Shown: piece after piece, positions 1-64,000 of the stretch
Layout of the letters: each line of letters opens with the position of its first letter
How positions within the stretch are numbered: the first letter of the stretch is position 1
Assembly: GCA_021736135.1 (NCBI GenBank)
Contig: JAIPGO010000001.1
Span: 64,228 to 128,227, forward strand
DNA from: Candidatus Cloacimonadota bacterium
Lineage (GTDB): Bacteria > Cloacimonadota > Cloacimonadia > Cloacimonadales > TCS61
Direction of reading: 5' to 3'
DNA: 64,000 nucleotides
Program-made: the position numbers and the translations under genes
The notes under the pieces: generated by a model
Databases searched by the model: none
The model's input: the letters and a program-made list of their open reading frames with translations, nothing else
Told to the model about the DNA's origin: nothing

Positions 1-3000
1 CAGCATTTTTCCTGAAAATGTTTTTTTACCGGAAATAAAACGATAAAAGTAAATTCCGCTGCCGGAACTTTGCTCCTTATTGTCCATTCCATCCCAGGTA
101 ATGCTGTGTTTTCCCCCAGCAAGCAACTCTTTATATTGCCTGACCTTCTGACCCCTCAGGTTGTAAATCGTCAATTCCACCAGACCTGCTTCTGCTAATT
201 GGAATCTTATCTCAGTACTGGGATTAAAAGGATTGGGATAATTACCCAGAAGCATAGTCTGCACCGGAAGCTGGTTTTCTTCATTATCATTATTTGTTAC
301 ATCCAGTATCACTCTGATTCTTTTGCTATCCCAGCTATCACAGGTAATCTCGAGCAAAGCTTCATATATTGCCGGTTCCAGGTCAAATGTATTGAAATTC
401 GCAATTATTGTTATACTTTCATCCGGTTCCAGATATCCGTATGACGTATTAAGATTTATCCACTGTAATGGATATCTGAAAGTCAATATTCCACTGGTCT
501 CATGAGGTTCTGCACCAAAACCATCACCTGTGATAATCCAGCAAAATTCTATATCCCCCGCAAATTCATTACCGAATGTAAGATTCAAACTCATATAGGC
601 TGTCTCATTGTCATGGATCATTCCAAAACCAGAAGGTGTGAATCCGCTCCAACTTGTTATCACGCCGTTGCCTGTGACATCATCCCATTCCAGATCACCG
701 CCGCTGCCGCCTGCGATATTTGTGGCACTGTTCAACGTTACTCCGGGTGGAAAATCTATCTCTACCCCACTTATCCATTCCGAGTCGGGAGAGAAATTGT
801 GTACTGCAAATATCCAGTCAATTGTTTCTCCCGGATAAAATGTCTCATGATCACAGCTTACATAAGACCCGGTCATATCTCTTTCGCCTGCTCTTATCTC
901 AATGGTTCTGACGTAGAAATTGACCGGTGTTTCTCCAATATTGGTCAATACTATTTCCCGGCTCTCAAGTTGATTTATATCCATCTCAAAACTGAGCGAA
1001 TCCACATCCACATTGAAAGTATTAACCTCATAGGCTGTGAGCGTAATGTATCTGACCCAGGCAAATTCATCACTCTCAAGATTGACTATGATATCAAAAT
1101 CATGGAAATCAGGAACGTTCTCAGATACTTCAAAGATCAGGGGAGTATCGATCAGGCATAATTCAAAAATATCCAGGCTGTCAATACTGGCATTATTCTC
1201 AATTATATCTATATACTGATCCTGGGTTGAGATCTCAATATTGATATTATGGGCTGCCTGTAATCCGGTATTTATGACTTCAAAGAGCAGCGAAACTGTT
1301 TCACCGGCTTCAATGAATTCATCATCCCCGGCTGTTATTTGAATATCCCCCAGACTTAAGAAGGGAACTTCAGTATTTTGCATACTGGTGGTAAAAAAGA
1401 GTGCCATTTCGTTTTCCAGGGGTTTATTGGCTTCTGCATAAATGTTGTTAAACGTATATTCCAGCCCAATGCTGGAGTCTCTATTTTCCAGCCCGACAGT
1501 AGAATATAAGTGGTGATAAAGAGCTCCTTGTGGATTTATATCTGTATTGTTCACTACCAGATACTGCATTTTGATCTTTGAATCACCGGTAATTATCGGA
1601 TAATATTCTGAGTCATACAAAATCACCTCGAATGTTTCAGGATCATCCTGATTTCCTAACAGGGCATTTGACCACTCTATGATCAGGATATTTTCCTGTT
1701 CATCATATAGCCAGCAAACCGTTCCCTGAGTAGTGTCCAGAGCATCCCAGAAAACTGCTATCATGGGACTCGGTCCTTGCGGACCCGGAATATACCAGTT
1801 AAAAAATGTGGCAGCTTCATGTTCTCCCGGGGCGATCCAGCCATTGGAACATATTGTCAGCACATCGTATTCCTCTCCATAAAACGAGAAATGAAAACCG
1901 TCCGGTAATTCTACCACAACCACAGCCCCATCTCGCTGAGGAGAGGCAAGATTTAGATCTTCTCCTGCTCCACCCATATCAGGAGCAATCTCTATCCAGT
2001 CATAAACAGGGCAGGGCTCATATTCAATATCACCATCATCAAGGCAGTAATATCCATAAGCATCAGGTCCGTAAGGATCTGTGAGCAGGGCAGTTCCTGC
2101 CGTTTCAGAAAATGAAACCATCTGCTCAAAGCCCTCCGTATTTTCCAGTACCAGTTGAAAAGTGATCAATGAACCTGGCAGAAAATATGCTCCTATTGAT
2201 ACTGTAAATAGATCGTTACTATTTGAGTTCGAACCACCGGACGAGATAGTTCCGAAATATCCGTTACCATCAATTACCTCAACTCCCGGTGTAATACTTA
2301 GTAAAGTACCCTGTATATTTTCAGCAGGCAATGATCCGTCATTGACCAGTGTTACTGCAAATTCGCATGTCTCTCCTGGTTCTAATACCTCGTTTATAAT
2401 GCCTCCCACGCGCAGTGAAACACCATAAACATAAGCAATATAATACGTTGTCCATTGCTCATTACCACTGCTGATCACAAGTTCAAAACCCAGTTCCATC
2501 CCTTCCAGAGCTGCCGGATCGATCTCTATCGTGAAATTGGCAGCCGGATTTTCACTGCTGTTTGCTCCAATATCTCCATAATAACATTCATCCGTGATAA
2601 AATTTACCAGATCATTATCACAGGATATTTCTGCCTCAACTTCTGTAACGGGCATAGTTCCGCTGTTCCTCAGGGTAATATCCAGATCGACCGTTTCTCC
2701 CGGATTCAGAAGGCCATCACCATTTCCAGTCACTTCCACGATCTCTACTTCATCTATATCCACAAACTGCTCGATCTGAACTACTGACAATGTATCAATA
2801 TAGGGGATACGGTTATGTTTTGTTACCGTGAGTATATATTCACCAGGTGCCAGATCTGGTATCGGCAATAGCACATCACCTGCTGCATCAGTAAAACCTG
2901 TCACGGCAAATTCATCAGGAGATATGCCACTTATTGTAACCCACGCATTTTCGGAGTTTATACTATTAGGATCGAAAACGGTTACACCCAGCCAGTTTTC

Positions 3001-4740
3001 ACCTTCTGCGATCTGCACATCATGAAAAACGCTTATCTCCTGAGGGATCCCCGTCCAGAGTTCCAATGAAGGATCTCCGATTAGAGAGTAGCTGTTCATA
3101 TATGTATACATAAATCCTAATGAATTAGAAGGATCCATATTCCAGACGTAATACTTTCCCCTGGTCAGCATACTTCCCACTTGAAAAATATTTTCATCTA
3201 ACATAGCATGAGCCATACCCAGAGTCAGCCACCTGTTAACATCCAGGCATCCTAAGTGACCAGTGAGACCAAGTGCAGCTATAGCACCCGTTGGATTTGT
3301 GGCGGTCCCCATTCTTAATAGCGTTTCGCAATCACTGGTTCCGGAAAAATTGTTTGTGACACACCCGATCAGAGTAACAAATGGCAGCATGAATGAGTTG
3401 TTCTGCGGGCCGGGATCCCAACCGCTTACTCCTATATACCCCTGATAGTTCATATATACTACCCCATTATTAAAAGCATCATTCATTTGACTTGGAAAGG
3501 GTGAAGAGTATATTTCATAAAAGTCATCTTCACTATCCCAGTTATCAGGATAATACAGCATCATTTCCTTGATCATCTGTTCTGTGGTTATTGTTGAATT
3601 TCCTGCCGCAGAAGTATCTCCCACCAGCAGCGCCTTTTCATACCACTGCGTGTTTCCCATATAGGGAGTCTTTTCATAACCCACAATCTTAGAAACAATT
3701 GTCAGCAGGGAATTCAATGTTTCATAAGATAACCTTCCCAGATTCACGTCCAGCAGCATGTCATCACCTGCTAATTCTCCAAACGGATGATCTCCTTCTA
3801 AAGTCCCGTTTACATAGAAAGTAGGAATCGCATAATTTCCCGTAATATCTCCCACAAAACACACATGTTCTGGCGGATTATCCCAGGTATCATAAGCATC
3901 CTGAATATAGTCTTTTATCTCTAAATTAGTTTCCCCTGTCTCTGCAAGTGTGGCCACGGTTACATCAAAACCTTTCTGTCGTTTCCAATCGACGAGAATA
4001 CTCAAAATCCCCAAAATATCATCATCATCAGGCGCAATAAACAGCAGTGCCGGCTGCTGATAACCTTCACGCCTGGTTAAACCTTCATAATTAATGACAT
4101 TTGTCTTATAAAGCGGCTCAAAACTGCGTGACAATCCTGAATTTCTGCTTTTACAGTTTGATCCGTCATTACCCGTCACATCTATCTTTATCTCTATTTC
4201 TGTGAATATTTCCAGGCTTCTTTCCTGTGCATTATAACGAAATGGATAGAATGTAACCGGTACGATCCGTAAATCACGCATGATTGCCGGATCCCCGGCT
4301 AAGGCAATGTTTTCAGGAAAGATGGTGCCGTTTTGATAATAATCTTCATCAATGATAAACAGGTCCCGCGTCTCACCCTCAATCTGAAAATCTTCCCGCG
4401 GATAGATCAGTATATCTTCAACTACATAACTCGCAAAGGTTAATATTTCCAGCTTCACTTCACCTCGATCGGGTATGGCAATGACTCTGTGAAACACGGG
4501 CAGACCAGGTTTGCCGGGCTGGCCAAAGTCATTCCCCTGCGGATGACTGAGTTTCATATAATCCTCTCCCGCTTTCCGGATAATTTCCTGTTCATACCCA
4601 TCAAGTCTAAATTCCATCGATATTTCATCATCTCGCGTTTGTGAATAACTTATCAGATTTCCCTGATTTCCTATAGTAATCCAGTCAGCATTTAAAATCG
4701 TCCGCAGGATAAATAGTAATACAATAAATATCTTCTTCAT
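1..4740 (-). CDS. Peptidase C25 (gingipain-like) family surface protein with T9SS C-terminal sorting domain; 3' end cut by window edge (about 3 codons missing)
   Basis: Absent from the supplied ORF track because there is no stop inside the window. My minus-strand translation, spot-checked at several places, stays in frame from ATG 4738-4740 to base 1 (1580 codons). N-terminal signal MKKIFIVLLFIL. C25 blocks FVGDITGNYAIP..GDHPFGELAGDD and PFVTLIGCVTNNF. C-terminus NYPNPFNPSTEIRFQL..HSITWDG..SGIYFYR matches the T9SS sorting-domain pattern. Collinear with the paralog at 4779..9545. Confidence 0.85.
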   Translation of the reverse strand, partial: MKKIFIVLLFILRTILNADWITIGNQGNLISYSQTRDDEISMEFRLDGYEQEIIRKAGEDYMKLSHPQGNDFGQPGKPGLPVFHRVIAIPDRGEVKLEILTFASYVVEDILIYPREDFQIEGETRDLFIIDEDYYQNGTIFPENIALAGDPAIMRDLRIVPVTFYPFRYNAQERSLEIFTEIEIKIDVTGNDGSNCKSRNSGLSRSFEPLYKTNVINYEGLTRREGYQQPALLFIAPDDDDILGILSILVDWKRQKGFDVTVATLAETGETNLEIKDYIQDAYDTWDNPPEHVCFVGDITGNYAIPTFYVNGTLEGDHPFGELAGDDMLLDVNLGRLSYETLNSLLTIVSKIVGYEKTPYMGNTQWYEKALLVGDTSAAGNSTITTEQMIKEMMLYYPDNWDSEDDFYEIYSSPFPSQMNDAFNNGVVYMNYQGYIGVSGWDPGPQNNSFMLPFVTLIGCVTNNFSGTSDCETLLRMGTATNPTGAIAALGLTGHLGCLDVNRWLTLGMAHAMLDENIFQVGSMLTRGKYYVWNMDPSNSLGFMYTYMNSYSLIGDPSLELWTGIPQEISVFHDVQIAEGENWLGVTVFDPNSINSENAWVTISGISPDEFAVTGFTDAAGDVLLPIPDLAPGEYILTVTKHNRIPYIDTLSVVQIEQFVDIDEVEIVEVTGNGDGLLNPGETVDLDITLRNSGTMPVTEVEAEISCDNDLVNFITDECYYGDIGANSSENPAANFTIEIDPAALEGMELGFELVISSGNEQWTTYYIAYVYGVSLRVGGIINEVLEPGETCEFAVTLVNDGSLPAENIQGTLLSITPGVEVIDGNGYFGTISSGGSNSNSNDLFTVSIGAYFLPGSLITFQLVLENTEGFEQMVSFSETAGTALLTDPYGPDAYGYYCLDDGDIEYEPCPVYDWIEIAPDMGGAGEDLNLASPQRDGAVVVVELPDGFHFSFYGEEYDVLTICSNGWIAPGEHEAATFFNWYIPGPQGPSPMIAVFWDALDTTQGTVCWLYDEQENILIIEWSNALLGNQDDPETFEVILYDSEYYPIITGDSKIKMQYLVVNNTDINPQGALYHHLYSTVGLENRDSSIGLEYTFNNIYAEANKPLENEMALFFTTSMQNTEVPFLSLGDIQITAGDDEFIEAGETVSLLFEVINTGLQAAHNINIEISTQDQYIDIIENNASIDSLDIFELCLIDTPLIFEVSENVPDFHDFDIIVNLESDEFAWVRYITLTAYEVNTFNVDVDSLSFEMDINQLESREIVLTNIGETPVNFYVRTIEIRAGERDMTGSYVSCDHETFYPGETIDWIFAVHNFSPDSEWISGVEIDFPPGVTLNSATNIAGGSGGDLEWDDVTGNGVITSWSGFTPSGFGMIHDNETAYMSLNLTFGNEFAGDIEFCWIITGDGFGAEPHETSGILTFRYPLQWINLNTSYGYLEPDESITIIANFNTFDLEPAIYEALLEITCDSWDSKRIRVILDVTNNDNEENQLPVQTMLLGNYPNPFNPSTEIRFQLAEAGLVELTIYNLRGQKVRQYKELLAGGKHSITWDGMDNKEQSSGSGIYFYRFISGKKTFSGKML

Positions 4741-4778
4741 AATCCACCTCTCCAGTTATCTTCATTCAAAATTCATAA

Positions 4779-7700
4779 TTATTTAATGAGCAGCATTTTA
4801 CCCTTTAACTCCTCATTCGCAGTCTTAATCCGATACAGGTAAATTCCACTGCCGGTACTTAGTCCGTTTTCGTCCTTTCCGTCCCATATAATGCTGTGAC
4901 TGCCGGCATCCGGCAGCATCTCATATTTCCTTACCCTCTGACCTTTAAGGTTGTAAACAGTCAATTCCACCTTTCCTGCTTCCGCCAATATAAAGCGCAC
5001 ATCCGTACTGGGATTAAAGGGATTGGGATAATTTCCCAGCAGCATTGTTTGAGCCGGTATTTCCTCTTCTTCTGCGATATTGCCTGTTACATTCATAACC
5101 ACCTGTATCCGGCGTTTATCCCATTGATCGCAGCTTATTTCAATGAGTGCTTGATATATTCCAGCCTCCAGATCAAAACTGGAAAAAACTGCTGTAATTG
5201 TGCTGCTTTCATCAGGTTCCAGATGACCGTAAGAAATGTCCAGATTCATCCAGCGCAGAGGATATAAAATTGTTACCTCTCCACTGGCATCATGTGGTTC
5301 TGCTCCATAACCGTCACCAATCATTATCCAGTCAATGCAAAGATTCCCGGCAAATTCCGTGCTTAAGGTGACATTTACCGTAATAACAGCTATTTCATAT
5401 TCATGAAGCACTCCCCAGCCATTATGTGTCAAGCCGTTCCAGGAAACAGCCTGTTCGGCACCTGTTGTACCGTCCCAGACAAGATCGCCGCCACTACCAC
5501 CAATTCCGTTACTGGCATAATTCACCGTTACTCCATACGGAAATGTAAGTATCACGTTACTGATCCATTCGGAATCACTGGAACCATTATAAACATAAAA
5601 ATTCCAATCCACAGTATCACCAGGTGTAAACTCATCTGTATCACAGGTTACATAAGACCCATTAACGTTTCTTTGCGGAATGCTGATCTCATCTGTTCTC
5701 ACATAAAAATCCACCGGTAGATCACCTATATTGGTCACTTCAAAGCTGTGATCAGTCACCTGGTTCACATTCAGATCAAGATAGATGGAATCCTGATCTA
5801 CGCTAAATGTATTCGGCTGATATGCCGTGAAACCGATGACTCTTTCCCAACTGAATTCATCACTTTCCATATTTATCACAATCTCAAAATCATGATAGTC
5901 CGGAACGTATTCCGGAACTGAAAATACCAGAGGAGTTTCAATCATGGCAATCCCATTAAAGGCAATGTGATCAATACTGGAAGTGCTCTCTGTAAATTCA
6001 ATATAAGGGTCGCTGGTAGAAGCTTCAATACTGATATTATTTGCTTCCTCATATCCCGTGTTAACTACTTCAAAAAGCAGCGAAACATTCTCTCCTGCCT
6101 CCAGAAATTCATCATCTCCGGCTGATATCAGCACCTCTCCAATACTCAAAAATGGCAGTTCATAGCTAAAATATAATGTCGTGAAGAGCAATGCCATTTC
6201 ATCTTCCAGCGTTTTATTAGCCGTGGCATAAGTATTGTTAAATGTATATTGCATCCCAATACTCGAATCACTGTTTTCCAGTCCAATAGTGCAATATTGC
6301 CCGTGGTTGGGGGGATACGAACCGGCGTTATTGTTAGTAATTTCCAGATATTGCATCTTGATTGCCGAATCCCCCGTTATAGTCGGAAAGTAATAATTAT
6401 CATATAATACCACTTCAAATATTTCGTCAGCATCTGTATCCCCATTTTTTACTTGCGACCATTCCACCACAAAATAATGCTCCAGTTCATCATAATAATA
6501 ACACACTTCAGCGCTGCTTATATTTGTGTTCAGGTCATCCCAGAATACGGCGATCATGGGACTCGGACCCTGCGGACTGGGAATAAACCAGTTCATAAAA
6601 GATGCGGTTTCATGAATTCCAGGTGCAATCCAGCCATTTGTGCATATCGTGAGCTGCTCATAAGATTCGCCATAAAACTCAAAATGGAAATCTTCCGGAA
6701 AATCTATCACCTGTGACGCTCCCGTTCCTCCTCCGGCTGTCACAGTCAAACATTCGCCTTCTCCTCCCAGATCAGGATTGATCTCTATCCAGTCAAATTC
6801 CGGGCACTGGTCGTAACCGGTATCCCCATCATCAAAACACATATAACCATAGTCATCGGGTCCATAAGGATCGGTTATTGTGACTGATCCTGCCGGAACC
6901 ATGATGGTTACAATGTTATCATACCCCGCAGGACTGGTTAAATGAATCCGGAAAGTTATCTGGGTTCCCGGAATAACAAAGTCATTAACGCTGACAATAA
7001 AACGGTTTTCTTCATTTTGTCCGGACTCTCCCGGCAATATATCTCCAAAATCCCCCTGCTCATCAATGATCGTTATCCCTGCTGTCTGGCAGCTTAAAAT
7101 CCCTTCCACATCTTCAACTGCCATTGCTCCGTTATTCGTTAGCGTGAAATATATATCCTCCGCATCTCCCGGCTCCAGAATTCCATCACCCCCTATAATA
7201 TAATCACTTACCCAGAGATTTGCTCCACTGATCATTCCCATATGCCAGGTCGTCCATTCCTGAGCATTCTCATCGGTGATCGTAAATTCAAATACAGGTT
7301 CCAAGCCATCCAGGGCTGCAGGATCAATATATATCTGAAAATTATCTACAGGTAAAGACGATCCTCCGGCAGCAATTTCCCCATAAGAAACCTCATCTGT
7401 TAAAATCGTTATCAGAGCATTATAACAGCTTAACTCTGCGGTAACACCATTGACAGTAGCTGTTCCGTAATTTCTCAGAGTTACAGCCAATTCAACTGTT
7501 TCTCCCGGATTAATTATACCATCTCCATTGCCAATAATTTCCAGATATTCAATTTCCTCTATATCCACATATTGATCTGCCTGAATTACCGCTATGGAAT
7601 CCACATAAGGTATGTGATTATGCCTGCTCACGGTCAAAGTATAAGCTCCCAAAGTCAGATCTGCTACCGGCAGCAGCACCTGCCCATACTCATTAGTAAA

Positions 7701-9545
7701 TCCTGTAACTGCAAATTCCTCCGGTGATGAAGCGCTTAATGTTACCCAGGCATTTTCTGCATTTATATTCAGGGAATCCAGCACGGTTACCTGAAACCAG
7801 TTTTCTCCCTCTGCTATCTGATCTTCACAAATAATATTCAGGTCATGCGGTATCCCTGTCCATAATTCCAGGGATGGATCTCCTATCAGGTTACAGAAAT
7901 GAGAAGTCTGAGCAACATAGCCCAATGGATTCTGAGGATATTCACACCACATATAATATTTGCCCATGGTCAAAGCACCACCCATTGAGTAAATATCATG
8001 CTGAAAGATACCGGAAGCAATTCCCAGAGTTATGGCATTATTAAAAGGTGTATGATTACCGCAAGTAGATTCTCCTACCATTCCGATTCCACCTGCAGGT
8101 GCAGTTGGCGTCCCCAGCCGAGTAAATATTTCACTGCTTGAGTCTCCATTGGCAAAATTTCCTGTTCCGCAGGTTATTACTGAAGCAAAGGGCTGCATCC
8201 AGCCGTTATTTACCTGTGAAATAGTTGAACCAGTCCAACCGCTGGTTCCCAGGTAACCCCGATAAAACATATATAATACTCCCGCATTGATGGCATTATT
8301 CATCTGGGTGGGAAATGGTGAATTATATACTTCATAAAAATCATCATCATCATACCAGTTCCCCGGATAGGTCTGCATCATTTCCTTGATCGCCAGAATT
8401 GTATACACTGTCGAAGTTCCGGAATGTTGCGGATCACCCGTAAGCAGGGCTTTCTGCATCCATTGCGGATTCGTAGTATATGGCGCTTGCTCATAACAGA
8501 GTATCTTGTTTATAAGCACAGCTAGTTGAGTCAGATTATTATATGAAAGCCTGCCCAGATGAACATCCAGCAGGTTATCATCTCCCTCCAGTAGCCCATA
8601 AGGTTGATCTCCTTCCCCATAACTGCCACCATAAAACCAGGTGGGAATAGCATATTCACCCTCTGCATCTCCAATCAGACATATATGTTCAGGCGGATTC
8701 TCCCAGTTATCATAAGCATTCTGAATATAATCCTTAATATCGGCTGCTTCCTCTCCGGTTTCGGCTGTTGTTGCCACTGTTACCTCAAAACCCTTCTGCC
8801 TTTTCCAGTCCGTTAGATATTGCAGAAGTTCCAATACATCGGCATCATCGGGCACGATAAAAAGCAGTGCCGGTACCTGATAATCTTCTCTGCTCCTGAC
8901 ATCTTCATAATTCAGAACCGTTGCCTGATAAAGCGGCTCAAAACTTCGCGAGACTAACCCGTTACGCGTCTTGCAGTTTTTCCCCCTATTACCTTCCACA
9001 ACAATTTTCACGCTGATCTCCGTGATCACTTCCAGCCTTCTCTCCTGAGTATTATACCGGAAAGGACAAAACGTCACCGGCAATACCCTCAGATCACGCA
9101 TTACTGCCGGTTCACTCGCCATAACCATATCTTCGGGAAATATTCCCCCGGTGGAGTAATAATCATCATCGATAATAAAAATATCGCCCTCCGCTTCCTG
9201 GGGATATATCACTATGTCATCAATGAAATAACTCTGATAAGATATTATTTCCAGATTGATTTCTCCCTGGTCGGAAATAGCTAAGGTTGTTGTAAAAACG
9301 GGCAGTTCCGGTTTACCCGGCTGATATAGAGTGCTGGCAGTTGAATTACTGATCCGGGTATATTCCACATTCTGATTACGGATATTTTCCATCTCATAAC
9401 CATCCGGATGAAAATCCAGCTCTATCTCATCTTTCCTGGTTTCCGTATAGGTTACCAATTCACCTGAATTTCCACATGTAATCCATTCTGCAGCCAAACC
9501 AGCCCCTATAAGCAAGAAAATCATAAAAAACATCATCTTTTTCAT
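4779..9545 (-). CDS. Peptidase C25 (gingipain-like) family surface protein, 1588 aa, with NIDO-like insert and T9SS C-terminal sorting domain
   Basis: Signal peptide MKKMMFFMIFLLIGAGLA. Blocks LIGDAEGEYAIP..GDQPYGLLEGDD..GRLS and FASVITCGTGNF..IGDPSLELW align by eye with P. gingivalis RgpB (recalled) LVGDHKDIPAK..SDQVYGQIVGND..GRFS and FIFDVACVNGDF..FGDPSLL. FYGESYEQLTICTNGWIAPG..PMIAVFWDDL is NIDO-like. C-terminus NYPNPFNPSTDVRF..IIWDG..GIYLYRI..MLLIK is a T9SS CTD. Confidence 0.9.
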   Translation of the reverse strand: MKKMMFFMIFLLIGAGLAAEWITCGNSGELVTYTETRKDEIELDFHPDGYEMENIRNQNVEYTRISNSTASTLYQPGKPELPVFTTTLAISDQGEINLEIISYQSYFIDDIVIYPQEAEGDIFIIDDDYYSTGGIFPEDMVMASEPAVMRDLRVLPVTFCPFRYNTQERRLEVITEISVKIVVEGNRGKNCKTRNGLVSRSFEPLYQATVLNYEDVRSREDYQVPALLFIVPDDADVLELLQYLTDWKRQKGFEVTVATTAETGEEAADIKDYIQNAYDNWENPPEHICLIGDAEGEYAIPTWFYGGSYGEGDQPYGLLEGDDNLLDVHLGRLSYNNLTQLAVLINKILCYEQAPYTTNPQWMQKALLTGDPQHSGTSTVYTILAIKEMMQTYPGNWYDDDDFYEVYNSPFPTQMNNAINAGVLYMFYRGYLGTSGWTGSTISQVNNGWMQPFASVITCGTGNFANGDSSSEIFTRLGTPTAPAGGIGMVGESTCGNHTPFNNAITLGIASGIFQHDIYSMGGALTMGKYYMWCEYPQNPLGYVAQTSHFCNLIGDPSLELWTGIPHDLNIICEDQIAEGENWFQVTVLDSLNINAENAWVTLSASSPEEFAVTGFTNEYGQVLLPVADLTLGAYTLTVSRHNHIPYVDSIAVIQADQYVDIEEIEYLEIIGNGDGIINPGETVELAVTLRNYGTATVNGVTAELSCYNALITILTDEVSYGEIAAGGSSLPVDNFQIYIDPAALDGLEPVFEFTITDENAQEWTTWHMGMISGANLWVSDYIIGGDGILEPGDAEDIYFTLTNNGAMAVEDVEGILSCQTAGITIIDEQGDFGDILPGESGQNEENRFIVSVNDFVIPGTQITFRIHLTSPAGYDNIVTIMVPAGSVTITDPYGPDDYGYMCFDDGDTGYDQCPEFDWIEINPDLGGEGECLTVTAGGGTGASQVIDFPEDFHFEFYGESYEQLTICTNGWIAPGIHETASFMNWFIPSPQGPSPMIAVFWDDLNTNISSAEVCYYYDELEHYFVVEWSQVKNGDTDADEIFEVVLYDNYYFPTITGDSAIKMQYLEITNNNAGSYPPNHGQYCTIGLENSDSSIGMQYTFNNTYATANKTLEDEMALLFTTLYFSYELPFLSIGEVLISAGDDEFLEAGENVSLLFEVVNTGYEEANNISIEASTSDPYIEFTESTSSIDHIAFNGIAMIETPLVFSVPEYVPDYHDFEIVINMESDEFSWERVIGFTAYQPNTFSVDQDSIYLDLNVNQVTDHSFEVTNIGDLPVDFYVRTDEISIPQRNVNGSYVTCDTDEFTPGDTVDWNFYVYNGSSDSEWISNVILTFPYGVTVNYASNGIGGSGGDLVWDGTTGAEQAVSWNGLTHNGWGVLHEYEIAVITVNVTLSTEFAGNLCIDWIMIGDGYGAEPHDASGEVTILYPLRWMNLDISYGHLEPDESSTITAVFSSFDLEAGIYQALIEISCDQWDKRRIQVVMNVTGNIAEEEEIPAQTMLLGNYPNPFNPSTDVRFILAEAGKVELTVYNLKGQRVRKYEMLPDAGSHSIIWDGKDENGLSTGSGIYLYRIKTANEELKGKMLLIK

Positions 9546-9581
9546 AATCCACCTCTCAAGTTATTTCTATTCAAAATTATT

Positions 9582-9817
9582 TCATAAATAAAACCTTACT
9601 GCTGAAATCTTCATCTGCCCTAATCCCGTCAAACTCCCTGTCCAGACCATTACGAATCCATCTCCAGCTGCCAAAGATATATTGCCGGTATAATATCCTG
9701 CATAAGGCTCATTCTCTCCTGCCCGGCTCAGATACCCAGTTCCTCCCAGATAAGCTGCCCCTGCACCAGCACCATTGTAGCGAGTATAACAATAGTCATC
9801 ATCAGTTTCTTCATCAT
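9582..9817 (-). pseudogene. Small signal-peptide ORF interrupted by a frame change at a 4-nt G/C run (possible decayed or phase-variable gene)
   Basis: An AGGAGGA RBS precedes ATGATGAAGAAACTG (start 9817). This encodes MMKKLMMTIVILATMVLVQG and then stops at codon 30. The -1 frame is open from the C4 run (9758-9761) for 58 more codons (AAYLGGTGYLSRAGENEPYAGYYTGNISLAAGDGFVMVWTGSLTGLGQMKISAVRFYL) to TGA at 9582-9584. One extra G/C would give a continuous 78-aa secreted protein. Confidence 0.3.
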
Positions 9818-10215
9818 TCCTCCTGAAAGATTAAACTCTTTTTAACTTATCTAAAATGAATAAAGCAAACCCGTTTTTACTTGTCAACATAATTGTAAAC
9901 ACCATCTCTTCAATTTCGTTATCATCTATCAACCTTTAACTAATTGAAATATTCCACTAAAATCCTTTCCATCTACTCTCCAACGAAGCCTGGCAGGTAC
10001 ATTTCCCCTCTGCCTGCTCTTTCAATCATTATACACAACCGATTAGTTGCCCGTATCAGATTTCGGGACAATTATCGCAGGGGCAGATCATTCTTCGCCC
10101 TCCTGGTATAAGGATTTTCATTTATGGCATAAAATACTTCCTAATGCTTCATTACGGATTGTCAACAGCAACTTGAAGAAGAATAAAGTGGCACTAAGGA
10201 GGGTATAAGGAAGTA

Positions 10216-10283
10216 CTAAGGAGACACAACAAGGCACAATCTAACAGAATATTGTTAGATTGTGCCTTGTTGTGTCTCCTTAG
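10216..10283. repeat. Perfect 31-bp inverted repeat with 6-nt spacer
   Basis: CTAAGGAGACACAACAAGGCACAATCTAACA (10216-10246), spacer GAATAT, then the exact reverse complement (10253-10283). The flanks (about 10189-10215 and 10284-10310) extend the dyad imperfectly with CTAAGGA/TCCTTAG units. No T-run follows. Confidence 0.9.
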
Positions 10284-10401
10284 ACCAACCTTAGTACTTC
10301 CTTAGAGCCACCTATTGAGTATAGATATTGTTCACATACCAGTAATTTGTCAACCTGATTTGTGGGGATCTCGCATCCCCCCGAAATTTAATAAGAATAT
10401 C

Positions 10402-10610
10402 AATTCCGGTTGAGTTTCTTTTCCCTAAAAGGGATAAATTTGTATAGCATATGGTTGGATCGGTACTCCGAGACTACCATATGAATGATGCATCCCCCCC
10501 TCCCCATCGGCGCTGTGCGCCGATGGGGAGGGGGGGATGCATTTTTTTTACATAAGGTATCACCTGCGGTGCAACCTTACGCTATACAAATATATCCCGT
10601 ACCGGGAATT
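10402..10610. repeat. ~210-bp composite palindrome: outer inverted repeat enclosing three local hairpins (cloverleaf-capable)
   Basis: Outer arms are AATTCCGGT..GGGATAAATTTGTATAGC (10402-10448) and GCTATACAAATATATCCC..ACCGGGAATT (10581-10610). Inside are three hairpins: 10448-10483 (CATATGGT/ACCATATG with inner TCGG/CCGA), 10488-10542 (26-bp perfect GC-rich stem), and 10553-10579 (TAAGGT/ACCTTA with inner CACC/GGTG). Confidence 0.8.
10488..10549 (+). terminator. Terminator-like GC-rich 26-bp perfect stem-loop followed by a T-run (orphan: no upstream + strand gene)
   Basis: ATGCATCCCCCCCTCCCCATCGGCGC (10488-10513), loop TGT, GCGCCGATGGGGAGGGGGGGATGCAT (10517-10542), then T7 at 10543-10549. 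There is no A-run on the 5' side, so only the + orientation looks like an intrinsic terminator. Confidence 0.5.
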
Positions 10611-10901
10611 ATAAGAGATAAATCCTAAATATTATTTTATTAATTAAGAAGTTACACCATATCCTGAATAATATAACGGGGGGATGCCAGGATTTGTGGG
10701 GATATATGACAAGATTCCGGTAAAAAAAGAGCAACATAAGATATTTAAGCTACTCTCAACAGACAATACCAATCTCACTGGTTAGGACAATTTCCAGATA
10801 AATATTTGATTGCGCAGAAAACAGACATATCAGTCCATAATCCAATGATATTAAATAATTTCTGTGATAATTACAAATTTCGTGCTTCCCAGGCATAAAC
10901 T

Positions 10902-10941
10902 AAACACAATCTAATGATATTCTGTTGGATTCTGCTTTGTT
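10902..10941. repeat. Degenerate, oppositely oriented copy of the core of the 10216-10283 palindrome
   Basis: AAACACAATCTAATGATATTCTGTTGGATTCTGCTTTGTT resembles the reverse complement of the first element's centre, AAGGCACAATCTAACAATATTCTGTTAGATTGTGCCTTGTT. Shared runs are CACAATCTAA, ATATTCTGTT and GATT. Confidence 0.6.
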
Positions 10942-11134
10942 ATTATGGAGGATTTAGACAAGTTTTCTAATAATCGAGGAAATAACAATATAAAAAAGAT
11001 TTACACCACTAATAGTATTCCCCTGATGAGAATTGTGTTCACGCCATACTAACGAAATATGCCGGCTGTGCAGGTGAAATTAATGGGATTATTCTGAAAA
11101 ACATCTGTTGATTTGCTCAGGTCGGACAAAATGC

Positions 11135-11163
11135 TTGACATTGTAATCTTCCTCATTTATTGA
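11135..11163 (+). promoter_or_regulatory. Putative sigma70-type promoter of the RM operon
   Basis: TTGACA (11135-11140), 17-nt spacer, TATTGA (11158-11163), about 30 nt upstream of ATG 11192. The -10 match is weak. Confidence 0.3.
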
Positions 11164-11191
11164 AGTAATAAATTGAAATATAAGAGGATAT

Positions 11192-12769
11192 ATGACATTA
11201 GTATCTGTTACAGAGGCAAGGAAATGGGCAGTTGATTTTACCGGAAGGAAGGTGACAACATCAAATATAACTTATCTGGTGAATTATGCCAGAATTAATA
11301 ATTATGGGAATAATGGAGAAATAAAAATTTCACTGGAAGAGCTAAAGGAATACTATCGAACCTTGACTCAGGAAAAGGAATGGAAAGAGCAATTGGGTGA
11401 AGATTTAAACTGGACTTTATCATTTGATCAATACAAAGAATCGGAAAGAACCAAGCACGTACACCGTTTGCATCCATATAAAGGTAAGTTTATACCACAA
11501 TTAGTGGAATATTTTATTGATTCTCATACCGATAAGTTTAAAAAAGAGACCTATTTTAAACCGGGAGACATCATCCTCGATCCTTTTTGTGGCAGCGGAA
11601 CAACTTTGATTGAAGCCAATGAGAAAGGTATGGATGCAATTGGAATTGACATATCAGAATTTAATGCTTTAATAAGTAATACTAAACTATCTAAAATTGA
11701 TTATTGGGACTTATCAATATGTATTGATGATTTAAATTACAAATTGGAGAAATTTGTTAAAGCATCTGGAATACTTGAATTTGATAATGAAATACTGGAT
11801 GCACTTTCCGATTTTAATAAGGAATATTTCCCTTCACCAGCCTTTAAGTGGAAAGTAATCAAAAAGCAAATCAACGAATACTCCTATGCTGAGGAAAAAT
11901 TTAAAGAATTTAAGATCAAGTATGGAGAAATCACAGATAAGTACCATATAAATATAATGCCTGATCATCCCATAAACTTTATTGATACCTGGTTTCTACC
12001 ACCCATAAAAAAAGAAATAGAATTTATGATCAGTTTAATCAATGAAATTAGTTCTAAAGAATTGAAAAACGTGATAACTGTAATTTTAAGCAGAACTATT
12101 CGTTCCTGTCGTGCAACTTCACATTCAGATTTGGCAACATTGCAGAAACCCGTTTATGAACCATATTATTGCAGCAAACATAAGAAAGTATGCAAACCTC
12201 TTCTCACAATATTCAGTTGGTGGAAGAGATATGCAAACGATGCTATACAGAGGTATTTACAATTTGGACATTTGAGAACAGATACTAATCAGCATTGCCT
12301 TACAGGAGATGCCCGTTCCATTAATATTATTGAATCTTTACAAAGGGAAAAACCGGGAATGGCTGAAAAAGTGAAAAATCAAAAAATCAAAGGGATATTT
12401 TCCAGTCCACCCTATGTTGGTTTGATCAATTACCATGAACAGCATCAATATGCTTATGAATTTTTTGGATATATAAACCGTCAGGATGATGAGATTGGTC
12501 CATTGTTTCGCGGAAAGGGTAAGCAGGCTCAACTTTCCTATATTCAAGGCATTGCGAAAGTATTAAATAATTGCAAACAATATCTTACCGATGATTATGA
12601 TATATTTCTGGTAGCAAATGATAATTATGGTCTATATGACAAAATTAGCGAACAAACAGGTATGGAAATTGTTAATCAATATAAGAGACCAGTATTAAAT
12701 CGTACAGAAAAAGATAAGAATGCCTATTCAGAAATCATATTCCATTTAAAGGAGAAAGTGCAATGTTAA
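11192..12769 (+). CDS. Site-specific DNA methyltransferase (N6-adenine or N4-cytosine type, SPPY catalytic motif)
   Basis: 525 aa. AdoMet-binding block HPYKGKF..ILDPFCGSGTTLIEA (aa ~94-140) and catalytic FSSPPY (aa 403-408) are separated by ~265 aa, giving the order I..TRD..IV. An AGAGGA RBS precedes the ATG. Confidence 0.85.
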   Translation: MTLVSVTEARKWAVDFTGRKVTTSNITYLVNYARINNYGNNGEIKISLEELKEYYRTLTQEKEWKEQLGEDLNWTLSFDQYKESERTKHVHRLHPYKGKFIPQLVEYFIDSHTDKFKKETYFKPGDIILDPFCGSGTTLIEANEKGMDAIGIDISEFNALISNTKLSKIDYWDLSICIDDLNYKLEKFVKASGILEFDNEILDALSDFNKEYFPSPAFKWKVIKKQINEYSYAEEKFKEFKIKYGEITDKYHINIMPDHPINFIDTWFLPPIKKEIEFMISLINEISSKELKNVITVILSRTIRSCRATSHSDLATLQKPVYEPYYCSKHKKVCKPLLTIFSWWKRYANDAIQRYLQFGHLRTDTNQHCLTGDARSINIIESLQREKPGMAEKVKNQKIKGIFSSPPYVGLINYHEQHQYAYEFFGYINRQDDEIGPLFRGKGKQAQLSYIQGIAKVLNNCKQYLTDDYDIFLVANDNYGLYDKISEQTGMEIVNQYKRPVLNRTEKDKNAYSEIIFHLKEKVQC

Positions 12770-13539
12770 CTCAGACTATGATGACAGAGATTGAAAAGAC
12801 AATTGAAGACTGCTTACTACAGAAATTCGATAAATATAATCCAGAGACGGTAAATATGCCTTTTCATTATCGTTTACTTGGTAAAGACAGAATGGCATTA
12901 TTTTCATTTATCCAGTCTTTAAACACAACTTTCGGCACTTCTATATATGAGCCTGTCAGTACCGTCCTGGCATCATTAAATGGTAATTTTGTGCAGGCAC
13001 AAATGCAATATAAAGTTGGCAAAATAATTTCAGAAGCAGCACAAATTGAGATACAAAACATAATAGATGAATTATCTGCCGGGAATGATTCAATGAAAGA
13101 AAGGGAAATTTCAAGGATAAGAAAAGTTTGCAGAAACGGAAAAGGAATTGAAACAAAACCAGTTAAAGTAGATCTTTTTCTTGAAGATAAAGAGGGTGTT
13201 ATTCACTTATTTGACTTAAAGACTGTAAAACCAAATAAAAGTAATTTCAAAGACTTTAAAAGAACCCTTTTAGAATGGGTCGCAATTAGTTTATATAATA
13301 ATCCGAATGCAGAAATCTATTCCTACATCGCCATACCATATAATCCATACGAACCCAAACCGTACGAAAGATGGACTATGAAAGGGATGCTGGATTTAAG
13401 TAAAGAATTGAAAGTCGCTGAAGAGTTCTGGGATTTTCTTGCAGGTGAAAATACTTATAATGAATTACTTGGTTGTTTCGAGAGGGTAGGTATTAAGATG
13501 CGTCCTGTGATAGATCAATATTTTAAGAGGTTCAAATGA
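12763..13539 (+). CDS. Type II restriction endonuclease, PD-(D/E)XK type, TdeIII-like
   Basis: 258 aa. The start overlaps the MTase stop (ATGTTAA, 12763-12769). Candidate PD-(D/E)XK residues are D137 (KVDLF) and D151-L-K153 (HLFDLKTVKPN). The N-terminal FHYRLLGKDRMALFSF..SLNTTFGTS resembles what I recall of the TdeIII family; I cannot verify that here. Confidence 0.6.
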   Translation: MLTQTMMTEIEKTIEDCLLQKFDKYNPETVNMPFHYRLLGKDRMALFSFIQSLNTTFGTSIYEPVSTVLASLNGNFVQAQMQYKVGKIISEAAQIEIQNIIDELSAGNDSMKEREISRIRKVCRNGKGIETKPVKVDLFLEDKEGVIHLFDLKTVKPNKSNFKDFKRTLLEWVAISLYNNPNAEIYSYIAIPYNPYEPKPYERWTMKGMLDLSKELKVAEEFWDFLAGENTYNELLGCFERVGIKMRPVIDQYFKRFK

Positions 13540-13979
13540 TACAAATTCAAAATAGTGATAAGGATTTGGGATATTGTGAAAACCGAAGAAGAGTTTTAGC
13601 TGAAATTGATATACATAAACTCTTAAAGATCGAAAATTCTTACTTGTTGTTTGTTAAATATAGGGATGCCAGGTCGGTGGCAGAGATAGTTAAAGATTTG
13701 GTAGATAGTTATTTATTAATAATTGATGAGGCATCACTTAAGAGGCTTATTGAAATAGAGTCGGACGGTAAGGATAATGATCTTGATCATAGGGTGAAAT
13801 CTATAATAAGTAAAATAAGGCATGATTTTTCCAGTGATAATGAATATTATAAACAATACTGTGCTCTGCTTAACCGACTTACATATAAATTTACTAAGCT
13901 GTTCTGTGATCAGGGCGGATTTATTTTATGGGTAAAACTTACGAAATTTATATTTGAAGAAAATTCCAAGTCTGAATAG
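13536..13979 (+). CDS. Hypothetical protein, third translationally coupled gene of the RM operon
   Basis: 147 aa. ATGA start/stop overlap with the endonuclease gene (13536-13539). Charged and probably helical. No motif recognised. Confidence 0.6.
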   Translation: MIQIQNSDKDLGYCENRRRVLAEIDIHKLLKIENSYLLFVKYRDARSVAEIVKDLVDSYLLIIDEASLKRLIEIESDGKDNDLDHRVKSIISKIRHDFSSDNEYYKQYCALLNRLTYKFTKLFCDQGGFILWVKLTKFIFEENSKSE

Positions 13980-14083
13980 TATCAATTTTCAAGATTAAAC
14001 AAATTATATCATTATATTGTCTTATAAGATAAAATGCAGGAGAAAACACAGATCTTTGTCATAAAAAGCAGAGAGCAAGAAAT

Positions 14084-14605
14084 ATGAAAGATAAGATATT
14101 AAGAGACTTGATGGAAAGTGATGGCAGGAAGGTATTTAATATGATACTGCGCATGGTTCGTAACCGGGAAGATGCCGAGGATCTCTTTCAAGAGGTATTT
14201 ACGGCATTTTATCAGAACCTGGAACGGGTGCAGCCGGAAGCCCAGAAGTCATATTTATATCGTATAGCTTATAATAAGACTCTTAACCGGATAGGCTCGC
14301 GGAAACGTGATCTGAAATTGATCGAGATACAGAAAATTGTTCCAGTAGTGGAAAATGAGCCTGATCAGGAGAAGCGGAACCAGTTGATAAGAGAAAGCCT
14401 GAGGATGTTGAAACCTAAGGACGCACTTTTAATCGAACTGCAGTTTTTTCAGGATAAGAGTTATAAGGAAATATCTGAAATAACAGGTTATAGTGTGGGT
14501 TCGGTTGATTCGCGTCTGGTGCGGGCAAAGAGGAAGCTGCGGGATATTCTAGAAAACCTGGGAATAAATAATGTGCAGGATAATCAAATGGAAGTAGTCA
14601 TATAA
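14084..14605 (+). CDS. ECF-type RNA polymerase sigma factor
   Basis: 173 aa. Region 2 (DAEDLFQEVFTAFYQ..YLYRIAYN) and region 4 HTH (SYKEISEITGYSVGSVDSRLVRAKRKL). Confidence 0.9.
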   Translation: MKDKILRDLMESDGRKVFNMILRMVRNREDAEDLFQEVFTAFYQNLERVQPEAQKSYLYRIAYNKTLNRIGSRKRDLKLIEIQKIVPVVENEPDQEKRNQLIRESLRMLKPKDALLIELQFFQDKSYKEISEITGYSVGSVDSRLVRAKRKLRDILENLGINNVQDNQMEVVI

Positions 14606-14621
14606 AAATGAGGTGAATGAA

Positions 14622-14930
14622 ATGAGCGAAAAGAAAGATTTGAGAGAAGATGAGTTGATAAATGAGATCCTGAGCAGTTATCAGGACGAAGAGCTGCCGG
14701 GCTATCTGCGGGAACACACCATACGCAGAGCACTCAATTCAGGTCATTCAGCTATAATCCGAACCATAACACCTGCCTGGAAGCGTTTGTCGCTGGCAGC
14801 TTCAATCGCCGCATTTGCCATAGGAATAATGATGAGTAACCAGTTATTTGCGAGTAACCAGTCAAGTGAATCTAATTACTGGACCTTTGGAGAAACGGGA
14901 TTATATAGTTACGTAGTGGAAGGTGAATAA
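14622..14930 (+). CDS. Putative anti-sigma factor (single-pass membrane protein)
   Basis: Sits directly downstream of the ECF sigma gene. One TM helix (LSLAASIAAFAIGIMM). ATG 14622 has a GAGGTG RBS; the track start 14613 is GTG. Confidence 0.55.
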   Translation: MSEKKDLREDELINEILSSYQDEELPGYLREHTIRRALNSGHSAIIRTITPAWKRLSLAASIAAFAIGIMMSNQLFASNQSSESNYWTFGETGLYSYVVEGE

Positions 14931-15337
14931 TGAGTAAAAAGTTAATGTATCTTTTATTGATTATCTCTCTGGCTTTTAATCTGGCATTTATCGGGATGTT
15001 CGTATGGCACCGTCTGCATATGCCGCCGCCACCCACATTCCCTGCGGATATCCGGCATTTTCGGGAGAATATGGGCGAACACCGCAAGCATATAAACGAG
15101 CACAGAGAGAAATTTCTGGAAGAAAGAAGGGAATTTATGGATTTTCTGCGAGGAGAAGAATTTGAGGAAGCACAGGCAGACAGCTTATTGCGGCGGATGA
15201 TCGAAAAGCAGAAATTTATCGAGGAAGAATTAGGCAGAAGTATGATAGAAATGCGTAAAAATGGGGAATTTTTCCCCGAAAGAATGGATAGAAAACAAGG
15301 TGAAAGAAGAAATAAACCTGAAAGGAGAAGAAAATGA
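14930..15337 (+). CDS. Membrane-anchored periplasmic protein, Spy/CpxP/ZraP-like sensor-type
   Basis: TAATG overlap with the upstream gene. N-terminal anchor LMYLLLIISLAFNLAFIGMFVW, then a charged His-rich helical region (HFRENMGEHRKHINEHREKF). Confidence 0.5.
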   Translation: MSKKLMYLLLIISLAFNLAFIGMFVWHRLHMPPPPTFPADIRHFRENMGEHRKHINEHREKFLEERREFMDFLRGEEFEEAQADSLLRRMIEKQKFIEEELGRSMIEMRKNGEFFPERMDRKQGERRNKPERRRK

Positions 15338-15903
15338 AAAGATTATTATTAATCACATTAGCGTTACTCGTAGTAGGCGTATTACTGGCACAGGGTTTGC
15401 ATAAGAATGAGATGGAAGGCTGTCGTCAGGGTAAGATGGATAAGGGCATGAAAATGGTTCAGGGTGAAAGGAATCCGCAGAAAGACATGATGATGATGCA
15501 CATAATGCAGCGACTGGACTTGACCGAGAAACAGCAGGATCAGATGGAAGATATGCGCATCAAGCTGCAGAAAGACAATATAACAATAAAGGCAGAGATC
15601 GAGAAGAAGGAAATCGATGCAAGAGTAGCGATGAAGGATCTTAATTTTGCAGAAGCCAAGAAAATCACGAGAGCTATCTTCAACCTGAAAGCAGATATGA
15701 AAGACAAACATTTTGATCAAATGACATCCTGCTGGAACCTGCTTACTCCGGAACAGCAATCAGAAGCAAAAGAGCTTATGAAAAACGGACAGATGTTAAG
15801 AAAAGGAATGAAGCAGGGTGAAGGCAGAGAAAAACGGGGAATGCATCACCGTATGATGATGGACGACGATGTTGAAGATGAAACAGAGGATGATGACGAA
15901 TAA
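15334..15903 (+). CDS. Spy/CpxP-family periplasmic protein with LTXXQ motifs
   Basis: Signal peptide MKRLLLITLALLVVGVLLA. Two LTXXQ-type motifs (LDLTEKQQDQM, LLTPEQQSEAKEL). Met/His-rich stretches (MMMMHIM, HHRMMM) and an acidic tail. ATGA overlap with the upstream gene. Confidence 0.7.
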   Translation: MKRLLLITLALLVVGVLLAQGLHKNEMEGCRQGKMDKGMKMVQGERNPQKDMMMMHIMQRLDLTEKQQDQMEDMRIKLQKDNITIKAEIEKKEIDARVAMKDLNFAEAKKITRAIFNLKADMKDKHFDQMTSCWNLLTPEQQSEAKELMKNGQMLRKGMKQGEGREKRGMHHRMMMDDDVEDETEDDDE

Positions 15904-15927
15904 AAACTTAATACCCCTTATAGAAAG

Positions 15928-15958
15928 AAAAGGCAGCAGGTCAACCTGCTGCCTTTTT
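15928..15958. terminator. Bidirectional rho-independent terminator between convergent genes
   Basis: AAAA, GGCAGCAGG, TCAA, CCTGCTGCC, TTTTT. Confidence 0.75.
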
Positions 15959-15974
15959 GTATAACAAATTCTGG

Positions 15975-18900
15975 TTACTTGATCAGGGTCATCTTTCTAA
16001 TTTGAGAATAATCCGGTGCCTGCAGACTATAGAAATAAATGCCGGAAGCGAATTTATCTGCCTTCCAGATGAATTTATGTTCTCCGGCAGGATATGTATT
16101 TGTATAAATCATCTGTCCGCAAAGATTATATATGCTCAGGACGGCAGATTGATCTTGCGCTACCTGGAAGCAGATCGCTGTTTCCGGGTTGAAAGGATTC
16201 GGGAAATTAGGTTTCAGGGCTGTGACCTGCGGAGCAGAGTTTTCTTCTTGAATAAGATATATGGTTCTGCTTTGCTGTTGATCATTAAGCTGGAAGGAAA
16301 TAGTAATCTGTGCCGGAGGTTTCTGGAATGAATGTTTGAGCGGGATTTTCAGGAAACAGCCTTCTATCGGATACGGAGATGCAACGGCAAATCGTTGCTC
16401 AGTTTCATTATAGGCAGTCAAGATATCTTCGCACAGAACAACCGGTTGTCCCCAAATAGACGCACTGCCAAGCTCAAGAATGGAAAACGCAAAACAGTCA
16501 CCGGTAACCTCAAACTGCAGGTGTTCTTCTTGCCAGGAAATATTTACATGAGGCAACTCATATTCGATTCTAAGGCCTTCAATGGGAAAGTAATCAATCA
16601 TACCAACCAGGAATTGCAGAACCAGTGCGGAATCATAAGCATCGACAGAAAGATTACCATCCAGGTCAGCGACCCTTATCCGCCATTCATCCCAGGGCAG
16701 GGGAGCATAAGGCTGCGGATCGAGTCCGACGGCAAATTTCAGTATGAGAGCAGCATCAAAGGCATCCACTTCTCCCGAATAATCAACGTCTCCATAAGCA
16801 TAGAAAAATACCTGAATGTTTTCCGAATGAGTACTTTCATTATCGTGAATATCCGTTGATGTCAGGTTTACAGCGCCGGTCAATCCTGCCAGGGAATATG
16901 AGTTTTCAACCGTATCAGCCAGCCAGACGTCATTCTGATATAATGAATAAAAGGCAAAATCAGGGGCAGTTGAAGTATCCCAGGAAAGCAGATCATCATT
17001 CAAGCTCAAACCTGCTGGTGCTGTAGGAGCTATATTATCTAGTGAGAATCCGACAGCAGGATCGGAAATCCAGGTGCCTTCGTCCATTTCCGCTATGATC
17101 CTGAATTCCGTGGGAATATTGCTGGCAGAGCAGGAATCCGATATTGTGGGAAGTATAACCTGATAGGAAGCAGCACCCGTGGCAGAAATAACAGCGAGTG
17201 AATTCCAGATGCGTTCATCATTCCTTTGCACCAGGTAACTTTCCTGAGAAGGAATATTATCATATAATGAGCGGTTGAATTCCAGCGAGACCCAGCCTCC
17301 CTGATCATCGGGAACATCATAAATGGCAGTGATCTGCGGTTTTCCTCCCGGCATTACATGCACGGCCACCAGGGCTGTTGTATAAGCTCGGAGCTGAGAA
17401 TCTATGACCATAAAGGTAAGAAACTCCGTGCCAGTCCAATTGTCAGTTGCTGAAAAAGTTACTACTAAACCCTCAATTTCTACATTAAGGTGGTTATAAC
17501 CAAAAATATGCAGTGAAAGCGGCGCATTTTCCGGATCTGATACATACGGAGTGATATCAACGGTGAGAGTCTCAGTTTCATAGAAGAAGAAAGCAGAAGG
17601 CAAGTTTACTATGGGCGGATCATTTACCGGAATGATATGAACGGAAATGTCTGCACTGGCAAAAACTCGAGAGGAATTATCATTCACCGAGAAGGTTATT
17701 AATTCAGAACCGTTCCAGTTAATCGGAGCTGAGAATGTAACCAGCAGATCTTCAATCAATACGTAAATCGACTCATTTCCGGAAACGGTGAGTAGAAGTT
17801 CATCCCCGTCAATATCGCTGACATATTCCGCAAAGTCAAGGGTATAGCTGCCATCTTCCAGAAATGTTACTTCAGCCGGAGGATCTATGGTTGGAGGGTC
17901 ATTGACCGGTATTACGGTTATAGAAACAGAGACTGTTTCGCTGTAATCCATACCGTCATAAGCCTGATAGGTAAAACCGTCTTCTCCGAACCAGTTTTCA
18001 GCCGGCAAATAGGTAAAGCTGCCGTCAGATTGAAGATTGAGCAGACCGAAACTGACATCAGACTGCAAGGCAGCAGCCAGGATATCCGGATAAGTATCCG
18101 GGTCGTTATCGTTTGTTAATATATTACCGGTAAGCTGAGTATCTTCTTCGATCTGAAAGACATCTGTGACTGCCTGAGGTGGAAGATTAGTTAATTGATA
18201 AATTACGACCAGAGTAGTATCACTGGCGGAGCTGTTTTCATTATCTGTGACCGTGAGTATTACTAAAGTTTCCCCGATAGGGAATTCAGCGGAGTGGATC
18301 ATACCGGAGCCATAGCCGGTATCCCAGTTCCAGGAATAGGAAATAATCTCACCATCAACATCGAAAGAAGCAGAACCATCAAGAGTGATCAGTACCGGGT
18401 CACTGCTATATGTATATCCGATATATGTACTCCCGGCATCGGCGACCGGAGGGTCATTTACTGACAATACCTCGATCAGAAGCGTATCAGAAGCAATATC
18501 ACGGGATTGCCCGTCATCTACCAGAAAAACAATTTGCTCAATACCGAACCAGTTGGCAGGAGTTGAAAAAGTAAGGTCAAGCTGTTCAGCGAAAATACTG
18601 ATATTCTGGTTACCCATCCAGGTGAGAGTGAGTTCCTCATTATCCACATCAAGGATATAATCAGCAAAATTGACTTCCAGGCTTGCATCCTCATTAAATG
18701 AGAATGAGTCAGGAAGGGTGATAACTGGCGGATCATTCACGGGCAGGATACTGATGCTGAAAGTATCTGTAACATATAGCCGTGAGAAATTGTCATCTGC
18801 AGTTACAGTGATCTCCGTTATTCCGTTCCAGTTGTCAGCGGAATAAACAAGCAGGATATTATCTTCGATGATAAGGTCAATTTCCTGAGTATTGAACTCA

Positions 18901-21900
18901 GCACTGTAATAAAGCTGATCTTCGTCAATATCACTAAAATATTGCTCAAGCATAATATAGAACATCTCGAAATCTTCATTTCTCTCCAGGTCCGGCAGAT
19001 TTTGTATGATAACAGGCGGGTCATTTACCGGAATAACGGTAATAACAGTGGAATCAGTATAGGAATACCGGTTCTGCTGACTAGTGATCGTAAAAAAGAG
19101 CAGCTCCGAACCGAACCAGTTGGCAGGAGCAGAAATATCTACATTATAACCGGTTATCTCAACATTGATCTGCTGATTCCCATGAACCGAAAGTGCTAAA
19201 TCAGTCGGGTTTCCATTTACCAGGTACTGGCTGAGATCAAGAGCGATCATTTCGTCTTCATTGAAAGCGAATGATTCCGGTAAAAGCAATTGTGATCTGG
19301 GCATGACGGTAAACATAACCTCATCGAAACTGGAGTATTGATACATTGTTTCCTGATCAGTAGCAATAAAGCTAATCACTTCACTTCCTGACCAGTAGAA
19401 ATCATTGATCTCAATCCCGGCAACACTCTGCTGATCAATATCAACCGTAAGAAATCCGGCAGACAGCATAACCGGGTTAAGTGGATTACCCAGTGCCTGG
19501 TTGGAATTGAACATAAATTCCTGAGAAACCGGCAAAGCCTGCTGAAAATAAGCGTCATAAAATCTCAGAGAGATGTTTTCATCATTGTAATTGGAATATA
19601 TCGTAAGAAAATAAAGCCAGCGGTCAAGCACATACATCGCAGAAGTGAGTCCTCGGCACTCGTCTCCGGTAAAAGCAGCCAGGAGATGAGCATCACCACT
19701 GGCAGTATAACCTTTGGAAAGCACTTCCGCCGTGAGAGTCATGCTGTACTGGTAAGCCGCCGGATTTACATTCCATTCCGGAACAGGTTCTGGCTGTTCA
19801 TTTACTTGGAATTCATAACTCCAAACCACCGGATTATCGTCCAGCTCAATGAGATATTGAGAAAGATCGATCTGCTGAAAACCATCACAGGAGTAAACAG
19901 ACTGATCGGGAATATCAATCACCAGCGGAGGATGATCTTCCGGCAATACGGTAAAGGAAACATCCTGTGTATCCCAGGCTGAGAAATCAGTCTCATCTTC
20001 CACACGAAAAGTGATTATATCGGTACCCGTCCAGTCTTCAGACAAAACAGAAATTACGGCAACAGCGTTTTCATCGAGTGATACTGCCAGATTCTGGGCA
20101 CCGGTGCAGCTCCAGATTACGGGATCGTTATCAAGTTCCACCAGATAATCATTGAGTGCCACAGCTTCGAATTCCTCGCCGATAAAAATAACCTGATCGG
20201 GAATTGGATTGATCTGGGGTGCATGGTCATCAATTATAGTGAAAAGAACTTCGTCAAAATCGGAATAGCTGGCAGGTGTTCCCTGGTCCTGAGCCTGAAA
20301 ACGAACAACAGCTTCACCCGCCCAGGCATCATCTGTGATGCCTATCCGGGCAATACCATCCTCAATATCGATCATCAGATCACCAGCATTGATAACGAGA
20401 GGAGCCAGAGGAGAACCGGTACTGCCGTTATTCAGAAAATTAATTGTTTCCCGTGCCGGAATGGTTCTACCCATCTCCGCATCAAAAAAGCGAAAACTTA
20501 TTTCCGTATTATTGACATTGCCATAAACGGTGAGAAAATAAAGCCATCTGTTGACAGCAAAAATTGCCTCAGTGACACCCCGGCATTCATCACCGGCAAA
20601 GGCAGCCAGGAGATGAGTGCCTCCCTCCGCGAGGTATCCTTCTGAGACAACTTCTGCCGTAACAGACATCGTATATTCATAATTGCCGGGAATAACGTTC
20701 CAGTCCGGAGCACAGGCAGGAGATGATTCCGGCAGAAAAAAGTAACTCCAGTTGATGTCATTGCCATCAATCTCGGTAAGATAAGCATTCAGATCAATAT
20801 CTTCAAAGCTCATACCGGTGGCAATCGTCTGATCGGGAATATCGTCAACAACCGGTTCATGATCAATACCAAGCACGGTAAAAGTAACCTGCTGCGAGCT
20901 GAACGCAGCGAATTCCGTATCATCAGTAACCGTGAAAGTAACTGTTTCGCTACCCAGCCAATCCTCGTCTATTAGAGTAATAGTAATAACATTGAATTCA
21001 TCCATAACCAGGTTCAGGTTCACGGGCAGAGAAAAGCTCCAGATCACGGGATCATTATCAAGCTCGATCAGATGCTCATTAAGAGCAATAGTCTCAAAAC
21101 TTTCACCGGTTGTAATGGTCTGATCGGTGATTGGTAATATCTGGGGTGCATGATCGGTGGAAATGCTCAGTATCACATCGTCGGAAGCTGAATAACCGGC
21201 AGTGGTTCCCAGGTCGGAAACTGTAAAAATAACGGTTTCGGAGCCTGTCCAGCCTTCATCTACAATGATAAAGGACGCATTATTATTTTCATTGATATTG
21301 ATGAGCAGATTACCGGCGTTAAGCAGAAAGGGAATAAGCGGATTGCCGATTGCACCGTTAGCAGTAAAGATCACGGATTCGTAAACAGGGAGAGATTCCT
21401 GCTTCTCTGCATCATAAAAGCGGAAAGTTATCTCTTCATCATTAATATTGGCATAGATGGTAAGAAAATAGAACCATTCGCCCATTGCCGATATGCCGTT
21501 GGCTACACCCCGGCATTCTTCACCTGAGAAGGCAGCTAAAATATGCGTATTACCCGGAACTGCCAGATTTTCCGAGCTTACCTGTGCCGTCAGGGTCATA
21601 GTAAATTCAAAAGCACCTGCATCCACGCTCCATTCGGGTATCTGTTCCGGAGTCTCGTTTTCTCCAAACACAAAATCCCAGATATAGGGATCATTATCCA
21701 GTTCCGTCAGATAATCATCCAGCGAAATAGTGGTAAACTGCTGTCCGTTTGCGATTGCCTGATCCAGAATATCAGCTACTTCCGGTGGATGATCTTCTGC
21801 TCTGATCGTAAATATAGCAGAATCGGAATCAAAATAGCCGTTCTCCGTCTGATCTGTGGCAGTAAAGGTTATAGTTTCACTTCCAGACCAGTTCTCATCA

Positions 21901-22487
21901 AGAGCCGAAATTGCGGCAACCCCGGAATTTATTACTATCTGAAGAAATTCTGCACCGGTATAACTCCAGAGAATAGTATCATCATCAAGTTCTGTAAGAT
22001 ATTCATTAAGATCAATGGGGGCGAAATCTGCTCCGAAATCAATGGTCTGATCCGGAATATCTGCTAAAAGCGGAGGATTGTCAAATCCCTGAAAAGCATG
22101 CAGAAGCAAGGGATCAAGCACTGCTCCATAGACCTCATTCGATTGAAATATTATAGTTTCATCAATATCAAGGATCAGGTCATTTTCCGCCTGATAGTAG
22201 CGGAAAGAGAGCACTTCTCCAGACTGGTTGGCATAGACCGTCATAAAAAAAACAGCATTACCGTTTACCATAATGGGAGTGGCAACTCCCCGGCATTCGT
22301 CGCCAAAGAAGGCTCCCAGAACATTACCAGCGCCATTTTCCGGCACATAATTGACCTGCACGGCTGCAATTACATTCGCATTGAACTCATAAGCCGGGGC
22401 AATAACATTCCAGTCGGGCGGATCAGCTCCTAGTAAGGATACAAGGAGCAAAGTAATATATAAGATAAATTTACGGCATTTAAACAT
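15975..22487 (-). CDS. Giant T9SS-sorted surface protein (2170 aa): DECRGV modules, VNDPP-delimited Ig/cadherin-like repeats, PKD-like domain, dockerin-type pair
   Basis: Signal peptide MFKCRKFILYITLLLVSLLGA. Four DECRGV modules. About 8 VNDPPV-delimited ~100-aa repeats. PKD-like DGSASFDVDGEIISYSWNW. Dockerin-type loops GDVDYSGEVDAFDAALIL and ADLDGNLSVDAYDSALVL. C-terminus NFPNPFNPETAICFQ..GIYFYSL..TLIK. AAGGAG RBS. Confidence 0.9.
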   Translation of the reverse strand: MFKCRKFILYITLLLVSLLGADPPDWNVIAPAYEFNANVIAAVQVNYVPENGAGNVLGAFFGDECRGVATPIMVNGNAVFFMTVYANQSGEVLSFRYYQAENDLILDIDETIIFQSNEVYGAVLDPLLLHAFQGFDNPPLLADIPDQTIDFGADFAPIDLNEYLTELDDDTILWSYTGAEFLQIVINSGVAAISALDENWSGSETITFTATDQTENGYFDSDSAIFTIRAEDHPPEVADILDQAIANGQQFTTISLDDYLTELDNDPYIWDFVFGENETPEQIPEWSVDAGAFEFTMTLTAQVSSENLAVPGNTHILAAFSGEECRGVANGISAMGEWFYFLTIYANINDEEITFRFYDAEKQESLPVYESVIFTANGAIGNPLIPFLLNAGNLLININENNNASFIIVDEGWTGSETVIFTVSDLGTTAGYSASDDVILSISTDHAPQILPITDQTITTGESFETIALNEHLIELDNDPVIWSFSLPVNLNLVMDEFNVITITLIDEDWLGSETVTFTVTDDTEFAAFSSQQVTFTVLGIDHEPVVDDIPDQTIATGMSFEDIDLNAYLTEIDGNDINWSYFFLPESSPACAPDWNVIPGNYEYTMSVTAEVVSEGYLAEGGTHLLAAFAGDECRGVTEAIFAVNRWLYFLTVYGNVNNTEISFRFFDAEMGRTIPARETINFLNNGSTGSPLAPLVINAGDLMIDIEDGIARIGITDDAWAGEAVVRFQAQDQGTPASYSDFDEVLFTIIDDHAPQINPIPDQVIFIGEEFEAVALNDYLVELDNDPVIWSCTGAQNLAVSLDENAVAVISVLSEDWTGTDIITFRVEDETDFSAWDTQDVSFTVLPEDHPPLVIDIPDQSVYSCDGFQQIDLSQYLIELDDNPVVWSYEFQVNEQPEPVPEWNVNPAAYQYSMTLTAEVLSKGYTASGDAHLLAAFTGDECRGLTSAMYVLDRWLYFLTIYSNYNDENISLRFYDAYFQQALPVSQEFMFNSNQALGNPLNPVMLSAGFLTVDIDQQSVAGIEINDFYWSGSEVISFIATDQETMYQYSSFDEVMFTVMPRSQLLLPESFAFNEDEMIALDLSQYLVNGNPTDLALSVHGNQQINVEITGYNVDISAPANWFGSELLFFTITSQQNRYSYTDSTVITVIPVNDPPVIIQNLPDLERNEDFEMFYIMLEQYFSDIDEDQLYYSAEFNTQEIDLIIEDNILLVYSADNWNGITEITVTADDNFSRLYVTDTFSISILPVNDPPVITLPDSFSFNEDASLEVNFADYILDVDNEELTLTWMGNQNISIFAEQLDLTFSTPANWFGIEQIVFLVDDGQSRDIASDTLLIEVLSVNDPPVADAGSTYIGYTYSSDPVLITLDGSASFDVDGEIISYSWNWDTGYGSGMIHSAEFPIGETLVILTVTDNENSSASDTTLVVIYQLTNLPPQAVTDVFQIEEDTQLTGNILTNDNDPDTYPDILAAALQSDVSFGLLNLQSDGSFTYLPAENWFGEDGFTYQAYDGMDYSETVSVSITVIPVNDPPTIDPPAEVTFLEDGSYTLDFAEYVSDIDGDELLLTVSGNESIYVLIEDLLVTFSAPINWNGSELITFSVNDNSSRVFASADISVHIIPVNDPPIVNLPSAFFFYETETLTVDITPYVSDPENAPLSLHIFGYNHLNVEIEGLVVTFSATDNWTGTEFLTFMVIDSQLRAYTTALVAVHVMPGGKPQITAIYDVPDDQGGWVSLEFNRSLYDNIPSQESYLVQRNDERIWNSLAVISATGAASYQVILPTISDSCSASNIPTEFRIIAEMDEGTWISDPAVGFSLDNIAPTAPAGLSLNDDLLSWDTSTAPDFAFYSLYQNDVWLADTVENSYSLAGLTGAVNLTSTDIHDNESTHSENIQVFFYAYGDVDYSGEVDAFDAALILKFAVGLDPQPYAPLPWDEWRIRVADLDGNLSVDAYDSALVLQFLVGMIDYFPIEGLRIEYELPHVNISWQEEHLQFEVTGDCFAFSILELGSASIWGQPVVLCEDILTAYNETEQRFAVASPYPIEGCFLKIPLKHSFQKPPAQITISFQLNDQQQSRTIYLIQEENSAPQVTALKPNFPNPFNPETAICFQVAQDQSAVLSIYNLCGQMIYTNTYPAGEHKFIWKADKFASGIYFYSLQAPDYSQIRKMTLIK
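19460..22424 (-). repeat. Internal super-repeat of the 2170-aa gene (~260-310 aa period, 4 DECRGV modules alternating with DIPDQ/ELDNDP modules)
   Basis: The D/E-E-C-R-G codons lie at 22284-22301, 21504-21521, 20574-20591 and 19647-19664 (aa 63, 323, 633, 942). Intervening segments repeat DIPDQTI..YL(T/I)ELD(N/D)DP..W..W(S/T)G(S/T)E..TF. Confidence 0.75.
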
Positions 22488-22506
22488 GTTTTTCTCCTTT
22501 TAATGT

Positions 22507-22537
22507 CGGGCTGCAGGGACTAAGTTCCTGCAGCCCG
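22507..22537 (-). promoter_or_regulatory. Intercistronic stem-loop between the two giant ORFs (no U-run)
   Basis: CGGGCTGCAGG (22507-22517) pairs with CCTGCAGCCCG (22527-22537). On the mRNA strand it is followed by ACAUUAAAAGGAGAAAAACAUG, the RBS and start of the 2170-aa gene. Confidence 0.5.
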
Positions 22538-22545
22538 TACAGGCT

Positions 22546-25500
22546 TTATTTCATCAGGAGAACTTTTCTCATTTCCTGGTAGCCGTCGGCCTTGATCTGA
22601 AGAAAATATACGCCACTGGCTATGGGATTATGATCATCATTATCGCCTGTCCAGCTCAGATGATACCAGCCGCTTTCCTGGGTCTCATTGACCAGGGTTT
22701 TAACTTTTTGACCCTTAATATTGAACATCACTATTTCCACGGGAGTATTTTCACTTAAGCTGTATTTAATGTGAAGTTCCGGATTAAAAGGATTCGGATA
22801 AAGCGCCTGCAGGCGTGTTTCCAATACAGGGATCAAGTTCTCGTCGCCATCGGTAAGTGGCAAAGTATGCAAAGCATAAGGTTCAAGAATAGAACCGAAA
22901 ACATCATTTGCGGCAAAGTCAATAGTCTCTTCCAGATCATATGTTTGGGAAGTAAGACTGTTAAAATACTTGAAATTGAAGGAAATATCTTCATCAACAT
23001 TGCCATAAACCGTCATAAAGACAAGATTCCTGTCAAATGCCTCCAGATAAACCGGTGTCGTTACACCCCGGCACTCGTCGCCATAGAAGGCTGCGATCAT
23101 ATCTGTTTCATTTGCGGCTTCCATACCATCCTGCATTACTACAGCTATAATATTCATGTTATATTCATACAGCTCCGGGATAACCTGCCAGTCAGGTTCA
23201 TCTTCCTGAACTGCCCGCAGATCACTTTCCGAGTAAAGACTTAGCGCAATGTCTTCCGGCATTCCAGCCAGAGGAACGATCTCAAAGGGATATACAAGTT
23301 CACCGGGATAGGTGAGCCGCATCAGGTAGCCCTTATTCGGCTGCAGAAACTGCATATTGCCGAACCAGCCCATATTTTCCACAAACTGGGCAAAACCTGC
23401 CTGACTCTTGATGATATCACCGGTAGTTAGTCCATCCAGAGAATTGAGTGCATAATTCAACTCCATACTATACTGCGGCAGATAGCTGATCCAGTTCCAG
23501 CCCGGTGAAACAAACAGAGTATCAGTTTCAACATTTACCGGGTAACCGGTTATCTGCAGGGTATCATCTTCAGCCATTCGCAGCAGATACATCGTGGAAG
23601 TGCTGATCTGGGTCATATTGCCCACCCAGCCATAATATTCAACAAACTGAGCAAAGGAACTCTGGGTTTTGATCATATCATTTCCTGTAGGCGTCAGGCT
23701 TTCCAGGAAAGAATTTATACCCATATCCGCTTTAGTCAGGTTAAAGGACAGCCAGTTCCAGCCGTCATTTATCTTGACAGATTTAATAACCTGATTAGTG
23801 GCAGTGATCGTCACCGGAGCAGTGGGATTACCGAGTACGGAATTAGCTACAAATTCGTAACTTTCCACAATATTGCCCAGTACCGTAGATTCGGAAGCAT
23901 CCCAGACCCTGAAACTAAGGATCTCACCTTCCAGCTGATTACTATAAATTGAGATAAATGTTTCATAAGGGTGCAGCCCCAGTTCATTTTCCAGCGTTGG
24001 GATATAAGATATCTCACCCACCCCGCGACATTCATCATCCACGAATACTCCCACAATATCATAAACATCATCAGAAAGTATGTTATCAACCGCCAGCACG
24101 GCAGTCATATTCATAGAAAATTCAAAATCAGTCATATCAAAAGACCATTCCGGCGGGTAATCAAGAATTCTGATATCAATAATCAGGGGTTCATCACCCA
24201 TAACGGCATTAGCATAAATTGTCGTATTATGCTGTCCGGCGGCAGCATCATCCACCAGATTGATAGAAATGGAACGTTCTTCTCCAGGAGTTAAGATCCC
24301 CTCAATAGGTGAAAATTCCAGCCAGTCAGGTAATGGTAACGGTTCTCCGGAAGGCCAGCCATTATCACGTCCGCCGATCAGCTCATAAGATCGGTTGCTG
24401 CCCCCGATATTGCGGAGAATCCGGGAAGTCTGCACGGTCTGATCAACGTAAATTACTTCGTGAATGCTCTCACCCAGCCATTCCACGGGATTGCGGTTCA
24501 CAAAGAATTCCCAGGAAATGGGTTCTGCAATGGAATTGCCATGCATATCTTCCAGCACATTGATATCCACCCGTAATGTCTGATTTTCGATCCATTCGTT
24601 ATTTACAGCCGGTTCCACAGTGATCGTATTAAAACCAAAAGTGAAATCGAAATCAACCATTTGACCGGTAGTTGTATTAAACAGCGCGATGTCCTGATTA
24701 CCCTGGCTGATCAGAGCGCCATTGATGTTCTCATTAAAATGGATGGCGATCTGGTCATCAGGACTCAGAATTCCGTCCACAGGTTCCGGACTGCCGAAGA
24801 TTTCCGGACCCTCTCTATCGATCAGCCCGGTGACGATATTGGAATATCCGTCTCCGCTGTCTCCGGTTGAAACTGTAATGGCTCTCAGTTCATAAGCTCC
24901 GTCAACAACAATACTGGGACTGATGTTCCAGGGCATGATAATATAATCTTCCGTAATGTTTTCCACTAAAACGGAATAAGCAGTAAACCATTCACCTGTT
25001 CTTTCGTCAAAGGAATGTTCTTCATTATTTTCATTTGTCTGAGCTTCTGCAAACAAGCTGCTTACGGAGTCAGATTGCCTTTTCTTTTCTTCCCCGAAGG
25101 CTGCTGATAATTCAGGAGTTTCCCCGCCGGAATCACCTCTGCCGGATGTTGAAGGTCTATATTTAAGATCAATACTCACCAGGTTCGTGGCAAAGCGGTT
25201 ATAACCATCCATCGTTACCCAGAGAGTGTCACCTTCATCTGCGGATGTGATCAGCCAGTTATCCTGCGGAACTGCTATATGTACCTCACTTGCCGGCTGC
25301 TGAAATTCCACCGATACCTGTGCATAAGCTGCCAGTTCCATAGGTCCTCCGTTTTCCCAGACGGCATATTGCCCCGGAGGCACTAGCATGAACTGCAGAT
25401 TATTATAAATGTATTCCACCGGACCTCGCTCGATGGAAAGAATGTTTTCCACCTGCTCACCATAAGGAATATAGTAAGATAGATGGTCTTCAATCGGTAT

Positions 25501-28500
25501 GCCATTAACGGAAATCTGTGCTCCATCGGGATTGGAGGTATTGATCACGCGGAACCAGTATTCCCGCTGCTCTTCCGTTTCACTCAGGTTACCAAGCAGC
25601 ATTGTGAAACTCGCTGCTTCATCCGGAGAAACATTTACCTGGGCTGCCGGTGTGATATCCAGAGACGGCTGGTCTCGCATCTGCGTGCCATCTTCCCAGG
25701 GATTGCTCGAAGCTCCCGTTATGGTCTCAAATACGGGCGTCCCATAAGTCCCATCCCATTTCACATCAAGAGTAAAGCTGTCACCTATATCATCATCTGC
25801 CAGCACAAAGCCCACCGTATTGGAATGTGTGGTTGTTTCAGAACTGGATTCTCCCATTGTGATCTCGGTTCCGATCATAAAACCACCCACAACACCTACT
25901 CCATTCACTTCAATTCCGGCAGCAAAGGCTGTTTCTTCATTGATAAAGGTTTCAAACTGATATGATACCGTTTCGGATGTCTCTTCTGTTTCCGTATATT
26001 CATAAGTTGCTCCTGCATCAAATGACCTGTTCTCGATCAAACTGGCACTTTCTTTCAAATCATGGTTGGAGTCCACAAAACTCTGCCAGCGAGCCGCTGA
26101 TTCTTCATCTCCGATCAGTTCCAGAGAGGGGATCAGTGAATTCAATATATGATATTCGGAATAAAGGTAGTTTGTGGCAAATCCCTGGGGTGCGATGATA
26201 ATATCTGCATCCAGTGAAAGCACTCCGTCGGTAACATCAAGAATGTCCGTTATACCGTAAAGCAGGTTCATAGCTCCACCCATATAGAGATCGCCATCCT
26301 GACCCACGAAAGTGTTTTCCGCGCTGGTCTGGATCGCCTCCGTCGTGGAAATAGTCCAGGTTTGTTCCTGCTGACTGGAATTTGTGGTCGTCATTGCTGT
26401 GCTGTAATTAAAATCGAGCGTCACATCAACTGCTATTTCCGTTGATACTATGAACCCGATTTCTGTTGTAACATCTACTCCCAGATAGGCGTTGATGAAT
26501 TCTGAAGAATTATCATTATGGATCATGCTGATCCCAACGGACATGGAATGCGTTTCCGTGGTGGAAAGATAACTGTAACTGTGATCTCCGGGAGGATCGC
26601 GCAGGATCATGATCGGAATTTCCGGAGTCGTCGTGGTAAAGGCGGAAGTGCGGGGTTTATTACCCGTAACAATCGCCCACTCCGTGATCTGTGCCTGGCG
26701 ATCATAATTATCCGTGGCAATTACCGTAAACTGCTTTTGATAAGGATGATCACCTCCGGAAAGGATATTGGGTTCCCGCACCAGACAGCTATATTCGATA
26801 GCGCCATCAGTAAATACTGCCGTTGTATCAATATTATTGCCAAAATAATCCAGCACGCGCACATAACCTGAATCAACGGGACAGGTATTAATGACCGTCT
26901 CGCCTTCCAGCCACGTGCTGTATGATTCATATATCTCTATATCAAAAGTATAGTAATTATTCATTGTCAGCAGACCAACTCCAGAAATTTCCGATTCATC
27001 GGGCAGGGTGATCGTGCCTCCTTCGGGAATGCCGCTAACCGCCACATCCGGAGGAGCATAATAGATAAAGTCATACACTCTGTCCTCCTCTTCCAGGGAT
27101 AATGTTTCCGCATCAAAGAAAGCATCTATCTCGGGATTGGGATGATCTATCCAGATCTGGTATATAAATGGCGGCAGATCTTCTATTTTGTATTCACCCG
27201 TAACGGGATGCGGCACTACTGATTTTTCAATGCAACCGTTCACCGCCCGCACGGTAACTTCGATCTGACCCTGGGAAGGTGTGATCGGGAAACGGCAACT
27301 GCCTCCTGCAACTTTTCCTGTTATCTCCCGGAATTCCTGATCGGAAAAATAGAGCCCTGTTCTGGGTGAAGCTATGAGCGGTAATTCTATAAAGGGCGGA
27401 ATGAATTCATGCAGTTCAAATACCGGCTGGATAATATCTCCCGTACTTCCCGGCTCCAGCTCTATGATCCACTTGCCGTCTGCATCGGTATAGATCGGCG
27501 GAACAAGTGATACTCCATTTACCAGAATCTGAACTTCGTCCTGGAAACAGGCTGTGGATTCATAACGCACATAACCGCTGATCGGGATCATGGAAATATC
27601 CGTGAAATTGACCATATCGACTGATGTATTACTGGCATTCAGGCTTGCCTGACGGCTTTCCGGCTCATAATAATGCTCAAACATCTCGATCAGTGGTATA
27701 TCTTCGGTCCAGACTACTCCGTTTTCCAGAGTTCCAGTGGCAATATTGCCAGTAGCATCTGTAACCAGCAGATCTCCGCCTTCGTTCATTTTCCAGTAGT
27801 TCGCCAGACCATATTCATCACCTTCCAGAACCTGATTTTTTGTGCCATTGATCTGATCATAGTTGCGGCAGAGATTCCATAACCGCATTTCATCAATTCT
27901 GCCATTAAAGTAAAGATCATCTTCTTCCGGTGCTGCGCGACCCATAACTATTTCCGAAAGATCAGGAATAGTATTGGCATCAGCAGCTTCCTCTGCCAGT
28001 TGACCGTCTATGTATAATCTGAATGTCTCCTGATCATAACTCACGGCATAATGATGCCAGAGGTTATCTGCCATATTTTCCGAATTCTGCAGCTCAGTTG
28101 TGAAATGAGTTCCCCTGATATAACCTTCAGGAGTCATCTCCACTCTCAGACGCAATTCATCATTGGCAGGATCTGTTGCACTAAAAAGCACCTGTGCCTG
28201 GGTCTCGGCTGTTTTAAACCAGCCTTCCTGCGTATAGCCGAAAACCATGTCCACTCTCACTCCGTAAAAGCTTACAAATTGATCAGCGCCATTCAGCTCC
28301 AAAGCTCTGCCGATATTTGTCTGCTTGGAGGGAGTTACGGTAAAGGTTGTTCCTCCGCCATAATAAATTCCGCGGATGGCATAGTTGCCTACACTGTCCG
28401 TAAGCGCTCCCACGTAAACGGGAGCCAGATTGGGACTGCGTGTGATGTGACATATCTCTCCATCATTGTCATTTTGCGTAAGGTCAAAAACGATGTCTCC

Positions 28501-29709
28501 TTCCACTTCATCAAATTTCCAGTAAGCTGCCAGCCCCTCTTCATCGCCGGACAGTGTGATGTCCTGATATTTGCGCAGGTCTTCCCATTCCCGCGGTATG
28601 CTCCAGATACGAAAATCATCCATTCTGCCGTAATAGTAGTTCGTGGGATCCATGGGAGCAGATTTGCCTATCATGATTTCTGCCTGATCTGCTATGTAAC
28701 CGGTGGCTATTGCTTCGCCCACAATAAAACCATCCACATACATGGTCATTTCCAGGGTGTCAAACACGCAGGCTACATGATGCCAGCGCCCGTTGCCCCA
28801 TTCATCAAAACCGCTGTAGGGATTAACCGTGGTGATCTCCGTCCCGGTTATACCTGCGGCAGGATTATGTTCCCAGTGCAGATATCCGCCTTCCAGAAGT
28901 TCCAGCTTCAGATAGTGATCGACCGTGGATGAATCGACTGCGGCAAAAAGCGTCTGCACATGATCTGTATGCGTGGAGCGGAACCACGTTTCTATTGTAT
29001 AGCTTTCTTCCAGACCCACAAATAGCCGGTTAAGACTCGTCTCAGGATCTATGTAATAAACATAGGAATGCTCACCGGGACCAAAGAAGGCTGATCTCCC
29101 CAGGTTTGGCGTCAACATCACTTTCGTGTCTTCTACCGGATTACCGCTGGGTGTTTCCACATGTCCCGTTATCACGCCATTAGGATTCATAAATCCAATA
29201 TTATTCTCTTTATGGCTGGTTCCCATTTCGTTCGTGGAAACCACCCCATACTGATAATATTCTCCGGGAAAAACATTGAAATCCTGATAGTCCGTCTGCG
29301 ATACCGGCAAAGTGGATAAAACGTAACCATTCCGATACAGCACCACGTTAGCACCCGTTACCGGAGGGCCCGTGTGATCATCTTCAATTGTCCACTGCAC
29401 CAGCACCATATCCTGAAAATCGCCATCTGAGGCGCGCACAATGGGCGGACGCGGTTCTTTCATATAAAAAGACCAGAGACCTCCAACCATACTGTGTTGC
29501 GAATAGTTGGTCGCCTGCTGGATCATGGGCTGACCCACAGTCAGTTTCAGATTGAATAGCTGACTGTTTGTATTGCCCGTTGCTGCGGCATTATTTACCG
29601 TCATATAAGGTACCGAATAATTGGGCTCACAGGTTTGACCCCATACCGATACACTAAAGAAGATGATAAACAATCCGACAAGCAAGCTTCTAAAATGCTT
29701 CACTTTCAT
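22546..29709 (-). CDS. Giant T9SS-sorted surface protein (2387 aa) with two LamG/ConA-like domains, unassigned Ser/Thr-rich centre, GWNW repeats and two DECRGV modules
   Basis: Signal peptide MKVKHFRSLLVGLFIIFFSVSVWG. LamG-type blocks WHHVACVFD..MYVDG..GRMDDFRIWS and WHHYAVSYD..LYIDG..GRIDEMRLWN. DECRGV codons at 24019-24036 and 23062-23079. C-terminus LYPNPFNPELHIKY..GVYFLQI..LLMK. Confidence 0.9.
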   Translation of the reverse strand: MKVKHFRSLLVGLFIIFFSVSVWGQTCEPNYSVPYMTVNNAAATGNTNSQLFNLKLTVGQPMIQQATNYSQHSMVGGLWSFYMKEPRPPIVRASDGDFQDMVLVQWTIEDDHTGPPVTGANVVLYRNGYVLSTLPVSQTDYQDFNVFPGEYYQYGVVSTNEMGTSHKENNIGFMNPNGVITGHVETPSGNPVEDTKVMLTPNLGRSAFFGPGEHSYVYYIDPETSLNRLFVGLEESYTIETWFRSTHTDHVQTLFAAVDSSTVDHYLKLELLEGGYLHWEHNPAAGITGTEITTVNPYSGFDEWGNGRWHHVACVFDTLEMTMYVDGFIVGEAIATGYIADQAEIMIGKSAPMDPTNYYYGRMDDFRIWSIPREWEDLRKYQDITLSGDEEGLAAYWKFDEVEGDIVFDLTQNDNDGEICHITRSPNLAPVYVGALTDSVGNYAIRGIYYGGGTTFTVTPSKQTNIGRALELNGADQFVSFYGVRVDMVFGYTQEGWFKTAETQAQVLFSATDPANDELRLRVEMTPEGYIRGTHFTTELQNSENMADNLWHHYAVSYDQETFRLYIDGQLAEEAADANTIPDLSEIVMGRAAPEEDDLYFNGRIDEMRLWNLCRNYDQINGTKNQVLEGDEYGLANYWKMNEGGDLLVTDATGNIATGTLENGVVWTEDIPLIEMFEHYYEPESRQASLNASNTSVDMVNFTDISMIPISGYVRYESTACFQDEVQILVNGVSLVPPIYTDADGKWIIELEPGSTGDIIQPVFELHEFIPPFIELPLIASPRTGLYFSDQEFREITGKVAGGSCRFPITPSQGQIEVTVRAVNGCIEKSVVPHPVTGEYKIEDLPPFIYQIWIDHPNPEIDAFFDAETLSLEEEDRVYDFIYYAPPDVAVSGIPEGGTITLPDESEISGVGLLTMNNYYTFDIEIYESYSTWLEGETVINTCPVDSGYVRVLDYFGNNIDTTAVFTDGAIEYSCLVREPNILSGGDHPYQKQFTVIATDNYDRQAQITEWAIVTGNKPRTSAFTTTTPEIPIMILRDPPGDHSYSYLSTTETHSMSVGISMIHNDNSSEFINAYLGVDVTTEIGFIVSTEIAVDVTLDFNYSTAMTTTNSSQQEQTWTISTTEAIQTSAENTFVGQDGDLYMGGAMNLLYGITDILDVTDGVLSLDADIIIAPQGFATNYLYSEYHILNSLIPSLELIGDEESAARWQSFVDSNHDLKESASLIENRSFDAGATYEYTETEETSETVSYQFETFINEETAFAAGIEVNGVGVVGGFMIGTEITMGESSSETTTHSNTVGFVLADDDIGDSFTLDVKWDGTYGTPVFETITGASSNPWEDGTQMRDQPSLDITPAAQVNVSPDEAASFTMLLGNLSETEEQREYWFRVINTSNPDGAQISVNGIPIEDHLSYYIPYGEQVENILSIERGPVEYIYNNLQFMLVPPGQYAVWENGGPMELAAYAQVSVEFQQPASEVHIAVPQDNWLITSADEGDTLWVTMDGYNRFATNLVSIDLKYRPSTSGRGDSGGETPELSAAFGEEKKRQSDSVSSLFAEAQTNENNEEHSFDERTGEWFTAYSVLVENITEDYIIMPWNISPSIVVDGAYELRAITVSTGDSGDGYSNIVTGLIDREGPEIFGSPEPVDGILSPDDQIAIHFNENINGALISQGNQDIALFNTTTGQMVDFDFTFGFNTITVEPAVNNEWIENQTLRVDINVLEDMHGNSIAEPISWEFFVNRNPVEWLGESIHEVIYVDQTVQTSRILRNIGGSNRSYELIGGRDNGWPSGEPLPLPDWLEFSPIEGILTPGEERSISINLVDDAAAGQHNTTIYANAVMGDEPLIIDIRILDYPPEWSFDMTDFEFSMNMTAVLAVDNILSDDVYDIVGVFVDDECRGVGEISYIPTLENELGLHPYETFISIYSNQLEGEILSFRVWDASESTVLGNIVESYEFVANSVLGNPTAPVTITATNQVIKSVKINDGWNWLSFNLTKADMGINSFLESLTPTGNDMIKTQSSFAQFVEYYGWVGNMTQISTSTMYLLRMAEDDTLQITGYPVNVETDTLFVSPGWNWISYLPQYSMELNYALNSLDGLTTGDIIKSQAGFAQFVENMGWFGNMQFLQPNKGYLMRLTYPGELVYPFEIVPLAGMPEDIALSLYSESDLRAVQEDEPDWQVIPELYEYNMNIIAVVMQDGMEAANETDMIAAFYGDECRGVTTPVYLEAFDRNLVFMTVYGNVDEDISFNFKYFNSLTSQTYDLEETIDFAANDVFGSILEPYALHTLPLTDGDENLIPVLETRLQALYPNPFNPELHIKYSLSENTPVEIVMFNIKGQKVKTLVNETQESGWYHLSWTGDNDDHNPIASGVYFLQIKADGYQEMRKVLLMK

Positions 29710-29742
29710 AATTAACTCCAGTTTTGATTGTTTAACATCAGT

Positions 29743-32088
29743 TTACTTATTTTCCAGCGCTTCGATTCTAAGTATCAGCATCTCGATTGTTCTTTCCTGT
29801 TCCTCCACTATTTCATTCAGTTCCTGAATAGCAGCTATTGCTACAACACCAAATCCTGAATAATTCAAGGTCAATTCTTCGTCTTTTTCTCCTACCAGTT
29901 CAGGATATAGATCAGCAACTTCTTGTGCTATAAACCCAATACATTTCTCTTCACTGTCGTCCTGGGTTTTGTAATGGAACCTACTAGGCTTCAACTGCAT
30001 TACTTTTCCCAGATTGTCGCTTTCAACCTGTTCTATGTTTTTCTTAACACTGCGGTCTGACCAAGTATGGAAAGAACCATCCCCACAGTCAACGTAAGCT
30101 TTATTGCTTCCATTATACCTAAAGGAAAAATCATTATCAGTATACATAAATAATTGCCAGTTATCATATCCTCTATACCAATAATAACCTGTAAATCCTA
30201 AATCCTGTGAAGTAGTATTATTTGCCTTGAAAAACATATCACTATATATATATCCGGTAGAGTAGACACTGTTTGTCCCTGTAACATAACCAAAATTCGC
30301 GGCACTGCCTGTTATCCCTGAAGTTCTTATGTTTCCGTCACATTCGATTTGATCTTCCACATAAAGATCTCCTACACTTGTAGCATAATCTACCGAGGCA
30401 TTGCCATCCCATATGCGGACACTGTTTCCTCTAACATCCAGACATCCAGATGGCGAATAGTTATGCCCGATTGACACAGAGCTTAACTTACTCGCTGAAG
30501 ATGGATTTACTACATAACTGGGACTATCTAAATCCATCATTGATGAAGCATATAAATACCCCCCACATTCAAGAATATCTTCTACGAAAAGGTCTCCTGC
30601 ACCTGAGGCATAATTAACCGTGGCGCTGCCATCCCAAATCCTGACTTCGTCATTACGAACATCAAGTGATCCATAGTTTGTACCGCTAAAACCTAAACTA
30701 ATCGATTGCATACTGGAACTGCCTGCGGGATTTACAAAGTAATTTTGATTTTGAAGATCATAAACGGCACTACTGCTCAAAGTTCCACTTATATAAGCAT
30801 TGCCATCCAATTCCAATACGTCTTCCACGTAAAGGGCTGACTGACCATAGGCATAATCAACACTGGCGTTGCCATCCCAGATGCGCAATCCTCCATTGCG
30901 TATATCCAGAATATCCGCCGGATCATAATCATGACCAAGTGACAATCCTACCAGTTTAGAATTTCCTGCCGGATTAACGTACCAGTATGGACTATCAACA
31001 TCTTTAAAAGTAGTACCCTTTATTTCATTAGAAACCGTTACTGGAGAATTGGAAAGCAGGGGACCATAGAAATTGATCGTTCCGGTAGGTACAATACTTA
31101 ATCGGGTTGTTGAACCACTGATCAGATCAAGGTTTCCCGTTCCGTCTTCATCACTGTCTGCTGTGATCATGGCATTGCCAGAATTCGATAATGAACTGGC
31201 TGAACCACCCATATCTGCGCTGACCAGTGTGGAACCGTCATCAAACATGATCCCGCCATTACGCATCTTCAGATTACCATTTATATCCAGTGCTTGTGCT
31301 GGAGTATCCAGGTTTACTCCTATTTTCCCATCAGGTGCCACTACAAACTGACTCGAGCCGTCTTCATTTTCTATTAAAAGCTTATTGAGCTGCGGATCAG
31401 TAGCCACTATGTGCAAATCTGCTTCCGGGATTTCCACATTCACTCCCACCTGACTGCCAGCAGTTACTACGAACTTATTGGTACCGTCCGCTTCCTCGAT
31501 GATAATCTTATTTTCTGCTGCATCAGTTGCAACCACGTGCAGGTCAGCCTCTGGTGTCTCAACGTTAATACCTACTTTTCCTGCTTCTGTAACAACAACT
31601 GAATTTTCACCAGTTTCGCTTTCGATCAAGAGCTTATCGACACCAGCTTCGGAATCCACAATATGCAGATAGGCAGCCGGTTCATGAGTTCCTATTCCCA
31701 CATTTCCTACTGATGGAAATACGTTGTCAGTTCCAAATACGCTCATGGCTGAAGGCGATTTAGTGAGTTTAAAGCGCGGTTCCATTTCCACGCCTTCATT
31801 GACCGTGATCCCGATCCAGTAATGTTCATCAAAAGGAATCTGATCCAGAGGACTATTTACTCCCAGTTCCACTCCAAATACACCATTAGTAACCAGAACG
31901 CTGCCCTGGCTTTCTTCCCAGAATGCAGATCCGCCTGCTTCCTCATTGTAAAGCTTGAATAATAAATTGTAGTATCCGTCATCTACCGTCTTACCCAGGG
32001 GATCTCTCAATACACCCTGCACTGAAAATGTGTCTGCGCCTAATACGCATAATGCCAATACAAAAAATAACAAAATCGCTCTTTTCAT
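29743..32088 (-). CDS. Secreted tail-fibre-like protein with C-terminal peptidase S74 intramolecular-chaperone domain
   Basis: 781 aa. Signal peptide MKRAILLFFVLALCVLGA. Three ~40-aa repeats (..PEADLH(I/V)VATD..) at 31285-31707. Three ~77-aa repeats (..VNPAG..L(D)(I/V)R..(L/V)RIWDG(N/S)A(S/T)V(D/N)YA..L(Y/F)VED..) at 30319-31005. C-terminus WSDRSVKKNIEQVE..IGFIAQEV..LNYSGF plus coiled coil, with Ser677 (30058-30060) and Lys682 (30043-30045) spaced as in endosialidase/tail-spike autocleavage dyads. AAGGAG RBS. Confidence 0.85.
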   Translation of the reverse strand: MKRAILLFFVLALCVLGADTFSVQGVLRDPLGKTVDDGYYNLLFKLYNEEAGGSAFWEESQGSVLVTNGVFGVELGVNSPLDQIPFDEHYWIGITVNEGVEMEPRFKLTKSPSAMSVFGTDNVFPSVGNVGIGTHEPAAYLHIVDSEAGVDKLLIESETGENSVVVTEAGKVGINVETPEADLHVVATDAAENKIIIEEADGTNKFVVTAGSQVGVNVEIPEADLHIVATDPQLNKLLIENEDGSSQFVVAPDGKIGVNLDTPAQALDINGNLKMRNGGIMFDDGSTLVSADMGGSASSLSNSGNAMITADSDEDGTGNLDLISGSTTRLSIVPTGTINFYGPLLSNSPVTVSNEIKGTTFKDVDSPYWYVNPAGNSKLVGLSLGHDYDPADILDIRNGGLRIWDGNASVDYAYGQSALYVEDVLELDGNAYISGTLSSSAVYDLQNQNYFVNPAGSSSMQSISLGFSGTNYGSLDVRNDEVRIWDGSATVNYASGAGDLFVEDILECGGYLYASSMMDLDSPSYVVNPSSASKLSSVSIGHNYSPSGCLDVRGNSVRIWDGNASVDYATSVGDLYVEDQIECDGNIRTSGITGSAANFGYVTGTNSVYSTGYIYSDMFFKANNTTSQDLGFTGYYWYRGYDNWQLFMYTDNDFSFRYNGSNKAYVDCGDGSFHTWSDRSVKKNIEQVESDNLGKVMQLKPSRFHYKTQDDSEEKCIGFIAQEVADLYPELVGEKDEELTLNYSGFGVVAIAAIQELNEIVEEQERTIEMLILRIEALENK

Positions 32089-32113
32089 CGTTTTCTCCTT
32101 TTTTTAAATCGTT

Positions 32114-32383
32114 TTACTTGGGTTTATCTATACATTTTTTGTTACAGACCGACTGGTAAGTATCTATGATTGCCTGATGAAGGCAGGATATCTCCTGCTG
32201 CGTTATTTGACGATTACCATTCTCATATTCCCGGGCTATATTATATATCTGCTCATCTTGAAGCACTATCGTGAAACAGAACATTTTCCGCCATTGATTG
32301 CTGATCTCGACGATGTCACTGATTTCGCATATTTGCGTTACGCTGATACTCTCGTTTTCTGAAATTCTAATCAAATCATTCAA
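32114..32383 (-). CDS. Hypothetical small protein (89 aa, TTG start), first ORF after the sigma54-type promoter
   Basis: The ORF in the track begins with TTG (32381-32383) after AGGGG. No signal peptide and no motif. 25 nt upstream of the tail-fibre-like gene. Coding status is uncertain. Confidence 0.35.
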   Translation of the reverse strand: MNDLIRISENESISVTQICEISDIVEISNQWRKMFCFTIVLQDEQIYNIAREYENGNRQITQQEISCLHQAIIDTYQSVCNKKCIDKPK

Positions 32384-32416
32384 TTCTAACCCCTGGTAAT
32401 TTCTGAGTTCTATTCA

Positions 32417-32431
32417 GCAATTTGAATACCA
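32417..32431 (-). promoter_or_regulatory. Sigma54-type -24/-12 promoter
   Basis: The minus strand reads TGGTATTCAAATTGC(T). GG-N10-GC spacing is identical to the TGGCAC-N5-TTGC consensus. It lies about 33 nt upstream of ORF 32383 and downstream of a sigma54 activator gene. Confidence 0.55.
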
Positions 32432-32518
32432 AACGGAAACAAAATTATTACAAGAAGCTATCTTATTATTAATATTATATTTATAGAATAGTATTCAATT
32501 GTTGTCTTCAGGAATAGA

Positions 32519-32565
32519 CTATAGCAATTTGGAATACACTTCCATTTTGCTATAGCAATTTGGAA
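32519..32565. promoter_or_regulatory. Two exact 16-bp direct repeats (candidate upstream activator sites)
   Basis: CTATAGCAATTTGGAA occurs at 32519-32534 and 32550-32565, 31 bp apart. The repeats are embedded in dyads TGGAATACACTTCCA and TTCCATTTTGCTATAGCAATTTGGAA. They lie ~90-135 bp upstream of the -24 element. Confidence 0.5.
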
Positions 32566-32589
32566 GTATCGGTTTTTCCCTTCGCGGGG

Positions 32590-34686
32590 CTATCCTTGAT
32601 TCATCTGTTTCAGCTTGCGGTTCAATGTTGAATATGAAATTCCCAATATCCTGGCTGTCTTGCTGTGATTATTACCGGTTCTATCCAAAGTTCCAAGGAT
32701 CATTTCTCTTTCCATTTCTTCTAAAGTTGTAATATCCATTCCGGTAGTCTGCGTACTTAATACCGGAGCAGATCTGAGATTGAAACATTCCGCAGAAAGA
32801 GTATCGGTTCTCAGCATTATCATTGCTCTTTCCACCATATTCCTCAATTCCCGAACATTACCGGGGAAAGAATAGTTTTCTAATTGTTCCATAACATCCA
32901 GCGCTATTTTAGGTAATGGTTTTTTTAGAGCCTGGGCATACTCCGAGATAAAAAAGTGTACTAGCGGCTCGATATCCGATTTTCTCTCCCGTAAAGGTGG
33001 AATATATATTTCTATAGTATTGATGCGGTAGAAAAGATCAACCCGGAAAATATTATCCTCTATCAACTGGTTAATGTCCTTATTAGTAGCTGCGATCAAA
33101 CGGAAATCTATCTGCATTTCTTTGCTGGAGCCAATGGGCTTGATTTTTTTACTTTCCAGTACACGCAGTAGTTTTGCCTGCAGAGAAGCAGGCATATCAC
33201 CAATCTCATCCAGGAATAAAGTGCCTTTATCTGCTTCTTCCAGATAGCCGGTTTTATCTGCCAGAGCTCCAGTAAAAGATCCTTTCTTATGTCCGAAAAA
33301 TTCACTCTCCATCAATGTTTCCGGTATGGAACTACAATTTACCGGAATAATCATGCTGTCTTTACGATTACTTGCAAAATGAATGATGTGTGCAATTATC
33401 TCTTTGCCGGTACCGCTTTCTCCTGTGATCAATACGTTAGTATCCTGATGCTGTGCCGCTTTCATTGCCAGTTCATGCACTTCCTTGATCGCATTGCTCC
33501 TGCCAATGAGGTTCATACTCATCTGCTTCTTGAGCACTTCGGATATCAGAGAACTTTTCCTCTGTGTGTTTACCAGTTGCTTTTTAGCATCTTCATATTT
33601 CTTTTGAAGATTAGATATTTTTTCTATTACTTCCGAATTCAGTCTCTTATCTTTCAGTTCGGAATATTTCTCGAAATTCATTAAAGATTTCTCAAAATTC
33701 TGCTGTGCCTTATAAACCTTGCTCAATAGGTGATAAATCTCTTCCACTTCCTGCACCAGATTCATCTTGAGCGCGTCTTTCAGGCTTGTTTTCAGATATT
33801 TCAGCGCTTCCCTGAAATTCTGCTGCTTAAAATATACCGTTCCAATATGTTTTAAATAAAACGTCCGGTTTTTGTTGATCTCACTTTCCCTGATCAGCTC
33901 CAGAGCTTCCTGATAATATTCCAGGGCTTGGTCCAGTTCTTCCCGGTCTTCATATACCCCGCCGATATTGTTCTTAACTATTGCCAGAATATGCGTCAGT
34001 CCGCTTTCTTCCACGTAAGGCAGCGCTTCCAGGTAATATTCCAGGGTTTTTTCCGTATCCTCTTCATTGTAGGATACACCCAGATTTATCAGTGCTTTAA
34101 AAATACTGTTCACATCATTCTGCTCTTTTGCCATTTTTAAAGCCAGCCGGGTATATTCCCGCGATTTCTCCTGCTGCTTCAATATCCCGTATAGAATCCC
34201 TATTTGCTCATGAACTCCGATATAACCGCGCAAAAGTATCTTCTTCGGTTGTTTTTCGATCTTTATCTGTTTCTGCATCAGATCTTTTGCCTGAAATAAT
34301 AGCTCCAGAGCTTCATCGATCCTGCCCTGATTGCGATATGCCCCCCCCAAACTCACATAACAGAAAGATTGCCCCTCCAAATTTCCCAATTCTTCATAAA
34401 GTTCTAATGACTTACGGGCACTTTCTTCGGTTTTGGCATAATCCGGTTTAAATGAATATACACGACTCAGAAAATCATAACAATTCGCTGTTTTCAGCTT
34501 ATTGCCAGCCTGTGTGAAGAGCAGGATCAACTCTTCAACATAAGGTATTGACTGCAAAACATCTTCCGTATGCGAATAAGTACCAACCAGCGCTTCCAGT
34601 ACTGGAATTAATTCTTCTTTATTCCCTTTTTTTCTAATTGAATCCAATTCATTTTCTAATTGCCTGATACTTTTGCTGCCATCCAT
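32590..34686 (-). CDS. Sigma54-dependent transcriptional activator (bEBP) with N-terminal TPR-repeat sensor region
   Basis: 698 aa. The N-terminal ~370 aa are TPR-like repeats plus coiled coil. AAA+ sigma54-interaction domain: Walker A GESGTGKE, GSFTGA at the GAFTGA loop, LFLDEIGDM, RVDLFYRIN. C-terminal Fis-type HTH HSKTARILGISYSTLNRKLK. Confidence 0.9.
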   Translation of the reverse strand: MDGSKSIRQLENELDSIRKKGNKEELIPVLEALVGTYSHTEDVLQSIPYVEELILLFTQAGNKLKTANCYDFLSRVYSFKPDYAKTEESARKSLELYEELGNLEGQSFCYVSLGGAYRNQGRIDEALELLFQAKDLMQKQIKIEKQPKKILLRGYIGVHEQIGILYGILKQQEKSREYTRLALKMAKEQNDVNSIFKALINLGVSYNEEDTEKTLEYYLEALPYVEESGLTHILAIVKNNIGGVYEDREELDQALEYYQEALELIRESEINKNRTFYLKHIGTVYFKQQNFREALKYLKTSLKDALKMNLVQEVEEIYHLLSKVYKAQQNFEKSLMNFEKYSELKDKRLNSEVIEKISNLQKKYEDAKKQLVNTQRKSSLISEVLKKQMSMNLIGRSNAIKEVHELAMKAAQHQDTNVLITGESGTGKEIIAHIIHFASNRKDSMIIPVNCSSIPETLMESEFFGHKKGSFTGALADKTGYLEEADKGTLFLDEIGDMPASLQAKLLRVLESKKIKPIGSSKEMQIDFRLIAATNKDINQLIEDNIFRVDLFYRINTIEIYIPPLRERKSDIEPLVHFFISEYAQALKKPLPKIALDVMEQLENYSFPGNVRELRNMVERAMIMLRTDTLSAECFNLRSAPVLSTQTTGMDITTLEEMEREMILGTLDRTGNNHSKTARILGISYSTLNRKLKQMNQG

Positions 34687-34698
34687 TTTTTTTCGTCC

Positions 34699-36246
34699 CT
34701 ATTTCAATAACAATAATTTTCCTGATATCTGCCCGGAACCGGAACTGAGCCTGTAAATATATAATCCGCTGGCGGCTTCTTGCTGCTGTTCATCTTCTCC
34801 CTGCCAGTTGTATTCATAAAATCCCTTTTCCAGAGCGCTGTTTAAAAGCGTCTGCACCCGTTGCCCGCGGCTGTTGAAAATTTCCAGTTTTACTTCCCCT
34901 GCCTGCTGCACTTGGAAGGAGATAGTTGTGCAGGGATTAAACGGATTGGGATAGCAGATAACTTCACTTATTCCCGTCAAGTCTCCATCAGTCCCCACCA
35001 CCGGCGACATTACTATCTCCTCATAAACATTAGCATCCGCAATCTCAAAATCTCCCGTTACACCGATGTATAAGCTGTGGCTCACCATATAGCCATAAAT
35101 GCCATTTGCCAGATCAAAGGAAAAGCTCCCGTCGCCCATGGAATACTCGTAAAGAGGATCGCCGCCTGCTGCCGGGATCACCATCAATTGTGCGTTTATC
35201 ACTGGCTCGGCATTCTGGTTATACACATAGCCATAAAACTGTCCCCCTATGCCGCCAATTGGTTCTAAAACGACTTCCCGGTAAACATCTCCCCCGTCTA
35301 TTTCCACGGTATCCGTCAATATTCCATAGCCGATTGCGGTAACGGTATAATCATAAATCCCGTCTGACAGCGATATTGAAAAAGCCCCCACAGAATCGGA
35401 GACAAAGAAATAAGGTATGCTCGAATTGGGGTTATCCAGCATAAAACCCGCATTAGCAATTAACTCTCCCTCAGGATCGGTCACTATCCCGTAAAAATCC
35501 CCATCCGGAAAGTAATACATGAAATCTATTCCTGTCTCATGACCATTTACCGTTATTTCCTGAATTGCCGGTGGTATGAATCCGCCGTTGATATCCAGCA
35601 GACTGTAAACGCCGGTCATGCATACCACATCAGGTATATCTTCCGGCACAAAAATCTGATAATCTCCTAAAAAGCCCGTTAAATCACTCAATATGTAATG
35701 ATCAGAAGCAATGAAGGCTAAAAAAGTCTCCAGATCAAAATTGTTCAATAATTCCATCAATACGTCTATCCCGCCGTTATATATAGTGTAAACCAATCCA
35801 CCCATCACGGGCAGATCTATCCAGCTCCCTTCCTGCAATACGTTGCCGGAGATACTGTAATTAGTATTTAACTGCTCGAACTGAATACTGACCATGTCAG
35901 AAATATCCTCATCAGTCAAGGTCACAGTCAGGGTCGTGCCTTCCGGTAATTGGATGAAATTGGCAAAACCACCGGCAAAAGCGCCGTCTAATCCCGTCTC
36001 ATCAAGCATCCCGCCATCCTGAAATAAGAGATAATTCCCGGAAAAAATCGGTATTTCCTGCCCTAATATCTCCACCCCAAAGGCAAAATCAGCAGCATTA
36101 CCTTCAACTTCAAACTCGAATTCAAAATACATCGAATCACCTATGGCAATTGTTGTGCTGGTTGCACCATTAACCGTAAAATTATGAACTGCCGCCAGAG
36201 GAATAAATGATACAAGTAATAAAAGTAATAACAATTTTATCTTCAT
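34699..36246 (-). CDS. Secreted T9SS-sorted protein with carboxypeptidase-regulatory-like (Ig-like) repeats
   Basis: Signal peptide MKIKLLLLLLLVSFIPLAA. Repeats GIVTDPEGELIANAGFML.. and GYVYNQNAEPVINAQLMV... C-terminus CYPNPFNPCTTISFQ..GLYIYRL..LLLK. ATG 36246 is preferred over the GTG at 36261. The stop lies 12 nt from the activator gene start. Confidence 0.8.
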   Translation of the reverse strand: MKIKLLLLLLLVSFIPLAAVHNFTVNGATSTTIAIGDSMYFEFEFEVEGNAADFAFGVEILGQEIPIFSGNYLLFQDGGMLDETGLDGAFAGGFANFIQLPEGTTLTVTLTDEDISDMVSIQFEQLNTNYSISGNVLQEGSWIDLPVMGGLVYTIYNGGIDVLMELLNNFDLETFLAFIASDHYILSDLTGFLGDYQIFVPEDIPDVVCMTGVYSLLDINGGFIPPAIQEITVNGHETGIDFMYYFPDGDFYGIVTDPEGELIANAGFMLDNPNSSIPYFFVSDSVGAFSISLSDGIYDYTVTAIGYGILTDTVEIDGGDVYREVVLEPIGGIGGQFYGYVYNQNAEPVINAQLMVIPAAGGDPLYEYSMGDGSFSFDLANGIYGYMVSHSLYIGVTGDFEIADANVYEEIVMSPVVGTDGDLTGISEVICYPNPFNPCTTISFQVQQAGEVKLEIFNSRGQRVQTLLNSALEKGFYEYNWQGEDEQQQEAASGLYIYRLSSGSGQISGKLLLLK

Positions 36247-37285
36247 AATATAGCTCCACACTTTTTCTCTTCAATTTATTAACCTTTTAATAAATCTGTA
36301 AATCAATGTCAAGATTAACTCTTGCTGTCATCCTCCTTCCCCTGAATTTCTATTTCCTTTCGGACATAATATCAAAGAGGAGGGAAGCAACATTGGATGC
36401 CAGAAACAAGCGGTTATATGTGAAATCCCATAGTACAAAATGGGTTAACCCATATTGTGCAGTATAAATTTGCGAATAGCAGTAAGCTTTGGGCGCAGAG
36501 AGAGTTAGATTATTTTCATAAATATTTAATCGGTGAACAGTGAACAGTGATGGGTAAATCCAACTGAAGATAAGATATTACTACTCTTCATCAAATCCTA
36601 ACCTGGACAAGCCAGAACCAAAGAAAAGATTATTAACCACGGACGTCACCGGACAGCACGGATAATGTAAGAAAAGAACGGATTTATTCTGGCATTATTT
36701 TCGTCAGTGGGGTCGGTGGTTGAAAATCTTTTCTGCCCAAAACTGGATATTGGTTATTGGCAGAGGAACAAAGTCAGCCATTGCGGAGGTCTGGCGACAT
36801 TCGCAAGGTTTTGACCAAATATTCTGCCAAAAATTGACAGAATATTTTTGTAAGGTACTCCGGGCAAGACTTTGGGGCGTCGAATACTTACTCGGCATCG
36901 TTTAATTAATTTCCTGACAGTATTTTAGTCGCTCAAAAGTCTTGTCCTGAGTACAGTCCAAAACTCTTGGCTTAAATTGGATATCGTCTTCTTCAAAGAA
37001 CAATCATTAGTTTTCGCACAGCCTCCAAAATGGGTTAAATATTACTAAAACAATAGTTCTAATTGAGGACGATAAATGACAAAAACAATTTATTACCAAT
37101 ATGAACCCACAGCATTCCCACAGCATCCTCTAATTATGGGCAGAAAGGATATATATATTATACTGAAATAAGAAGTTAAGTTAAGAATTACAGAAAAATT
37201 ACAGGAAATAACCTGAAAAACGGATACGGAGAATGAATTGATAGAAAAAGGAATGAACGTTATAAATAATTATCTTTGATGTTGG

Positions 37286-37316
37286 AAAATATTCCGGCTT
37301 CCGAAAAAGCCGGAAT
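37286..37316 (-). terminator. Rho-independent terminator after the DUF4249-like gene
   Basis: ATTCCGGCTT (37291-37300) pairs with AAGCCGGAAT (37307-37316). The minus-strand RNA continues AUUUUCC. Confidence 0.55.
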
Positions 37317-37371
37317 AATATTTATAGGACCATTATGAATTCTCTGAAACGGTTACTGCTCCTGAGCGATA

Positions 37372-38316
37372 CTAACGGGTGATCCTGGTAAAGTAATCTT
37401 CTCCGGTGACGGAGCCGAAATATCCTATACCTCCGTGAATGCCGCCATGCAGGTAGCTTTCGGAATGATAGTGATAGGTATAGTAATTCTGGTCAACGAT
37501 GTAGATTGTGAGGCGGTATTGTCCGTAATAACTGAAACCGATGGCATAAAAGTCATCGAGCCGGTACCAGTTTCCTTCATCATCCTGCCCGGGTTCATAG
37601 CGCCAGGACATATTCACTTCCCGGAGATTATTGCTCATTACGCTATAGTATGCTTCTTCATCTTCTTCTTCGAGGTGGGTGAAGTTCATAAAGGGAATAG
37701 TATATTCGAGAGAAGTGGAAAATTCCTCCAGGCAGTAGAAATTATAGGAAGTATAGAGAATAGCATCGCTATTCAAGGCAAAATAAATGGGAAAGTCATT
37801 ATTGACATTATCATAAGGGATGGCAGGCAGATCAGGTGAAAATTCATCTGCAAAGCCATATTCGGGTGTGGCAAGTCCATTATAGTCAATATTGATCTCC
37901 ACCGTTTCCGGAACTGTGGTTTCCGCCCAGGCGAAAACATCCTGTGAATCAAGGATGGCATGCACTTCGATGCGATAGGTTGTTGCCGGTTCGATGGTGA
38001 CTTCTTCCGACTGATAGCCGAATAAGAGATTGTCAATATCAATAGCAAAAGATAGGGCAAAAGTATCCTGAGCAACATGATTGATATCTAATTTCATCAG
38101 TTTCACCTCCGCATTTGTGATGAGAATATCGTCCATCGTGCCGCCATCGGCAGAAATTGTTCTGCCAACGAATATGGGGTGTTGGATGGAAACAGTTTTT
38201 CCTGCTATCAGATAGCCGGAAACAACCAGACTTTCCTTTTCATATCTCTGGGGCGCAGTAAGTTCGCAACCGCTGAGTAGTAATATTATCGCTGTTAAGA
38301 TAATTATTTTTTTCAT
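37372..38316 (-). CDS. DUF4249-like lipoprotein (partner of TonB-dependent receptor)
   Basis: Lipoprotein signal MKKIIILTAIILLLSGC. AGGAGG RBS before ATG 38316. Sits directly downstream of a TonB-dependent receptor, which is the usual context of DUF4249 genes (recalled). Confidence 0.6.
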   Translation of the reverse strand: MKKIIILTAIILLLSGCELTAPQRYEKESLVVSGYLIAGKTVSIQHPIFVGRTISADGGTMDDILITNAEVKLMKLDINHVAQDTFALSFAIDIDNLLFGYQSEEVTIEPATTYRIEVHAILDSQDVFAWAETTVPETVEINIDYNGLATPEYGFADEFSPDLPAIPYDNVNNDFPIYFALNSDAILYTSYNFYCLEEFSTSLEYTIPFMNFTHLEEEDEEAYYSVMSNNLREVNMSWRYEPGQDDEGNWYRLDDFYAIGFSYYGQYRLTIYIVDQNYYTYHYHSESYLHGGIHGGIGYFGSVTGEDYFTRITR

Positions 38317-38324
38317 TATACCTC

Positions 38325-40664
38325 CTACCATTTCACCGAAACACCGAACATCATGATAAAGGGTAGTTCCGTGAAATCTTCCGTTTTAATACTCAGTTTG
38401 CCGTCTTCATCACTTTCGACGTCATAGTTGCGGCTGTTCACATTTTTATTCCCGGTAACATTAATTGCTTCAATATAAGGCTGCACTTCCCCCCAGTAAG
38501 TATTGAGTTTCCACTTCAGGCTAAGATCAATGCGGAAATAGGCAGGAAGCCGCACTCTATCCTTATAACTATAAAGTATGTTAATATGATCACCATCGAA
38601 ATAGACCATTTCGGGTTTAGCAGTGGGTTGTCCGGTTTTATAGGTCACGTTTAAGCCTATGGAAGGATCTCCTTTCCCAAGGCGGAAATCAAATACATCG
38701 TGCAGATGAAGGTTTTCCATCATGGTCAGTTGCTGAGTGCGGTCATAACGCGGATAAAAGTATTCTGCCAGACCTGTTTCAGGATTTGTGTTGGATCCAT
38801 TCATTTTGCGGCGGGTAATTCCCAGCGAATAACCGAGAAATCCTGAAATCCCGTGCCAGTCTGTACGTAATAATATATCCCCCCCCCAGGAATAGCCATC
38901 GCCCTTAAGCAGAACATCGGAAAGACTGGAATCTTCGTTATCCCAGGAATAAAAGGCATTATCATTTTGTTCGACCAGGTTGGCATAATCTTTATAATAG
39001 ATATCACTGTCCAGAGCCAGATGACTGCCGAACTCCTTTTTATAGCCCAGAATATAATGATCGCAATAACCTGGTTCCGTACTGCCGTCGATGGGAAACC
39101 AGATATCCATGGGAGTGTTTATGCCTCCGGAAACCATAACCAGGTACTGATAGTATCTACCTAGAGCGATATAGACATTAGAAGAATGATCAATGATACG
39201 TCTAATGGCAAGACGAGGTGAAAGATCAAGGCATTCCTGAGTGGGAGCAACTTCAGGTTTCACGTGCAACAAGCGATAATAATTCAGTCGTAATCCCGGT
39301 TCTATGTTCCAGAAAGGAGATGGCTGCCAGTAATCCTGCACATAAACGGAATTAATCAGACTTCTGCCTTCTATATCGTAAAGACTGCTGGGATCATACT
39401 GCAGATCGCTAACTTCTTTGAAATTAACCTGCATATATTTTATTTCCAGTCCCCAGTCAAGGCGGTTTTCACCGGAATAACGGCGACTGAACCGACTTTT
39501 AAACGTGAGATCTTTGATACTGTTATCCCAGTCATAGAGTGTGGTCTCTTCTTCTTTGATACGGAATTTGCAGTCAAATCCGCTGCCACCTAAGATGAAG
39601 CTGCCAAATAATCCATTCTCCCAGATGCGTGTATTCATGAGAGTAAAAGTAGTATTACCCCAACTGATATTCATCTGATCCATAATGTCCAGAGTGAGAT
39701 CATCACGTCCATTATAGAAACTGAGACTGTATTTATTGGTGGGTGTAACGTCCCAGTTCAGACGGGCATGCCCGTCATAAAAATAGTATTCGGGAATATC
39801 ATCCATAAATTTAGCGATCAGGTCAAAATAACTACGACGGAAAGAGCCCATATAGGAAGAGTTTCCTTTATCTATTGGTCCTTCCAGAGTAGCAGCTGCC
39901 GAGATAAAGCTCCAGTGAGCCACTCCCTGATGAAATTTACGGTTTCCTTCGCGGTTATTAATGCTGAGCACGGAAGACATTCTGCCGCCATAAAGAGCCG
40001 GGTAACCGCCTTTCATAAGTTCCACCGTGCTGATGGCATCCGTATTGAACGTACTGAAAATGCCGCCGAAATGGGAGGGGTTATAAACGTCAATATCGTC
40101 CAGCAGAATAAGGTTCTGGTCATAAGTGCCTCCCCAGATATAGAGTCCGCTGGAGTAATCGGAAACAGAAGAAACGCCTGGCAGCACCTGTATAGAGCGG
40201 ATAATATCGCCTTCGCCGAACTGGGAAACTTCCAGGATCTGCTCGGCTGAACTAAGCACATTACCGGGTCTGATCTCAGGGGTATTTGCCTTAAATTCGC
40301 GTTTAACCCGCATTTCGCGTACTTCGCTGCCTTCGATTTCCACGGCGTCCTTTTCCAGGTCAACATTGAGAATGCGGCTTTCCAGCAAGTCATTGAATTC
40401 GAGAGTGAATTTTTGCGTTTTATATGACATGAGACTGAATTGCAGAACATTTTCTCCTGTTTCAGAGATGGCAATATTATAAAAACCTTTGGAATTTGAC
40501 TGGACGCCGGTATTTTGCCCCAGTAATAACACAGTGGCATAGGATAGAGGTTCACCGGTACTATTGCACCTGATGATACCGCTTACAGTAGCTGCCGGAG
40601 ATATAATCCAGCAACATAACAATATAACGATGCTAAAAGCTTTCATTTCGGGGGAAACGGGCAT
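38325..40664 (-). CDS. TonB-dependent receptor with N-terminal carboxypeptidase-regulatory-like domain
   Basis: VSGIIRCNSTGEPLSYATVLLLG. Plug domain (LPGVSSVSD..LILLDDIDVYN..MKGGYPALYGGRMSSVL). Long beta-barrel ending FGVSVKW. An AAGGAG RBS favours ATG 40664 over the track start 40748. Confidence 0.85.
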   Translation of the reverse strand: MPVSPEMKAFSIVILLCCWIISPAATVSGIIRCNSTGEPLSYATVLLLGQNTGVQSNSKGFYNIAISETGENVLQFSLMSYKTQKFTLEFNDLLESRILNVDLEKDAVEIEGSEVREMRVKREFKANTPEIRPGNVLSSAEQILEVSQFGEGDIIRSIQVLPGVSSVSDYSSGLYIWGGTYDQNLILLDDIDVYNPSHFGGIFSTFNTDAISTVELMKGGYPALYGGRMSSVLSINNREGNRKFHQGVAHWSFISAAATLEGPIDKGNSSYMGSFRRSYFDLIAKFMDDIPEYYFYDGHARLNWDVTPTNKYSLSFYNGRDDLTLDIMDQMNISWGNTTFTLMNTRIWENGLFGSFILGGSGFDCKFRIKEEETTLYDWDNSIKDLTFKSRFSRRYSGENRLDWGLEIKYMQVNFKEVSDLQYDPSSLYDIEGRSLINSVYVQDYWQPSPFWNIEPGLRLNYYRLLHVKPEVAPTQECLDLSPRLAIRRIIDHSSNVYIALGRYYQYLVMVSGGINTPMDIWFPIDGSTEPGYCDHYILGYKKEFGSHLALDSDIYYKDYANLVEQNDNAFYSWDNEDSSLSDVLLKGDGYSWGGDILLRTDWHGISGFLGYSLGITRRKMNGSNTNPETGLAEYFYPRYDRTQQLTMMENLHLHDVFDFRLGKGDPSIGLNVTYKTGQPTAKPEMVYFDGDHINILYSYKDRVRLPAYFRIDLSLKWKLNTYWGEVQPYIEAINVTGNKNVNSRNYDVESDEDGKLSIKTEDFTELPFIMMFGVSVKW

Positions 40665-40834
40665 AATATTTACTCCTTTGGTAAGATTACAATGGTCAAT
40701 AAAAAAAAATGTTTCTTCTTGACAAGAAATAATAGAGTCATAATTCAAATTGTTATTAATAATATGAATTTAGAGATGTAATTCATTTGACAAAAATCTG
40801 GTAAAGTTTCATTTTAAATACAGGGAGTATTGTT

Positions 40835-41761
40835 ATGAAGATAGGATTTATAAAACCTCAGAGCAAATGTGAAAGACGAGTAGTTCTTTTACCTCAGGAC
40901 ATAGGCGGGATCAATGACGAGTTGTATTTTGAGCAGGATTTTGGTGCAAATATGGAAATTGATGATAATGAATATATTCGTCGTGGGGCACGTATTCGCA
41001 GTCGAGAAGAAATTTTTACCACCTGTGATGCTATCTTTAACCTGAAACCGGTAGAAGAATCCGATTATCCTTTGATCCGGAAGCATCAGACCTTCCTTGG
41101 CTGGCTGCAACCCTTAACAACGGGGAGGGAATTTTATGAAACCATATTTCTGGAAAAAGAATTGAGTATAATCGACACAGATATAATCACAACATTTTAT
41201 CATAAGGATAAGATTACTCCGGTACAATGGGTAAAGAAATATTTTACCTGGGATAATTCCGTTCTGGCTGGTTATGCGTCATTATATCATGCCACGCTGA
41301 CGCATGGATTAATGATCCACCCGCAAACGCGGATTGCCGTGCTGGGAACCGGAAACGTAGCACAGGGTGCATTTCAGTTTGCGACTCAGCTTGGAGCCCG
41401 GGTCAGAATGTTTTACCGGCAGACAATGGATGATTTTAAGAAAACTCTTGATCTCTGGGATATAATAGTGTCCGGAATCAGGCTTGATGACACAGTAGAG
41501 CATATATTAAATGAAGAAGAGCAGATGCAGCTCAAAAAGGGCTGTCTGGTAATTGATGCCACGGGAGATGCCGGCAGAACCTTTGAGGGTACTCATTTTT
41601 CCGAACTATGTGACCCTATTTACGAGTATGAGGGGAAATTCTATTATGTGGTCAACAATACACCGTCACTTTTCTATCGTTCCGCCTCAGAGATTCTATC
41701 ACAGTCATTCCGTCTGCACATCTTCAATCACCGCCTGCAGGATTTTTTAAATCTGCTATAG
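40835..41761 (+). CDS. Alanine dehydrogenase/PNT-family NAD(P)-dependent enzyme (N5-(carboxyethyl)ornithine synthase-like)
   Basis: 308 aa. Rossmann motif AVLGTGNVAQGAF. The N-terminus MKIGFIKPQSKCERRVVLLPQDI resembles CEOS-type enzymes as I recall them. Confidence 0.5.
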   Translation: MKIGFIKPQSKCERRVVLLPQDIGGINDELYFEQDFGANMEIDDNEYIRRGARIRSREEIFTTCDAIFNLKPVEESDYPLIRKHQTFLGWLQPLTTGREFYETIFLEKELSIIDTDIITTFYHKDKITPVQWVKKYFTWDNSVLAGYASLYHATLTHGLMIHPQTRIAVLGTGNVAQGAFQFATQLGARVRMFYRQTMDDFKKTLDLWDIIVSGIRLDDTVEHILNEEEQMQLKKGCLVIDATGDAGRTFEGTHFSELCDPIYEYEGKFYYVVNNTPSLFYRSASEILSQSFRLHIFNHRLQDFLNLL

Positions 41762-42105
41762 TGCAGGGCTGTCAATGTAACTCATTATGTAATAACCGGA
41801 ATAATTGAGATAAAATTTTACACAACCTGCGAATGGTCACAGAGGGTGCATAATGTTAATAAGTCTCAAAGTGCACTCTCCCCAAAAATACGGCAAAAAC
41901 ATTATCACCGGTACAAGATACAAAACCAGTATGTTGGTTTTGAGCAGAATTATTCTCATTTCAATAAAACTGATTGAAACTTTTATTCCCCTCCTGACAT
42001 TTTTTGTAATTAAACCCTTAGGGAAAAGTGCAATAAATAACAATATTTGACAAAGATACACATATATTGATTTTGGCATTTCAGAAATTTTTGGAGAACA
42101 GGTTT

Positions 42106-43299
42106 ATGAAATTCGAGAAAGAAATGAAGATGATACGCAAGGGTGTGGAAGAGATCATTCCAGAGGAAGATCTACAAAAGAAACTGGCGAAAGCGGAAAA
42201 AACAGGCAAGCCTTTACGCATAAAATACGGCATTGATCCCACCGGAGCCGATGTACACATCGGGCACCTGGTACCCATCCGCAAGATGCGTGAATTTCAG
42301 GATATGGGGCATCTGGGAGTGATCATCATCGGCGATTTCACGGCTCAGATCGGGGATCCGACCGGCAGAGACGAATCACGTCCGGCGCTTACTGCTGAAA
42401 TGGTTAAAGCTAATGCCGTAAAATATATGGATCAGCTCTATACCGTACTGGATAAAGATAAAACGGAAGTAAGATGGCAGACGGAATGGTTTGGAGACAT
42501 GACTATGTCTGACGTCTTGAAATTAATGGGAAAATGGACTCTGGCGCAGTTCATGGCGCATGACACCTTTCGCAAACGTTATGAAGAAGGTCTTTCACTG
42601 GGCATGCATGAAATAATGTATCCCATACTGCAGAGCTATGATTCAGTAGCCGTAAAGGCAGACGTGGAACTGGGTGCAACGGAACAGAAATTCAATATTC
42701 TCTGCGGCAGAGATATGCAGCGTTATTTTGGCATGGAACAGCAGGTAGCGATACTTTCCCCGATTTTGATGGGCACCGATGGGGTCAATAAAATGAGTAA
42801 ATCCATGGATAACTACATTGCCGTATATGATCTGCCGGAAAATAAATATGGTAAAGTGATGTCCATACCTGATGAGCTGATCATCAATTACTTCAATTAT
42901 GCCACAAAAGTAGATCCTGATGAAATAGACCAGATACAAAAAGAACTTCAGTCAGGAACAAATCCCAAGATCATCAAGCAGCGCCTGGCAAGGGAAATTG
43001 TGGCACTATATCATGGTCAGGAAGCAGCCATAGCAGCCGAAGAGCATTTTAATAAGATATTCAGTAAGAAAGAAATACCTGATGAAATGCCGGAATTCTT
43101 AATGCATGGGGCACAGAAACTGACGGAAATCCTGACACTTGCCGGGCTATGCGAAAGCAATGGTGAAGTGAAAAGGCTGATCAAACAGAATGCAATTACG
43201 GTAAATGACGAAAAAATCAGCGATTTGGATTTCACGGTGGAAAATGAGGTGGTGATCAAGGTTGGCAAACGACGCTTTCTGAAAGTAATCAGGGATTAA
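42106..43299 (+). CDS. tyrS: Tyrosine--tRNA ligase
   Basis: HIGH (GADVHIGHLV) and KMSKS (NKMSKSMDN) signatures. TyrRS-type N-terminus and C-terminal S4-like domain. ATG 42106 has a GGAGAA RBS; the track start 42067 is TTG. Confidence 0.92.
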   Translation: MKFEKEMKMIRKGVEEIIPEEDLQKKLAKAEKTGKPLRIKYGIDPTGADVHIGHLVPIRKMREFQDMGHLGVIIIGDFTAQIGDPTGRDESRPALTAEMVKANAVKYMDQLYTVLDKDKTEVRWQTEWFGDMTMSDVLKLMGKWTLAQFMAHDTFRKRYEEGLSLGMHEIMYPILQSYDSVAVKADVELGATEQKFNILCGRDMQRYFGMEQQVAILSPILMGTDGVNKMSKSMDNYIAVYDLPENKYGKVMSIPDELIINYFNYATKVDPDEIDQIQKELQSGTNPKIIKQRLAREIVALYHGQEAAIAAEEHFNKIFSKKEIPDEMPEFLMHGAQKLTEILTLAGLCESNGEVKRLIKQNAITVNDEKISDLDFTVENEVVIKVGKRRFLKVIRD

Positions 43300-43302
43300 C
43301 AT

Positions 43303-43950
43303 ATGAGTTTTCTTTTAAAACTGCTTTTCCAGGTACCCGTTTTGTTATTGTCCTTAACCATCCATGAATACAGCCATGGGAGGGTCGCCTATTTACTGGG
43401 TGACGACACAGCCAAGCGCGCTGGCAGATTGACATTAAACCCCATTTCACATATTGACCCGATTGGGCTTTTGATGCTGTTTGTGGTTCATATTGGCTGG
43501 GCGAAACCGGTACCCATCAATCCTCATAATTTTAAGAATTACAAACGTGACACAGCCTTAACGGCAGCAGCAGGACCCGTTTCTAATTTTCTGATGGCAA
43601 TCCTGTTATCAATAATATTTGCACTGGCTCGTAATTCATTTCCAAATCAGTATCTGATGAACGGGCTGCAATCCTTTATTATCAGTTTTCTATTTTATGG
43701 AATACTGATAAACCTGGCGCTGGGCATTTTTAATCTGATACCAATACCGCCCATGGACGGTTCAAAAATACTGGGTGGTTTTCTAACAGATGAACAGTAT
43801 TATAAATATACCGCGAAAGAGCATCAAGGAGCCATGATCTTAATGCTGATCTTTGCGGTAGATTATTTTCTGCATCTGGGCATTATTGGGCGAATCATCC
43901 GTGTGCCTCTGTCTTTACTTTTACGACTATTAACAGGGATTGAAATTTAA
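43303..43950 (+). CDS. Site-2 protease family (M50) membrane metalloprotease
   Basis: HEYSHG (HExxH) in the first TM region. PIPPMDGSK second motif. 215 aa, multi-TM. Confidence 0.8.
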   Translation: MSFLLKLLFQVPVLLLSLTIHEYSHGRVAYLLGDDTAKRAGRLTLNPISHIDPIGLLMLFVVHIGWAKPVPINPHNFKNYKRDTALTAAAGPVSNFLMAILLSIIFALARNSFPNQYLMNGLQSFIISFLFYGILINLALGIFNLIPIPPMDGSKILGGFLTDEQYYKYTAKEHQGAMILMLIFAVDYFLHLGIIGRIIRVPLSLLLRLLTGIEI

Positions 43951-43977
43951 AAATTATAATAGATTAGGAGTTACCAA

Positions 43978-45402
43978 ATGACATTAAATGAAATCAAAAA
44001 GACAATCAATGAGCAGAATATCAGTGCCATTGATCTCAAATATACCGATCTGAAGGGATGCTGTTATCACATCACCTTTCCGGCACGGCATATAGAAGAG
44101 ATAATGAAATCCGGAATACCTTTTGATGGATCCAGCATACCGGGCATGAAAGCCGTGGAAGCAGGAGATATGGTGCTTATACCAGATTTGGAATCAGCCA
44201 TAATAGATCCTTTCAGTGAACACAAGCAGATCAGAATCCTGGCAAATATCTGTGATGCAGATTCGAGGATTGGAGTAAAAAAAGATCCGCGCAGCGTTAC
44301 TAAACGACTTACGGAATATATGAAATCGACAGGAATAGCTGATGAATCATGGTGGATACCTGAATTTGAATTCTATCTGTTTGATGCAGCATATTTTTAT
44401 AATGAAAATTATGCTGCCGGCTTCGAATTTACCTCTTCTGAGAATAAACGCTGCCTGCCCAATGATTTTGATGATGCAGACGGTATTGCCAGCGATCATC
44501 GCAAGGGTTATCATATGGATACACCCTTTGACAGATTTGCTGATGTCCGTCAGGAAATGGTGGAATTAATCGAAGAAATTGATTGCCCTATCCGTTATCA
44601 TCATCATGAAGTGGGTCTTGCTTCTCAGCAGGAGATAGAGACAGAACTAATCGAGTTTAAAACCTTAACCAATAAATTCCTTTTCATAAAGGATATAATC
44701 CGTGAAGTAGCACTCAGTAATGGGCTTACAGCTACAATGATGGCAAAACCTCTCTATAACGAACCAGGAAATGGCATGCATTTTCACATCCAGCTTCGAA
44801 AAGAGGGGAAAAATATTTTTTATAAAGAAGGCGGATATGCAGATCTGTCTGAAGAGGCACTTTATTTCATTGGTGGAATTCTCAAACATGGACGTTCACT
44901 TACTGCCTTTACCAATGCCAGTACTAATTCCTATAAGCGCTTGATCCCTGGATTTGAAGCACCAACCAAGCTCTTTTTTGGACTGGCAAACCGTTCCGCG
45001 GCAATCCGCATACCTAAATATGCTACAACTGAGGAAACAAAGCGCATTGAATTCCGAACAGGTGACGCTTCCTGTAACCCATATCTGGCAACCAGTGCTC
45101 TGATCATGGCTGGACTTGACGGAATAATTAACAAAATAATGCCTACCAAAGAAAACGGATATGGTCCTTTTGATGATAACGTGTATAACTGGTCTCCTCA
45201 GCAACAGAAACTGCTGCAAAGCGTACCGGCATCTCTGGAAGAAGCATTAGCTGCCTTAAAAGAAGATCATGAATATCTGCTGGCTGGAGATGTTTTTAAT
45301 GAAGAACTTATTGCAAGCTGGATTGAGGAAAAAAGCAAGGAAATTATTCAGTTAAATACGCGTCCGCATCCTATTGAAATGAATATGTATTATAATGTAT
45401 AG
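43978..45402 (+). CDS. glnA: Glutamine synthetase, type I
   Basis: 474 aa. FDGSSIPG, NGMHFHIQL, NSYKRLIPGFEAP, RIEFRTGDASCNPYL. Confidence 0.93.
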   Translation: MTLNEIKKTINEQNISAIDLKYTDLKGCCYHITFPARHIEEIMKSGIPFDGSSIPGMKAVEAGDMVLIPDLESAIIDPFSEHKQIRILANICDADSRIGVKKDPRSVTKRLTEYMKSTGIADESWWIPEFEFYLFDAAYFYNENYAAGFEFTSSENKRCLPNDFDDADGIASDHRKGYHMDTPFDRFADVRQEMVELIEEIDCPIRYHHHEVGLASQQEIETELIEFKTLTNKFLFIKDIIREVALSNGLTATMMAKPLYNEPGNGMHFHIQLRKEGKNIFYKEGGYADLSEEALYFIGGILKHGRSLTAFTNASTNSYKRLIPGFEAPTKLFFGLANRSAAIRIPKYATTEETKRIEFRTGDASCNPYLATSALIMAGLDGIINKIMPTKENGYGPFDDNVYNWSPQQQKLLQSVPASLEEALAALKEDHEYLLAGDVFNEELIASWIEEKSKEIIQLNTRPHPIEMNMYYNV

Positions 45403-45413
45403 TAGCTTAAATA

Positions 45414-45441
45414 ATCCCCGGTAAAAGCCGGGGATATTTTT
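45414..45441. terminator. Bidirectional terminator between glnA and the convergent racemase-family gene
   Basis: ATCCCCGG (45414-45421) pairs with CCGGGGAT (45428-45435), followed by ATTTTTA. Confidence 0.7.
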
Positions 45442-46534
45442 ATTTGATCACTTTATCTATAAATTTTGAATTCATCAAACGGGCAACGGCCATATAATCA
45501 GGCTGAAATCCTATTTTATCACCAACTTTATATCTCTTCCCCAGTTTATCATCGCAAACTTCCAGGCTATATACCGTCATATCTGAAGTAGTACCTGAAA
45601 AGCTGAGTTTCTGATCCTTGATAGTTAAATGACGTGTATCCACATCGACCAGCCCGAAATCAAAAATAATTCTATATTGCCGTAAGGTTGAATCTTCAAG
45701 GCTTAATTCTGAAAATCCCACATTACCTTCACCAATAATACCATCAGGAGAGCCTTCTTTTAAAGCCATTTCGATAATATTAGATTTAAACTCAAAGGCA
45801 TTAGTGTAAAGCTGCTGGTATTTTTTACCCGTCAAAGGAGTAGTACCAAGAAAGGCTGCTTCTCCAATGCGGAAATGATTAACAGATGCAGGAATCTTCT
45901 TCATCCCGATTAAAGGGAGAGTAATTGAACTGCCACCGGAAATCAGCTCAATTTTACGATCAAATTTGGCTTCCAGAAGCTGACGGTAAAGCGAAAGCTG
46001 GATCAGCTTATCATAACTGGGTTCAACACCATACATACAACCAAGGTTGGTACCCAAACCAATAATTTCTATATTAGATAATTTAAAGACTTGCTCGTAA
46101 AATCTCAGAAGATCTTCACGTATTACACCTTCACGTAATTCACCCATCTCAATCATCACAATCACCCGATGGATCTTTTCCTGTTTTTCAGCTTCTCTGT
46201 TCAGGGCTTCAATCGTCTTATAAGATGAATTTAACGAAATATCGGCATATTTTACAACACTTGCAGCACTGATTAAAGCAGGTAACTTGATATACATAGT
46301 GACAATATCAGGACGGATACTCTTGATCGTTTTTAAACTCGATAATCTGGAATCTCCGATGGAATGGCAGTTTTTGATAATATCATTCTGGAGAATCTCT
46401 TTCAATACATTGTAGTTACCACTTAATACTTTGGTTACAAGAGTCCAGTTTATATTGTTCTTGTTTAGATACTCATCAAGCTTTTTAATATTCTGAATAA
46501 TCTTATTATGGTTAATTATCAGCTCTGCCATCAT
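45440..46534 (-). CDS. Alanine/ornithine racemase family PLP-dependent enzyme
   Basis: 364 aa. N-terminal TIM-barrel type with a VTKVL lysine motif. Overall layout matches the alanine racemase N-terminal domain family. Confidence 0.7.
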   Translation of the reverse strand: MMAELIINHNKIIQNIKKLDEYLNKNNINWTLVTKVLSGNYNVLKEILQNDIIKNCHSIGDSRLSSLKTIKSIRPDIVTMYIKLPALISAASVVKYADISLNSSYKTIEALNREAEKQEKIHRVIVMIEMGELREGVIREDLLRFYEQVFKLSNIEIIGLGTNLGCMYGVEPSYDKLIQLSLYRQLLEAKFDRKIELISGGSSITLPLIGMKKIPASVNHFRIGEAAFLGTTPLTGKKYQQLYTNAFEFKSNIIEMALKEGSPDGIIGEGNVGFSELSLEDSTLRQYRIIFDFGLVDVDTRHLTIKDQKLSFSGTTSDMTVYSLEVCDDKLGKRYKVGDKIGFQPDYMAVARLMNSKFIDKVIK

Positions 46535-46980
46535 TCTTCCTTATGGTAACGCATTTCTGCATATTTTTTACTAAAACCGGCACGCTCATAAAGGTTTCCG
46601 GCAGGGTTATCAAATTCCACATGCAAAGCAATATCACCTGAGACCTGTTTTTTGATCAAATCAAGCAACCTGCTGCCTAAGCCCTGATTACGCATTTCTT
46701 TGTGAACAGCAATATAGACAAGAAAATTTTCCGGAATATATAATCTCATTCCAGTTTTAATTATTACTGCTGCAGCTGCTATCTTATTTTCAGACACAGC
46801 CAGAAAAATTTCGCCACCCATACCCTGCTTTTCGGAAAATACATATTCAAGACAGGCAGCAATAGCATCCCGACTATCTCCATAACGACCAAGATGTTCA
46901 TATAAAAAATCTATAATATTTTCTATACCGGCTGAATTATTTAAATCCTCTTTATTAGTAATTTTTTCAATCCTAATCAT
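46531..46980 (-). CDS. GNAT family N-acetyltransferase
   Basis: 149 aa. Acetyl-CoA motif RNQGLGSRLLD. 4-nt overlap with the downstream racemase-family gene. Confidence 0.8.
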   Translation of the reverse strand: MIRIEKITNKEDLNNSAGIENIIDFLYEHLGRYGDSRDAIAACLEYVFSEKQGMGGEIFLAVSENKIAAAAVIIKTGMRLYIPENFLVYIAVHKEMRNQGLGSRLLDLIKKQVSGDIALHVEFDNPAGNLYERAGFSKKYAEMRYHKEE

Positions 46981-47211
46981 ATTAAAAACTCCTTTGTTAA
47001 TGGTTTATCAGAATAAACACATATCATATAATGCAAGAAATTAAAAAACTGGTATTTTGTCTATAATATTTAATTTAATTAAACTATATCAATCAATTAA
47101 TTATTTTATTTATTGTGCATTACCTGTAAATATGTTAGTCAGATTATTTGATAAAATCAGCAATTTGAGGTATATTAATTTTAAAGAGATTTGTTAAATA
47201 GAGAAAATCAT

Positions 47212-48150
47212 TTATCCTTTGGCAATAATCCTTTTAATCATTTCCGGAGACATTTTGATCAATCCCTGGTGATTTTCCGGATTTTCTTTAAGATATTTGA
47301 TAATTTCCTGGGCAGAGACTGTACCGGCTTTGAGACAGATCATTTTTGTTCCTTGTTTAGGGAGCTTGGTTATCTTCAATTGATTCTTACTGTTCAGATA
47401 AAACGTGAAGAAAATATTACTCATTTTATTTTCGGAATCCTGATAGAATAAATAAATGGTATATTTACCATCCCTGAGAACAACTTCGTAGTCTCTTATC
47501 TTCTGTATATCATACTGAGGCTTGTAGTCTTTGATGTTTGCTTCCGAGAAATAGTAAAACATTTTCTCTATAGTGTTATTCTCAATATTAGTTTTTAATC
47601 GTTTCACAAACTGAATGATCGCCTCATGCATTTGTGGAACAATAATTTTTTTTGTAGCAATATAACCGAGTTCTTTATAAGTTTCTGCTTTCAGTTTCTG
47701 TTTGATGCGAGAGATTCTTTTCCGAAGGCTGGCATGGTTCTCACCAATAATTTCAGACATTCTTTTGATATTTTGTCCGGAATTAAAATACAGAACAAGA
47801 GAGCGGGCCTCCAGTTCGTTCAGGCTTTCCATGGCTTTACGGAAATTTGTCAGCAGTTCATTATCCTCAGTGTGATCCACATCATAGAAAGAAATTAATT
47901 CATCACGGACATAATTTAAAGTAGTTCTTTCCCTATCTACGTTCGTAAAATATTTGCGACAGAAATTAAGGCAGGTACCTCTCACCCAGGATTCTGTTTT
48001 TTCGGGATTGATCATATCGCTTTTCAGAAGAAAAAGATTTATCGTCTGCGAAGCGATGTCTTCCGCCTGCTGTTTGTTGCCAAGTTTATACAGGGCAAAG
48101 CTATATGCTTTTTGAAAATGATCCTGAACATAACTATCATTCAATTCCAT
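47212..48150 (-). CDS. Sigma-70 family (ECF-like) sigma factor with ~150-aa C-terminal extension
   Basis: Region 2 (AEDIASQTINLFLLK..WVRGTCLNFCRKY). Region 4 HTH (IKRMSEIIGENHASLRKRISRIKQKL). The extension runs from aa ~170 to 316. ATG 48150 is preferred; the track start 48162 is TTG. Confidence 0.7.
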   Translation of the reverse strand: MELNDSYVQDHFQKAYSFALYKLGNKQQAEDIASQTINLFLLKSDMINPEKTESWVRGTCLNFCRKYFTNVDRERTTLNYVRDELISFYDVDHTEDNELLTNFRKAMESLNELEARSLVLYFNSGQNIKRMSEIIGENHASLRKRISRIKQKLKAETYKELGYIATKKIIVPQMHEAIIQFVKRLKTNIENNTIEKMFYYFSEANIKDYKPQYDIQKIRDYEVVLRDGKYTIYLFYQDSENKMSNIFFTFYLNSKNQLKITKLPKQGTKMICLKAGTVSAQEIIKYLKENPENHQGLIKMSPEMIKRIIAKG

Positions 48151-48268
48151 TTCACCTTCCAAGAAAAAAAAATCACATTTTTTCCATTTTTTTTGCGTGG
48201 TGTTGTCACACTTACGCTTTTTTGTGGACTATATATATAGAAACAAGAAAATTTCTAAAGGAGCCAAG

Positions 48269-48529
48269 ATGAAAAAAGTATTTAGTATTTTTATAGCCCT
48301 TGTTATCACTCTATCTATTTTTGCAGGTCCTATAATATCAGTAACCGATTATTCGTCAAGTAATAAATCAGAACAGGAAATAAAAGACCTTGTTGCCCAA
48401 AGTGTAGGAGTTATTTCTCTGGAAAGTTTACAGGACACAGAATATATATTTATTGCTGTCACGAATGATGACTGGATCATTGTAGAAATTGATGGCAACA
48501 TCTACATCTATCCCCCAGAAGAAGAATAA
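48269..48529 (+). CDS. Small secreted protein (86 aa)
   Basis: AAGGAG RBS. Signal peptide MKKVFSIFIALVITLSIFAG. A terminator follows. Confidence 0.5.
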   Translation: MKKVFSIFIALVITLSIFAGPIISVTDYSSSNKSEQEIKDLVAQSVGVISLESLQDTEYIFIAVTNDDWIIVEIDGNIYIYPPEEE

Positions 48530-48558
48530 AAGAGTCTCAATAGCCAATTAATTATAAA

Positions 48559-48593
48559 ATAGGAGGTCGGGGCTGACCTCCTATCCCTTTTTT
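48559..48593 (+). terminator. Rho-independent terminator
   Basis: ATAGGAGGTC (48559-48568) pairs with GACCTCCTAT (48575-48584), followed by CCCTTTTTT. Confidence 0.7.
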
Positions 48594-49454
48594 AAAATTA
48601 ACAGAACCAGAAATAACCTTCGGTAAATATAGAAATTCCACTTTTAGTCAGTTTGCTTCTAATTATCATATTTTTCAATATATTAGTAACATATTGCTTT
48701 CCATATGACAACATCCGGATTATTTTGCATTTAATTTCAATAATATATAGAAGAAGCTAAATAAACTTACACCGGCATTTTACCCATTTTGTGCAATAGG
48801 ATTTCACAATATTGATTTAAACCTTACAGTAAAAGAAACAGATAACAAATCAGAAAGATTTCCGGTGGAAGTATGGAGGAGCATTTTTACTTTGAAAATT
48901 TTTCACTGAACGACAGTCCATTCGGTTCAAGCGACTGGTGAAATTTTATAACTCGTATAACCTGATAATTTTCAATGCGTTTAGGCATATTGAGAGATGG
49001 CATTTTTAGAAATAAAATTTATAAATCTATTAGCATCAATGATTACGTGTAATTTAGTGTCCTTTAGCTGACACAAATTTTAAGACAGAAAACAAAATCT
49101 AAAGATTGGCAGAAAAAAAATAAAAATTATCTTTTAATGCCAATATTGAATATTTGTACTATGATTAACTAATTACCTGATGGAGGGATAATATAACTGA
49201 CGAAAAAGATTAGAGAGACGTAAGTGGAACAACAAAAAAAAATGAAAAATAATAATAATAATCCTTTAGCAAATATGTAATTAAGGAGTTAATACGGAAA
49301 AGCCAAATAACATGGTTAAAGTTATAAAACATTATATTTTAGGTATTTAATGATGACCATCTTTTAAATTAAGAGAAAATAAAGATGAAATTTCTTATCT
49401 TGACATTGAAAAGGTAATGCTCATATTGACGGGAGAAAATTGAGGGTTAAAAAC

Positions 49455-49561
49455 TTATCCACACAAATAATTACGTTATGTGGATAAGTGGAAAATTTAG
49501 CTTTATATGTTTAAAATCAAAAGAGTTATGTATTATTCACCTGTAGTATTTATGTGGATAA
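49455..49561. promoter_or_regulatory. DnaA-box cluster upstream of dnaA (oriC / dnaA autoregulatory region)
   Basis: Perfect TTATCCACA at 49455-49463, and its complement TGTGGATAA at 49479-49487 and 49553-49561. Near-consensus TTATTCACC at 49533-49541. Preceded by ~850 bp of very AT-rich non-coding DNA. Confidence 0.8.
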
Positions 49562-49576
49562 CACAAGAAGGAAATT

Positions 49577-50923
49577 ATGAACAGAGCAGAAAATATCTGG
49601 GAAAAAGTATTAGATGTTTTACAGGAACATGTAAATGAGCAAACCTATCGCACCTGGTTTCGCGAGACAAAATTGATAGAGAAAGAAGAACAGAGTTTAA
49701 CAATACATGTTCCAACACATTTTATTGCTCAATATCTGAATTCCAATTACAAGACGATGGTATCCGAGATATGTTACACCTTGTTTGATAATAAATACAA
49801 TGTAAATTTCACGAACAGAGAAACGGGAGAAATCAAGCCTGTATTGTCGTCATATATGACCTTAAAATCAGAGAGCCGTCAAAGTAATGATATACCACGT
49901 CTTAATCCTAATTATCAATTCAAGGATTTTGTAATTGGCAGTAATAATCGTTTTGCGCAGTCCGCAGCCTTTGCGGTGGCTGAATCACCAGGCACTACAT
50001 ATAATCCATTATTTATTTATGGCAAGTCAGGGATGGGAAAGACTCATTTAATGCAGGCGATAGGGCACATGGTTTTAGATCTGCATGAGTATAAAAGAGT
50101 ATATTACATAACAACTGAGCAATTTACGAATGAAATGATAGATAGTATCCGCAGCAATGCAATGGATAAGTTTCGCAATAAATTCCGTTATTTTGACGTA
50201 TTATTAATTGATGACATCCAGTTTTTATCGAGCAAGGAAGGTACCCAAGAAGAATTTTTTCATACTTTCAATGCTTTATATGAGACCAAGAAGCAGATAA
50301 TAGTGACGAGTGACCGTTTACCCAGGGAAATACCCGATCTGGAACAGCGTCTGGTTTCACGTTTTGAGTGGGGATTAATGACGGACCTGAAGCAGCCCAA
50401 CTTTGAGACAAGAGTAGCAATATTGAAGAAAAAGGCAGAGCGTGATAATATCAATCTTCCGGAGGAAGTGATAAATTATATAGCAGAAAACATTACGAGT
50501 AATGTAAGGGCATTAGAGGGTTCTCTGGTTAAAATCCAGGCTTGGACAGGATATAAGGGCATAGATTCGGATGGCATTGACATTGAGTTGATCAAAGATA
50601 TTTTAAAAGATTTGTTTTCTGAGAAGAAATCCCGCATTACATTAGATTTAATCTGTAACAAAGTATGCAATAATTTTAACATAAACAGCAACAGCATATT
50701 TTTAAAGACACGTAAAAGCGAAATAGCGCAACCGCGGCAAATCGCCATGTATCTTTCCAATCTCTATATACCTTCATTGACTTTGAAGACAATAGCCAAT
50801 TATTATAAGTTGAAAGACCACACGACGGTATTGCATGCCATCAAAAGTATCAAGACCAAAATAGAGATAGATAATGATCTTAAATATCAGGTACAGAGCC
50901 TGATGGATCAGCTCAAACAATAG
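49577..50923 (+). CDS. dnaA: Chromosomal replication initiator protein DnaA
   Basis: 448 aa. Walker A GKSGMGKTHL, Walker B LLIDDIQF, C-terminal DNA-binding domain (LKDHTTVLHA). Confidence 0.97.
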   Translation: MNRAENIWEKVLDVLQEHVNEQTYRTWFRETKLIEKEEQSLTIHVPTHFIAQYLNSNYKTMVSEICYTLFDNKYNVNFTNRETGEIKPVLSSYMTLKSESRQSNDIPRLNPNYQFKDFVIGSNNRFAQSAAFAVAESPGTTYNPLFIYGKSGMGKTHLMQAIGHMVLDLHEYKRVYYITTEQFTNEMIDSIRSNAMDKFRNKFRYFDVLLIDDIQFLSSKEGTQEEFFHTFNALYETKKQIIVTSDRLPREIPDLEQRLVSRFEWGLMTDLKQPNFETRVAILKKKAERDNINLPEEVINYIAENITSNVRALEGSLVKIQAWTGYKGIDSDGIDIELIKDILKDLFSEKKSRITLDLICNKVCNNFNINSNSIFLKTRKSEIAQPRQIAMYLSNLYIPSLTLKTIANYYKLKDHTTVLHAIKSIKTKIEIDNDLKYQVQSLMDQLKQ

Positions 50924-51120
50924 TTATTCACATATTCACAATAATAAATGTTGATAAATGTTCATAAGTATAAAAAATTTGTCTGGAAATATCATAAGGT
51001 GTATTACGCTGGATAAAAGGAAGAGTTATCCACAGCATATTCACAGTATGATGTTTAGTTGAATGAATTCAGAAGGTAATAAGTTAGGTATAGTAAAAGT
51101 GGATTTTCCACATATCCACA
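50924..51120. other. Second DnaA-box cluster downstream of dnaA (other half of a bipartite oriC)
   Basis: Perfect TTATCCACA at 51026-51034. Near-consensus boxes at 50924-50932, 50932-50940, 51037-51045, 51104-51112 and 51112-51120. Confidence 0.7.
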
Positions 51121-51171
51121 CTGCCTACTAATACTACTGGATTTATACAATAATAATATCAGGAGTAATAT

Positions 51172-52473
51172 ATGAGAAAAAATGTTTGGCTGCTGCTTTC
51201 AATAATAGTATTGTTAAGTGCCTGTACACAGAAAGAAAATCCAGTGGGTTATGATCCGTATAATGAACCGATTCTGATCAAACTGAAAAATGACATCATT
51301 ACTAATGTTTACAGTTATGAGGACACAGTAAAAAGCTATATGAATGCTACCGTAATCAGTCTGGGAAACCGTGACAAATATGAGAGTAGAATATTGTTTC
51401 GTTTTATCAGTTTTCCTGATTCTCTGGTGGAAATAGAAAATAACGAGATAATGCTTAAACTGGTAGTAAACAAACAACGTAATTGCGAGAACAGCATCAT
51501 AAAAATAGGTAAGATGAACCAGAGCTGGAGTCAGAATTACGTATCCTGGAAGAATGCTGCAGATACTCTGGAATGGGAAAATCCCAATTTTGAAGATACT
51601 GGTTACATTTTTGAGATAAATGGGACTTATGCAGCTAATGATACTATTGAAATATTGTTACCGATACAGCTTTTTTACAGCCAGACAGGAGAAAAATATT
51701 TTGCAGACAGTCTCAGCGTTGATTATGGTATAATTCTGGAACGTGAAATAAGCGAGGAATCCGGTGAAGACATCATAGAATTTTTCAGTTATGAAAGTGA
51801 TGTGTCAAACCGCCCGGGCTTAAGTTTTAACTATAAAACGGAAACAATTGACGAGGAATTTACATCCTGGAGCAGCAGCGTAGTCTATGATGCAACACTA
51901 TTTACTTCGCGTGAAGAAGATCTGGAAGATTTTGAAGTATATGGAGACAGTCTGCTTTTACGTAACATGAGTCCGACAAAGATGTTTCTGGGTCTTGATA
52001 TTTCCGCAGTCGACATAATAAATGTTTTACATGAACAGGATTCCACCTATATTTTCACAGATGAAGATTTTAACCGGATGACAGTGAACAAAGCTACTTT
52101 AGTGTTACAGGCAAAATCAGATAAATATCTCAGCAACGATAAAATATATGTGATGCCTTATCTAATGACAGACAGCATTTGGGTGGCAACACCGGAAGCT
52201 GGAAATATTCCTGTTTATCAAGAGCAGTTTGAATATATCAGCGGTACGAGTACGACAAGTGACAGTCTGGAAAGTGGTGAATACCGGGTTGATATAACAG
52301 AAGTATTACAGGCATATTTTGTGGAGGATGATAATAACAGTGGTTTTGGGATTGTATTCTTTTCAGCGCGGGAGAGTCGTGATTTATCTCAGGTGAGATT
52401 TTATAATCAATTTGATGAAGAGTTAAAGAGACCTTATATTGAATTATATTTTACTCCCCCGTTATTACGATAA
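51172..52473 (+). CDS. Hypothetical lipoprotein (433 aa)
   Basis: Lipobox LLSAC. AGGAG RBS. No motif recognised. Confidence 0.65.
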   Translation: MRKNVWLLLSIIVLLSACTQKENPVGYDPYNEPILIKLKNDIITNVYSYEDTVKSYMNATVISLGNRDKYESRILFRFISFPDSLVEIENNEIMLKLVVNKQRNCENSIIKIGKMNQSWSQNYVSWKNAADTLEWENPNFEDTGYIFEINGTYAANDTIEILLPIQLFYSQTGEKYFADSLSVDYGIILEREISEESGEDIIEFFSYESDVSNRPGLSFNYKTETIDEEFTSWSSSVVYDATLFTSREEDLEDFEVYGDSLLLRNMSPTKMFLGLDISAVDIINVLHEQDSTYIFTDEDFNRMTVNKATLVLQAKSDKYLSNDKIYVMPYLMTDSIWVATPEAGNIPVYQEQFEYISGTSTTSDSLESGEYRVDITEVLQAYFVEDDNNSGFGIVFFSARESRDLSQVRFYNQFDEELKRPYIELYFTPPLLR

Positions 52474-52490
52474 GTACAAGAGGTAAAAAA

Positions 52491-53306
52491 ATGAGAAAGC
52501 TGCTATATTTACTACTAATAATAATATTGGCAGTTTCAGGATGCAAAGCCAAAAAAGACATGGATTATATAGCCCGGGTAAATGATGAGGTATTGACCCT
52601 GGAGGAATTTAAGGCCTCATTCGGCGAGGCAGAATGGAAAAAGCTCGATGACAGAGCCAAGGAGAAATATATTGATGAATGGGTAAATTTGAGTTTACTA
52701 TCACAGGAATGTGACAGGAAAGGATTAAGTTCGAGTCCAGTCATTCAGGAAAGAATTAGGATATCAGCTAAAAAAATCAAGGCGAATGCTCTGATTGCTT
52801 CGGAACTGAGAGAAATTCCTTCCAGTGAGGAGGAGCAGTTTTCATATTATCAGCTTCATCACACGGAATACAGGAAAAAGAGTAAGGAATATAATTATCA
52901 GCGAATTTTGATAAAGGACAAGCAGAAGCTGGAGGAAGTGGCAGACAAACTAAGATCGGGATTAAAATTCAAGGATATGGCTAAAGAATATTCAGAGGAA
53001 GCCGCAGGACGGAAAGGAGGGTATATGGGTTTTGCCACGGAAAATTCAATAAGTTCCGACATCTGGCAGGCTCTGGAATCTCTTGAGCAATATCGCTGGA
53101 AATCGCTTGAATATAAGGGTGGTTTTATGATATTGCGTTGGTATGAAAAGCGAGAGCTGGATATTGAAATGCCCTTTTCAGACGTGCGGGACGAGATATG
53201 TGAAAAATTAAGTGCCCAAAACCGGCAGGATAAGTTTGACAGATTAAAGAAAGAGCTGGAAGATTCCAGTATAATAGAGAAGAAATTTATTTTTAATGGA
53301 GATTAA
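52491..53306 (+). CDS. SurA/PrsA-like peptidylprolyl isomerase (parvulin-type), lipoprotein
   Basis: Signal peptide with AVSGC. Parvulin-like half YNYQRILIKD..GGYMGFAT. Confidence 0.7.
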   Translation: MRKLLYLLLIIILAVSGCKAKKDMDYIARVNDEVLTLEEFKASFGEAEWKKLDDRAKEKYIDEWVNLSLLSQECDRKGLSSSPVIQERIRISAKKIKANALIASELREIPSSEEEQFSYYQLHHTEYRKKSKEYNYQRILIKDKQKLEEVADKLRSGLKFKDMAKEYSEEAAGRKGGYMGFATENSISSDIWQALESLEQYRWKSLEYKGGFMILRWYEKRELDIEMPFSDVRDEICEKLSAQNRQDKFDRLKKELEDSSIIEKKFIFNGD

Positions 53307-53309
53307 TTT

Positions 53310-54569
53310 ATGAAAAGAATTGTAATTATATTAATATTGCTGCAGTTTCTGGTTATATTGTCTGGTGAGACCGTGGATCGAATAGTGGCAAAAGTCGGAA
53401 AGGAAATAATACTGCAAAGCGAATTAAATAAGAGATTTGAACAGTTGAAATCCATGCAGATAATAGAAGAGGACACGAGTAAGGAAGATGTGCTGAATGA
53501 TATGATAGAATCAGAACTGATCATTCTGGAAGCTCGAAACAAAGGGATAGAGACGGATAAAGTACAAATGAAGCAGATGGCAGATCAGCAGATAGAAGAG
53601 CTCAAAAAGCAATTTGAGAACGAACTGGAATTTAGAAAACAACTGCAGACTGAAACCGGGATGACACCAACAGAGCTTAAGGATTATTATGTGATGATGA
53701 TAACAGAACAGCGTCTGCGAGAAGAAGTAATAAATGACGAGATCAAAAGCAAGCTGCATGTAACAGATGCAGAAGTGGAAGAATATTATGAAGAGAATCT
53801 GGATGAAATACCAAGACGACCGGCAGCCGATAAACTTGGTATGATCATGCTTACAATCAAGGCAGGTAAAGAGACACGTGATAAAGCGCTTCGCGAAATT
53901 CTGGAAATAAAAGATGAATTGAATAAAGGAGCTGATTTTACAGAATTAGCTAAAGAAAAGAGTGACTGTCCCAGCAATGCAGAGGGTGGAGATCTGGGAT
54001 TTTTTGAACGTGGAATGATGGTTAAACCATTTGAAGATGCAGCTTTTAAACTTACACCAGGTGAAATAAGCGATGTGGTGGAAACCGGATTTGGTTTTCA
54101 TTTGATAATGCTGGAAGAAAAAAAGGATGATCAGATAAGGGTTCGTCATATCCTAAAAATGCTCAAACCTTCTGAAGAAGACATTCTTACAACCGAACAG
54201 CTAATTGAAGATATTAAGCAGCAACTGGATGCGGGGGGAGATTTCTACGAACTTGCTCGAAAATATTCTCAAGAAGACTCATCGGCTGCCGATGGTGGAG
54301 TAATAGGTGAATTTGCGGCTGATGAATATCCTGAGCTGTTCAGACAGTATTTTGTAAATCTGGATTATAGTGAATATAGTAAAGTTATTAGAGAAGAAGA
54401 TAATTTCTATATTTTTGGCAAACTTGAAGCTATACCGGAAAGGGCATATACATATCTTGAAATATATGAAATTTTGAAAGATAAAGTGCTCTATCAGAAA
54501 CAGATAGAACTTTATGATCAATGGATTAATGAATTAAAGAAAGAGTCATATATCGAGATATTTTTATGA
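53310..54569 (+). CDS. SurA-like periplasmic chaperone / peptidylprolyl isomerase
   Basis: Signal peptide. Parvulin domain GGDLGFFERGMMVKPFEDAAF..GFGFHLIML, plus a second degenerate copy (GGVIGEFA). Confidence 0.8.
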   Translation: MKRIVIILILLQFLVILSGETVDRIVAKVGKEIILQSELNKRFEQLKSMQIIEEDTSKEDVLNDMIESELIILEARNKGIETDKVQMKQMADQQIEELKKQFENELEFRKQLQTETGMTPTELKDYYVMMITEQRLREEVINDEIKSKLHVTDAEVEEYYEENLDEIPRRPAADKLGMIMLTIKAGKETRDKALREILEIKDELNKGADFTELAKEKSDCPSNAEGGDLGFFERGMMVKPFEDAAFKLTPGEISDVVETGFGFHLIMLEEKKDDQIRVRHILKMLKPSEEDILTTEQLIEDIKQQLDAGGDFYELARKYSQEDSSAADGGVIGEFAADEYPELFRQYFVNLDYSEYSKVIREEDNFYIFGKLEAIPERAYTYLEIYEILKDKVLYQKQIELYDQWINELKKESYIEIFL

Positions 54570-55036
54570 TAAAAGAAAGAATATCTCTGATGATTGCCAC
54601 CTGTCTGGGAACGGGTTATTTTCCAAAGATGCCAGGTACGGCGGGTTCTGCCTTAGCAGCAATGGTTTATATAATATTACCAGCTGCTATTTTCAGCAGT
54701 ATTTCTGGTAATCTGCTGTTTTTGTTGCTAATACTAATTCTTTTTATCATATTAATCCCCTTTGTTAATGTAAGTGAAAAGATACTGGGGCATGATAACG
54801 GAAAGATTGTAATAGATGAGTTTCTGGGTTATATGACAGCAACAGTTTTTTTACCCAAGAGTCTGACAACGGCACTGGCAGCATTTGTATTTTTCCGATT
54901 ATACGATATATTAAAACCAGAACCGGTTAATGCTTTACAAAAGCTTCCCGGTGGTTTTGGAGTAATGGCTGATGATCTGATGGCAGGGATATATGCTAAC
55001 ATAAGCAGTCAGATAGTATTTCGAATATTAATATAA
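54566..55036 (+). CDS. pgpA: Phosphatidylglycerophosphatase A
   Basis: GTGYFPKMPGTAGS motif. 156-aa membrane protein. Confidence 0.85.
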   Translation: MIKERISLMIATCLGTGYFPKMPGTAGSALAAMVYIILPAAIFSSISGNLLFLLLILILFIILIPFVNVSEKILGHDNGKIVIDEFLGYMTATVFLPKSLTTALAAFVFFRLYDILKPEPVNALQKLPGGFGVMADDLMAGIYANISSQIVFRILI

Positions 55037-55066
55037 AGTTAGCAAAGAATAAACAAGGAGAATTGA

Positions 55067-55411
55067 ATGAGTTTTTTATTTTTAATGAGTAATGCACAGG
55101 CTGGAGCAGATGGAACGCCGCCAAATCCTTTAATGCAGTTGTTTCCATTTGCTTTAATGTTTCTGATATTATGGTTCATGATTATCCGTCCGCAAAGAAA
55201 GCGTCAGAAAGAAATGGAAAAGATGATGAGTGAATTGAAGATACACGATCAGATAGTAACAACAGGTGGTATTTACGGAACAATTGTGAATATTAAGAAG
55301 GAAAAGAACATCATTGTGTTGCGCGTTGATGAAAGCACAAATGCCAAAATTGAGATACAGCGCAGCTCAATAGCCGGTGTAATCAAACAGGAAAAGGAAG
55401 ATGAAAAGTAA
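55067..55411 (+). CDS. yajC: Preprotein translocase subunit YajC
   Basis: IRPQRKRQKE..DQIVTTGGIYGTIV. Confidence 0.85.
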   Translation: MSFLFLMSNAQAGADGTPPNPLMQLFPFALMFLILWFMIIRPQRKRQKEMEKMMSELKIHDQIVTTGGIYGTIVNIKKEKNIIVLRVDESTNAKIEIQRSSIAGVIKQEKEDEK

Positions 55412-55970
55412 ACCGGAAGTATTACCGGTCAGAGTAATTGGTGATAAAATACTGCGCACAAAAGCATTAGATGTTTTGGATGACAGCGAGGAATTGCAGG
55501 AATTTATCCAGGATCTTATATTGACAATGTATGAGGATGATGGTGTAGGTCTGGCAGCACCACAAGTGGGAAAGTCTCTAAGGATATTTGTAGTTGATCC
55601 TTACTGGTATCGGGAAGGACATGAGAAGAATCCCCTTGTCTTTATAAATCCGGAATTCAAGGAATTTTCCGGTGAAGATATCGAAGATGAAGGTTGTCTA
55701 AGTCTTCCAGGTATATATGCCAAAGTTCCACGAGCTGAACGCGTGATCATTGAAGGATTGAATGAAAAATTTAAAAAAATTCGTTTTGAGGCTGAAGATA
55801 TGTTTGCTCGAAGTCTTCAACACGAATATGATCATTTGGATGGGATACTGTTTATTGATAAGGTGGCACCACTTCAGAGAGCAATGTTTGTCAGAAAATT
55901 GAAGGAACTGGAATCTGGCACAGATGAAAATGGAGTAAATATCAAACGGAAGGAGCATGAAGATAATTAG
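55401..55970 (+). CDS. def: Peptide deformylase
   Basis: GVGLAAPQVG, EGCLSLPG, HEYDHL. Confidence 0.95.
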   Translation: MKSKPEVLPVRVIGDKILRTKALDVLDDSEELQEFIQDLILTMYEDDGVGLAAPQVGKSLRIFVVDPYWYREGHEKNPLVFINPEFKEFSGEDIEDEGCLSLPGIYAKVPRAERVIIEGLNEKFKKIRFEAEDMFARSLQHEYDHLDGILFIDKVAPLQRAMFVRKLKELESGTDENGVNIKRKEHEDN

Positions 55971-56898
55971 AACAGTCTTTATGGGAACTCCTGAATTTGC
56001 AGTGGAGCCGTTGCGTAAACTGGTTGAGAGTGGCTTCAAACCAGAGCTTTGTATAACCCAGCCGGATAGACCAAGTGGCAGGAAAAAAAGACTAACGTCT
56101 CCTGCATTAAAGGTTGCAGCAGAAAGCTATCGAATAGAAATCTGGCAGCCGGAAAACATAAATGAAGAGCCGACCATAGCGTTGCTTCGCGATATAAAAC
56201 CAGATCTGATCATAACAGCGGCTTATGGTGGTTATATTGGCAGAATAATCAGAAAAATACCTCTTCTGGCGGCAATCAATATTCATCCGTCATTGTTGCC
56301 ACGCTATAGAGGTGCTACTCCAATAAATTCAGCATTATGGAATGGTGATCGAAAAACAGGTGTAAGTATTTTCAGATTGACTGCAAGAATGGATGCGGGA
56401 CCAATTCTTTCTCAATCTGAATACAATATAACAGAAGATGATAATTACACGAAACTTCTGGATAAACTTTCTCAGCAAGGAGCAGAAGATCTAATTAGAC
56501 TATTGCAAAAATGGGAAATCAGTAACATAAAAGGAACACTTCAGGATGAGCGCAAAGCCATTTTCTGTCGTAAATTGCAGAAAGATGATCTGCGAATAAA
56601 CTGGGAAGGAAGTGCAGGAGAAATTTATAATCAGGTAAGAGCTCTCGCAGAAAAACCGGGAGCAGTAACAGAATTCAGAGGTTCGCTTATAAAAATAATA
56701 AAATGCCGAATAATAACAGCTCAAAAGGGCTTTGCCTCCGGTATTATCATCGATAAATTAAAAAAAGAAGGCATAATTGTATCAACAGGCGATGGAACTC
56801 TCTTAGTTGAAAAGGTTCAACCGGCAGGGAAAAGCATAATGAATGCTTATGAATTCGATCTGGGTGCGCGTATCAGAACAGGGGAAAGATTTATTTAA
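55957..56898 (+). CDS. fmt: Methionyl-tRNA formyltransferase
   Basis: FMGTPEFAV, HPSLLPRYRGATPI. Directly follows def. Confidence 0.95.
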   Translation: MKIIRTVFMGTPEFAVEPLRKLVESGFKPELCITQPDRPSGRKKRLTSPALKVAAESYRIEIWQPENINEEPTIALLRDIKPDLIITAAYGGYIGRIIRKIPLLAAINIHPSLLPRYRGATPINSALWNGDRKTGVSIFRLTARMDAGPILSQSEYNITEDDNYTKLLDKLSQQGAEDLIRLLQKWEISNIKGTLQDERKAIFCRKLQKDDLRINWEGSAGEIYNQVRALAEKPGAVTEFRGSLIKIIKCRIITAQKGFASGIIIDKLKKEGIIVSTGDGTLLVEKVQPAGKSIMNAYEFDLGARIRTGERFI

Positions 56899-56911
56899 TG
56901 AAAACAGCATA

Positions 56912-57679
56912 ATGAAATTAATTACCAGAAGAAAGTACCTATATTTAATTTTATCAGTAATATCGCTCATATTTCTGATGGCCTTAACTACCTTGTTATG
57001 GTGGTTCATAGCCCCGCGTCTGGAGGATATTTATCATCTTTTGCGACCGATTTCATTAACGGTTCTGCGCTCTTTCTTCATAGTCCTTTTAATTGGTATC
57101 ACTATGGTTGTTTTGACCAGTCTAACCGAGAAAAATTTTCTTCTGGCTAAATTTATAGTAAAGCTATATAACAGAATAATGTATCCAATAACTCTTTTTT
57201 TAGGCAGAATACTGGGTTGGAAGAAAGAACGGATAAGAGAATCATTTGCCCATGTAAATAACAGTTTTATTAAATCGATGAAGCTGAAATTTAAAAATAG
57301 AGAAATTTTAATATTATTACCTCACTGCCTGCAGAACAGCGAGTGCAAAATAAGGATCAGTAATGAAATAGAAAATTGCCAACATTGCGGTAACTGCGAT
57401 ATTGGCGTCTTAGCCACGCTTGCCGGGAAATACGACGTTCCGATAGCAATAGCTAATGGAGGGACTCTTGCCAGGAGGATCGTTAATAAATACAAGCCCT
57501 CTGTAATTATTGCAGTAGCCTGTGACCGAGATCTGGTGAGTGGAATTCAGGATGTTTATCCGCTACCTGTATATGGGATATTGAATCTGCGGCCAAACGG
57601 ACCCTGTTTCAATACAAGAGTAGAAGTAGAACAGCTGGAAATAGCACTTCAGGAATTACTTTATGAAGAAAAGAGATAA
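56912..57679 (+). CDS. DUF116 family membrane protein
   Basis: N-terminal TM helices. Cys-rich LLPHCLQNSEC..CQHCGNCDI. ATG 56912 is preferred over the track start 56843, which overlaps fmt. Confidence 0.75.
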   Translation: MKLITRRKYLYLILSVISLIFLMALTTLLWWFIAPRLEDIYHLLRPISLTVLRSFFIVLLIGITMVVLTSLTEKNFLLAKFIVKLYNRIMYPITLFLGRILGWKKERIRESFAHVNNSFIKSMKLKFKNREILILLPHCLQNSECKIRISNEIENCQHCGNCDIGVLATLAGKYDVPIAIANGGTLARRIVNKYKPSVIIAVACDRDLVSGIQDVYPLPVYGILNLRPNGPCFNTRVEVEQLEIALQELLYEEKR

Positions 57680-58742
57680 GAAAGTATTTAAAAGAAAAGA
57701 CCTGAATATCAGTAATATAGAGATTACCCATGTTGATGATTTTCTTGATGATGCCATAACCCATGAACGCAGAGCGGAAAAGAAACCTGCGGGTAAAAGT
57801 AAAATCAGCAGTAAATCTAATTTGAATCTAGTCAGGGGCAGGATTATGGAATTATACTCCAACTATAAATGTCTGGTAAAAATTGATAATGAAGAGCTTG
57901 TCTGCCATATTGGCGGGAGATTGAAGCAATATGATCTGGATACCAGAAACATATTAGCAGTAGGAGACTGGGTAAAGATTGATATATCAGCCAAAAGAAG
58001 GATTGAAGAAATTGAAGAGCGAAAAAACACCCTTTATCGATATACTGAAGATAGTTTCCAGAAAAAGATAGTTGTCGCTGCTAATTTGGATAACGTAGTA
58101 ATTCTCACCTCCTGTAAACAGCCAGCTCTCAATTTTGGTATGGTTGACCGCCTGCTGTGCGCAACATTACTGGCAGATATAAATCCTGTGATCTGTATTA
58201 ATAAAACTGATCTGGCAGATGATCTGGAGAGTCTGAGAAATGAAGCGGAATTTTACCTGACCACAGGGTTTAAGGTATTATTTTGCTCAGCTCTGGAGCA
58301 AAAAGGGATAGTGGAGCTGCAAGAGGCTCTCAAGAATCAGGACTCGGTTTTTGTTGGTCATTCGGGAGTCGGAAAATCTTCTTTGATCAATGCATTACAA
58401 CCAGGATTAAATCTAAAGGAAGGTGATGTAAGCGATTATACCGGAAAAGGTATGCACACAACCTCTCGAAGCAGGATCATTGGTTGGGAATTTGGCGGAA
58501 ATCTGATTGATACACCTGGCATTAAAACTCTTACATTACACGAAGAAATGAAAGATGAAATTAAATATGTGTTTCCTGGAATGGCAGAACTGGGAAAGGA
58601 ATGTTATTATCCAAACTGTTCACATATCCATGAAACAGATTGTGCTGTTAAAACTGCTCTCAATGCAGGTAATTATGATATAAACCGTTATGAATCGTAC
58701 TGCCGTATTATGGAGTCATTCACAGGAGTGGATTATGAATAA
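57663..58742 (+). CDS. rsgA: Ribosome small subunit-dependent GTPase A
   Basis: GHSGVGKSSLINAL, DTPG, zinc knuckle CSHIHETDCAV. Confidence 0.9.
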   Translation: MKKRDKKVFKRKDLNISNIEITHVDDFLDDAITHERRAEKKPAGKSKISSKSNLNLVRGRIMELYSNYKCLVKIDNEELVCHIGGRLKQYDLDTRNILAVGDWVKIDISAKRRIEEIEERKNTLYRYTEDSFQKKIVVAANLDNVVILTSCKQPALNFGMVDRLLCATLLADINPVICINKTDLADDLESLRNEAEFYLTTGFKVLFCSALEQKGIVELQEALKNQDSVFVGHSGVGKSSLINALQPGLNLKEGDVSDYTGKGMHTTSRSRIIGWEFGGNLIDTPGIKTLTLHEEMKDEIKYVFPGMAELGKECYYPNCSHIHETDCAVKTALNAGNYDINRYESYCRIMESFTGVDYE

Positions 58743-59580
58743 TTTTGCTCTTTATCTCAACGAAACAACTCCGGAAGTGGAATCAACACTGGAGCATCTG
58801 AAACTTCTGGCTGTTAAGGAAAGAGTTAATTTTCTACTGTTTGATGAACAATTTGTTTATAAAAGCTGGTTTCCCGTTATGACCGGAGATACGAAAATTG
58901 ATTGTATATTAGTTTTGGGTGGTGATGGCACGATATTACGGGCCGTAAAATATTCACTGAAATATCAGGCACCTCTTCTGGGAATAAATCTGGGTCATCT
59001 GGGTTTTCTATCAGAAGGAAATCTGAGTGATCTGGAGCGGTCCATACACGATTTACGGGATAATAAGTATAAGATATTATCTCGTATGATGCTTAAGGCA
59101 ACCGTAAAAAGGGCGGAGTATCCTTCAAAATCATATCTTGCCCTTAATGATGTGGTCATTTCCAAAGGAGAAAGTCCCAAGCTGATAAATCTGAAGGTTT
59201 ACAGTGATAGACGCTATGTATATTCAGCACGCTGTGATGGAATGATAGCGGCCTCACCAACAGGCTCGACTGCTTATGCCTTATCTGCCGGAGGTCCAAT
59301 AATTTCACCCGTGATGGATGCTATTGTTGTTGTACCGATCACTCCGCATGTCCTCACAGTTCGTCCCCTGGTATTTCCACCGGATGTAAATATCACATTC
59401 GTTATTGAGGGTGATCATGAAAACTGTTGTCTGCAAGTAGATGGCTGCAATTATGAGCATCTACAGGACAGAGATATGATAAGCATTACTTCATCATCGA
59501 AAAAGGTTGATTTCATTAAACTTTCCAACCGGACTTTTTATAAAGTATTAAGACAGAAAATGCACTTGGGAAGACGCTAA
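58735..59580 (+). CDS. nadK: NAD kinase
   Basis: GGDGTILRA, NDVVI, ASPTGSTAYALSAGGPI. ATG 58735 has an AGGAG RBS. Confidence 0.9.
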   Translation: MNNFALYLNETTPEVESTLEHLKLLAVKERVNFLLFDEQFVYKSWFPVMTGDTKIDCILVLGGDGTILRAVKYSLKYQAPLLGINLGHLGFLSEGNLSDLERSIHDLRDNKYKILSRMMLKATVKRAEYPSKSYLALNDVVISKGESPKLINLKVYSDRRYVYSARCDGMIAASPTGSTAYALSAGGPIISPVMDAIVVVPITPHVLTVRPLVFPPDVNITFVIEGDHENCCLQVDGCNYEHLQDRDMISITSSSKKVDFIKLSNRTFYKVLRQKMHLGRR

Positions 59581-59581
59581 A

Positions 59582-61291
59582 ATGTTAAAATCATTAAAAC
59601 TCACTAATTACATACTAGTAAAGGATCTTGAGATTGAATTTTCGCCAGGTCTTAATATTTTCTCCGGAGAGACAGGGGCAGGAAAATCAGTAATTGTAGA
59701 AGCCATAAATACTGTTTTAGGTGGAAATGTACGTAGTGGTATGCTGTTTAATGAAGATATTCCGGCGATAATTGAACTGACTTTTACTACTGATAATGAG
59801 AACCGTGAATTACAGGACATCATCGGAGAAAGCGGAATTGATATCAGCGAGGATGAGATTTTTTTCAGTAAAATCATCAAACCGGGGATGAAGACAGCAT
59901 CCTATATCAATGGAGTGCGAACAACAAACAATATAATCCGTCGTTTCCGTGATATTCTGATTGATTTTCACAGCCAGAGAGATCAGCAGCAGCTATTTGA
60001 CAATGCTTACCAATTGATGATTCTTGACGCTTATGGGCGGTTGTCAGATGTAAAGGATGAATTTACTCAACAATATAAAAGTTATGGAGATAAGCTGCGC
60101 GAATACAGAAAGCTGGTAAAGCAGGAAAAAGAGAACCGTGATAAATATGACCTGTTTTCATATCAGTCTGAAGAAATTAAAAACAGTGCAATTTCGCCTG
60201 AAGAAGATGTGGAGCTGAATGAAGAATTGAATCTACTCAACCATGCCGAAGAACTGCTGAACCTGGAGGAACAGTATCGACAGGATTGTTTTGAAAAGGA
60301 ATTATCAGTTTTTGATATTCTCAATAAGTTTCTGGTTCAACTGCATAAATATGCTGTTGACAGCACCAGAGCTCAGCAGGCATCTTCTCTGATAGAGGAA
60401 AGCCTGGCAAATCTGGATGCAGCAGGAGAAGAACTGGAAGGTTTACGCAGCAGCATTGATCTTGATCCGGAACGGCTGGAAACAGTCACGGGACGTTTTG
60501 ATTATTTGAACTCACTCAAGATGAAGTATAATCGAACATTGCCGGACATCCTTCTCTATTGCAAGGAGATAGAGGAGTTTATGAAGAGTTATTCCTCAGA
60601 AAAAGAACGTCTTAACCAGCTTGAAACAGAGTTGAAATCGGAAATTAGGATTCTAAAACAGACAGCGCAAAAACTTACTTCAGCCAGACAACAGGCTGCC
60701 AGAGAATTTTCGGAAAATATTGAAAAAGATATTCGTCAGCTTTCCATGCCTGCGGCACAGGTTAAGGTACATTGGCAGGAACTGGCAGAGAAAGAAGAAG
60801 ATTATTATCAGCAATTAAGCCCTGAAGGTAATGATTATGCGGAATTTTATTTTACGGCAAATAAAGGGAAAAAGATGCAGCCACTAAAGATCGCAGCTTC
60901 AGGTGGAGAACTGTCCCGCTTTCTTCTTGCCGTAAAAAAACTGCTTGCCCAGCATCTTTCACCCAAGACAGTGGTGTTTGATGAAATAGATGCCGGTATT
61001 GGCGGGAAAACTGCAGAACTAACCGGAGAATATGTCTATGATATTTCCCGACACCATCAGGTTATCTGCATCACACATCTGGCGCAGATTGCTGTTTTTG
61101 CAGATTGCCAGTATCTCATCTCTAAGCAGGATTCCGATGATATTTCCCAAATTAATGTAAAAATGCTGGACAATAATCTGAAAATCAGTGAGATAGCACG
61201 TATGTTATCCGGATCGGATACTGACGTTGCTCGTCAGCATGCAGAGGAATTGATGAAAAAAAGGCATAGGGAAGATAATGTTCAGACTTAG
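59582..61291 (+). CDS. recN: DNA repair protein RecN
   Basis: Walker A GETGAGKS, long coiled coil, SGGELSR signature, VFDEIDAGIGG. Confidence 0.93.
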   Translation: MLKSLKLTNYILVKDLEIEFSPGLNIFSGETGAGKSVIVEAINTVLGGNVRSGMLFNEDIPAIIELTFTTDNENRELQDIIGESGIDISEDEIFFSKIIKPGMKTASYINGVRTTNNIIRRFRDILIDFHSQRDQQQLFDNAYQLMILDAYGRLSDVKDEFTQQYKSYGDKLREYRKLVKQEKENRDKYDLFSYQSEEIKNSAISPEEDVELNEELNLLNHAEELLNLEEQYRQDCFEKELSVFDILNKFLVQLHKYAVDSTRAQQASSLIEESLANLDAAGEELEGLRSSIDLDPERLETVTGRFDYLNSLKMKYNRTLPDILLYCKEIEEFMKSYSSEKERLNQLETELKSEIRILKQTAQKLTSARQQAAREFSENIEKDIRQLSMPAAQVKVHWQELAEKEEDYYQQLSPEGNDYAEFYFTANKGKKMQPLKIAASGGELSRFLLAVKKLLAQHLSPKTVVFDEIDAGIGGKTAELTGEYVYDISRHHQVICITHLAQIAVFADCQYLISKQDSDDISQINVKMLDNNLKISEIARMLSGSDTDVARQHAEELMKKRHREDNVQT

Positions 61292-62207
61292 AAAAAGTAC
61301 TAAATATCTTATTATCATTGCAGTTATTTTGGCAACAGGCTACTTTGCCGTAAAGATTTCAGGTATTACTACTATCTTCAACAGTAGTATTCCGGCAATA
61401 ATCATTGATGATGACCACGCAGAAAAAGTGTTCGAGAAACTCGATAATGAGAAAAAAATCAAGATGATCTATAATGCTGTCGACCTGAAAGTTTTTACCC
61501 GGGCAATACAGGATATTTACACAAAATACAGCATATCACCACAGTATTCAAATATAACTGGTAATTACTATGTTTCTATTTTCGATTATCCAAAAGAACA
61601 TTCTGAAGAAGTTATGGATGATCTAAGGCATTTACAGACGCTTAACCGGGAATTTCTTGCTTCAGCGGATCCGGAAAAATTTAAGATAAACATCGACGAT
61701 CACATTGCCAATAAAGTAAGAGTTAAACGCACACTGGAAAAGAAAATAGATAATGCCATTCTTATGAGTGACGAGCGGATATCAAATTTTAACCAGGAGT
61801 TGACCAGAATTCAGCTTGAAATTGACAGCCTCAATAATCAGAAAAACATGATCCAGCAACTTGCTGATAATAATCTTGTATATCTGGTAACAACTCGGAT
61901 TACAGCTCCCAGTGATTCGGTTATTCAAAAAAGAAGATTCAACCTGCTCAAAAATTTTATACTTTATTATTTTGCTTTCCTAATTGCAGGAATTCTTTTT
62001 CTAATCGTTTTCAATTATTTCTTCCTTTTTCTACTTTATTTGATGAGAATACTGGGCATTAAAACTTCCCGCTCTTCTTCTGGCGGTTATAATTATGGTG
62101 GACAGTCCTATCGCAGTAAATATTACTATAGACGTCCCAAAAAAGTAAAAAGAATATATAAAGATTCTGATGGTAATATCATAAAACAGAAAGTATCCAA
62201 GGAATGA
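61278..62207 (+). CDS. Hypothetical membrane protein (309 aa)
   Basis: N- and C-terminal TM helices, coiled-coil centre, Tyr/Gly/Arg-rich tail. No motif recognised. Confidence 0.6.
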   Translation: MFRLRKSTKYLIIIAVILATGYFAVKISGITTIFNSSIPAIIIDDDHAEKVFEKLDNEKKIKMIYNAVDLKVFTRAIQDIYTKYSISPQYSNITGNYYVSIFDYPKEHSEEVMDDLRHLQTLNREFLASADPEKFKINIDDHIANKVRVKRTLEKKIDNAILMSDERISNFNQELTRIQLEIDSLNNQKNMIQQLADNNLVYLVTTRITAPSDSVIQKRRFNLLKNFILYYFAFLIAGILFLIVFNYFFLFLLYLMRILGIKTSRSSSGGYNYGGQSYRSKYYYRRPKKVKRIYKDSDGNIIKQKVSKE

Positions 62208-62237
62208 CAGTATATAGTATATCTTATAGGAGGAATT

Positions 62238-62669
62238 ATGTATGAACCCTGGATGATATGGGTTGGTATTGGTGTTATTTGCCTGATCATAGAAATATTC
62301 ACACCGGGATTCTTTTTTATGAGCATTGGTATAGGCGCAATTATCACGGGACTTATCTCTATAGCAGATTTGCCATTAGGGATTCAACTCGCGATTTTTA
62401 TTATAGTCACCTTTTTTATTTTTCTGAATCTGAGAAAATTCAGCAAAAAACTTTCAAAAGTCAATTTTCCCACAAATGTTGATGCACTCGTAGGAAAAAA
62501 GGGTTCTGTTACCGAAACTATTCCTGGCGATGGAAAAGGATTTGTAAAAGTTGGTGGAGAAATCTGGTCTGCTGTCAGTGAGAGTGAAAATGAGATTCCT
62601 GTAGCAGCTAAGGTTCAAGTTATTAAACTTGATGGAAATAAATTAATCGTTAAATCTATTGAGGAGTAA
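62238..62669 (+). CDS. NfeD family membrane protein
   Basis: Three TM helices plus a C-terminal OB-like domain (GKGFVKVGGEIWSAVS). Immediately upstream of an SPFH gene. Confidence 0.85.
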   Translation: MYEPWMIWVGIGVICLIIEIFTPGFFFMSIGIGAIITGLISIADLPLGIQLAIFIIVTFFIFLNLRKFSKKLSKVNFPTNVDALVGKKGSVTETIPGDGKGFVKVGGEIWSAVSESENEIPVAAKVQVIKLDGNKLIVKSIEE

Positions 62670-62672
62670 AAG

Positions 62673-64000
<1,328 letters not shown>

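Follow-up and report, generated by a model that had tools for sequence, protein, structure and literature searches.

A ~110-residue beta-sandwich domain, widespread in secreted surface proteins of bacteria and not yet named, partly nested in cadherin-like stalk domains

Two adjacent giant proteins of a Candidatus Cloacimonadota bacterium contain six copies of a ~110-residue module. It represents a beta-sandwich domain that is common in surface proteins secreted by bacteria but does not yet have a name. Three of the copies are nested inside cadherin-like stalk domains, and the pairing of a giant gene with a gene that begins with the module recurs across phyla. The module is most likely a non-catalytic binding module, as yet putative, of adhesin-like proteins anchored via T9SS, the type IX secretion system. 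We estimate at about 60% the probability that it is an autonomous, seven-stranded, non-catalytic surface building block of FCB-group bacteria, likely serving multivalent binding of an external ligand.

Six module copies and their setting in p1 and p2

The window, by which we mean the whole 64,000-nucleotide stretch of DNA that was analysed, encodes the module in two open reading frames on the minus strand, p1 (2170 aa) and p2 (2387 aa). A sequence-only reading of this DNA had claimed six copies of ~110 aa, four in the first protein and two in the second, and all of them are present: the (D/E)ECRG(V/L) hexapeptides lie, exactly where they had been placed, on the minus strand at 22284-22301, 21504-21521, 20574-20591 and 19647-19664 in p1 and at 24019-24036 and 23062-23079 in p2. 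The six copies can be aligned over ~113 columns, with pairwise identities of 32-50% and 15 invariant columns. When the window was translated in all six frames, an HMM built from them recovered each copy with an i-E of 1e-43 to 1e-51, and a chance origin of their likeness is excluded. The same search found no seventh copy in the window, the next best match having an E of 0.45. The two proteins and their parts are located as follows.

15975..22487, minus strand: p1, 2170-aa T9SS cargo protein (NCBI MCF7918324.1, 'tandem-95 repeat protein')
22089..22421, minus strand: module 1, p1 residues 23-133, free-standing at the mature N-terminus directly past the signal peptide
21156..21794, minus strand: split cadherin-like/Big_9-type X domain, host of module 2
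21306..21644, minus strand: module 2, p1 residues 282-394, nested in X domain 232-444
20229..20864, minus strand: split X domain, host of module 3
20379..20711, minus strand: module 3, p1 residues 593-703, nested in X domain 542-753, the copy used for the structure model
19299..19937, minus strand: split X domain, host of module 4
19452..19784, minus strand: module 4, p1 residues 902-1012, nested in X domain 851-1063
16608..16796, minus strand: Dockerin_1-like EF-hand pair, p1 residues 1898-1960 (23.3 bits, barely over the Pfam cut-off)
15990..16205, minus strand: T9SS type A C-terminal sorting domain (CTD) of p1
22546..29709, minus strand: p2, 2387-aa T9SS cargo protein (NCBI MCF7918325.1)
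23791..24156, minus strand: module 5, p2 residues 1852-1973, a variant with an 8-residue loop insertion
23200..23790, minus strand: two ~95-aa 'GWNW...FAQFVE..GW.GNM' repeats between modules 5 and 6 of p2, unannotated
22858..23199, minus strand: module 6, p2 residues 2171-2284, immediately ahead of the T9SS CTD
22561..22803, minus strand: T9SS type A C-terminal sorting domain of p2

Both proteins combine an N-terminal signal peptide with a C-terminal type A sorting domain (TIGR04183/PF18962; 30.7 bits in p1 and 37.1 bits in p2, cut-off 23), the combination by which T9SS cargo is recognised. In p1 the signal peptide is followed by module 1, by an alternation of intact and module-bearing cadherin-like X domains and by more Big_9/cadherin-like repeats, after which come, in order, a PKD domain, the dockerin-like EF-hand pair and the CTD. 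The protein matches Big_9 in seven stretches (6e-43) and tand_rpt_95 at 2.5e-50, and a search of genome contigs with the full-length p1 sequence found no relative. In p2, two LamG domains are followed by a large unannotated centre and by a C-terminal cassette made of module 5, the two GWNW repeats, module 6 and the CTD. The spacing of ~420 aa between modules 5 and 6 is kept in p2 homologues.

Modules 2-4 interrupt domains that are otherwise complete. With module 2 spliced out, the two halves of its host align end to end with intact X domains, and the X domains that flank and host modules 2-4 can all be aligned with one another, the spliced host halves matching the intact ones over their full length. 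The hosts belong to the Cadherin-like/Big_9 'tandem-95' group (PF17963/PF17803/NF012211), of which the module itself is no member. AF2 modelled the whole nested unit (module 3 within its X domain) with a pLDDT of 95.6 and a pTM of 0.86, and Foldseek searches with this two-domain model returned sequential cadherin-tandem alignments only, with an rmsd of ~25 A, which taken alone do not bear out the nested topology. Ligand-binding domains inserted laterally in repeat stalks are found in the giant adhesins of the RTX/Bap type. The likeness consists in a globular domain set in the loop of a stalk repeat, from which it would protrude from the fibre, and in multivalency and surface anchoring, but the T9SS secretion route, the phyla and the inserted fold all differ, and the analogy is architectural only. 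Neither the nesting of three copies nor the conserved two-gene arrangement had been mentioned in the sequence-only reading.

A large family without a named counterpart

The family has the signature PxW ... AAFxGxE[CVLI]RG ... FLTxYxN ... FxxNxxxGxxxxP and comprises 7258 cluster representatives (50% identity) at E<=1e-3, of which 834 reach E<=1e-30; a single representative protein can carry as many as 11 copies. The module occurs at >512 genome loci, the majority of them in the FCB group (Cloacimonadota, Neomarinimicrobiota, also called Marinimicrobia, and Bacteroidota). The sequence-only reading hung on conservation outside this locus, and the thousands of clusters and the many loci bear it out on this point.

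That the module could not be assigned to a named domain family also held, since searches of Pfam, NCBIfam, PHROGs and PDB sequences gave no consistent match, and the use of 77 diverse members or of a deep profile did not change this. The six window copies gave no real match in Pfam-A or NCBIfam at E<=10; the 77 members, searched against Pfam and NCBIfam at E<=1, gave scattered single matches with E>=0.019 and no family in common. None of the families in the precomputed Pfam lists for 120 p2 homologues covers the module, no solved PDB chain matched it by sequence profile or by fold, and no description of it was found in the literature. PHROGs yielded no match to the module, and a phage origin was rejected; the sole match in BFVD, an uncharacterised 136-aa protein of an 'uncultured marine virus' (A0A0F7L4H0, TM 0.80), is just another family member. 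As a domain family the module is new, and its kind is an ordinary one.

The AlphaFold and Foldseek check proposed with the sequence-only reading gave a confident beta-sandwich model without a close solved structure. Module 3 (113 residues) was predicted as a seven-stranded beta-sandwich with a pLDDT of 97 and a pTM of 0.89. The best PDB match was 4v4c_B (E 0.011, TMq 0.47), the C-terminal domain of the pyrogallol-phloroglucinol transhydroxylase beta subunit; it points to the prealbumin/transthyretin-like sandwiches, as does the 5-hydroxyisourate hydrolase 3qva. These share the seven strands with the module, and CarboxypepD_reg domains co-occur in module proteins, but the module never matches PF13620/PF13715, and a TM <0.5 means a resemblance of general topology only. 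Starch-binding-type carbohydrate-binding modules (CBM41 of Thermotoga PulA, PDB 2j72; CBM20/21 of glucoamylases, 6fhv) were also among the best Foldseek PDB matches (TM 0.34-0.50). Like them, the module is a non-catalytic, extracellular all-beta sandwich of ~100-110 aa that is often multiplied. Yet neither its structure nor its sequence matches theirs significantly (E 0.04-0.08), and it is attached to a glycoside hydrolase in none of the 49 family members scanned. The structural likeness to carbohydrate-binding modules is generic only (TM <= 0.5), a point against the binding reading. A CAZy module appended to enzymes was rejected, as no GH/PL/CE domain was present in the 39 + 10 members scanned.

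Closer at hand, the Big_9/Cadherin_4/Cadherin_5/'tandem-95' domains (PF17963, PF17803, PF17892, NF012211) are likewise beta-sandwich repeats of ~95-110 aa from giant surface proteins. They share their proteins with the module and host its inserted copies. Yet the module does not match their models, has a signature of its own and interrupts a cadherin-like domain rather than resembling one. Cohesins are nine-stranded jelly rolls of about 140-150 aa. The cohesin-dockerin system (PF00963/PF00404) comes to mind because the module co-occurs with dockerin-type EF-hand pairs (p1 1898-1960 and four small proteins, P0002-P0005) and lies in adjacent genes, which makes an assembly conceivable, but its 110 aa, its seven strands and the lack of a match to PF00963 speak against a cohesin.

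Conserved residues and the cysteine

In an alignment of 505 copies, conservation is highest at W5 (98%), R45 (89%), G46 (96%), G100 (99%) and P105 (98%), which together with F93 are the truly conserved residues; E43, R45, Y64, N66, E70, K/R75, Y77 and D78 are the conserved polar ones. The sequence-only reading had described a single invariant Cys in each copy, within an acidic-Cys-Arg-Gly turn, and had considered that it might be reactive. Within the window this description stands, with one Cys per copy in the motif; in the wider family the Arg-Gly part of the triad persists and the Cys does not. Its position is occupied by Cys in 47% of the 505 copies and otherwise by Val (23%), Leu (15%) or Ile (10%), 221 of the 505 lack any Cys, and 46 of 151 multi-copy proteins mix copies with and without it. 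Because Val, Leu and Ile replace it, the Cys occupies an exchangeable position of the hydrophobic core and is not a reactive residue. A turn with a reactive Cys, whether as a thioester, as a redox or metal site or as a point of covalent attachment, would agree with the invariance of the residue in the six window copies and with its presence in many close relatives, but the substitutions make it very improbable and the idea is effectively refuted already. A thioester adhesin domain, which would have an invariant Cys and Gln, is further contradicted by the want of a conserved Gln partner, and an isopeptide is excluded by the mixture of K and R at the conserved basic position 75. The family brings no new catalytic or covalent chemistry, the Cys being a neutral core residue.

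Binding, docking or stalk

Among 39 random family members, 19 carry a T9SS sorting domain, and the partner domains are T9SS CTD, Big_9/cadherin-like, InlB B-repeat, He_PIG, fn3 and PKD domains with essentially no enzymes; the partners are thus almost always non-catalytic surface repeats. At the other extreme, the module is the sole payload of small proteins that consist of a signal peptide, the module and either a T9SS tail (P0001) or a dockerin (P0002-P0005). As these hold only the module and an anchoring signal, the module is the sole possible functional part. The 'binding domain' suggested by the sequence-only reading is still the best functional guess. Carrier proteins would be exported by Sec and the type IX secretion system, or be tethered through dockerin. 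At this locus the module would be displayed at the distal N-terminal tip of p1, sideways from the p1 stalk in every second cadherin-like repeat, and twice more in the cassette that is conserved at the C-terminus of the p2 giant. Among the conserved residues, Pro-x-Trp, Arg-Gly, Phe, Gly and Pro would determine the fold, with a glycan or particle surface and a partner protein as the candidate ligands. Nested display and the sole-payload role recommend the module as a good candidate for a new domain of adhesion or ligand binding.

The same architecture can be read more simply. Like many Ig-like repeats of giant surface proteins, the module might be an inert domain that spaces or thickens the stalk and binds nothing itself. 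Its generic beta-sandwich fold, the other repeat domains that always surround it and the fold-determining look of its most conserved residues (W, G, P, F) are in keeping with this, and its head-to-tail tandem arrays, with 5 copies within 572 aa and 11 within 2248 aa, fit a simple stalk element equally well. We nevertheless regard it as quite unlikely, as inertness does not sit well with the small secreted proteins, a module set in the loop of a stalk domain that is complete without it does not lengthen the stalk, and the positions of the p2 modules are kept across phyla. The latter have position-orthologues with 53-58% identity (as module 5 has in p2 homologues of other phyla) as compared to 36% identity within the window, and this also speaks for a protein-protein docking element: the modules of the p2 cassette would be partners for the N-terminal module in the product encoded immediately downstream, in a two-component surface complex. 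That product would be p1 here and a minimal module+CTD or module+dockerin protein in other genomes, by analogy with the function of cohesin-dockerin assembly.

Docking draws on the gene order. At 32 of 56 evaluable loci a module-first gene comes directly after a p2-like gene, and for 40 module-first ORFs with sufficient upstream sequence the gene directly upstream is p2-like in 30 cases and another module-bearing gene in a further 6, although the choice of these loci by the module pattern inflates the apparent clustering. The genes of the small proteins P0003 and P0006 are arranged in the same way, and at one locus (L080) the paired genes overlap by 11 nt. This strong pattern hints at docking in preference to binding of an external ligand. 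On the other hand, the position of the N-terminal module of p1 is not conserved between genomes, p1 and p2 each have a T9SS anchor of their own, and a one-to-one scheme leaves thousands of module proteins and arrays of up to 11 copies unexplained; we consider docking rather unlikely. In a bolder version, which we rate as improbable, the module would be the recognition element of an undescribed T9SS surface-protein assembly system, in which the cassette of the ~2300-aa p2 family captures the N-terminal module encoded next door and the giant serves as a scaffold for variable partners, from 186-aa module+anchor proteins to 2000-aa adhesins, a cohesin-dockerin-like principle across Cloacimonadota, Marinimicrobia, Bacteroidota and related phyla. 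A sigma-54 promoter scan gave 28 matches against 27 expected, which is overall at chance level.

With >7000 clusters at 50% identity and without a counterpart in Pfam, NCBIfam or PDB, the module ranks among the larger domain families of FCB-group surface proteins that lack annotation. Naming it would improve the annotation of thousands of giant proteins of Cloacimonadota, Marinimicrobia and gut or rumen Bacteroidales that now go by 'hypothetical' or 'T9SS sorting domain-containing'. That giant and module-first genes are conserved as pairs points to a surface complex, so far unstudied. The bearers of the family include the cultured strains Prevotella sp. 885 and Hallella faecis, and it is therefore open to experimental testing.

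The six modules of the two giant proteins

A regular-expression scan for (D/E)ECRG(V/L) placed all six copies of the ~110-aa module exactly where the sequence-only reading had put them and had no further match in any frame of the window. The two proteins, p1 and p2, and the verified boundaries of modules m1 to m6 are:

15975-22487, minus strand, p1, 2170-aa ORF (MCF7918324.1, 'tandem-95 repeat protein')
19452-19784, minus strand, m4, in p1
20379-20711, minus strand, m3, in p1
21306-21644, minus strand, m2, in p1
22089-22421, minus strand, m1, in p1
22546-29709, minus strand, p2, 2387-aa ORF (MCF7918325.1, 'T9SS type A sorting domain-containing protein')
22858-23199, minus strand, m6, in p2
23791-24156, minus strand, m5, in p2

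The six segments (~113 residues) are 32-50% identical and share 15 invariant columns. An HMM built from them, as that reading had proposed, gave i-E values of 1e-43 to 1e-51 for the six copies; a seventh copy was absent from the six-frame translation of the window, where the next best match had E 0.45. Given such exact sites and HMM scores, the repeats are real and cannot be put down to chance.

The module had been described as not assignable to any named family, and no consistent match emerged in Pfam, NCBIfam, PHROGs or PDB sequences. Whole-protein scans reported Big_9, Cadherin_4/5, tandem-95 repeats, PKD, a marginal dockerin and a T9SS type A tail in p1, and two LamG domains and a T9SS tail in p2, with the module stretches covered by no annotated domain. 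Each module alone retrieved nothing real at E<=10, and 77 diverse family members gave only scattered single matches in Pfam and NCBIfam (E>=0.019). PHROGs gave no match, the best E values in profile searches of all PDB sequences were 0.79 and 0.52, and literature searches turned up no description of the module. The suggested AlphaFold model was confident: AlphaFold2, using a 77-sequence alignment, predicted for m3 (pLDDT 97.0, pTM 0.89) an all-beta fold of seven strands with a short N-terminal helical turn. The module represents a domain family that is new, although its type, an accessory beta-sandwich on surface proteins of bacteria, is very familiar.

Conserved positions and the cysteine

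Conservation was calculated over 505 domain copies from the 162 best proteins. Highly conserved positions of the module alignment are P3 (92%), W5 (98%), R45 (89%), G46 (96%), F93 (91%), G100 (99%) and P105 (98%). Thus the Arg and Gly of the proposed Cys-Arg-Gly triad stood, and its Cys did not: at position 44 just 47% of copies have Cys, and the others have Val (23%), Leu (15%) or Ile (10%), with ECRG in 172 copies, EVRG in 80, ELRG in 43 and EIRG in 27. No Cys at all is found in 221 of the 505, and the 151 multi-copy proteins comprise 46 all-Cys, 46 mixed and 59 Cys-free ones. Because Cys is exchanged for aliphatic residues inside a predicted beta-strand (residues 43-53 of the AlphaFold2 model), position 44 is best read as a buried core position. 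These replacements effectively exclude the reactive Cys that had been suggested from the sequence. A thioester was likewise rejected, since no Gln is conserved, and an isopeptide was excluded because position 75 is a mixture of Lys and Arg.

Distribution and architectures of the family

The module is widely conserved outside this locus, a point the sequence-only reading had left to be checked. The window comes from a MAG of Candidatus Cloacimonadota. When 1.84 billion cluster representatives were searched exhaustively with HMMER, 7258 proteins scored E<=1e-3, 4414 of them E<=1e-10 and 834 E<=1e-30, and single proteins carried as many as 11 copies. Scanning one genome per species with a sequence pattern confirmed >512 module loci, even though the pattern demanded the Cys-containing motif. 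These are chiefly in Cloacimonadota, Neomarinimicrobiota and many Bacteroidota, with single loci in Calditrichaceae, Krumholzibacteriia, Gemmatimonadota, Chlorobiota and Lentisphaeria; cultured isolates account for two of the loci (Prevotella sp. 885 and Hallella faecis). Four p2-like loci come from MAGs labelled outside the FCB group (L044, Bathyarchaeota; L051, Desulfobacteraceae; L060, Roseobacteraceae; L029, delta proteobacterium), for which binning error and horizontal spread are both possible. A 136-aa 'uncultured marine virus' protein (BFVD A0A0F7L4H0) is a structural family member (Foldseek E 2e-8, TM 0.80, 21% identity); it may be carried by a virus or be a bacterial fragment assigned to the wrong source.

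Some small homologues consist of a signal peptide, the module and an anchoring domain, and nothing else: a T9SS tail in P0001 (215 aa), a dockerin in P0002-P0005 (196-211 aa). Tandem arrays also occur: one protein of 572 aa holds 5 copies, and one of 2248 aa has 11. Partners in 39 random family members were Por_Secre_tail (19), FlgD_ig (13), Big_9 (11), cadherin-like (7), InlB B-repeat (6), He_PIG (5), fn3 (4), CarboxypepD_reg and PKD, and enzymatic domains were essentially missing among them. The family is large, unnamed and confined to secreted or surface-anchored non-enzymatic proteins. A module-dockerin combination also occurs in p1, whose Dockerin_1-type EF-hand pair (16608-16796, minus strand; 23.3 bits against a cut-off of 22.9) lies about 130 residues ahead of the T9SS tail.

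In p1, m2, m3 and m4 each split one ~97-aa cadherin-like X domain of the stalk, with the form DHPP..IPDQ.I..G..F..I.L..YL.E.D.D...WSY | insert | L.V.I.....A.I.....W.GSE...F.A.D......S....V.F.V. Once the module is removed, the two X halves match over their whole length the uninterrupted X domains at residues 137-231, 445-541 and 754-850; the N-terminal 1060 residues therefore read signal peptide, m1, X, X[m2], X, X[m3], X, X[m4], where brackets mark a nested module. The nested unit recurs in 29 more homologues among the best matches, and AF2 modelled p1 unit 542-753 confidently over its full extent (pLDDT 95.6, pTM 0.86). The inserted module protrudes from the stalk, leaving its length unchanged.

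The conserved gene pair, function and neighbouring genes

Members of the p2 family (2200-2500 aa) are 30-65% identical across nearly their entire length and have no annotation beyond 'LamG-like' or 'T9SS sorting domain'. Each has two modules towards its C-terminus, spaced by ~420 residues. The family occurs in Cloacimonadota, Marinimicrobia, Cyclobacteriaceae, Saprospiraceae, Ignavibacteriae, Gemmatimonadota and Prevotella/Hallella. By position, the p2 modules have orthologues in other phyla, and the nested p1 modules are closest to one another (50%). Since m5 is 53-58% identical to its counterparts in other phyla versus 36% to any paralogue in the window, the six copies are old, differentiated paralogues, which rules out a recent local duplication. 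Two ~95-aa repeats between m5 and m6 (23200-23790, minus strand; GWNW(L/I)S ... (M/I)IK(T/S)Q..FAQFVE..GW.GNM) have no Pfam match and look like a second unnamed domain, because the ~420-aa module spacing is kept in p2 homologues. The >1000-residue centre of p2 (residues ~700-1850) matched no Pfam family or PDB sequence and includes Ser/Thr-rich alternating stretches around residues 960-1400.

At 32 of 56 evaluable loci, the gene directly downstream of the p2-like gene encodes a protein of 186 aa to >2300 aa with a module directly after the signal peptide, in six genomes a four-copy p1-like protein. Conversely, a p2-like gene lay directly upstream of 30 of the 40 module-first ORFs with sufficient upstream sequence, and another module-bearing gene lay directly upstream of 6 more. 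The same order was seen for the small proteins P0003 and P0006 in independently found contigs.

The most economical putative function is multivalent, non-catalytic binding (probability about 0.6), because some anchored proteins have the module as their sole payload, and because it is multiplied and presented both at the tip and on the sides of a stalk. The conserved pairing of giant and module-first genes would also fit module-mediated docking between the p2-like protein and its downstream partner, which we regard as unlikely, and a docking system seems slightly more doubtful still. A purely structural role is likewise slightly less likely than docking. The family merits a database entry and a binding study, and it overturns nothing.

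The genes around p1 and p2 include:

11192-13979, plus strand, type II restriction-modification pair (N6/N4 DNA methylase and TdeIII-family endonuclease, E 6e-86)
29743-32088, minus strand, 781-aa protein directly upstream of p2 (33-nt gap)
32416-32431, minus strand, weak -24/-12-like element TGGTAT-N5-TTGCT (2 mismatches, in a 500-nt gap)
32590-34686, minus strand, TPR-containing sigma-54 enhancer-binding protein

The 781-aa protein is a phage-tail-fibre-like fibre, presumably trimeric: it ends in a Peptidase_S74 intramolecular-chaperone domain and matches many tail fibres in PHROGs (best E 1e-22). Its gene, p2 and p1 look like one operon. The enhancer-binding protein is encoded just upstream of these genes; the sigma-54-type element is only a hint, because genome-wide the pattern turned up 28 times against 27 expected by chance. 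Two more genes for T9SS cargo lie close by (4779-9545 and 34699-36261, both minus strand) and encode, respectively, a 1588-aa gingipain-like C25 peptidase with propeptide and FlgD_ig/Por tail and a 520-aa CarboxypepD_reg protein with T9SS tail, neither containing the module. The low GC of the restriction-modification stretch (0.33-0.35 versus ~0.43 in the flanks) suggests a mobile insertion beside the surface-protein operon.

Follow-up and report, generated by a model that had tools for sequence, protein, structure and literature searches.

At glnAp2 of Escherichia coli and Salmonella, the NtrC enhancer consists of two sites at about -140 and -108 upstream of a sigma-54 promoter of the TGGCAC-N5-TTGCA class, and in the standard geometry of sigma-54 promoters transcription starts about 12 nt downstream of the GC. 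At nif promoters, the upstream activator sequence (UAS) of NifA reads TGT-N10-ACA. In Porphyromonas gingivalis, secretion-machinery genes are acted on by PorX/PorY/SigP, which combines a two-component system with an ECF sigma factor.

Large surface and secreted proteins have already been described in Cloacimonadota, including type IX secretion cargo and dockerin/cohesin-like systems (PMC8542988). Full-text literature searches returned no paper tying sigma-54 to type IX secretion cargo or to this phylum. Here we analyse a window of 64 kb (the whole stretch of DNA under study, 64,000 nucleotides) from a Cloacimonadota genome, which probably contains a sigma-54-dependent promoter with upstream activator sites (an enhancer), served by an activator whose gene ends 25 bp upstream.

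Results

A candidate -24/-12 element ahead of a small gene

32431-32417, minus strand: sigma-54 type -24/-12 element TGGTATTCAAATTGC (GG at 32430-32429, GC at 32418-32417)
32405, minus strand: predicted transcription start, placed by standard sigma-54 geometry 12 nt downstream of the C of GC (5' UTR of about 22 nt)
32390-32393, minus strand: GGGG resembling a Shine-Dalgarno sequence, 6 nt ahead of the TTG start codon of the 89-aa gene
32114-32383, minus strand: predicted first gene of the regulated unit, encoding an 89-aa cytoplasmic protein (TTG start)

The initial annotation had reported a GG-N10-GC element on the minus strand at 32431-32417, and this is what the DNA reads, with exactly 10 bp between GG and GC. 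The core can be written as TGGTAT-N5-TTGC (32431-32417), and the 16-nt form TGGTATTCAAATTGCT (32431..32416) agrees with the consensus TGGCAC-N5-TTGCW at nine of the 12 specified positions and exactly in spacing. The element is intergenic and correctly oriented, and the C of its GC lies 34 nt ahead of the TTG start of the 89-aa gene. The pattern alone is at chance level, as TGG-N8-TTGC matches seven times in the window against 8.85 expected. Nor did the element stand out in the weight matrix scan that had been proposed as a check: scored leave-one-out with a family PWM it ranks 20th of about 128,000 positions in the window, so that the score alone does not single it out. The top match (15386-15401) lies inside a coding region; outside ORFs of at least 150 aa the element comes second, behind a site at 2483-2498 that lacks the GC.

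Further observations count against the sigma-54 reading. The element is the weakest match among ten related promoters (TGGTAT and TTGCT here versus TGGnAC and TTGCA elsewhere), rpoN is absent among the ORFs of the window, and 1.8 Mb of fetched loci gave no RpoN box; the only pointer to the presence of rpoN is that Cloacimonadota have many activators whose GAFTGA-type loops are intact. A scan of the region for rival transcription signals gave no canonical terminator and no sigma-70 promoter above chance, and an Rfam scan of the whole window matched no RNA family. With the motif alone at chance level, it is the comparative evidence that decides for a sigma-54 promoter.

The 89-aa protein belongs to a small, unannotated, lineage-restricted family (only 24 clusters among 1.84 billion representative proteins) with the motifs ISENES, FCFT, REYE and LH, and has no Pfam or NCBIfam match. 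It is 43-48% identical to the proteins at the same position in loci L061, L063, L065 and L069, and across related loci the gene encodes about 80-115 aa. Purine-rich tracts (GGTGGGAG, GGTGGAG, GGTGGTG, AGGTGGTG) precede it in L063, L065, L069, L070 and L072. An AlphaFold model of moderate confidence (pLDDT 69.6) has six strands and a C-terminal helix, for which Foldseek found nothing significant in the PDB (best E 0.1, PH/PTB-like). Judged by position and conservation, this gene is the predicted immediate target of the promoter, and the only conserved one.

A palindrome and a lone half-site upstream

32540-32565 (minus strand 32565..32540): predicted UAS site 1, 26-bp palindrome TTCCAAATTGC-TATA-GCAAAATGGAA, centred at 32552.5
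32519-32534: predicted UAS site 2, a half-site formed by the second exact 16-nt copy (TTCCAAATTGCTATAG on the minus strand)
32432-32518: AT-rich enhancer-promoter spacer

Two exact 16-bp copies, 31 bp apart, had also been reported, and CTATAGCAATTTGGAA indeed occurs exactly twice in the 64 kb, at 32519-32534 and 32550-32565 (plus strand, 31 bp from start to start). Only two of 20,000 first-order Markov simulations gave an exact 16-nt direct repeat in the 206-bp intergenic region, which marks the repeat as non-random. As described before, the repeats follow the stop codon of a sigma-54 activator with a Fis-type HTH by some 25 bp, starting 24-25 nt past its TAG (32592-32590). The further claim that each copy sits in a dyad is true of one copy only: a third, inverted copy with 14 of 16 matches lies at 32540-32555 and makes the activator-proximal repeat (32550-32565) the right half of a 26-bp palindrome, whereas the copy at 32519-32534 is a lone half-site with no dyad partner (5/11).

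Counted from the predicted start, the palindrome has its centre at about -148, at a distance of 123 bp from the -24 GG, and the half-site lies about 31 bp, or three helical turns, nearer the promoter at about -117, 92 bp from the GG; both thus fall within the roughly 80-150 bp upstream of a -24/-12 element at which a UAS is expected. From site 1 to the -24 element the DNA is 76% A+T; orthologue spacers have 74-79% A+T and no conserved sequence, and none of the spacers, in the window or the orthologues, matches the IHF consensus WATCARNNNNTTR, which counts against the reading as far as an aid to looping is concerned.

The -12 region and the repeats have the 9-mer CAAATTGCT in common, and the -12 region TTCAAATTGCTGAATAG resembles the repeat TTCCAAATTGCTATAG. 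Since the -12 flank of the orthologues reads ATTGCATTA, this extended resemblance is specific to the window.

Promoter element and palindrome are conserved at fixed spacing

The comparison set comprised the window, four further orthologous loci and five paralogous cassettes, all from Cloacimonadota, with orthologues obtained by protein search and contig look-ups. Searching genome contigs with the activator yielded only distant relatives (at most 51% identity, in the AAA+/HTH part only) and no orthologous locus, and scanning metagenome contigs with the small-protein alignment yielded nothing. The more than 120 metagenome-contig matches to TGCTATAGCA-N(112-123)-TGG-N8-TTGC were discarded as chance, tblastn having found a small-protein homologue in none of them.

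All ten cassettes have the GG-N10-GC element, with the C of GC 26-43 nt before the start of the small gene (for L074, 41 nt from an in-frame ATG at 9016 and 17 nt from the annotated start). Each of the eight loci scanned over 400 nt upstream of the small gene has one TGG-N8-(A/T)TGC match, and two further loci have one match each in the interval between activator and small gene, which is shorter or longer than 400 nt. Among the five orthologous loci, TGG-N8-TTGC(A/T) stands 26-38 nt before the small gene without exception. The only long invariant runs in their upstream alignment are CAnnnTGCTATAGCAAAAnG and TGGnA-N5-ATTGC, the rest being scattered single columns. The palindrome core TGCTATAGCA, of which each Cloacimonadota locus and the 64-kb window have a single copy, is invariant in all five, and its centre lies 123, 126, 125, 124 and 126 bp from the GG; this spacing is kept in L063 and L065 despite an activator gene 3.5-4.9 kb away.

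Absence of motif and repeats from orthologous loci had been set beforehand as a test that could refute the initial annotation. The -24/-12 element and the palindrome are present in five of five loci; the second direct repeat (32519-32534) is particular to this genome, being neither aligned nor conserved in the orthologues. The conserved putative enhancer is the palindrome, not the second direct repeat, and the proposed UAS-plus-promoter geometry gains its support from element and palindrome at fixed spacing.

The linked activator and its operon

32590-34686, minus strand: presumed cognate activator, a 698-aa bacterial enhancer-binding protein (by domain and motif matches)
34699-36261, minus strand: gene whose 520-aa product combines CarboxypepD_reg domains with a sorting domain for type IX secretion
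36307-36312, minus strand: conserved TTGACA, a -35 element of sigma-70 type upstream of the 520-aa/activator gene pair

At its N-terminus the 698-aa protein has a TPR region (about 1-350), which is followed by an AAA+ sigma-54 interaction domain (393-560), a lid and a Fis-type HTH (654-694), matched by Sigma54_activat (E 5e-66), AAA_lid_14 and HTH_8 (E 3.7e-13). It carries Walker A (GESGTGKE), Walker B (GTLFLDEIG) and a sigma-54 contact loop, GSFTGA, one conservative change from GAFTGA, which is present in the orthologue P0003. By these features, namely Walker A/B, a GAFTGA-type loop and an HTH, the protein qualifies as a predicted AAA+ sigma-54 activator. In every locus with context, 0.03-4.9 kb upstream of the promoter module, there is an orthologue of the activator that is 54-65% identical and has the same partner gene upstream.

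The 520-aa gene, whose true start is likely the ATG at 36246, lies directly upstream of the activator gene across a 12-nt gap and is a conserved operon partner: the pair recurs in L061, L063 and L065, and L064 has just an unannotated 83-aa fragment directly upstream of the activator. Upstream of the partner gene, AAACTTGACA / ATCTTGACA is present in four of four loci; because MAFFT placed the TTGACA copy of L063 out of register, the alignment has no conserved column block there. No conserved -24/-12 element was found upstream of the pair. Sigma-54 autoregulation of the activator operon was considered for TGGCATCCAATGTTGC at 36403..36388 and rejected, as its spacing is one base off, it is not conserved, and TTGACA recurs instead.

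Paralogous activators have upstream dyads or repeats of their own

Several paralogous TPR activators occur per Cloacimonadota genome, such as P0003 and P0005 in one assembly and P0013 and P0036 on one contig. The five paralogous activators of the comparison set have altered recognition helices but the same promoter type, and their dyads or repeats, which lie 107-139 bp from the GG, differ:

L070: upstream repeat CTGCATAATGCAG, present twice
L071: upstream repeat GTCATTTTGATCG, present twice
L072: inverted repeat with 20-nt arms
L073: TAGTTCAAAATGAACTA, present twice, 33 bp apart
L074: CTATTCAAAAGTGAATAG

Different palindromes at one promoter type fit the view that each activator would read its own site. 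The two full palindromes of L073, 33 bp apart, indicate that two phased sites do occur in this activator family. The small protein diverges in step with its activator paralogue.

Surface-protein genes downstream

29743-32088, minus strand: 781-aa secreted fibre-like protein with signal peptide and C-terminal Peptidase_S74 intramolecular chaperone domain
22546-29709, minus strand: surface protein of 2387 aa with two Laminin_G_3 domains and, at its C-terminus, a sorting domain for type IX secretion
22508-22536, minus strand: GC-rich hairpin GGGCTGCAGG-N9-CCTGCAGCCC, read from the sequence between the 2387-aa and 2170-aa genes
15975-22487, minus strand: cadherin/Big_9/dockerin protein of 2170 aa that carries a sorting domain for type IX secretion

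The activator had been proposed to control the large surface-protein genes directly, a claim that overlooked the 89-aa gene as first target and, for the large genes, depends on co-transcription. The 781-aa gene begins 25 nt past the small gene and the 2387-aa gene 33 nt past the 781-aa gene, each with a GGAG ribosome-binding site ahead. As there is no hairpin in the gap between the small and the 781-aa gene, we infer that the 781-aa and 2387-aa genes are probably co-transcribed with the 89-aa gene. The hairpin at 22536-22508 is a probable end or attenuation point of this transcription unit, and the 2170-aa gene may be reached by read-through. Later genes differ by locus: L061 has two short ORFs, a 0.6-kb gap and a Trypsin_2 gene, and L071 has BrkB and TetR. 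Behind the small gene, five of the ten cassettes (window, L065, L072, L073 and L074) have genes for type IX secretion cargo.

Alternative explanations

The -24/-12 match could be fortuitous, with the repeats serving simply as a stem-loop at which the mRNA of the activator ends or by which it is stabilised. The copies at 32555..32540 and 32534..32519 can pair into a 16-bp stem 35-71 nt past the activator stop codon, the RNA fold of 32595..32500 reaches -26.1 kcal/mol (z = -3.95), and the chance frequency of the motif and its rank by PWM speak for this reading as well. However, the stem is AU-rich, no U-tract follows and the terminator scan makes no call, so that it does not qualify as an intrinsic terminator. 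A hairpin also cannot explain why 123-126 bp between palindrome and GG are kept where the activator gene is 0.7-4.9 kb off and other genes lie between, nor does chance agree with the same distance between small gene and promoter element in ten of ten cassettes. We therefore consider this reading very improbable, while the promoter-proximal copy (32519-32534) could have a hairpin role in addition. It is likewise improbable that the sigma-54 promoter is real and the palindrome is read by another DNA-binding protein, either a paralogue of the activator or a repressor. The existence of several paralogous TPR activators favours such a reader, as does the second palindrome, CTATGTCATTTTGACATAG, which abuts the enhancer in L063 and L065 and resembles sites near paralogous activators; but five of five loci link the orthologous activator with a palindrome of this type, every paralogue is followed by its own distinct dyad, and at about 125 bp upstream of the -24 element one would expect an enhancer and not an operator.

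The extent of the unit leaves more room for doubt. That the promoter serves the 89-aa gene alone, with the 781-aa, 2387-aa and 2170-aa genes using promoters of their own outside the activator's control, seems unlikely to us, although conservation downstream of the promoter ends with the small gene, the genes after it vary, and the transcription unit would exceed 9.8 kb. The short gaps with their ribosome-binding sites hold no hairpin, the first strong one following the 2387-aa gene, and cargo genes for type IX secretion recur behind the small gene in half of the cassettes. Our preferred reading, with good confidence, is that promoter and enhancer are genuine and of classical sigma-54 architecture.

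Discussion

In the sigma-54 model that we propose, the TPR-AAA+-HTH activator would be made together with the 520-aa type IX secreted protein from the sigma-70-type promoter marked by the conserved TTGACA. Activator dimers would bind the 26-bp palindrome centred at about -148 through their C-terminal Fis-type HTH and, in this genome, also the extra half-site at about -117, three helical turns nearer the promoter. A signal presumably sensed through the N-terminal TPR region would lead the AAA+ domains to assemble into an active ring, and looping of the AT-rich spacer would let the GSFTGA loop touch sigma-54 RNA polymerase in the closed complex on TGGTAT-N5-TTGC. ATP hydrolysis would then open the promoter, with transcription predicted to begin near 32405 and the transcript to cover the 89-aa gene first and probably to run on through the 781-aa and 2387-aa genes to the hairpin at 22536-22508.

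This architecture is textbook sigma-54 biology and will not surprise a specialist; the new element is the recurrent predicted cassette of TPR-domain activator, small protein and type IX secretion cargo. Tentatively, and as a possibility that we would not favour at present, the promoter is one copy of a repeatedly duplicated, insulated, Cloacimonadota-specific cassette in which the small protein and the TPR region of its activator form a cognate pair and the protein acts, on the pattern of PspA-PspF, as a feedback anti-activator or co-activator. Such a cassette may begin with a sigma-70-driven pair (type IX secreted CarboxypepD_reg protein and TPR sigma-54 activator), followed by an enhancer private to it, a sigma-54 promoter, the gene of a novel protein of about 80-115 aa and, last, genes for type IX cargo or adhesins. 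If so, each cassette would switch a different set of surface proteins.

The regulation of large surface and secreted proteins in Cloacimonadota was previously undescribed, and the locus provides the first concrete, testable cis-regulatory map for this uncultured phylum, with a specific activator, the DNA site that it probably binds, a promoter and a first target gene all named. Several paralogous cassettes repeat the design, each with a putative binding site private to it. Genome-wide regulon prediction becomes possible in these genomes, and the unannotated small protein family is a likely component of the circuit.

Among known systems, the predicted arrangement shares with glnAp2 the promoter class, two sites well upstream and about three helical turns apart (here at about -148 and -117), an AAA+ activator whose C-terminus carries a Fis-type HTH and, as proposed here, activation by looping. 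It differs from glnAp2 in that the second site is only half a site and lacks conservation, in that a TPR region stands at the N-terminus of the activator in place of the phosphorylatable receiver domain of NtrC, and in its putative targets, which encode a novel small protein and surface or secreted proteins and are not nitrogen assimilation genes. With the NifA UAS the locus shares a single dyad enhancer at a fairly fixed distance of about 100-150 bp upstream of the -24/-12 element and an activator gene linked to its targets; the site itself differs (TTCCAnnTTGC-TATA-GCAAnnTGGAA), as do the spacer, which lacks an IHF consensus, and the sensor region, which is TPR where NifA has GAF. The PspF-PspA and HrpS-HrpV pairs are comparable by analogy only: there is no sequence or fold similarity, and an interaction between small protein and activator is here purely hypothetical, but a small cytoplasmic first product that diverges together with its activator is what a feedback partner would look like. 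Finally, the locus would resemble PorX/PorY/SigP in controlling genes linked to type IX secretion within the Fibrobacteres-Chlorobi-Bacteroidetes group, and it differs from that system in that a predicted sigma-54 activator is linked to cargo genes.

Sequence elements between the activator and a small downstream gene

The gene for the activator, a 698-aa sigma-54 enhancer-binding protein, lies among the following features, all on the minus strand.

Genes and sequence elements (minus strand)
38325-40748: TonB-dependent receptor-like protein
37372-38331: DUF4249 protein
34699-36261: 520-aa protein, CarboxypepD_reg domains and type IX secretion C-terminal sorting domain
32590-34686: activator, 12 nt past the 520-aa gene
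32565..32540: 26-bp palindrome TTCCAAATTGC-TATA-GCAAAATGGAA, in the direction of the genes discussed here
32534..32519: lone half-site TTCCAAATTGCTATAG, 5 nt past the palindrome
32431..32417: -24/-12 element TGGTATTCAAATTGC
32114-32383: 89-aa ORF (small gene), TTG start, overlooked in the initial annotation
29743-32088: 781-aa signal-peptide protein, C-terminal Peptidase_S74 chaperone domain; 25 nt past the 89-aa ORF, GGAG ribosome-binding site
22546-29709: 2387-aa Laminin_G_3 protein, type IX sorting domain; 33 nt past the 781-aa gene, GGAG ribosome-binding site
22508-22536: strong GC-rich hairpin GGGCTGCAGG / CCTGCAGCCC without U-tract, between two giant surface-protein genes
15975-22487: 2170-aa cadherin/Big_9/dockerin protein, type IX sorting domain

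The activator comprises a TPR region (~1-350), Sigma54_activat (E 5e-66), AAA_lid_14 and HTH_8 (E 3.7e-13), with the AAA+ motifs GESGTGKE and GTLFLDEIG and the loop GSFTGA, bearing out the initial annotation of an enhancer-binding protein with a Fis-type HTH. That annotation had also described a sigma-54-like GG-N10-GC element at 32431 to 32417, which is present, and two exact 16-bp direct repeats, each inside a dyad. Both repeats (CTATAGCAATTTGGAA) were found at 32519-32534 and 32550-32565, 31 bp apart, as the only copies in the 64-kb window; an exact 16-nt direct repeat within the 206-bp intergenic region arose in 2 of 20,000 first-order Markov simulations. An inverted third copy (14/16 match) lies at 32540-32555, and only one repeat sits in a dyad, the palindrome, the other being the lone half-site. 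A 9-mer, AGCAATTTG (minus strand CAAATTGCT), is common to the -12 region (32416-32424) and both repeats (32523-32531, 32554-32562), and the longer likeness of TTCAAATTGCTGAATAG to TTCCAAATTGCTATAG is particular to the window genome.

By its matches, the small protein is a member of a tiny lineage-restricted family: at E <= 1e-3, only 24 clusters (all 76-131 aa) were found among 1.84 billion representative proteins, and none in Pfam or NCBIfam. Its structure model (moderate confidence, pLDDT 69.6) has six strands and a C-terminal helix, with no significant neighbour in the PDB.

Elsewhere in the window, a gingipain-like C25 peptidase of 1588 aa that carries a type IX sorting domain (4779-9545, minus strand) and the 2170-aa dockerin protein fit the dockerin / C-terminal-domain surface systems of Candidatus Stygibacter (PMC8542988). 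At 11192-13539 (plus strand), the two genes of a type II restriction-modification pair overlap, one for a 525-aa N6/N4 DNA methyltransferase and the other for a 258-aa restriction endonuclease of the TdeIII family (E 6e-86). The window probably contains the chromosomal replication origin: dnaA lies at 49577-50923 (plus strand), and the 1.4 kb ahead of it (48163-49576) has no ORF of at least 150 aa.

Motif statistics

TGG-N8-TTGC occurs seven times in the window against 8.85 expected, so that the -24/-12 pattern by itself is at chance level. In a sigma-54 PWM scan, a check proposed in the initial annotation and here built from seven related promoters with the window's own site left out, the site ranked only 20th among ~128,000 positions and is not callable on motif strength alone. 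Given both results, motif scoring cannot decide the promoter question; the site has the sequence, position and conservation of a sigma-54 promoter but does not stand out statistically as a single site. The best match, TGGCACAGGGTTTGCA (15386-15401, plus strand), falls within the signal-peptide coding part of an LTXXQ (Spy/CpxP-like) gene (ORF 15334-15903), with two small ORFs and an ECF sigma factor gene (14084-14605) shortly upstream of that gene; this match probably arose by chance, but could conceivably be an internal promoter.

Conservation in orthologous loci

In a protein search, other Cloacimonadota, among them Candidatus Stygibacter, proved to encode full-length activator relatives at 54-65% identity. 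L061, L063 and L065 keep the gene pair in which the activator is preceded by a type IX secreted protein of 516-520 aa, while L064 has only an unannotated 83-aa fragment directly upstream of the activator. The genes after the activator differ from locus to locus, yet every locus reaching far enough carries a homologue of the 89-aa ORF (43-48% identity, 28 invariant residues), with the same pair of DNA blocks ahead of it.

Module (palindrome plus -24/-12 element) in five orthologous loci: -24/-12 element; palindrome centre to GG; activator stop to module
Window: TGGTATTCAAATTGCT; 123 bp; 25 bp
L061: TGGTACACGGATTGCA; 126 bp; about 735 bp
L063: TGGAACTGCGATTGCA; 125 bp; 3.5 kb, four opposite-strand genes between
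L065: TGGAACTGGGATTGCA; 124 bp; 4.9 kb
L069: TGGAACCTTAATTGCA; 126 bp; about 110 bp

In the upstream alignment of these five loci, no long stretch is invariant other than CAnnnTGCTATAGCAAAAnG and TGGnA-N5-ATTGC. Each locus, the window included, has a single copy of TGCTATAGCA, and the start codon follows 26-38 nt past the C of GC, with a purine-rich ribosome-binding site between. Motif and enhancer thus recur in orthologous loci, as the reading in the initial annotation required, with the palindrome rather than the direct-repeat pair as the conserved enhancer. That the palindrome is no more than a terminator of the activator gene is ruled out because the enhancer-promoter distance is fixed wherever that gene ends.

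A perfect palindrome, CTATGTCATTTTGACATAG, adjoins the conserved enhancer in L063 (7412-7430) and L065 (9796-9814) and resembles repeats beside paralogous activators (GTCATTTTGATCG in L071, GTTCATTTTGAA in L072); a second activator may cross-regulate these two loci. Past the small gene, L063 (7880-8240) and L065 (10260-10910) contain a short ORF similar to an L061 72-aa protein, an N-terminal TPR activator fragment (LELSRELDDNKEESYCL, P0005-like) and the C-terminal end of a paralogous small protein (NAEIRTLHSVIRNKFDQYINQ, L070-like), decayed pieces of a second cassette that suggest recombination or decay between paralogous cassettes.

Paralogous cassettes

The same cassette, in the order activator, 0.2-0.9 kb gap, GG-N10-GC element and small-protein paralogue, is found with five TPR activators that are less closely related (40-54% identity).

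Paralogous cassettes (activator): upstream site; -24/-12 element
L070 (P0005, same assembly as P0003): CTGCATAATGCAG, twice; TGGAACTTCAATTGCA
L071 (P0010): GTCATTTTGATCG, twice; TGGCATTATGTATGCA
L072 (P0020): inverted repeat, 20-nt arms, 123 bp from GG; TGGCGCAGTTAATGCG
L073 (P0013): TAGTTCAAAATGAACTA, twice, 33 bp apart; TGGCATCCAGATTGCA
L074 (P0034): CTATTCAAAAGTGAATAG; TGGCTCTGTTCATGCG

The HTH recognition helix reads GISYSTL(N/I)RK in the orthologues and GIHYTTLS, GISYSTIQ, GISYSTFK, GISYSKIQ and GISYSTIK in the paralogues. Helices and upstream sites thus vary together from one activator to the next, against an unchanging promoter type, as would be expected of activators that each recognise an enhancer of their own. 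Activator and small-protein identities also drop together across cassettes, consistent with whole-cassette duplication. L073, with two sites phased about three helical turns apart, shows that such pairs occur in this activator family; this makes a function for the extra half-site of the window more plausible, although that half-site is itself not conserved.

Promoter of the activator operon

Upstream of the 516-520 aa gene, a AAACTTGACA / ATCTTGACA motif recurs in four of four loci (window copy 36312..36307; MAFFT set the L063 copy out of register), and none of the four has a conserved -24/-12 element. This points to sigma-70 transcription of the activator operon, without autoregulation. TGGCATCCAATGTTGC (36403..36388) was rejected as its sigma-54 promoter, the spacer being one base too long and the site not conserved. 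The upstream intergenic region is unusually long (1.1 kb, 36262-37371, minus strand) and contains TTAACCCATTTTG twice (~37036 and ~36447); L061, L063 and L065 share neither these copies nor TGGCATCCAATGTTGC and instead have a flavodoxin gene in the upstream position.

Proposed mechanism and alternatives

A constitutively expressed TPR activator would bind, as a dimer, the palindrome at about -148 and, in the window genome, also the half-site at about -117. A signal through the TPR region would let the AAA+ ring assemble, the 76% A+T spacer, which has no IHF consensus, would loop, and the GSFTGA loop would engage sigma-54 polymerase at TGGTAT-N5-TTGC. ATP hydrolysis would open the promoter, with transcription starting near 32405. 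Besides the 89-aa protein, the transcript would probably code for the 781-aa and 2387-aa proteins, with its end or attenuation at the hairpin 22536-22508, the sole obvious structure in this 16-kb same-strand gene run.

A chance -24/-12 motif beside a hairpin at the 3' end of the activator mRNA would also place these elements here, and an RNA hairpin is indeed predicted between the inverted and proximal copies (-26.1 kcal/mol, z -3.95). It lacks a U-tract, however, and does not account for the conservation; forming it may be a further function of the window-specific copy. Conceivably a protein other than the adjacent activator reads the palindrome, though the linkage and co-variation of palindrome and activator make this less likely. 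The initial annotation suggested direct control of the large surface-protein genes by the activator. The small gene comes first and is the sole conserved predicted target, and the promoter could possibly serve it alone, but short gaps without hairpins and recurring cargo genes favour co-transcription: five of the ten cassettes (window, L065, L072, L073 and L074) have type IX secretion cargo after the small gene. The UAS-plus-promoter interpretation holds in essentials, with the palindrome as conserved enhancer, the small gene as first and sole conserved target and motif strength as insufficient evidence.

Comparison with known systems

A further, tentative and rather doubtful reading sees a duplicated cassette that joins a TPR activator, type IX secretion cargo and a small protein serving as the activator's partner. 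Such surface proteins are described in the Stygibacter genome paper (PMC8542988), which does not deal with their regulation. A TPR sensor region, a small protein as first-gene product and a link to type IX cargo are absent from every characterised sigma-54 circuit found in the literature. In geometry the window module comes closest to glnAp2, where NtrC binds at about -140 and -108, and the NifA UAS is similar.
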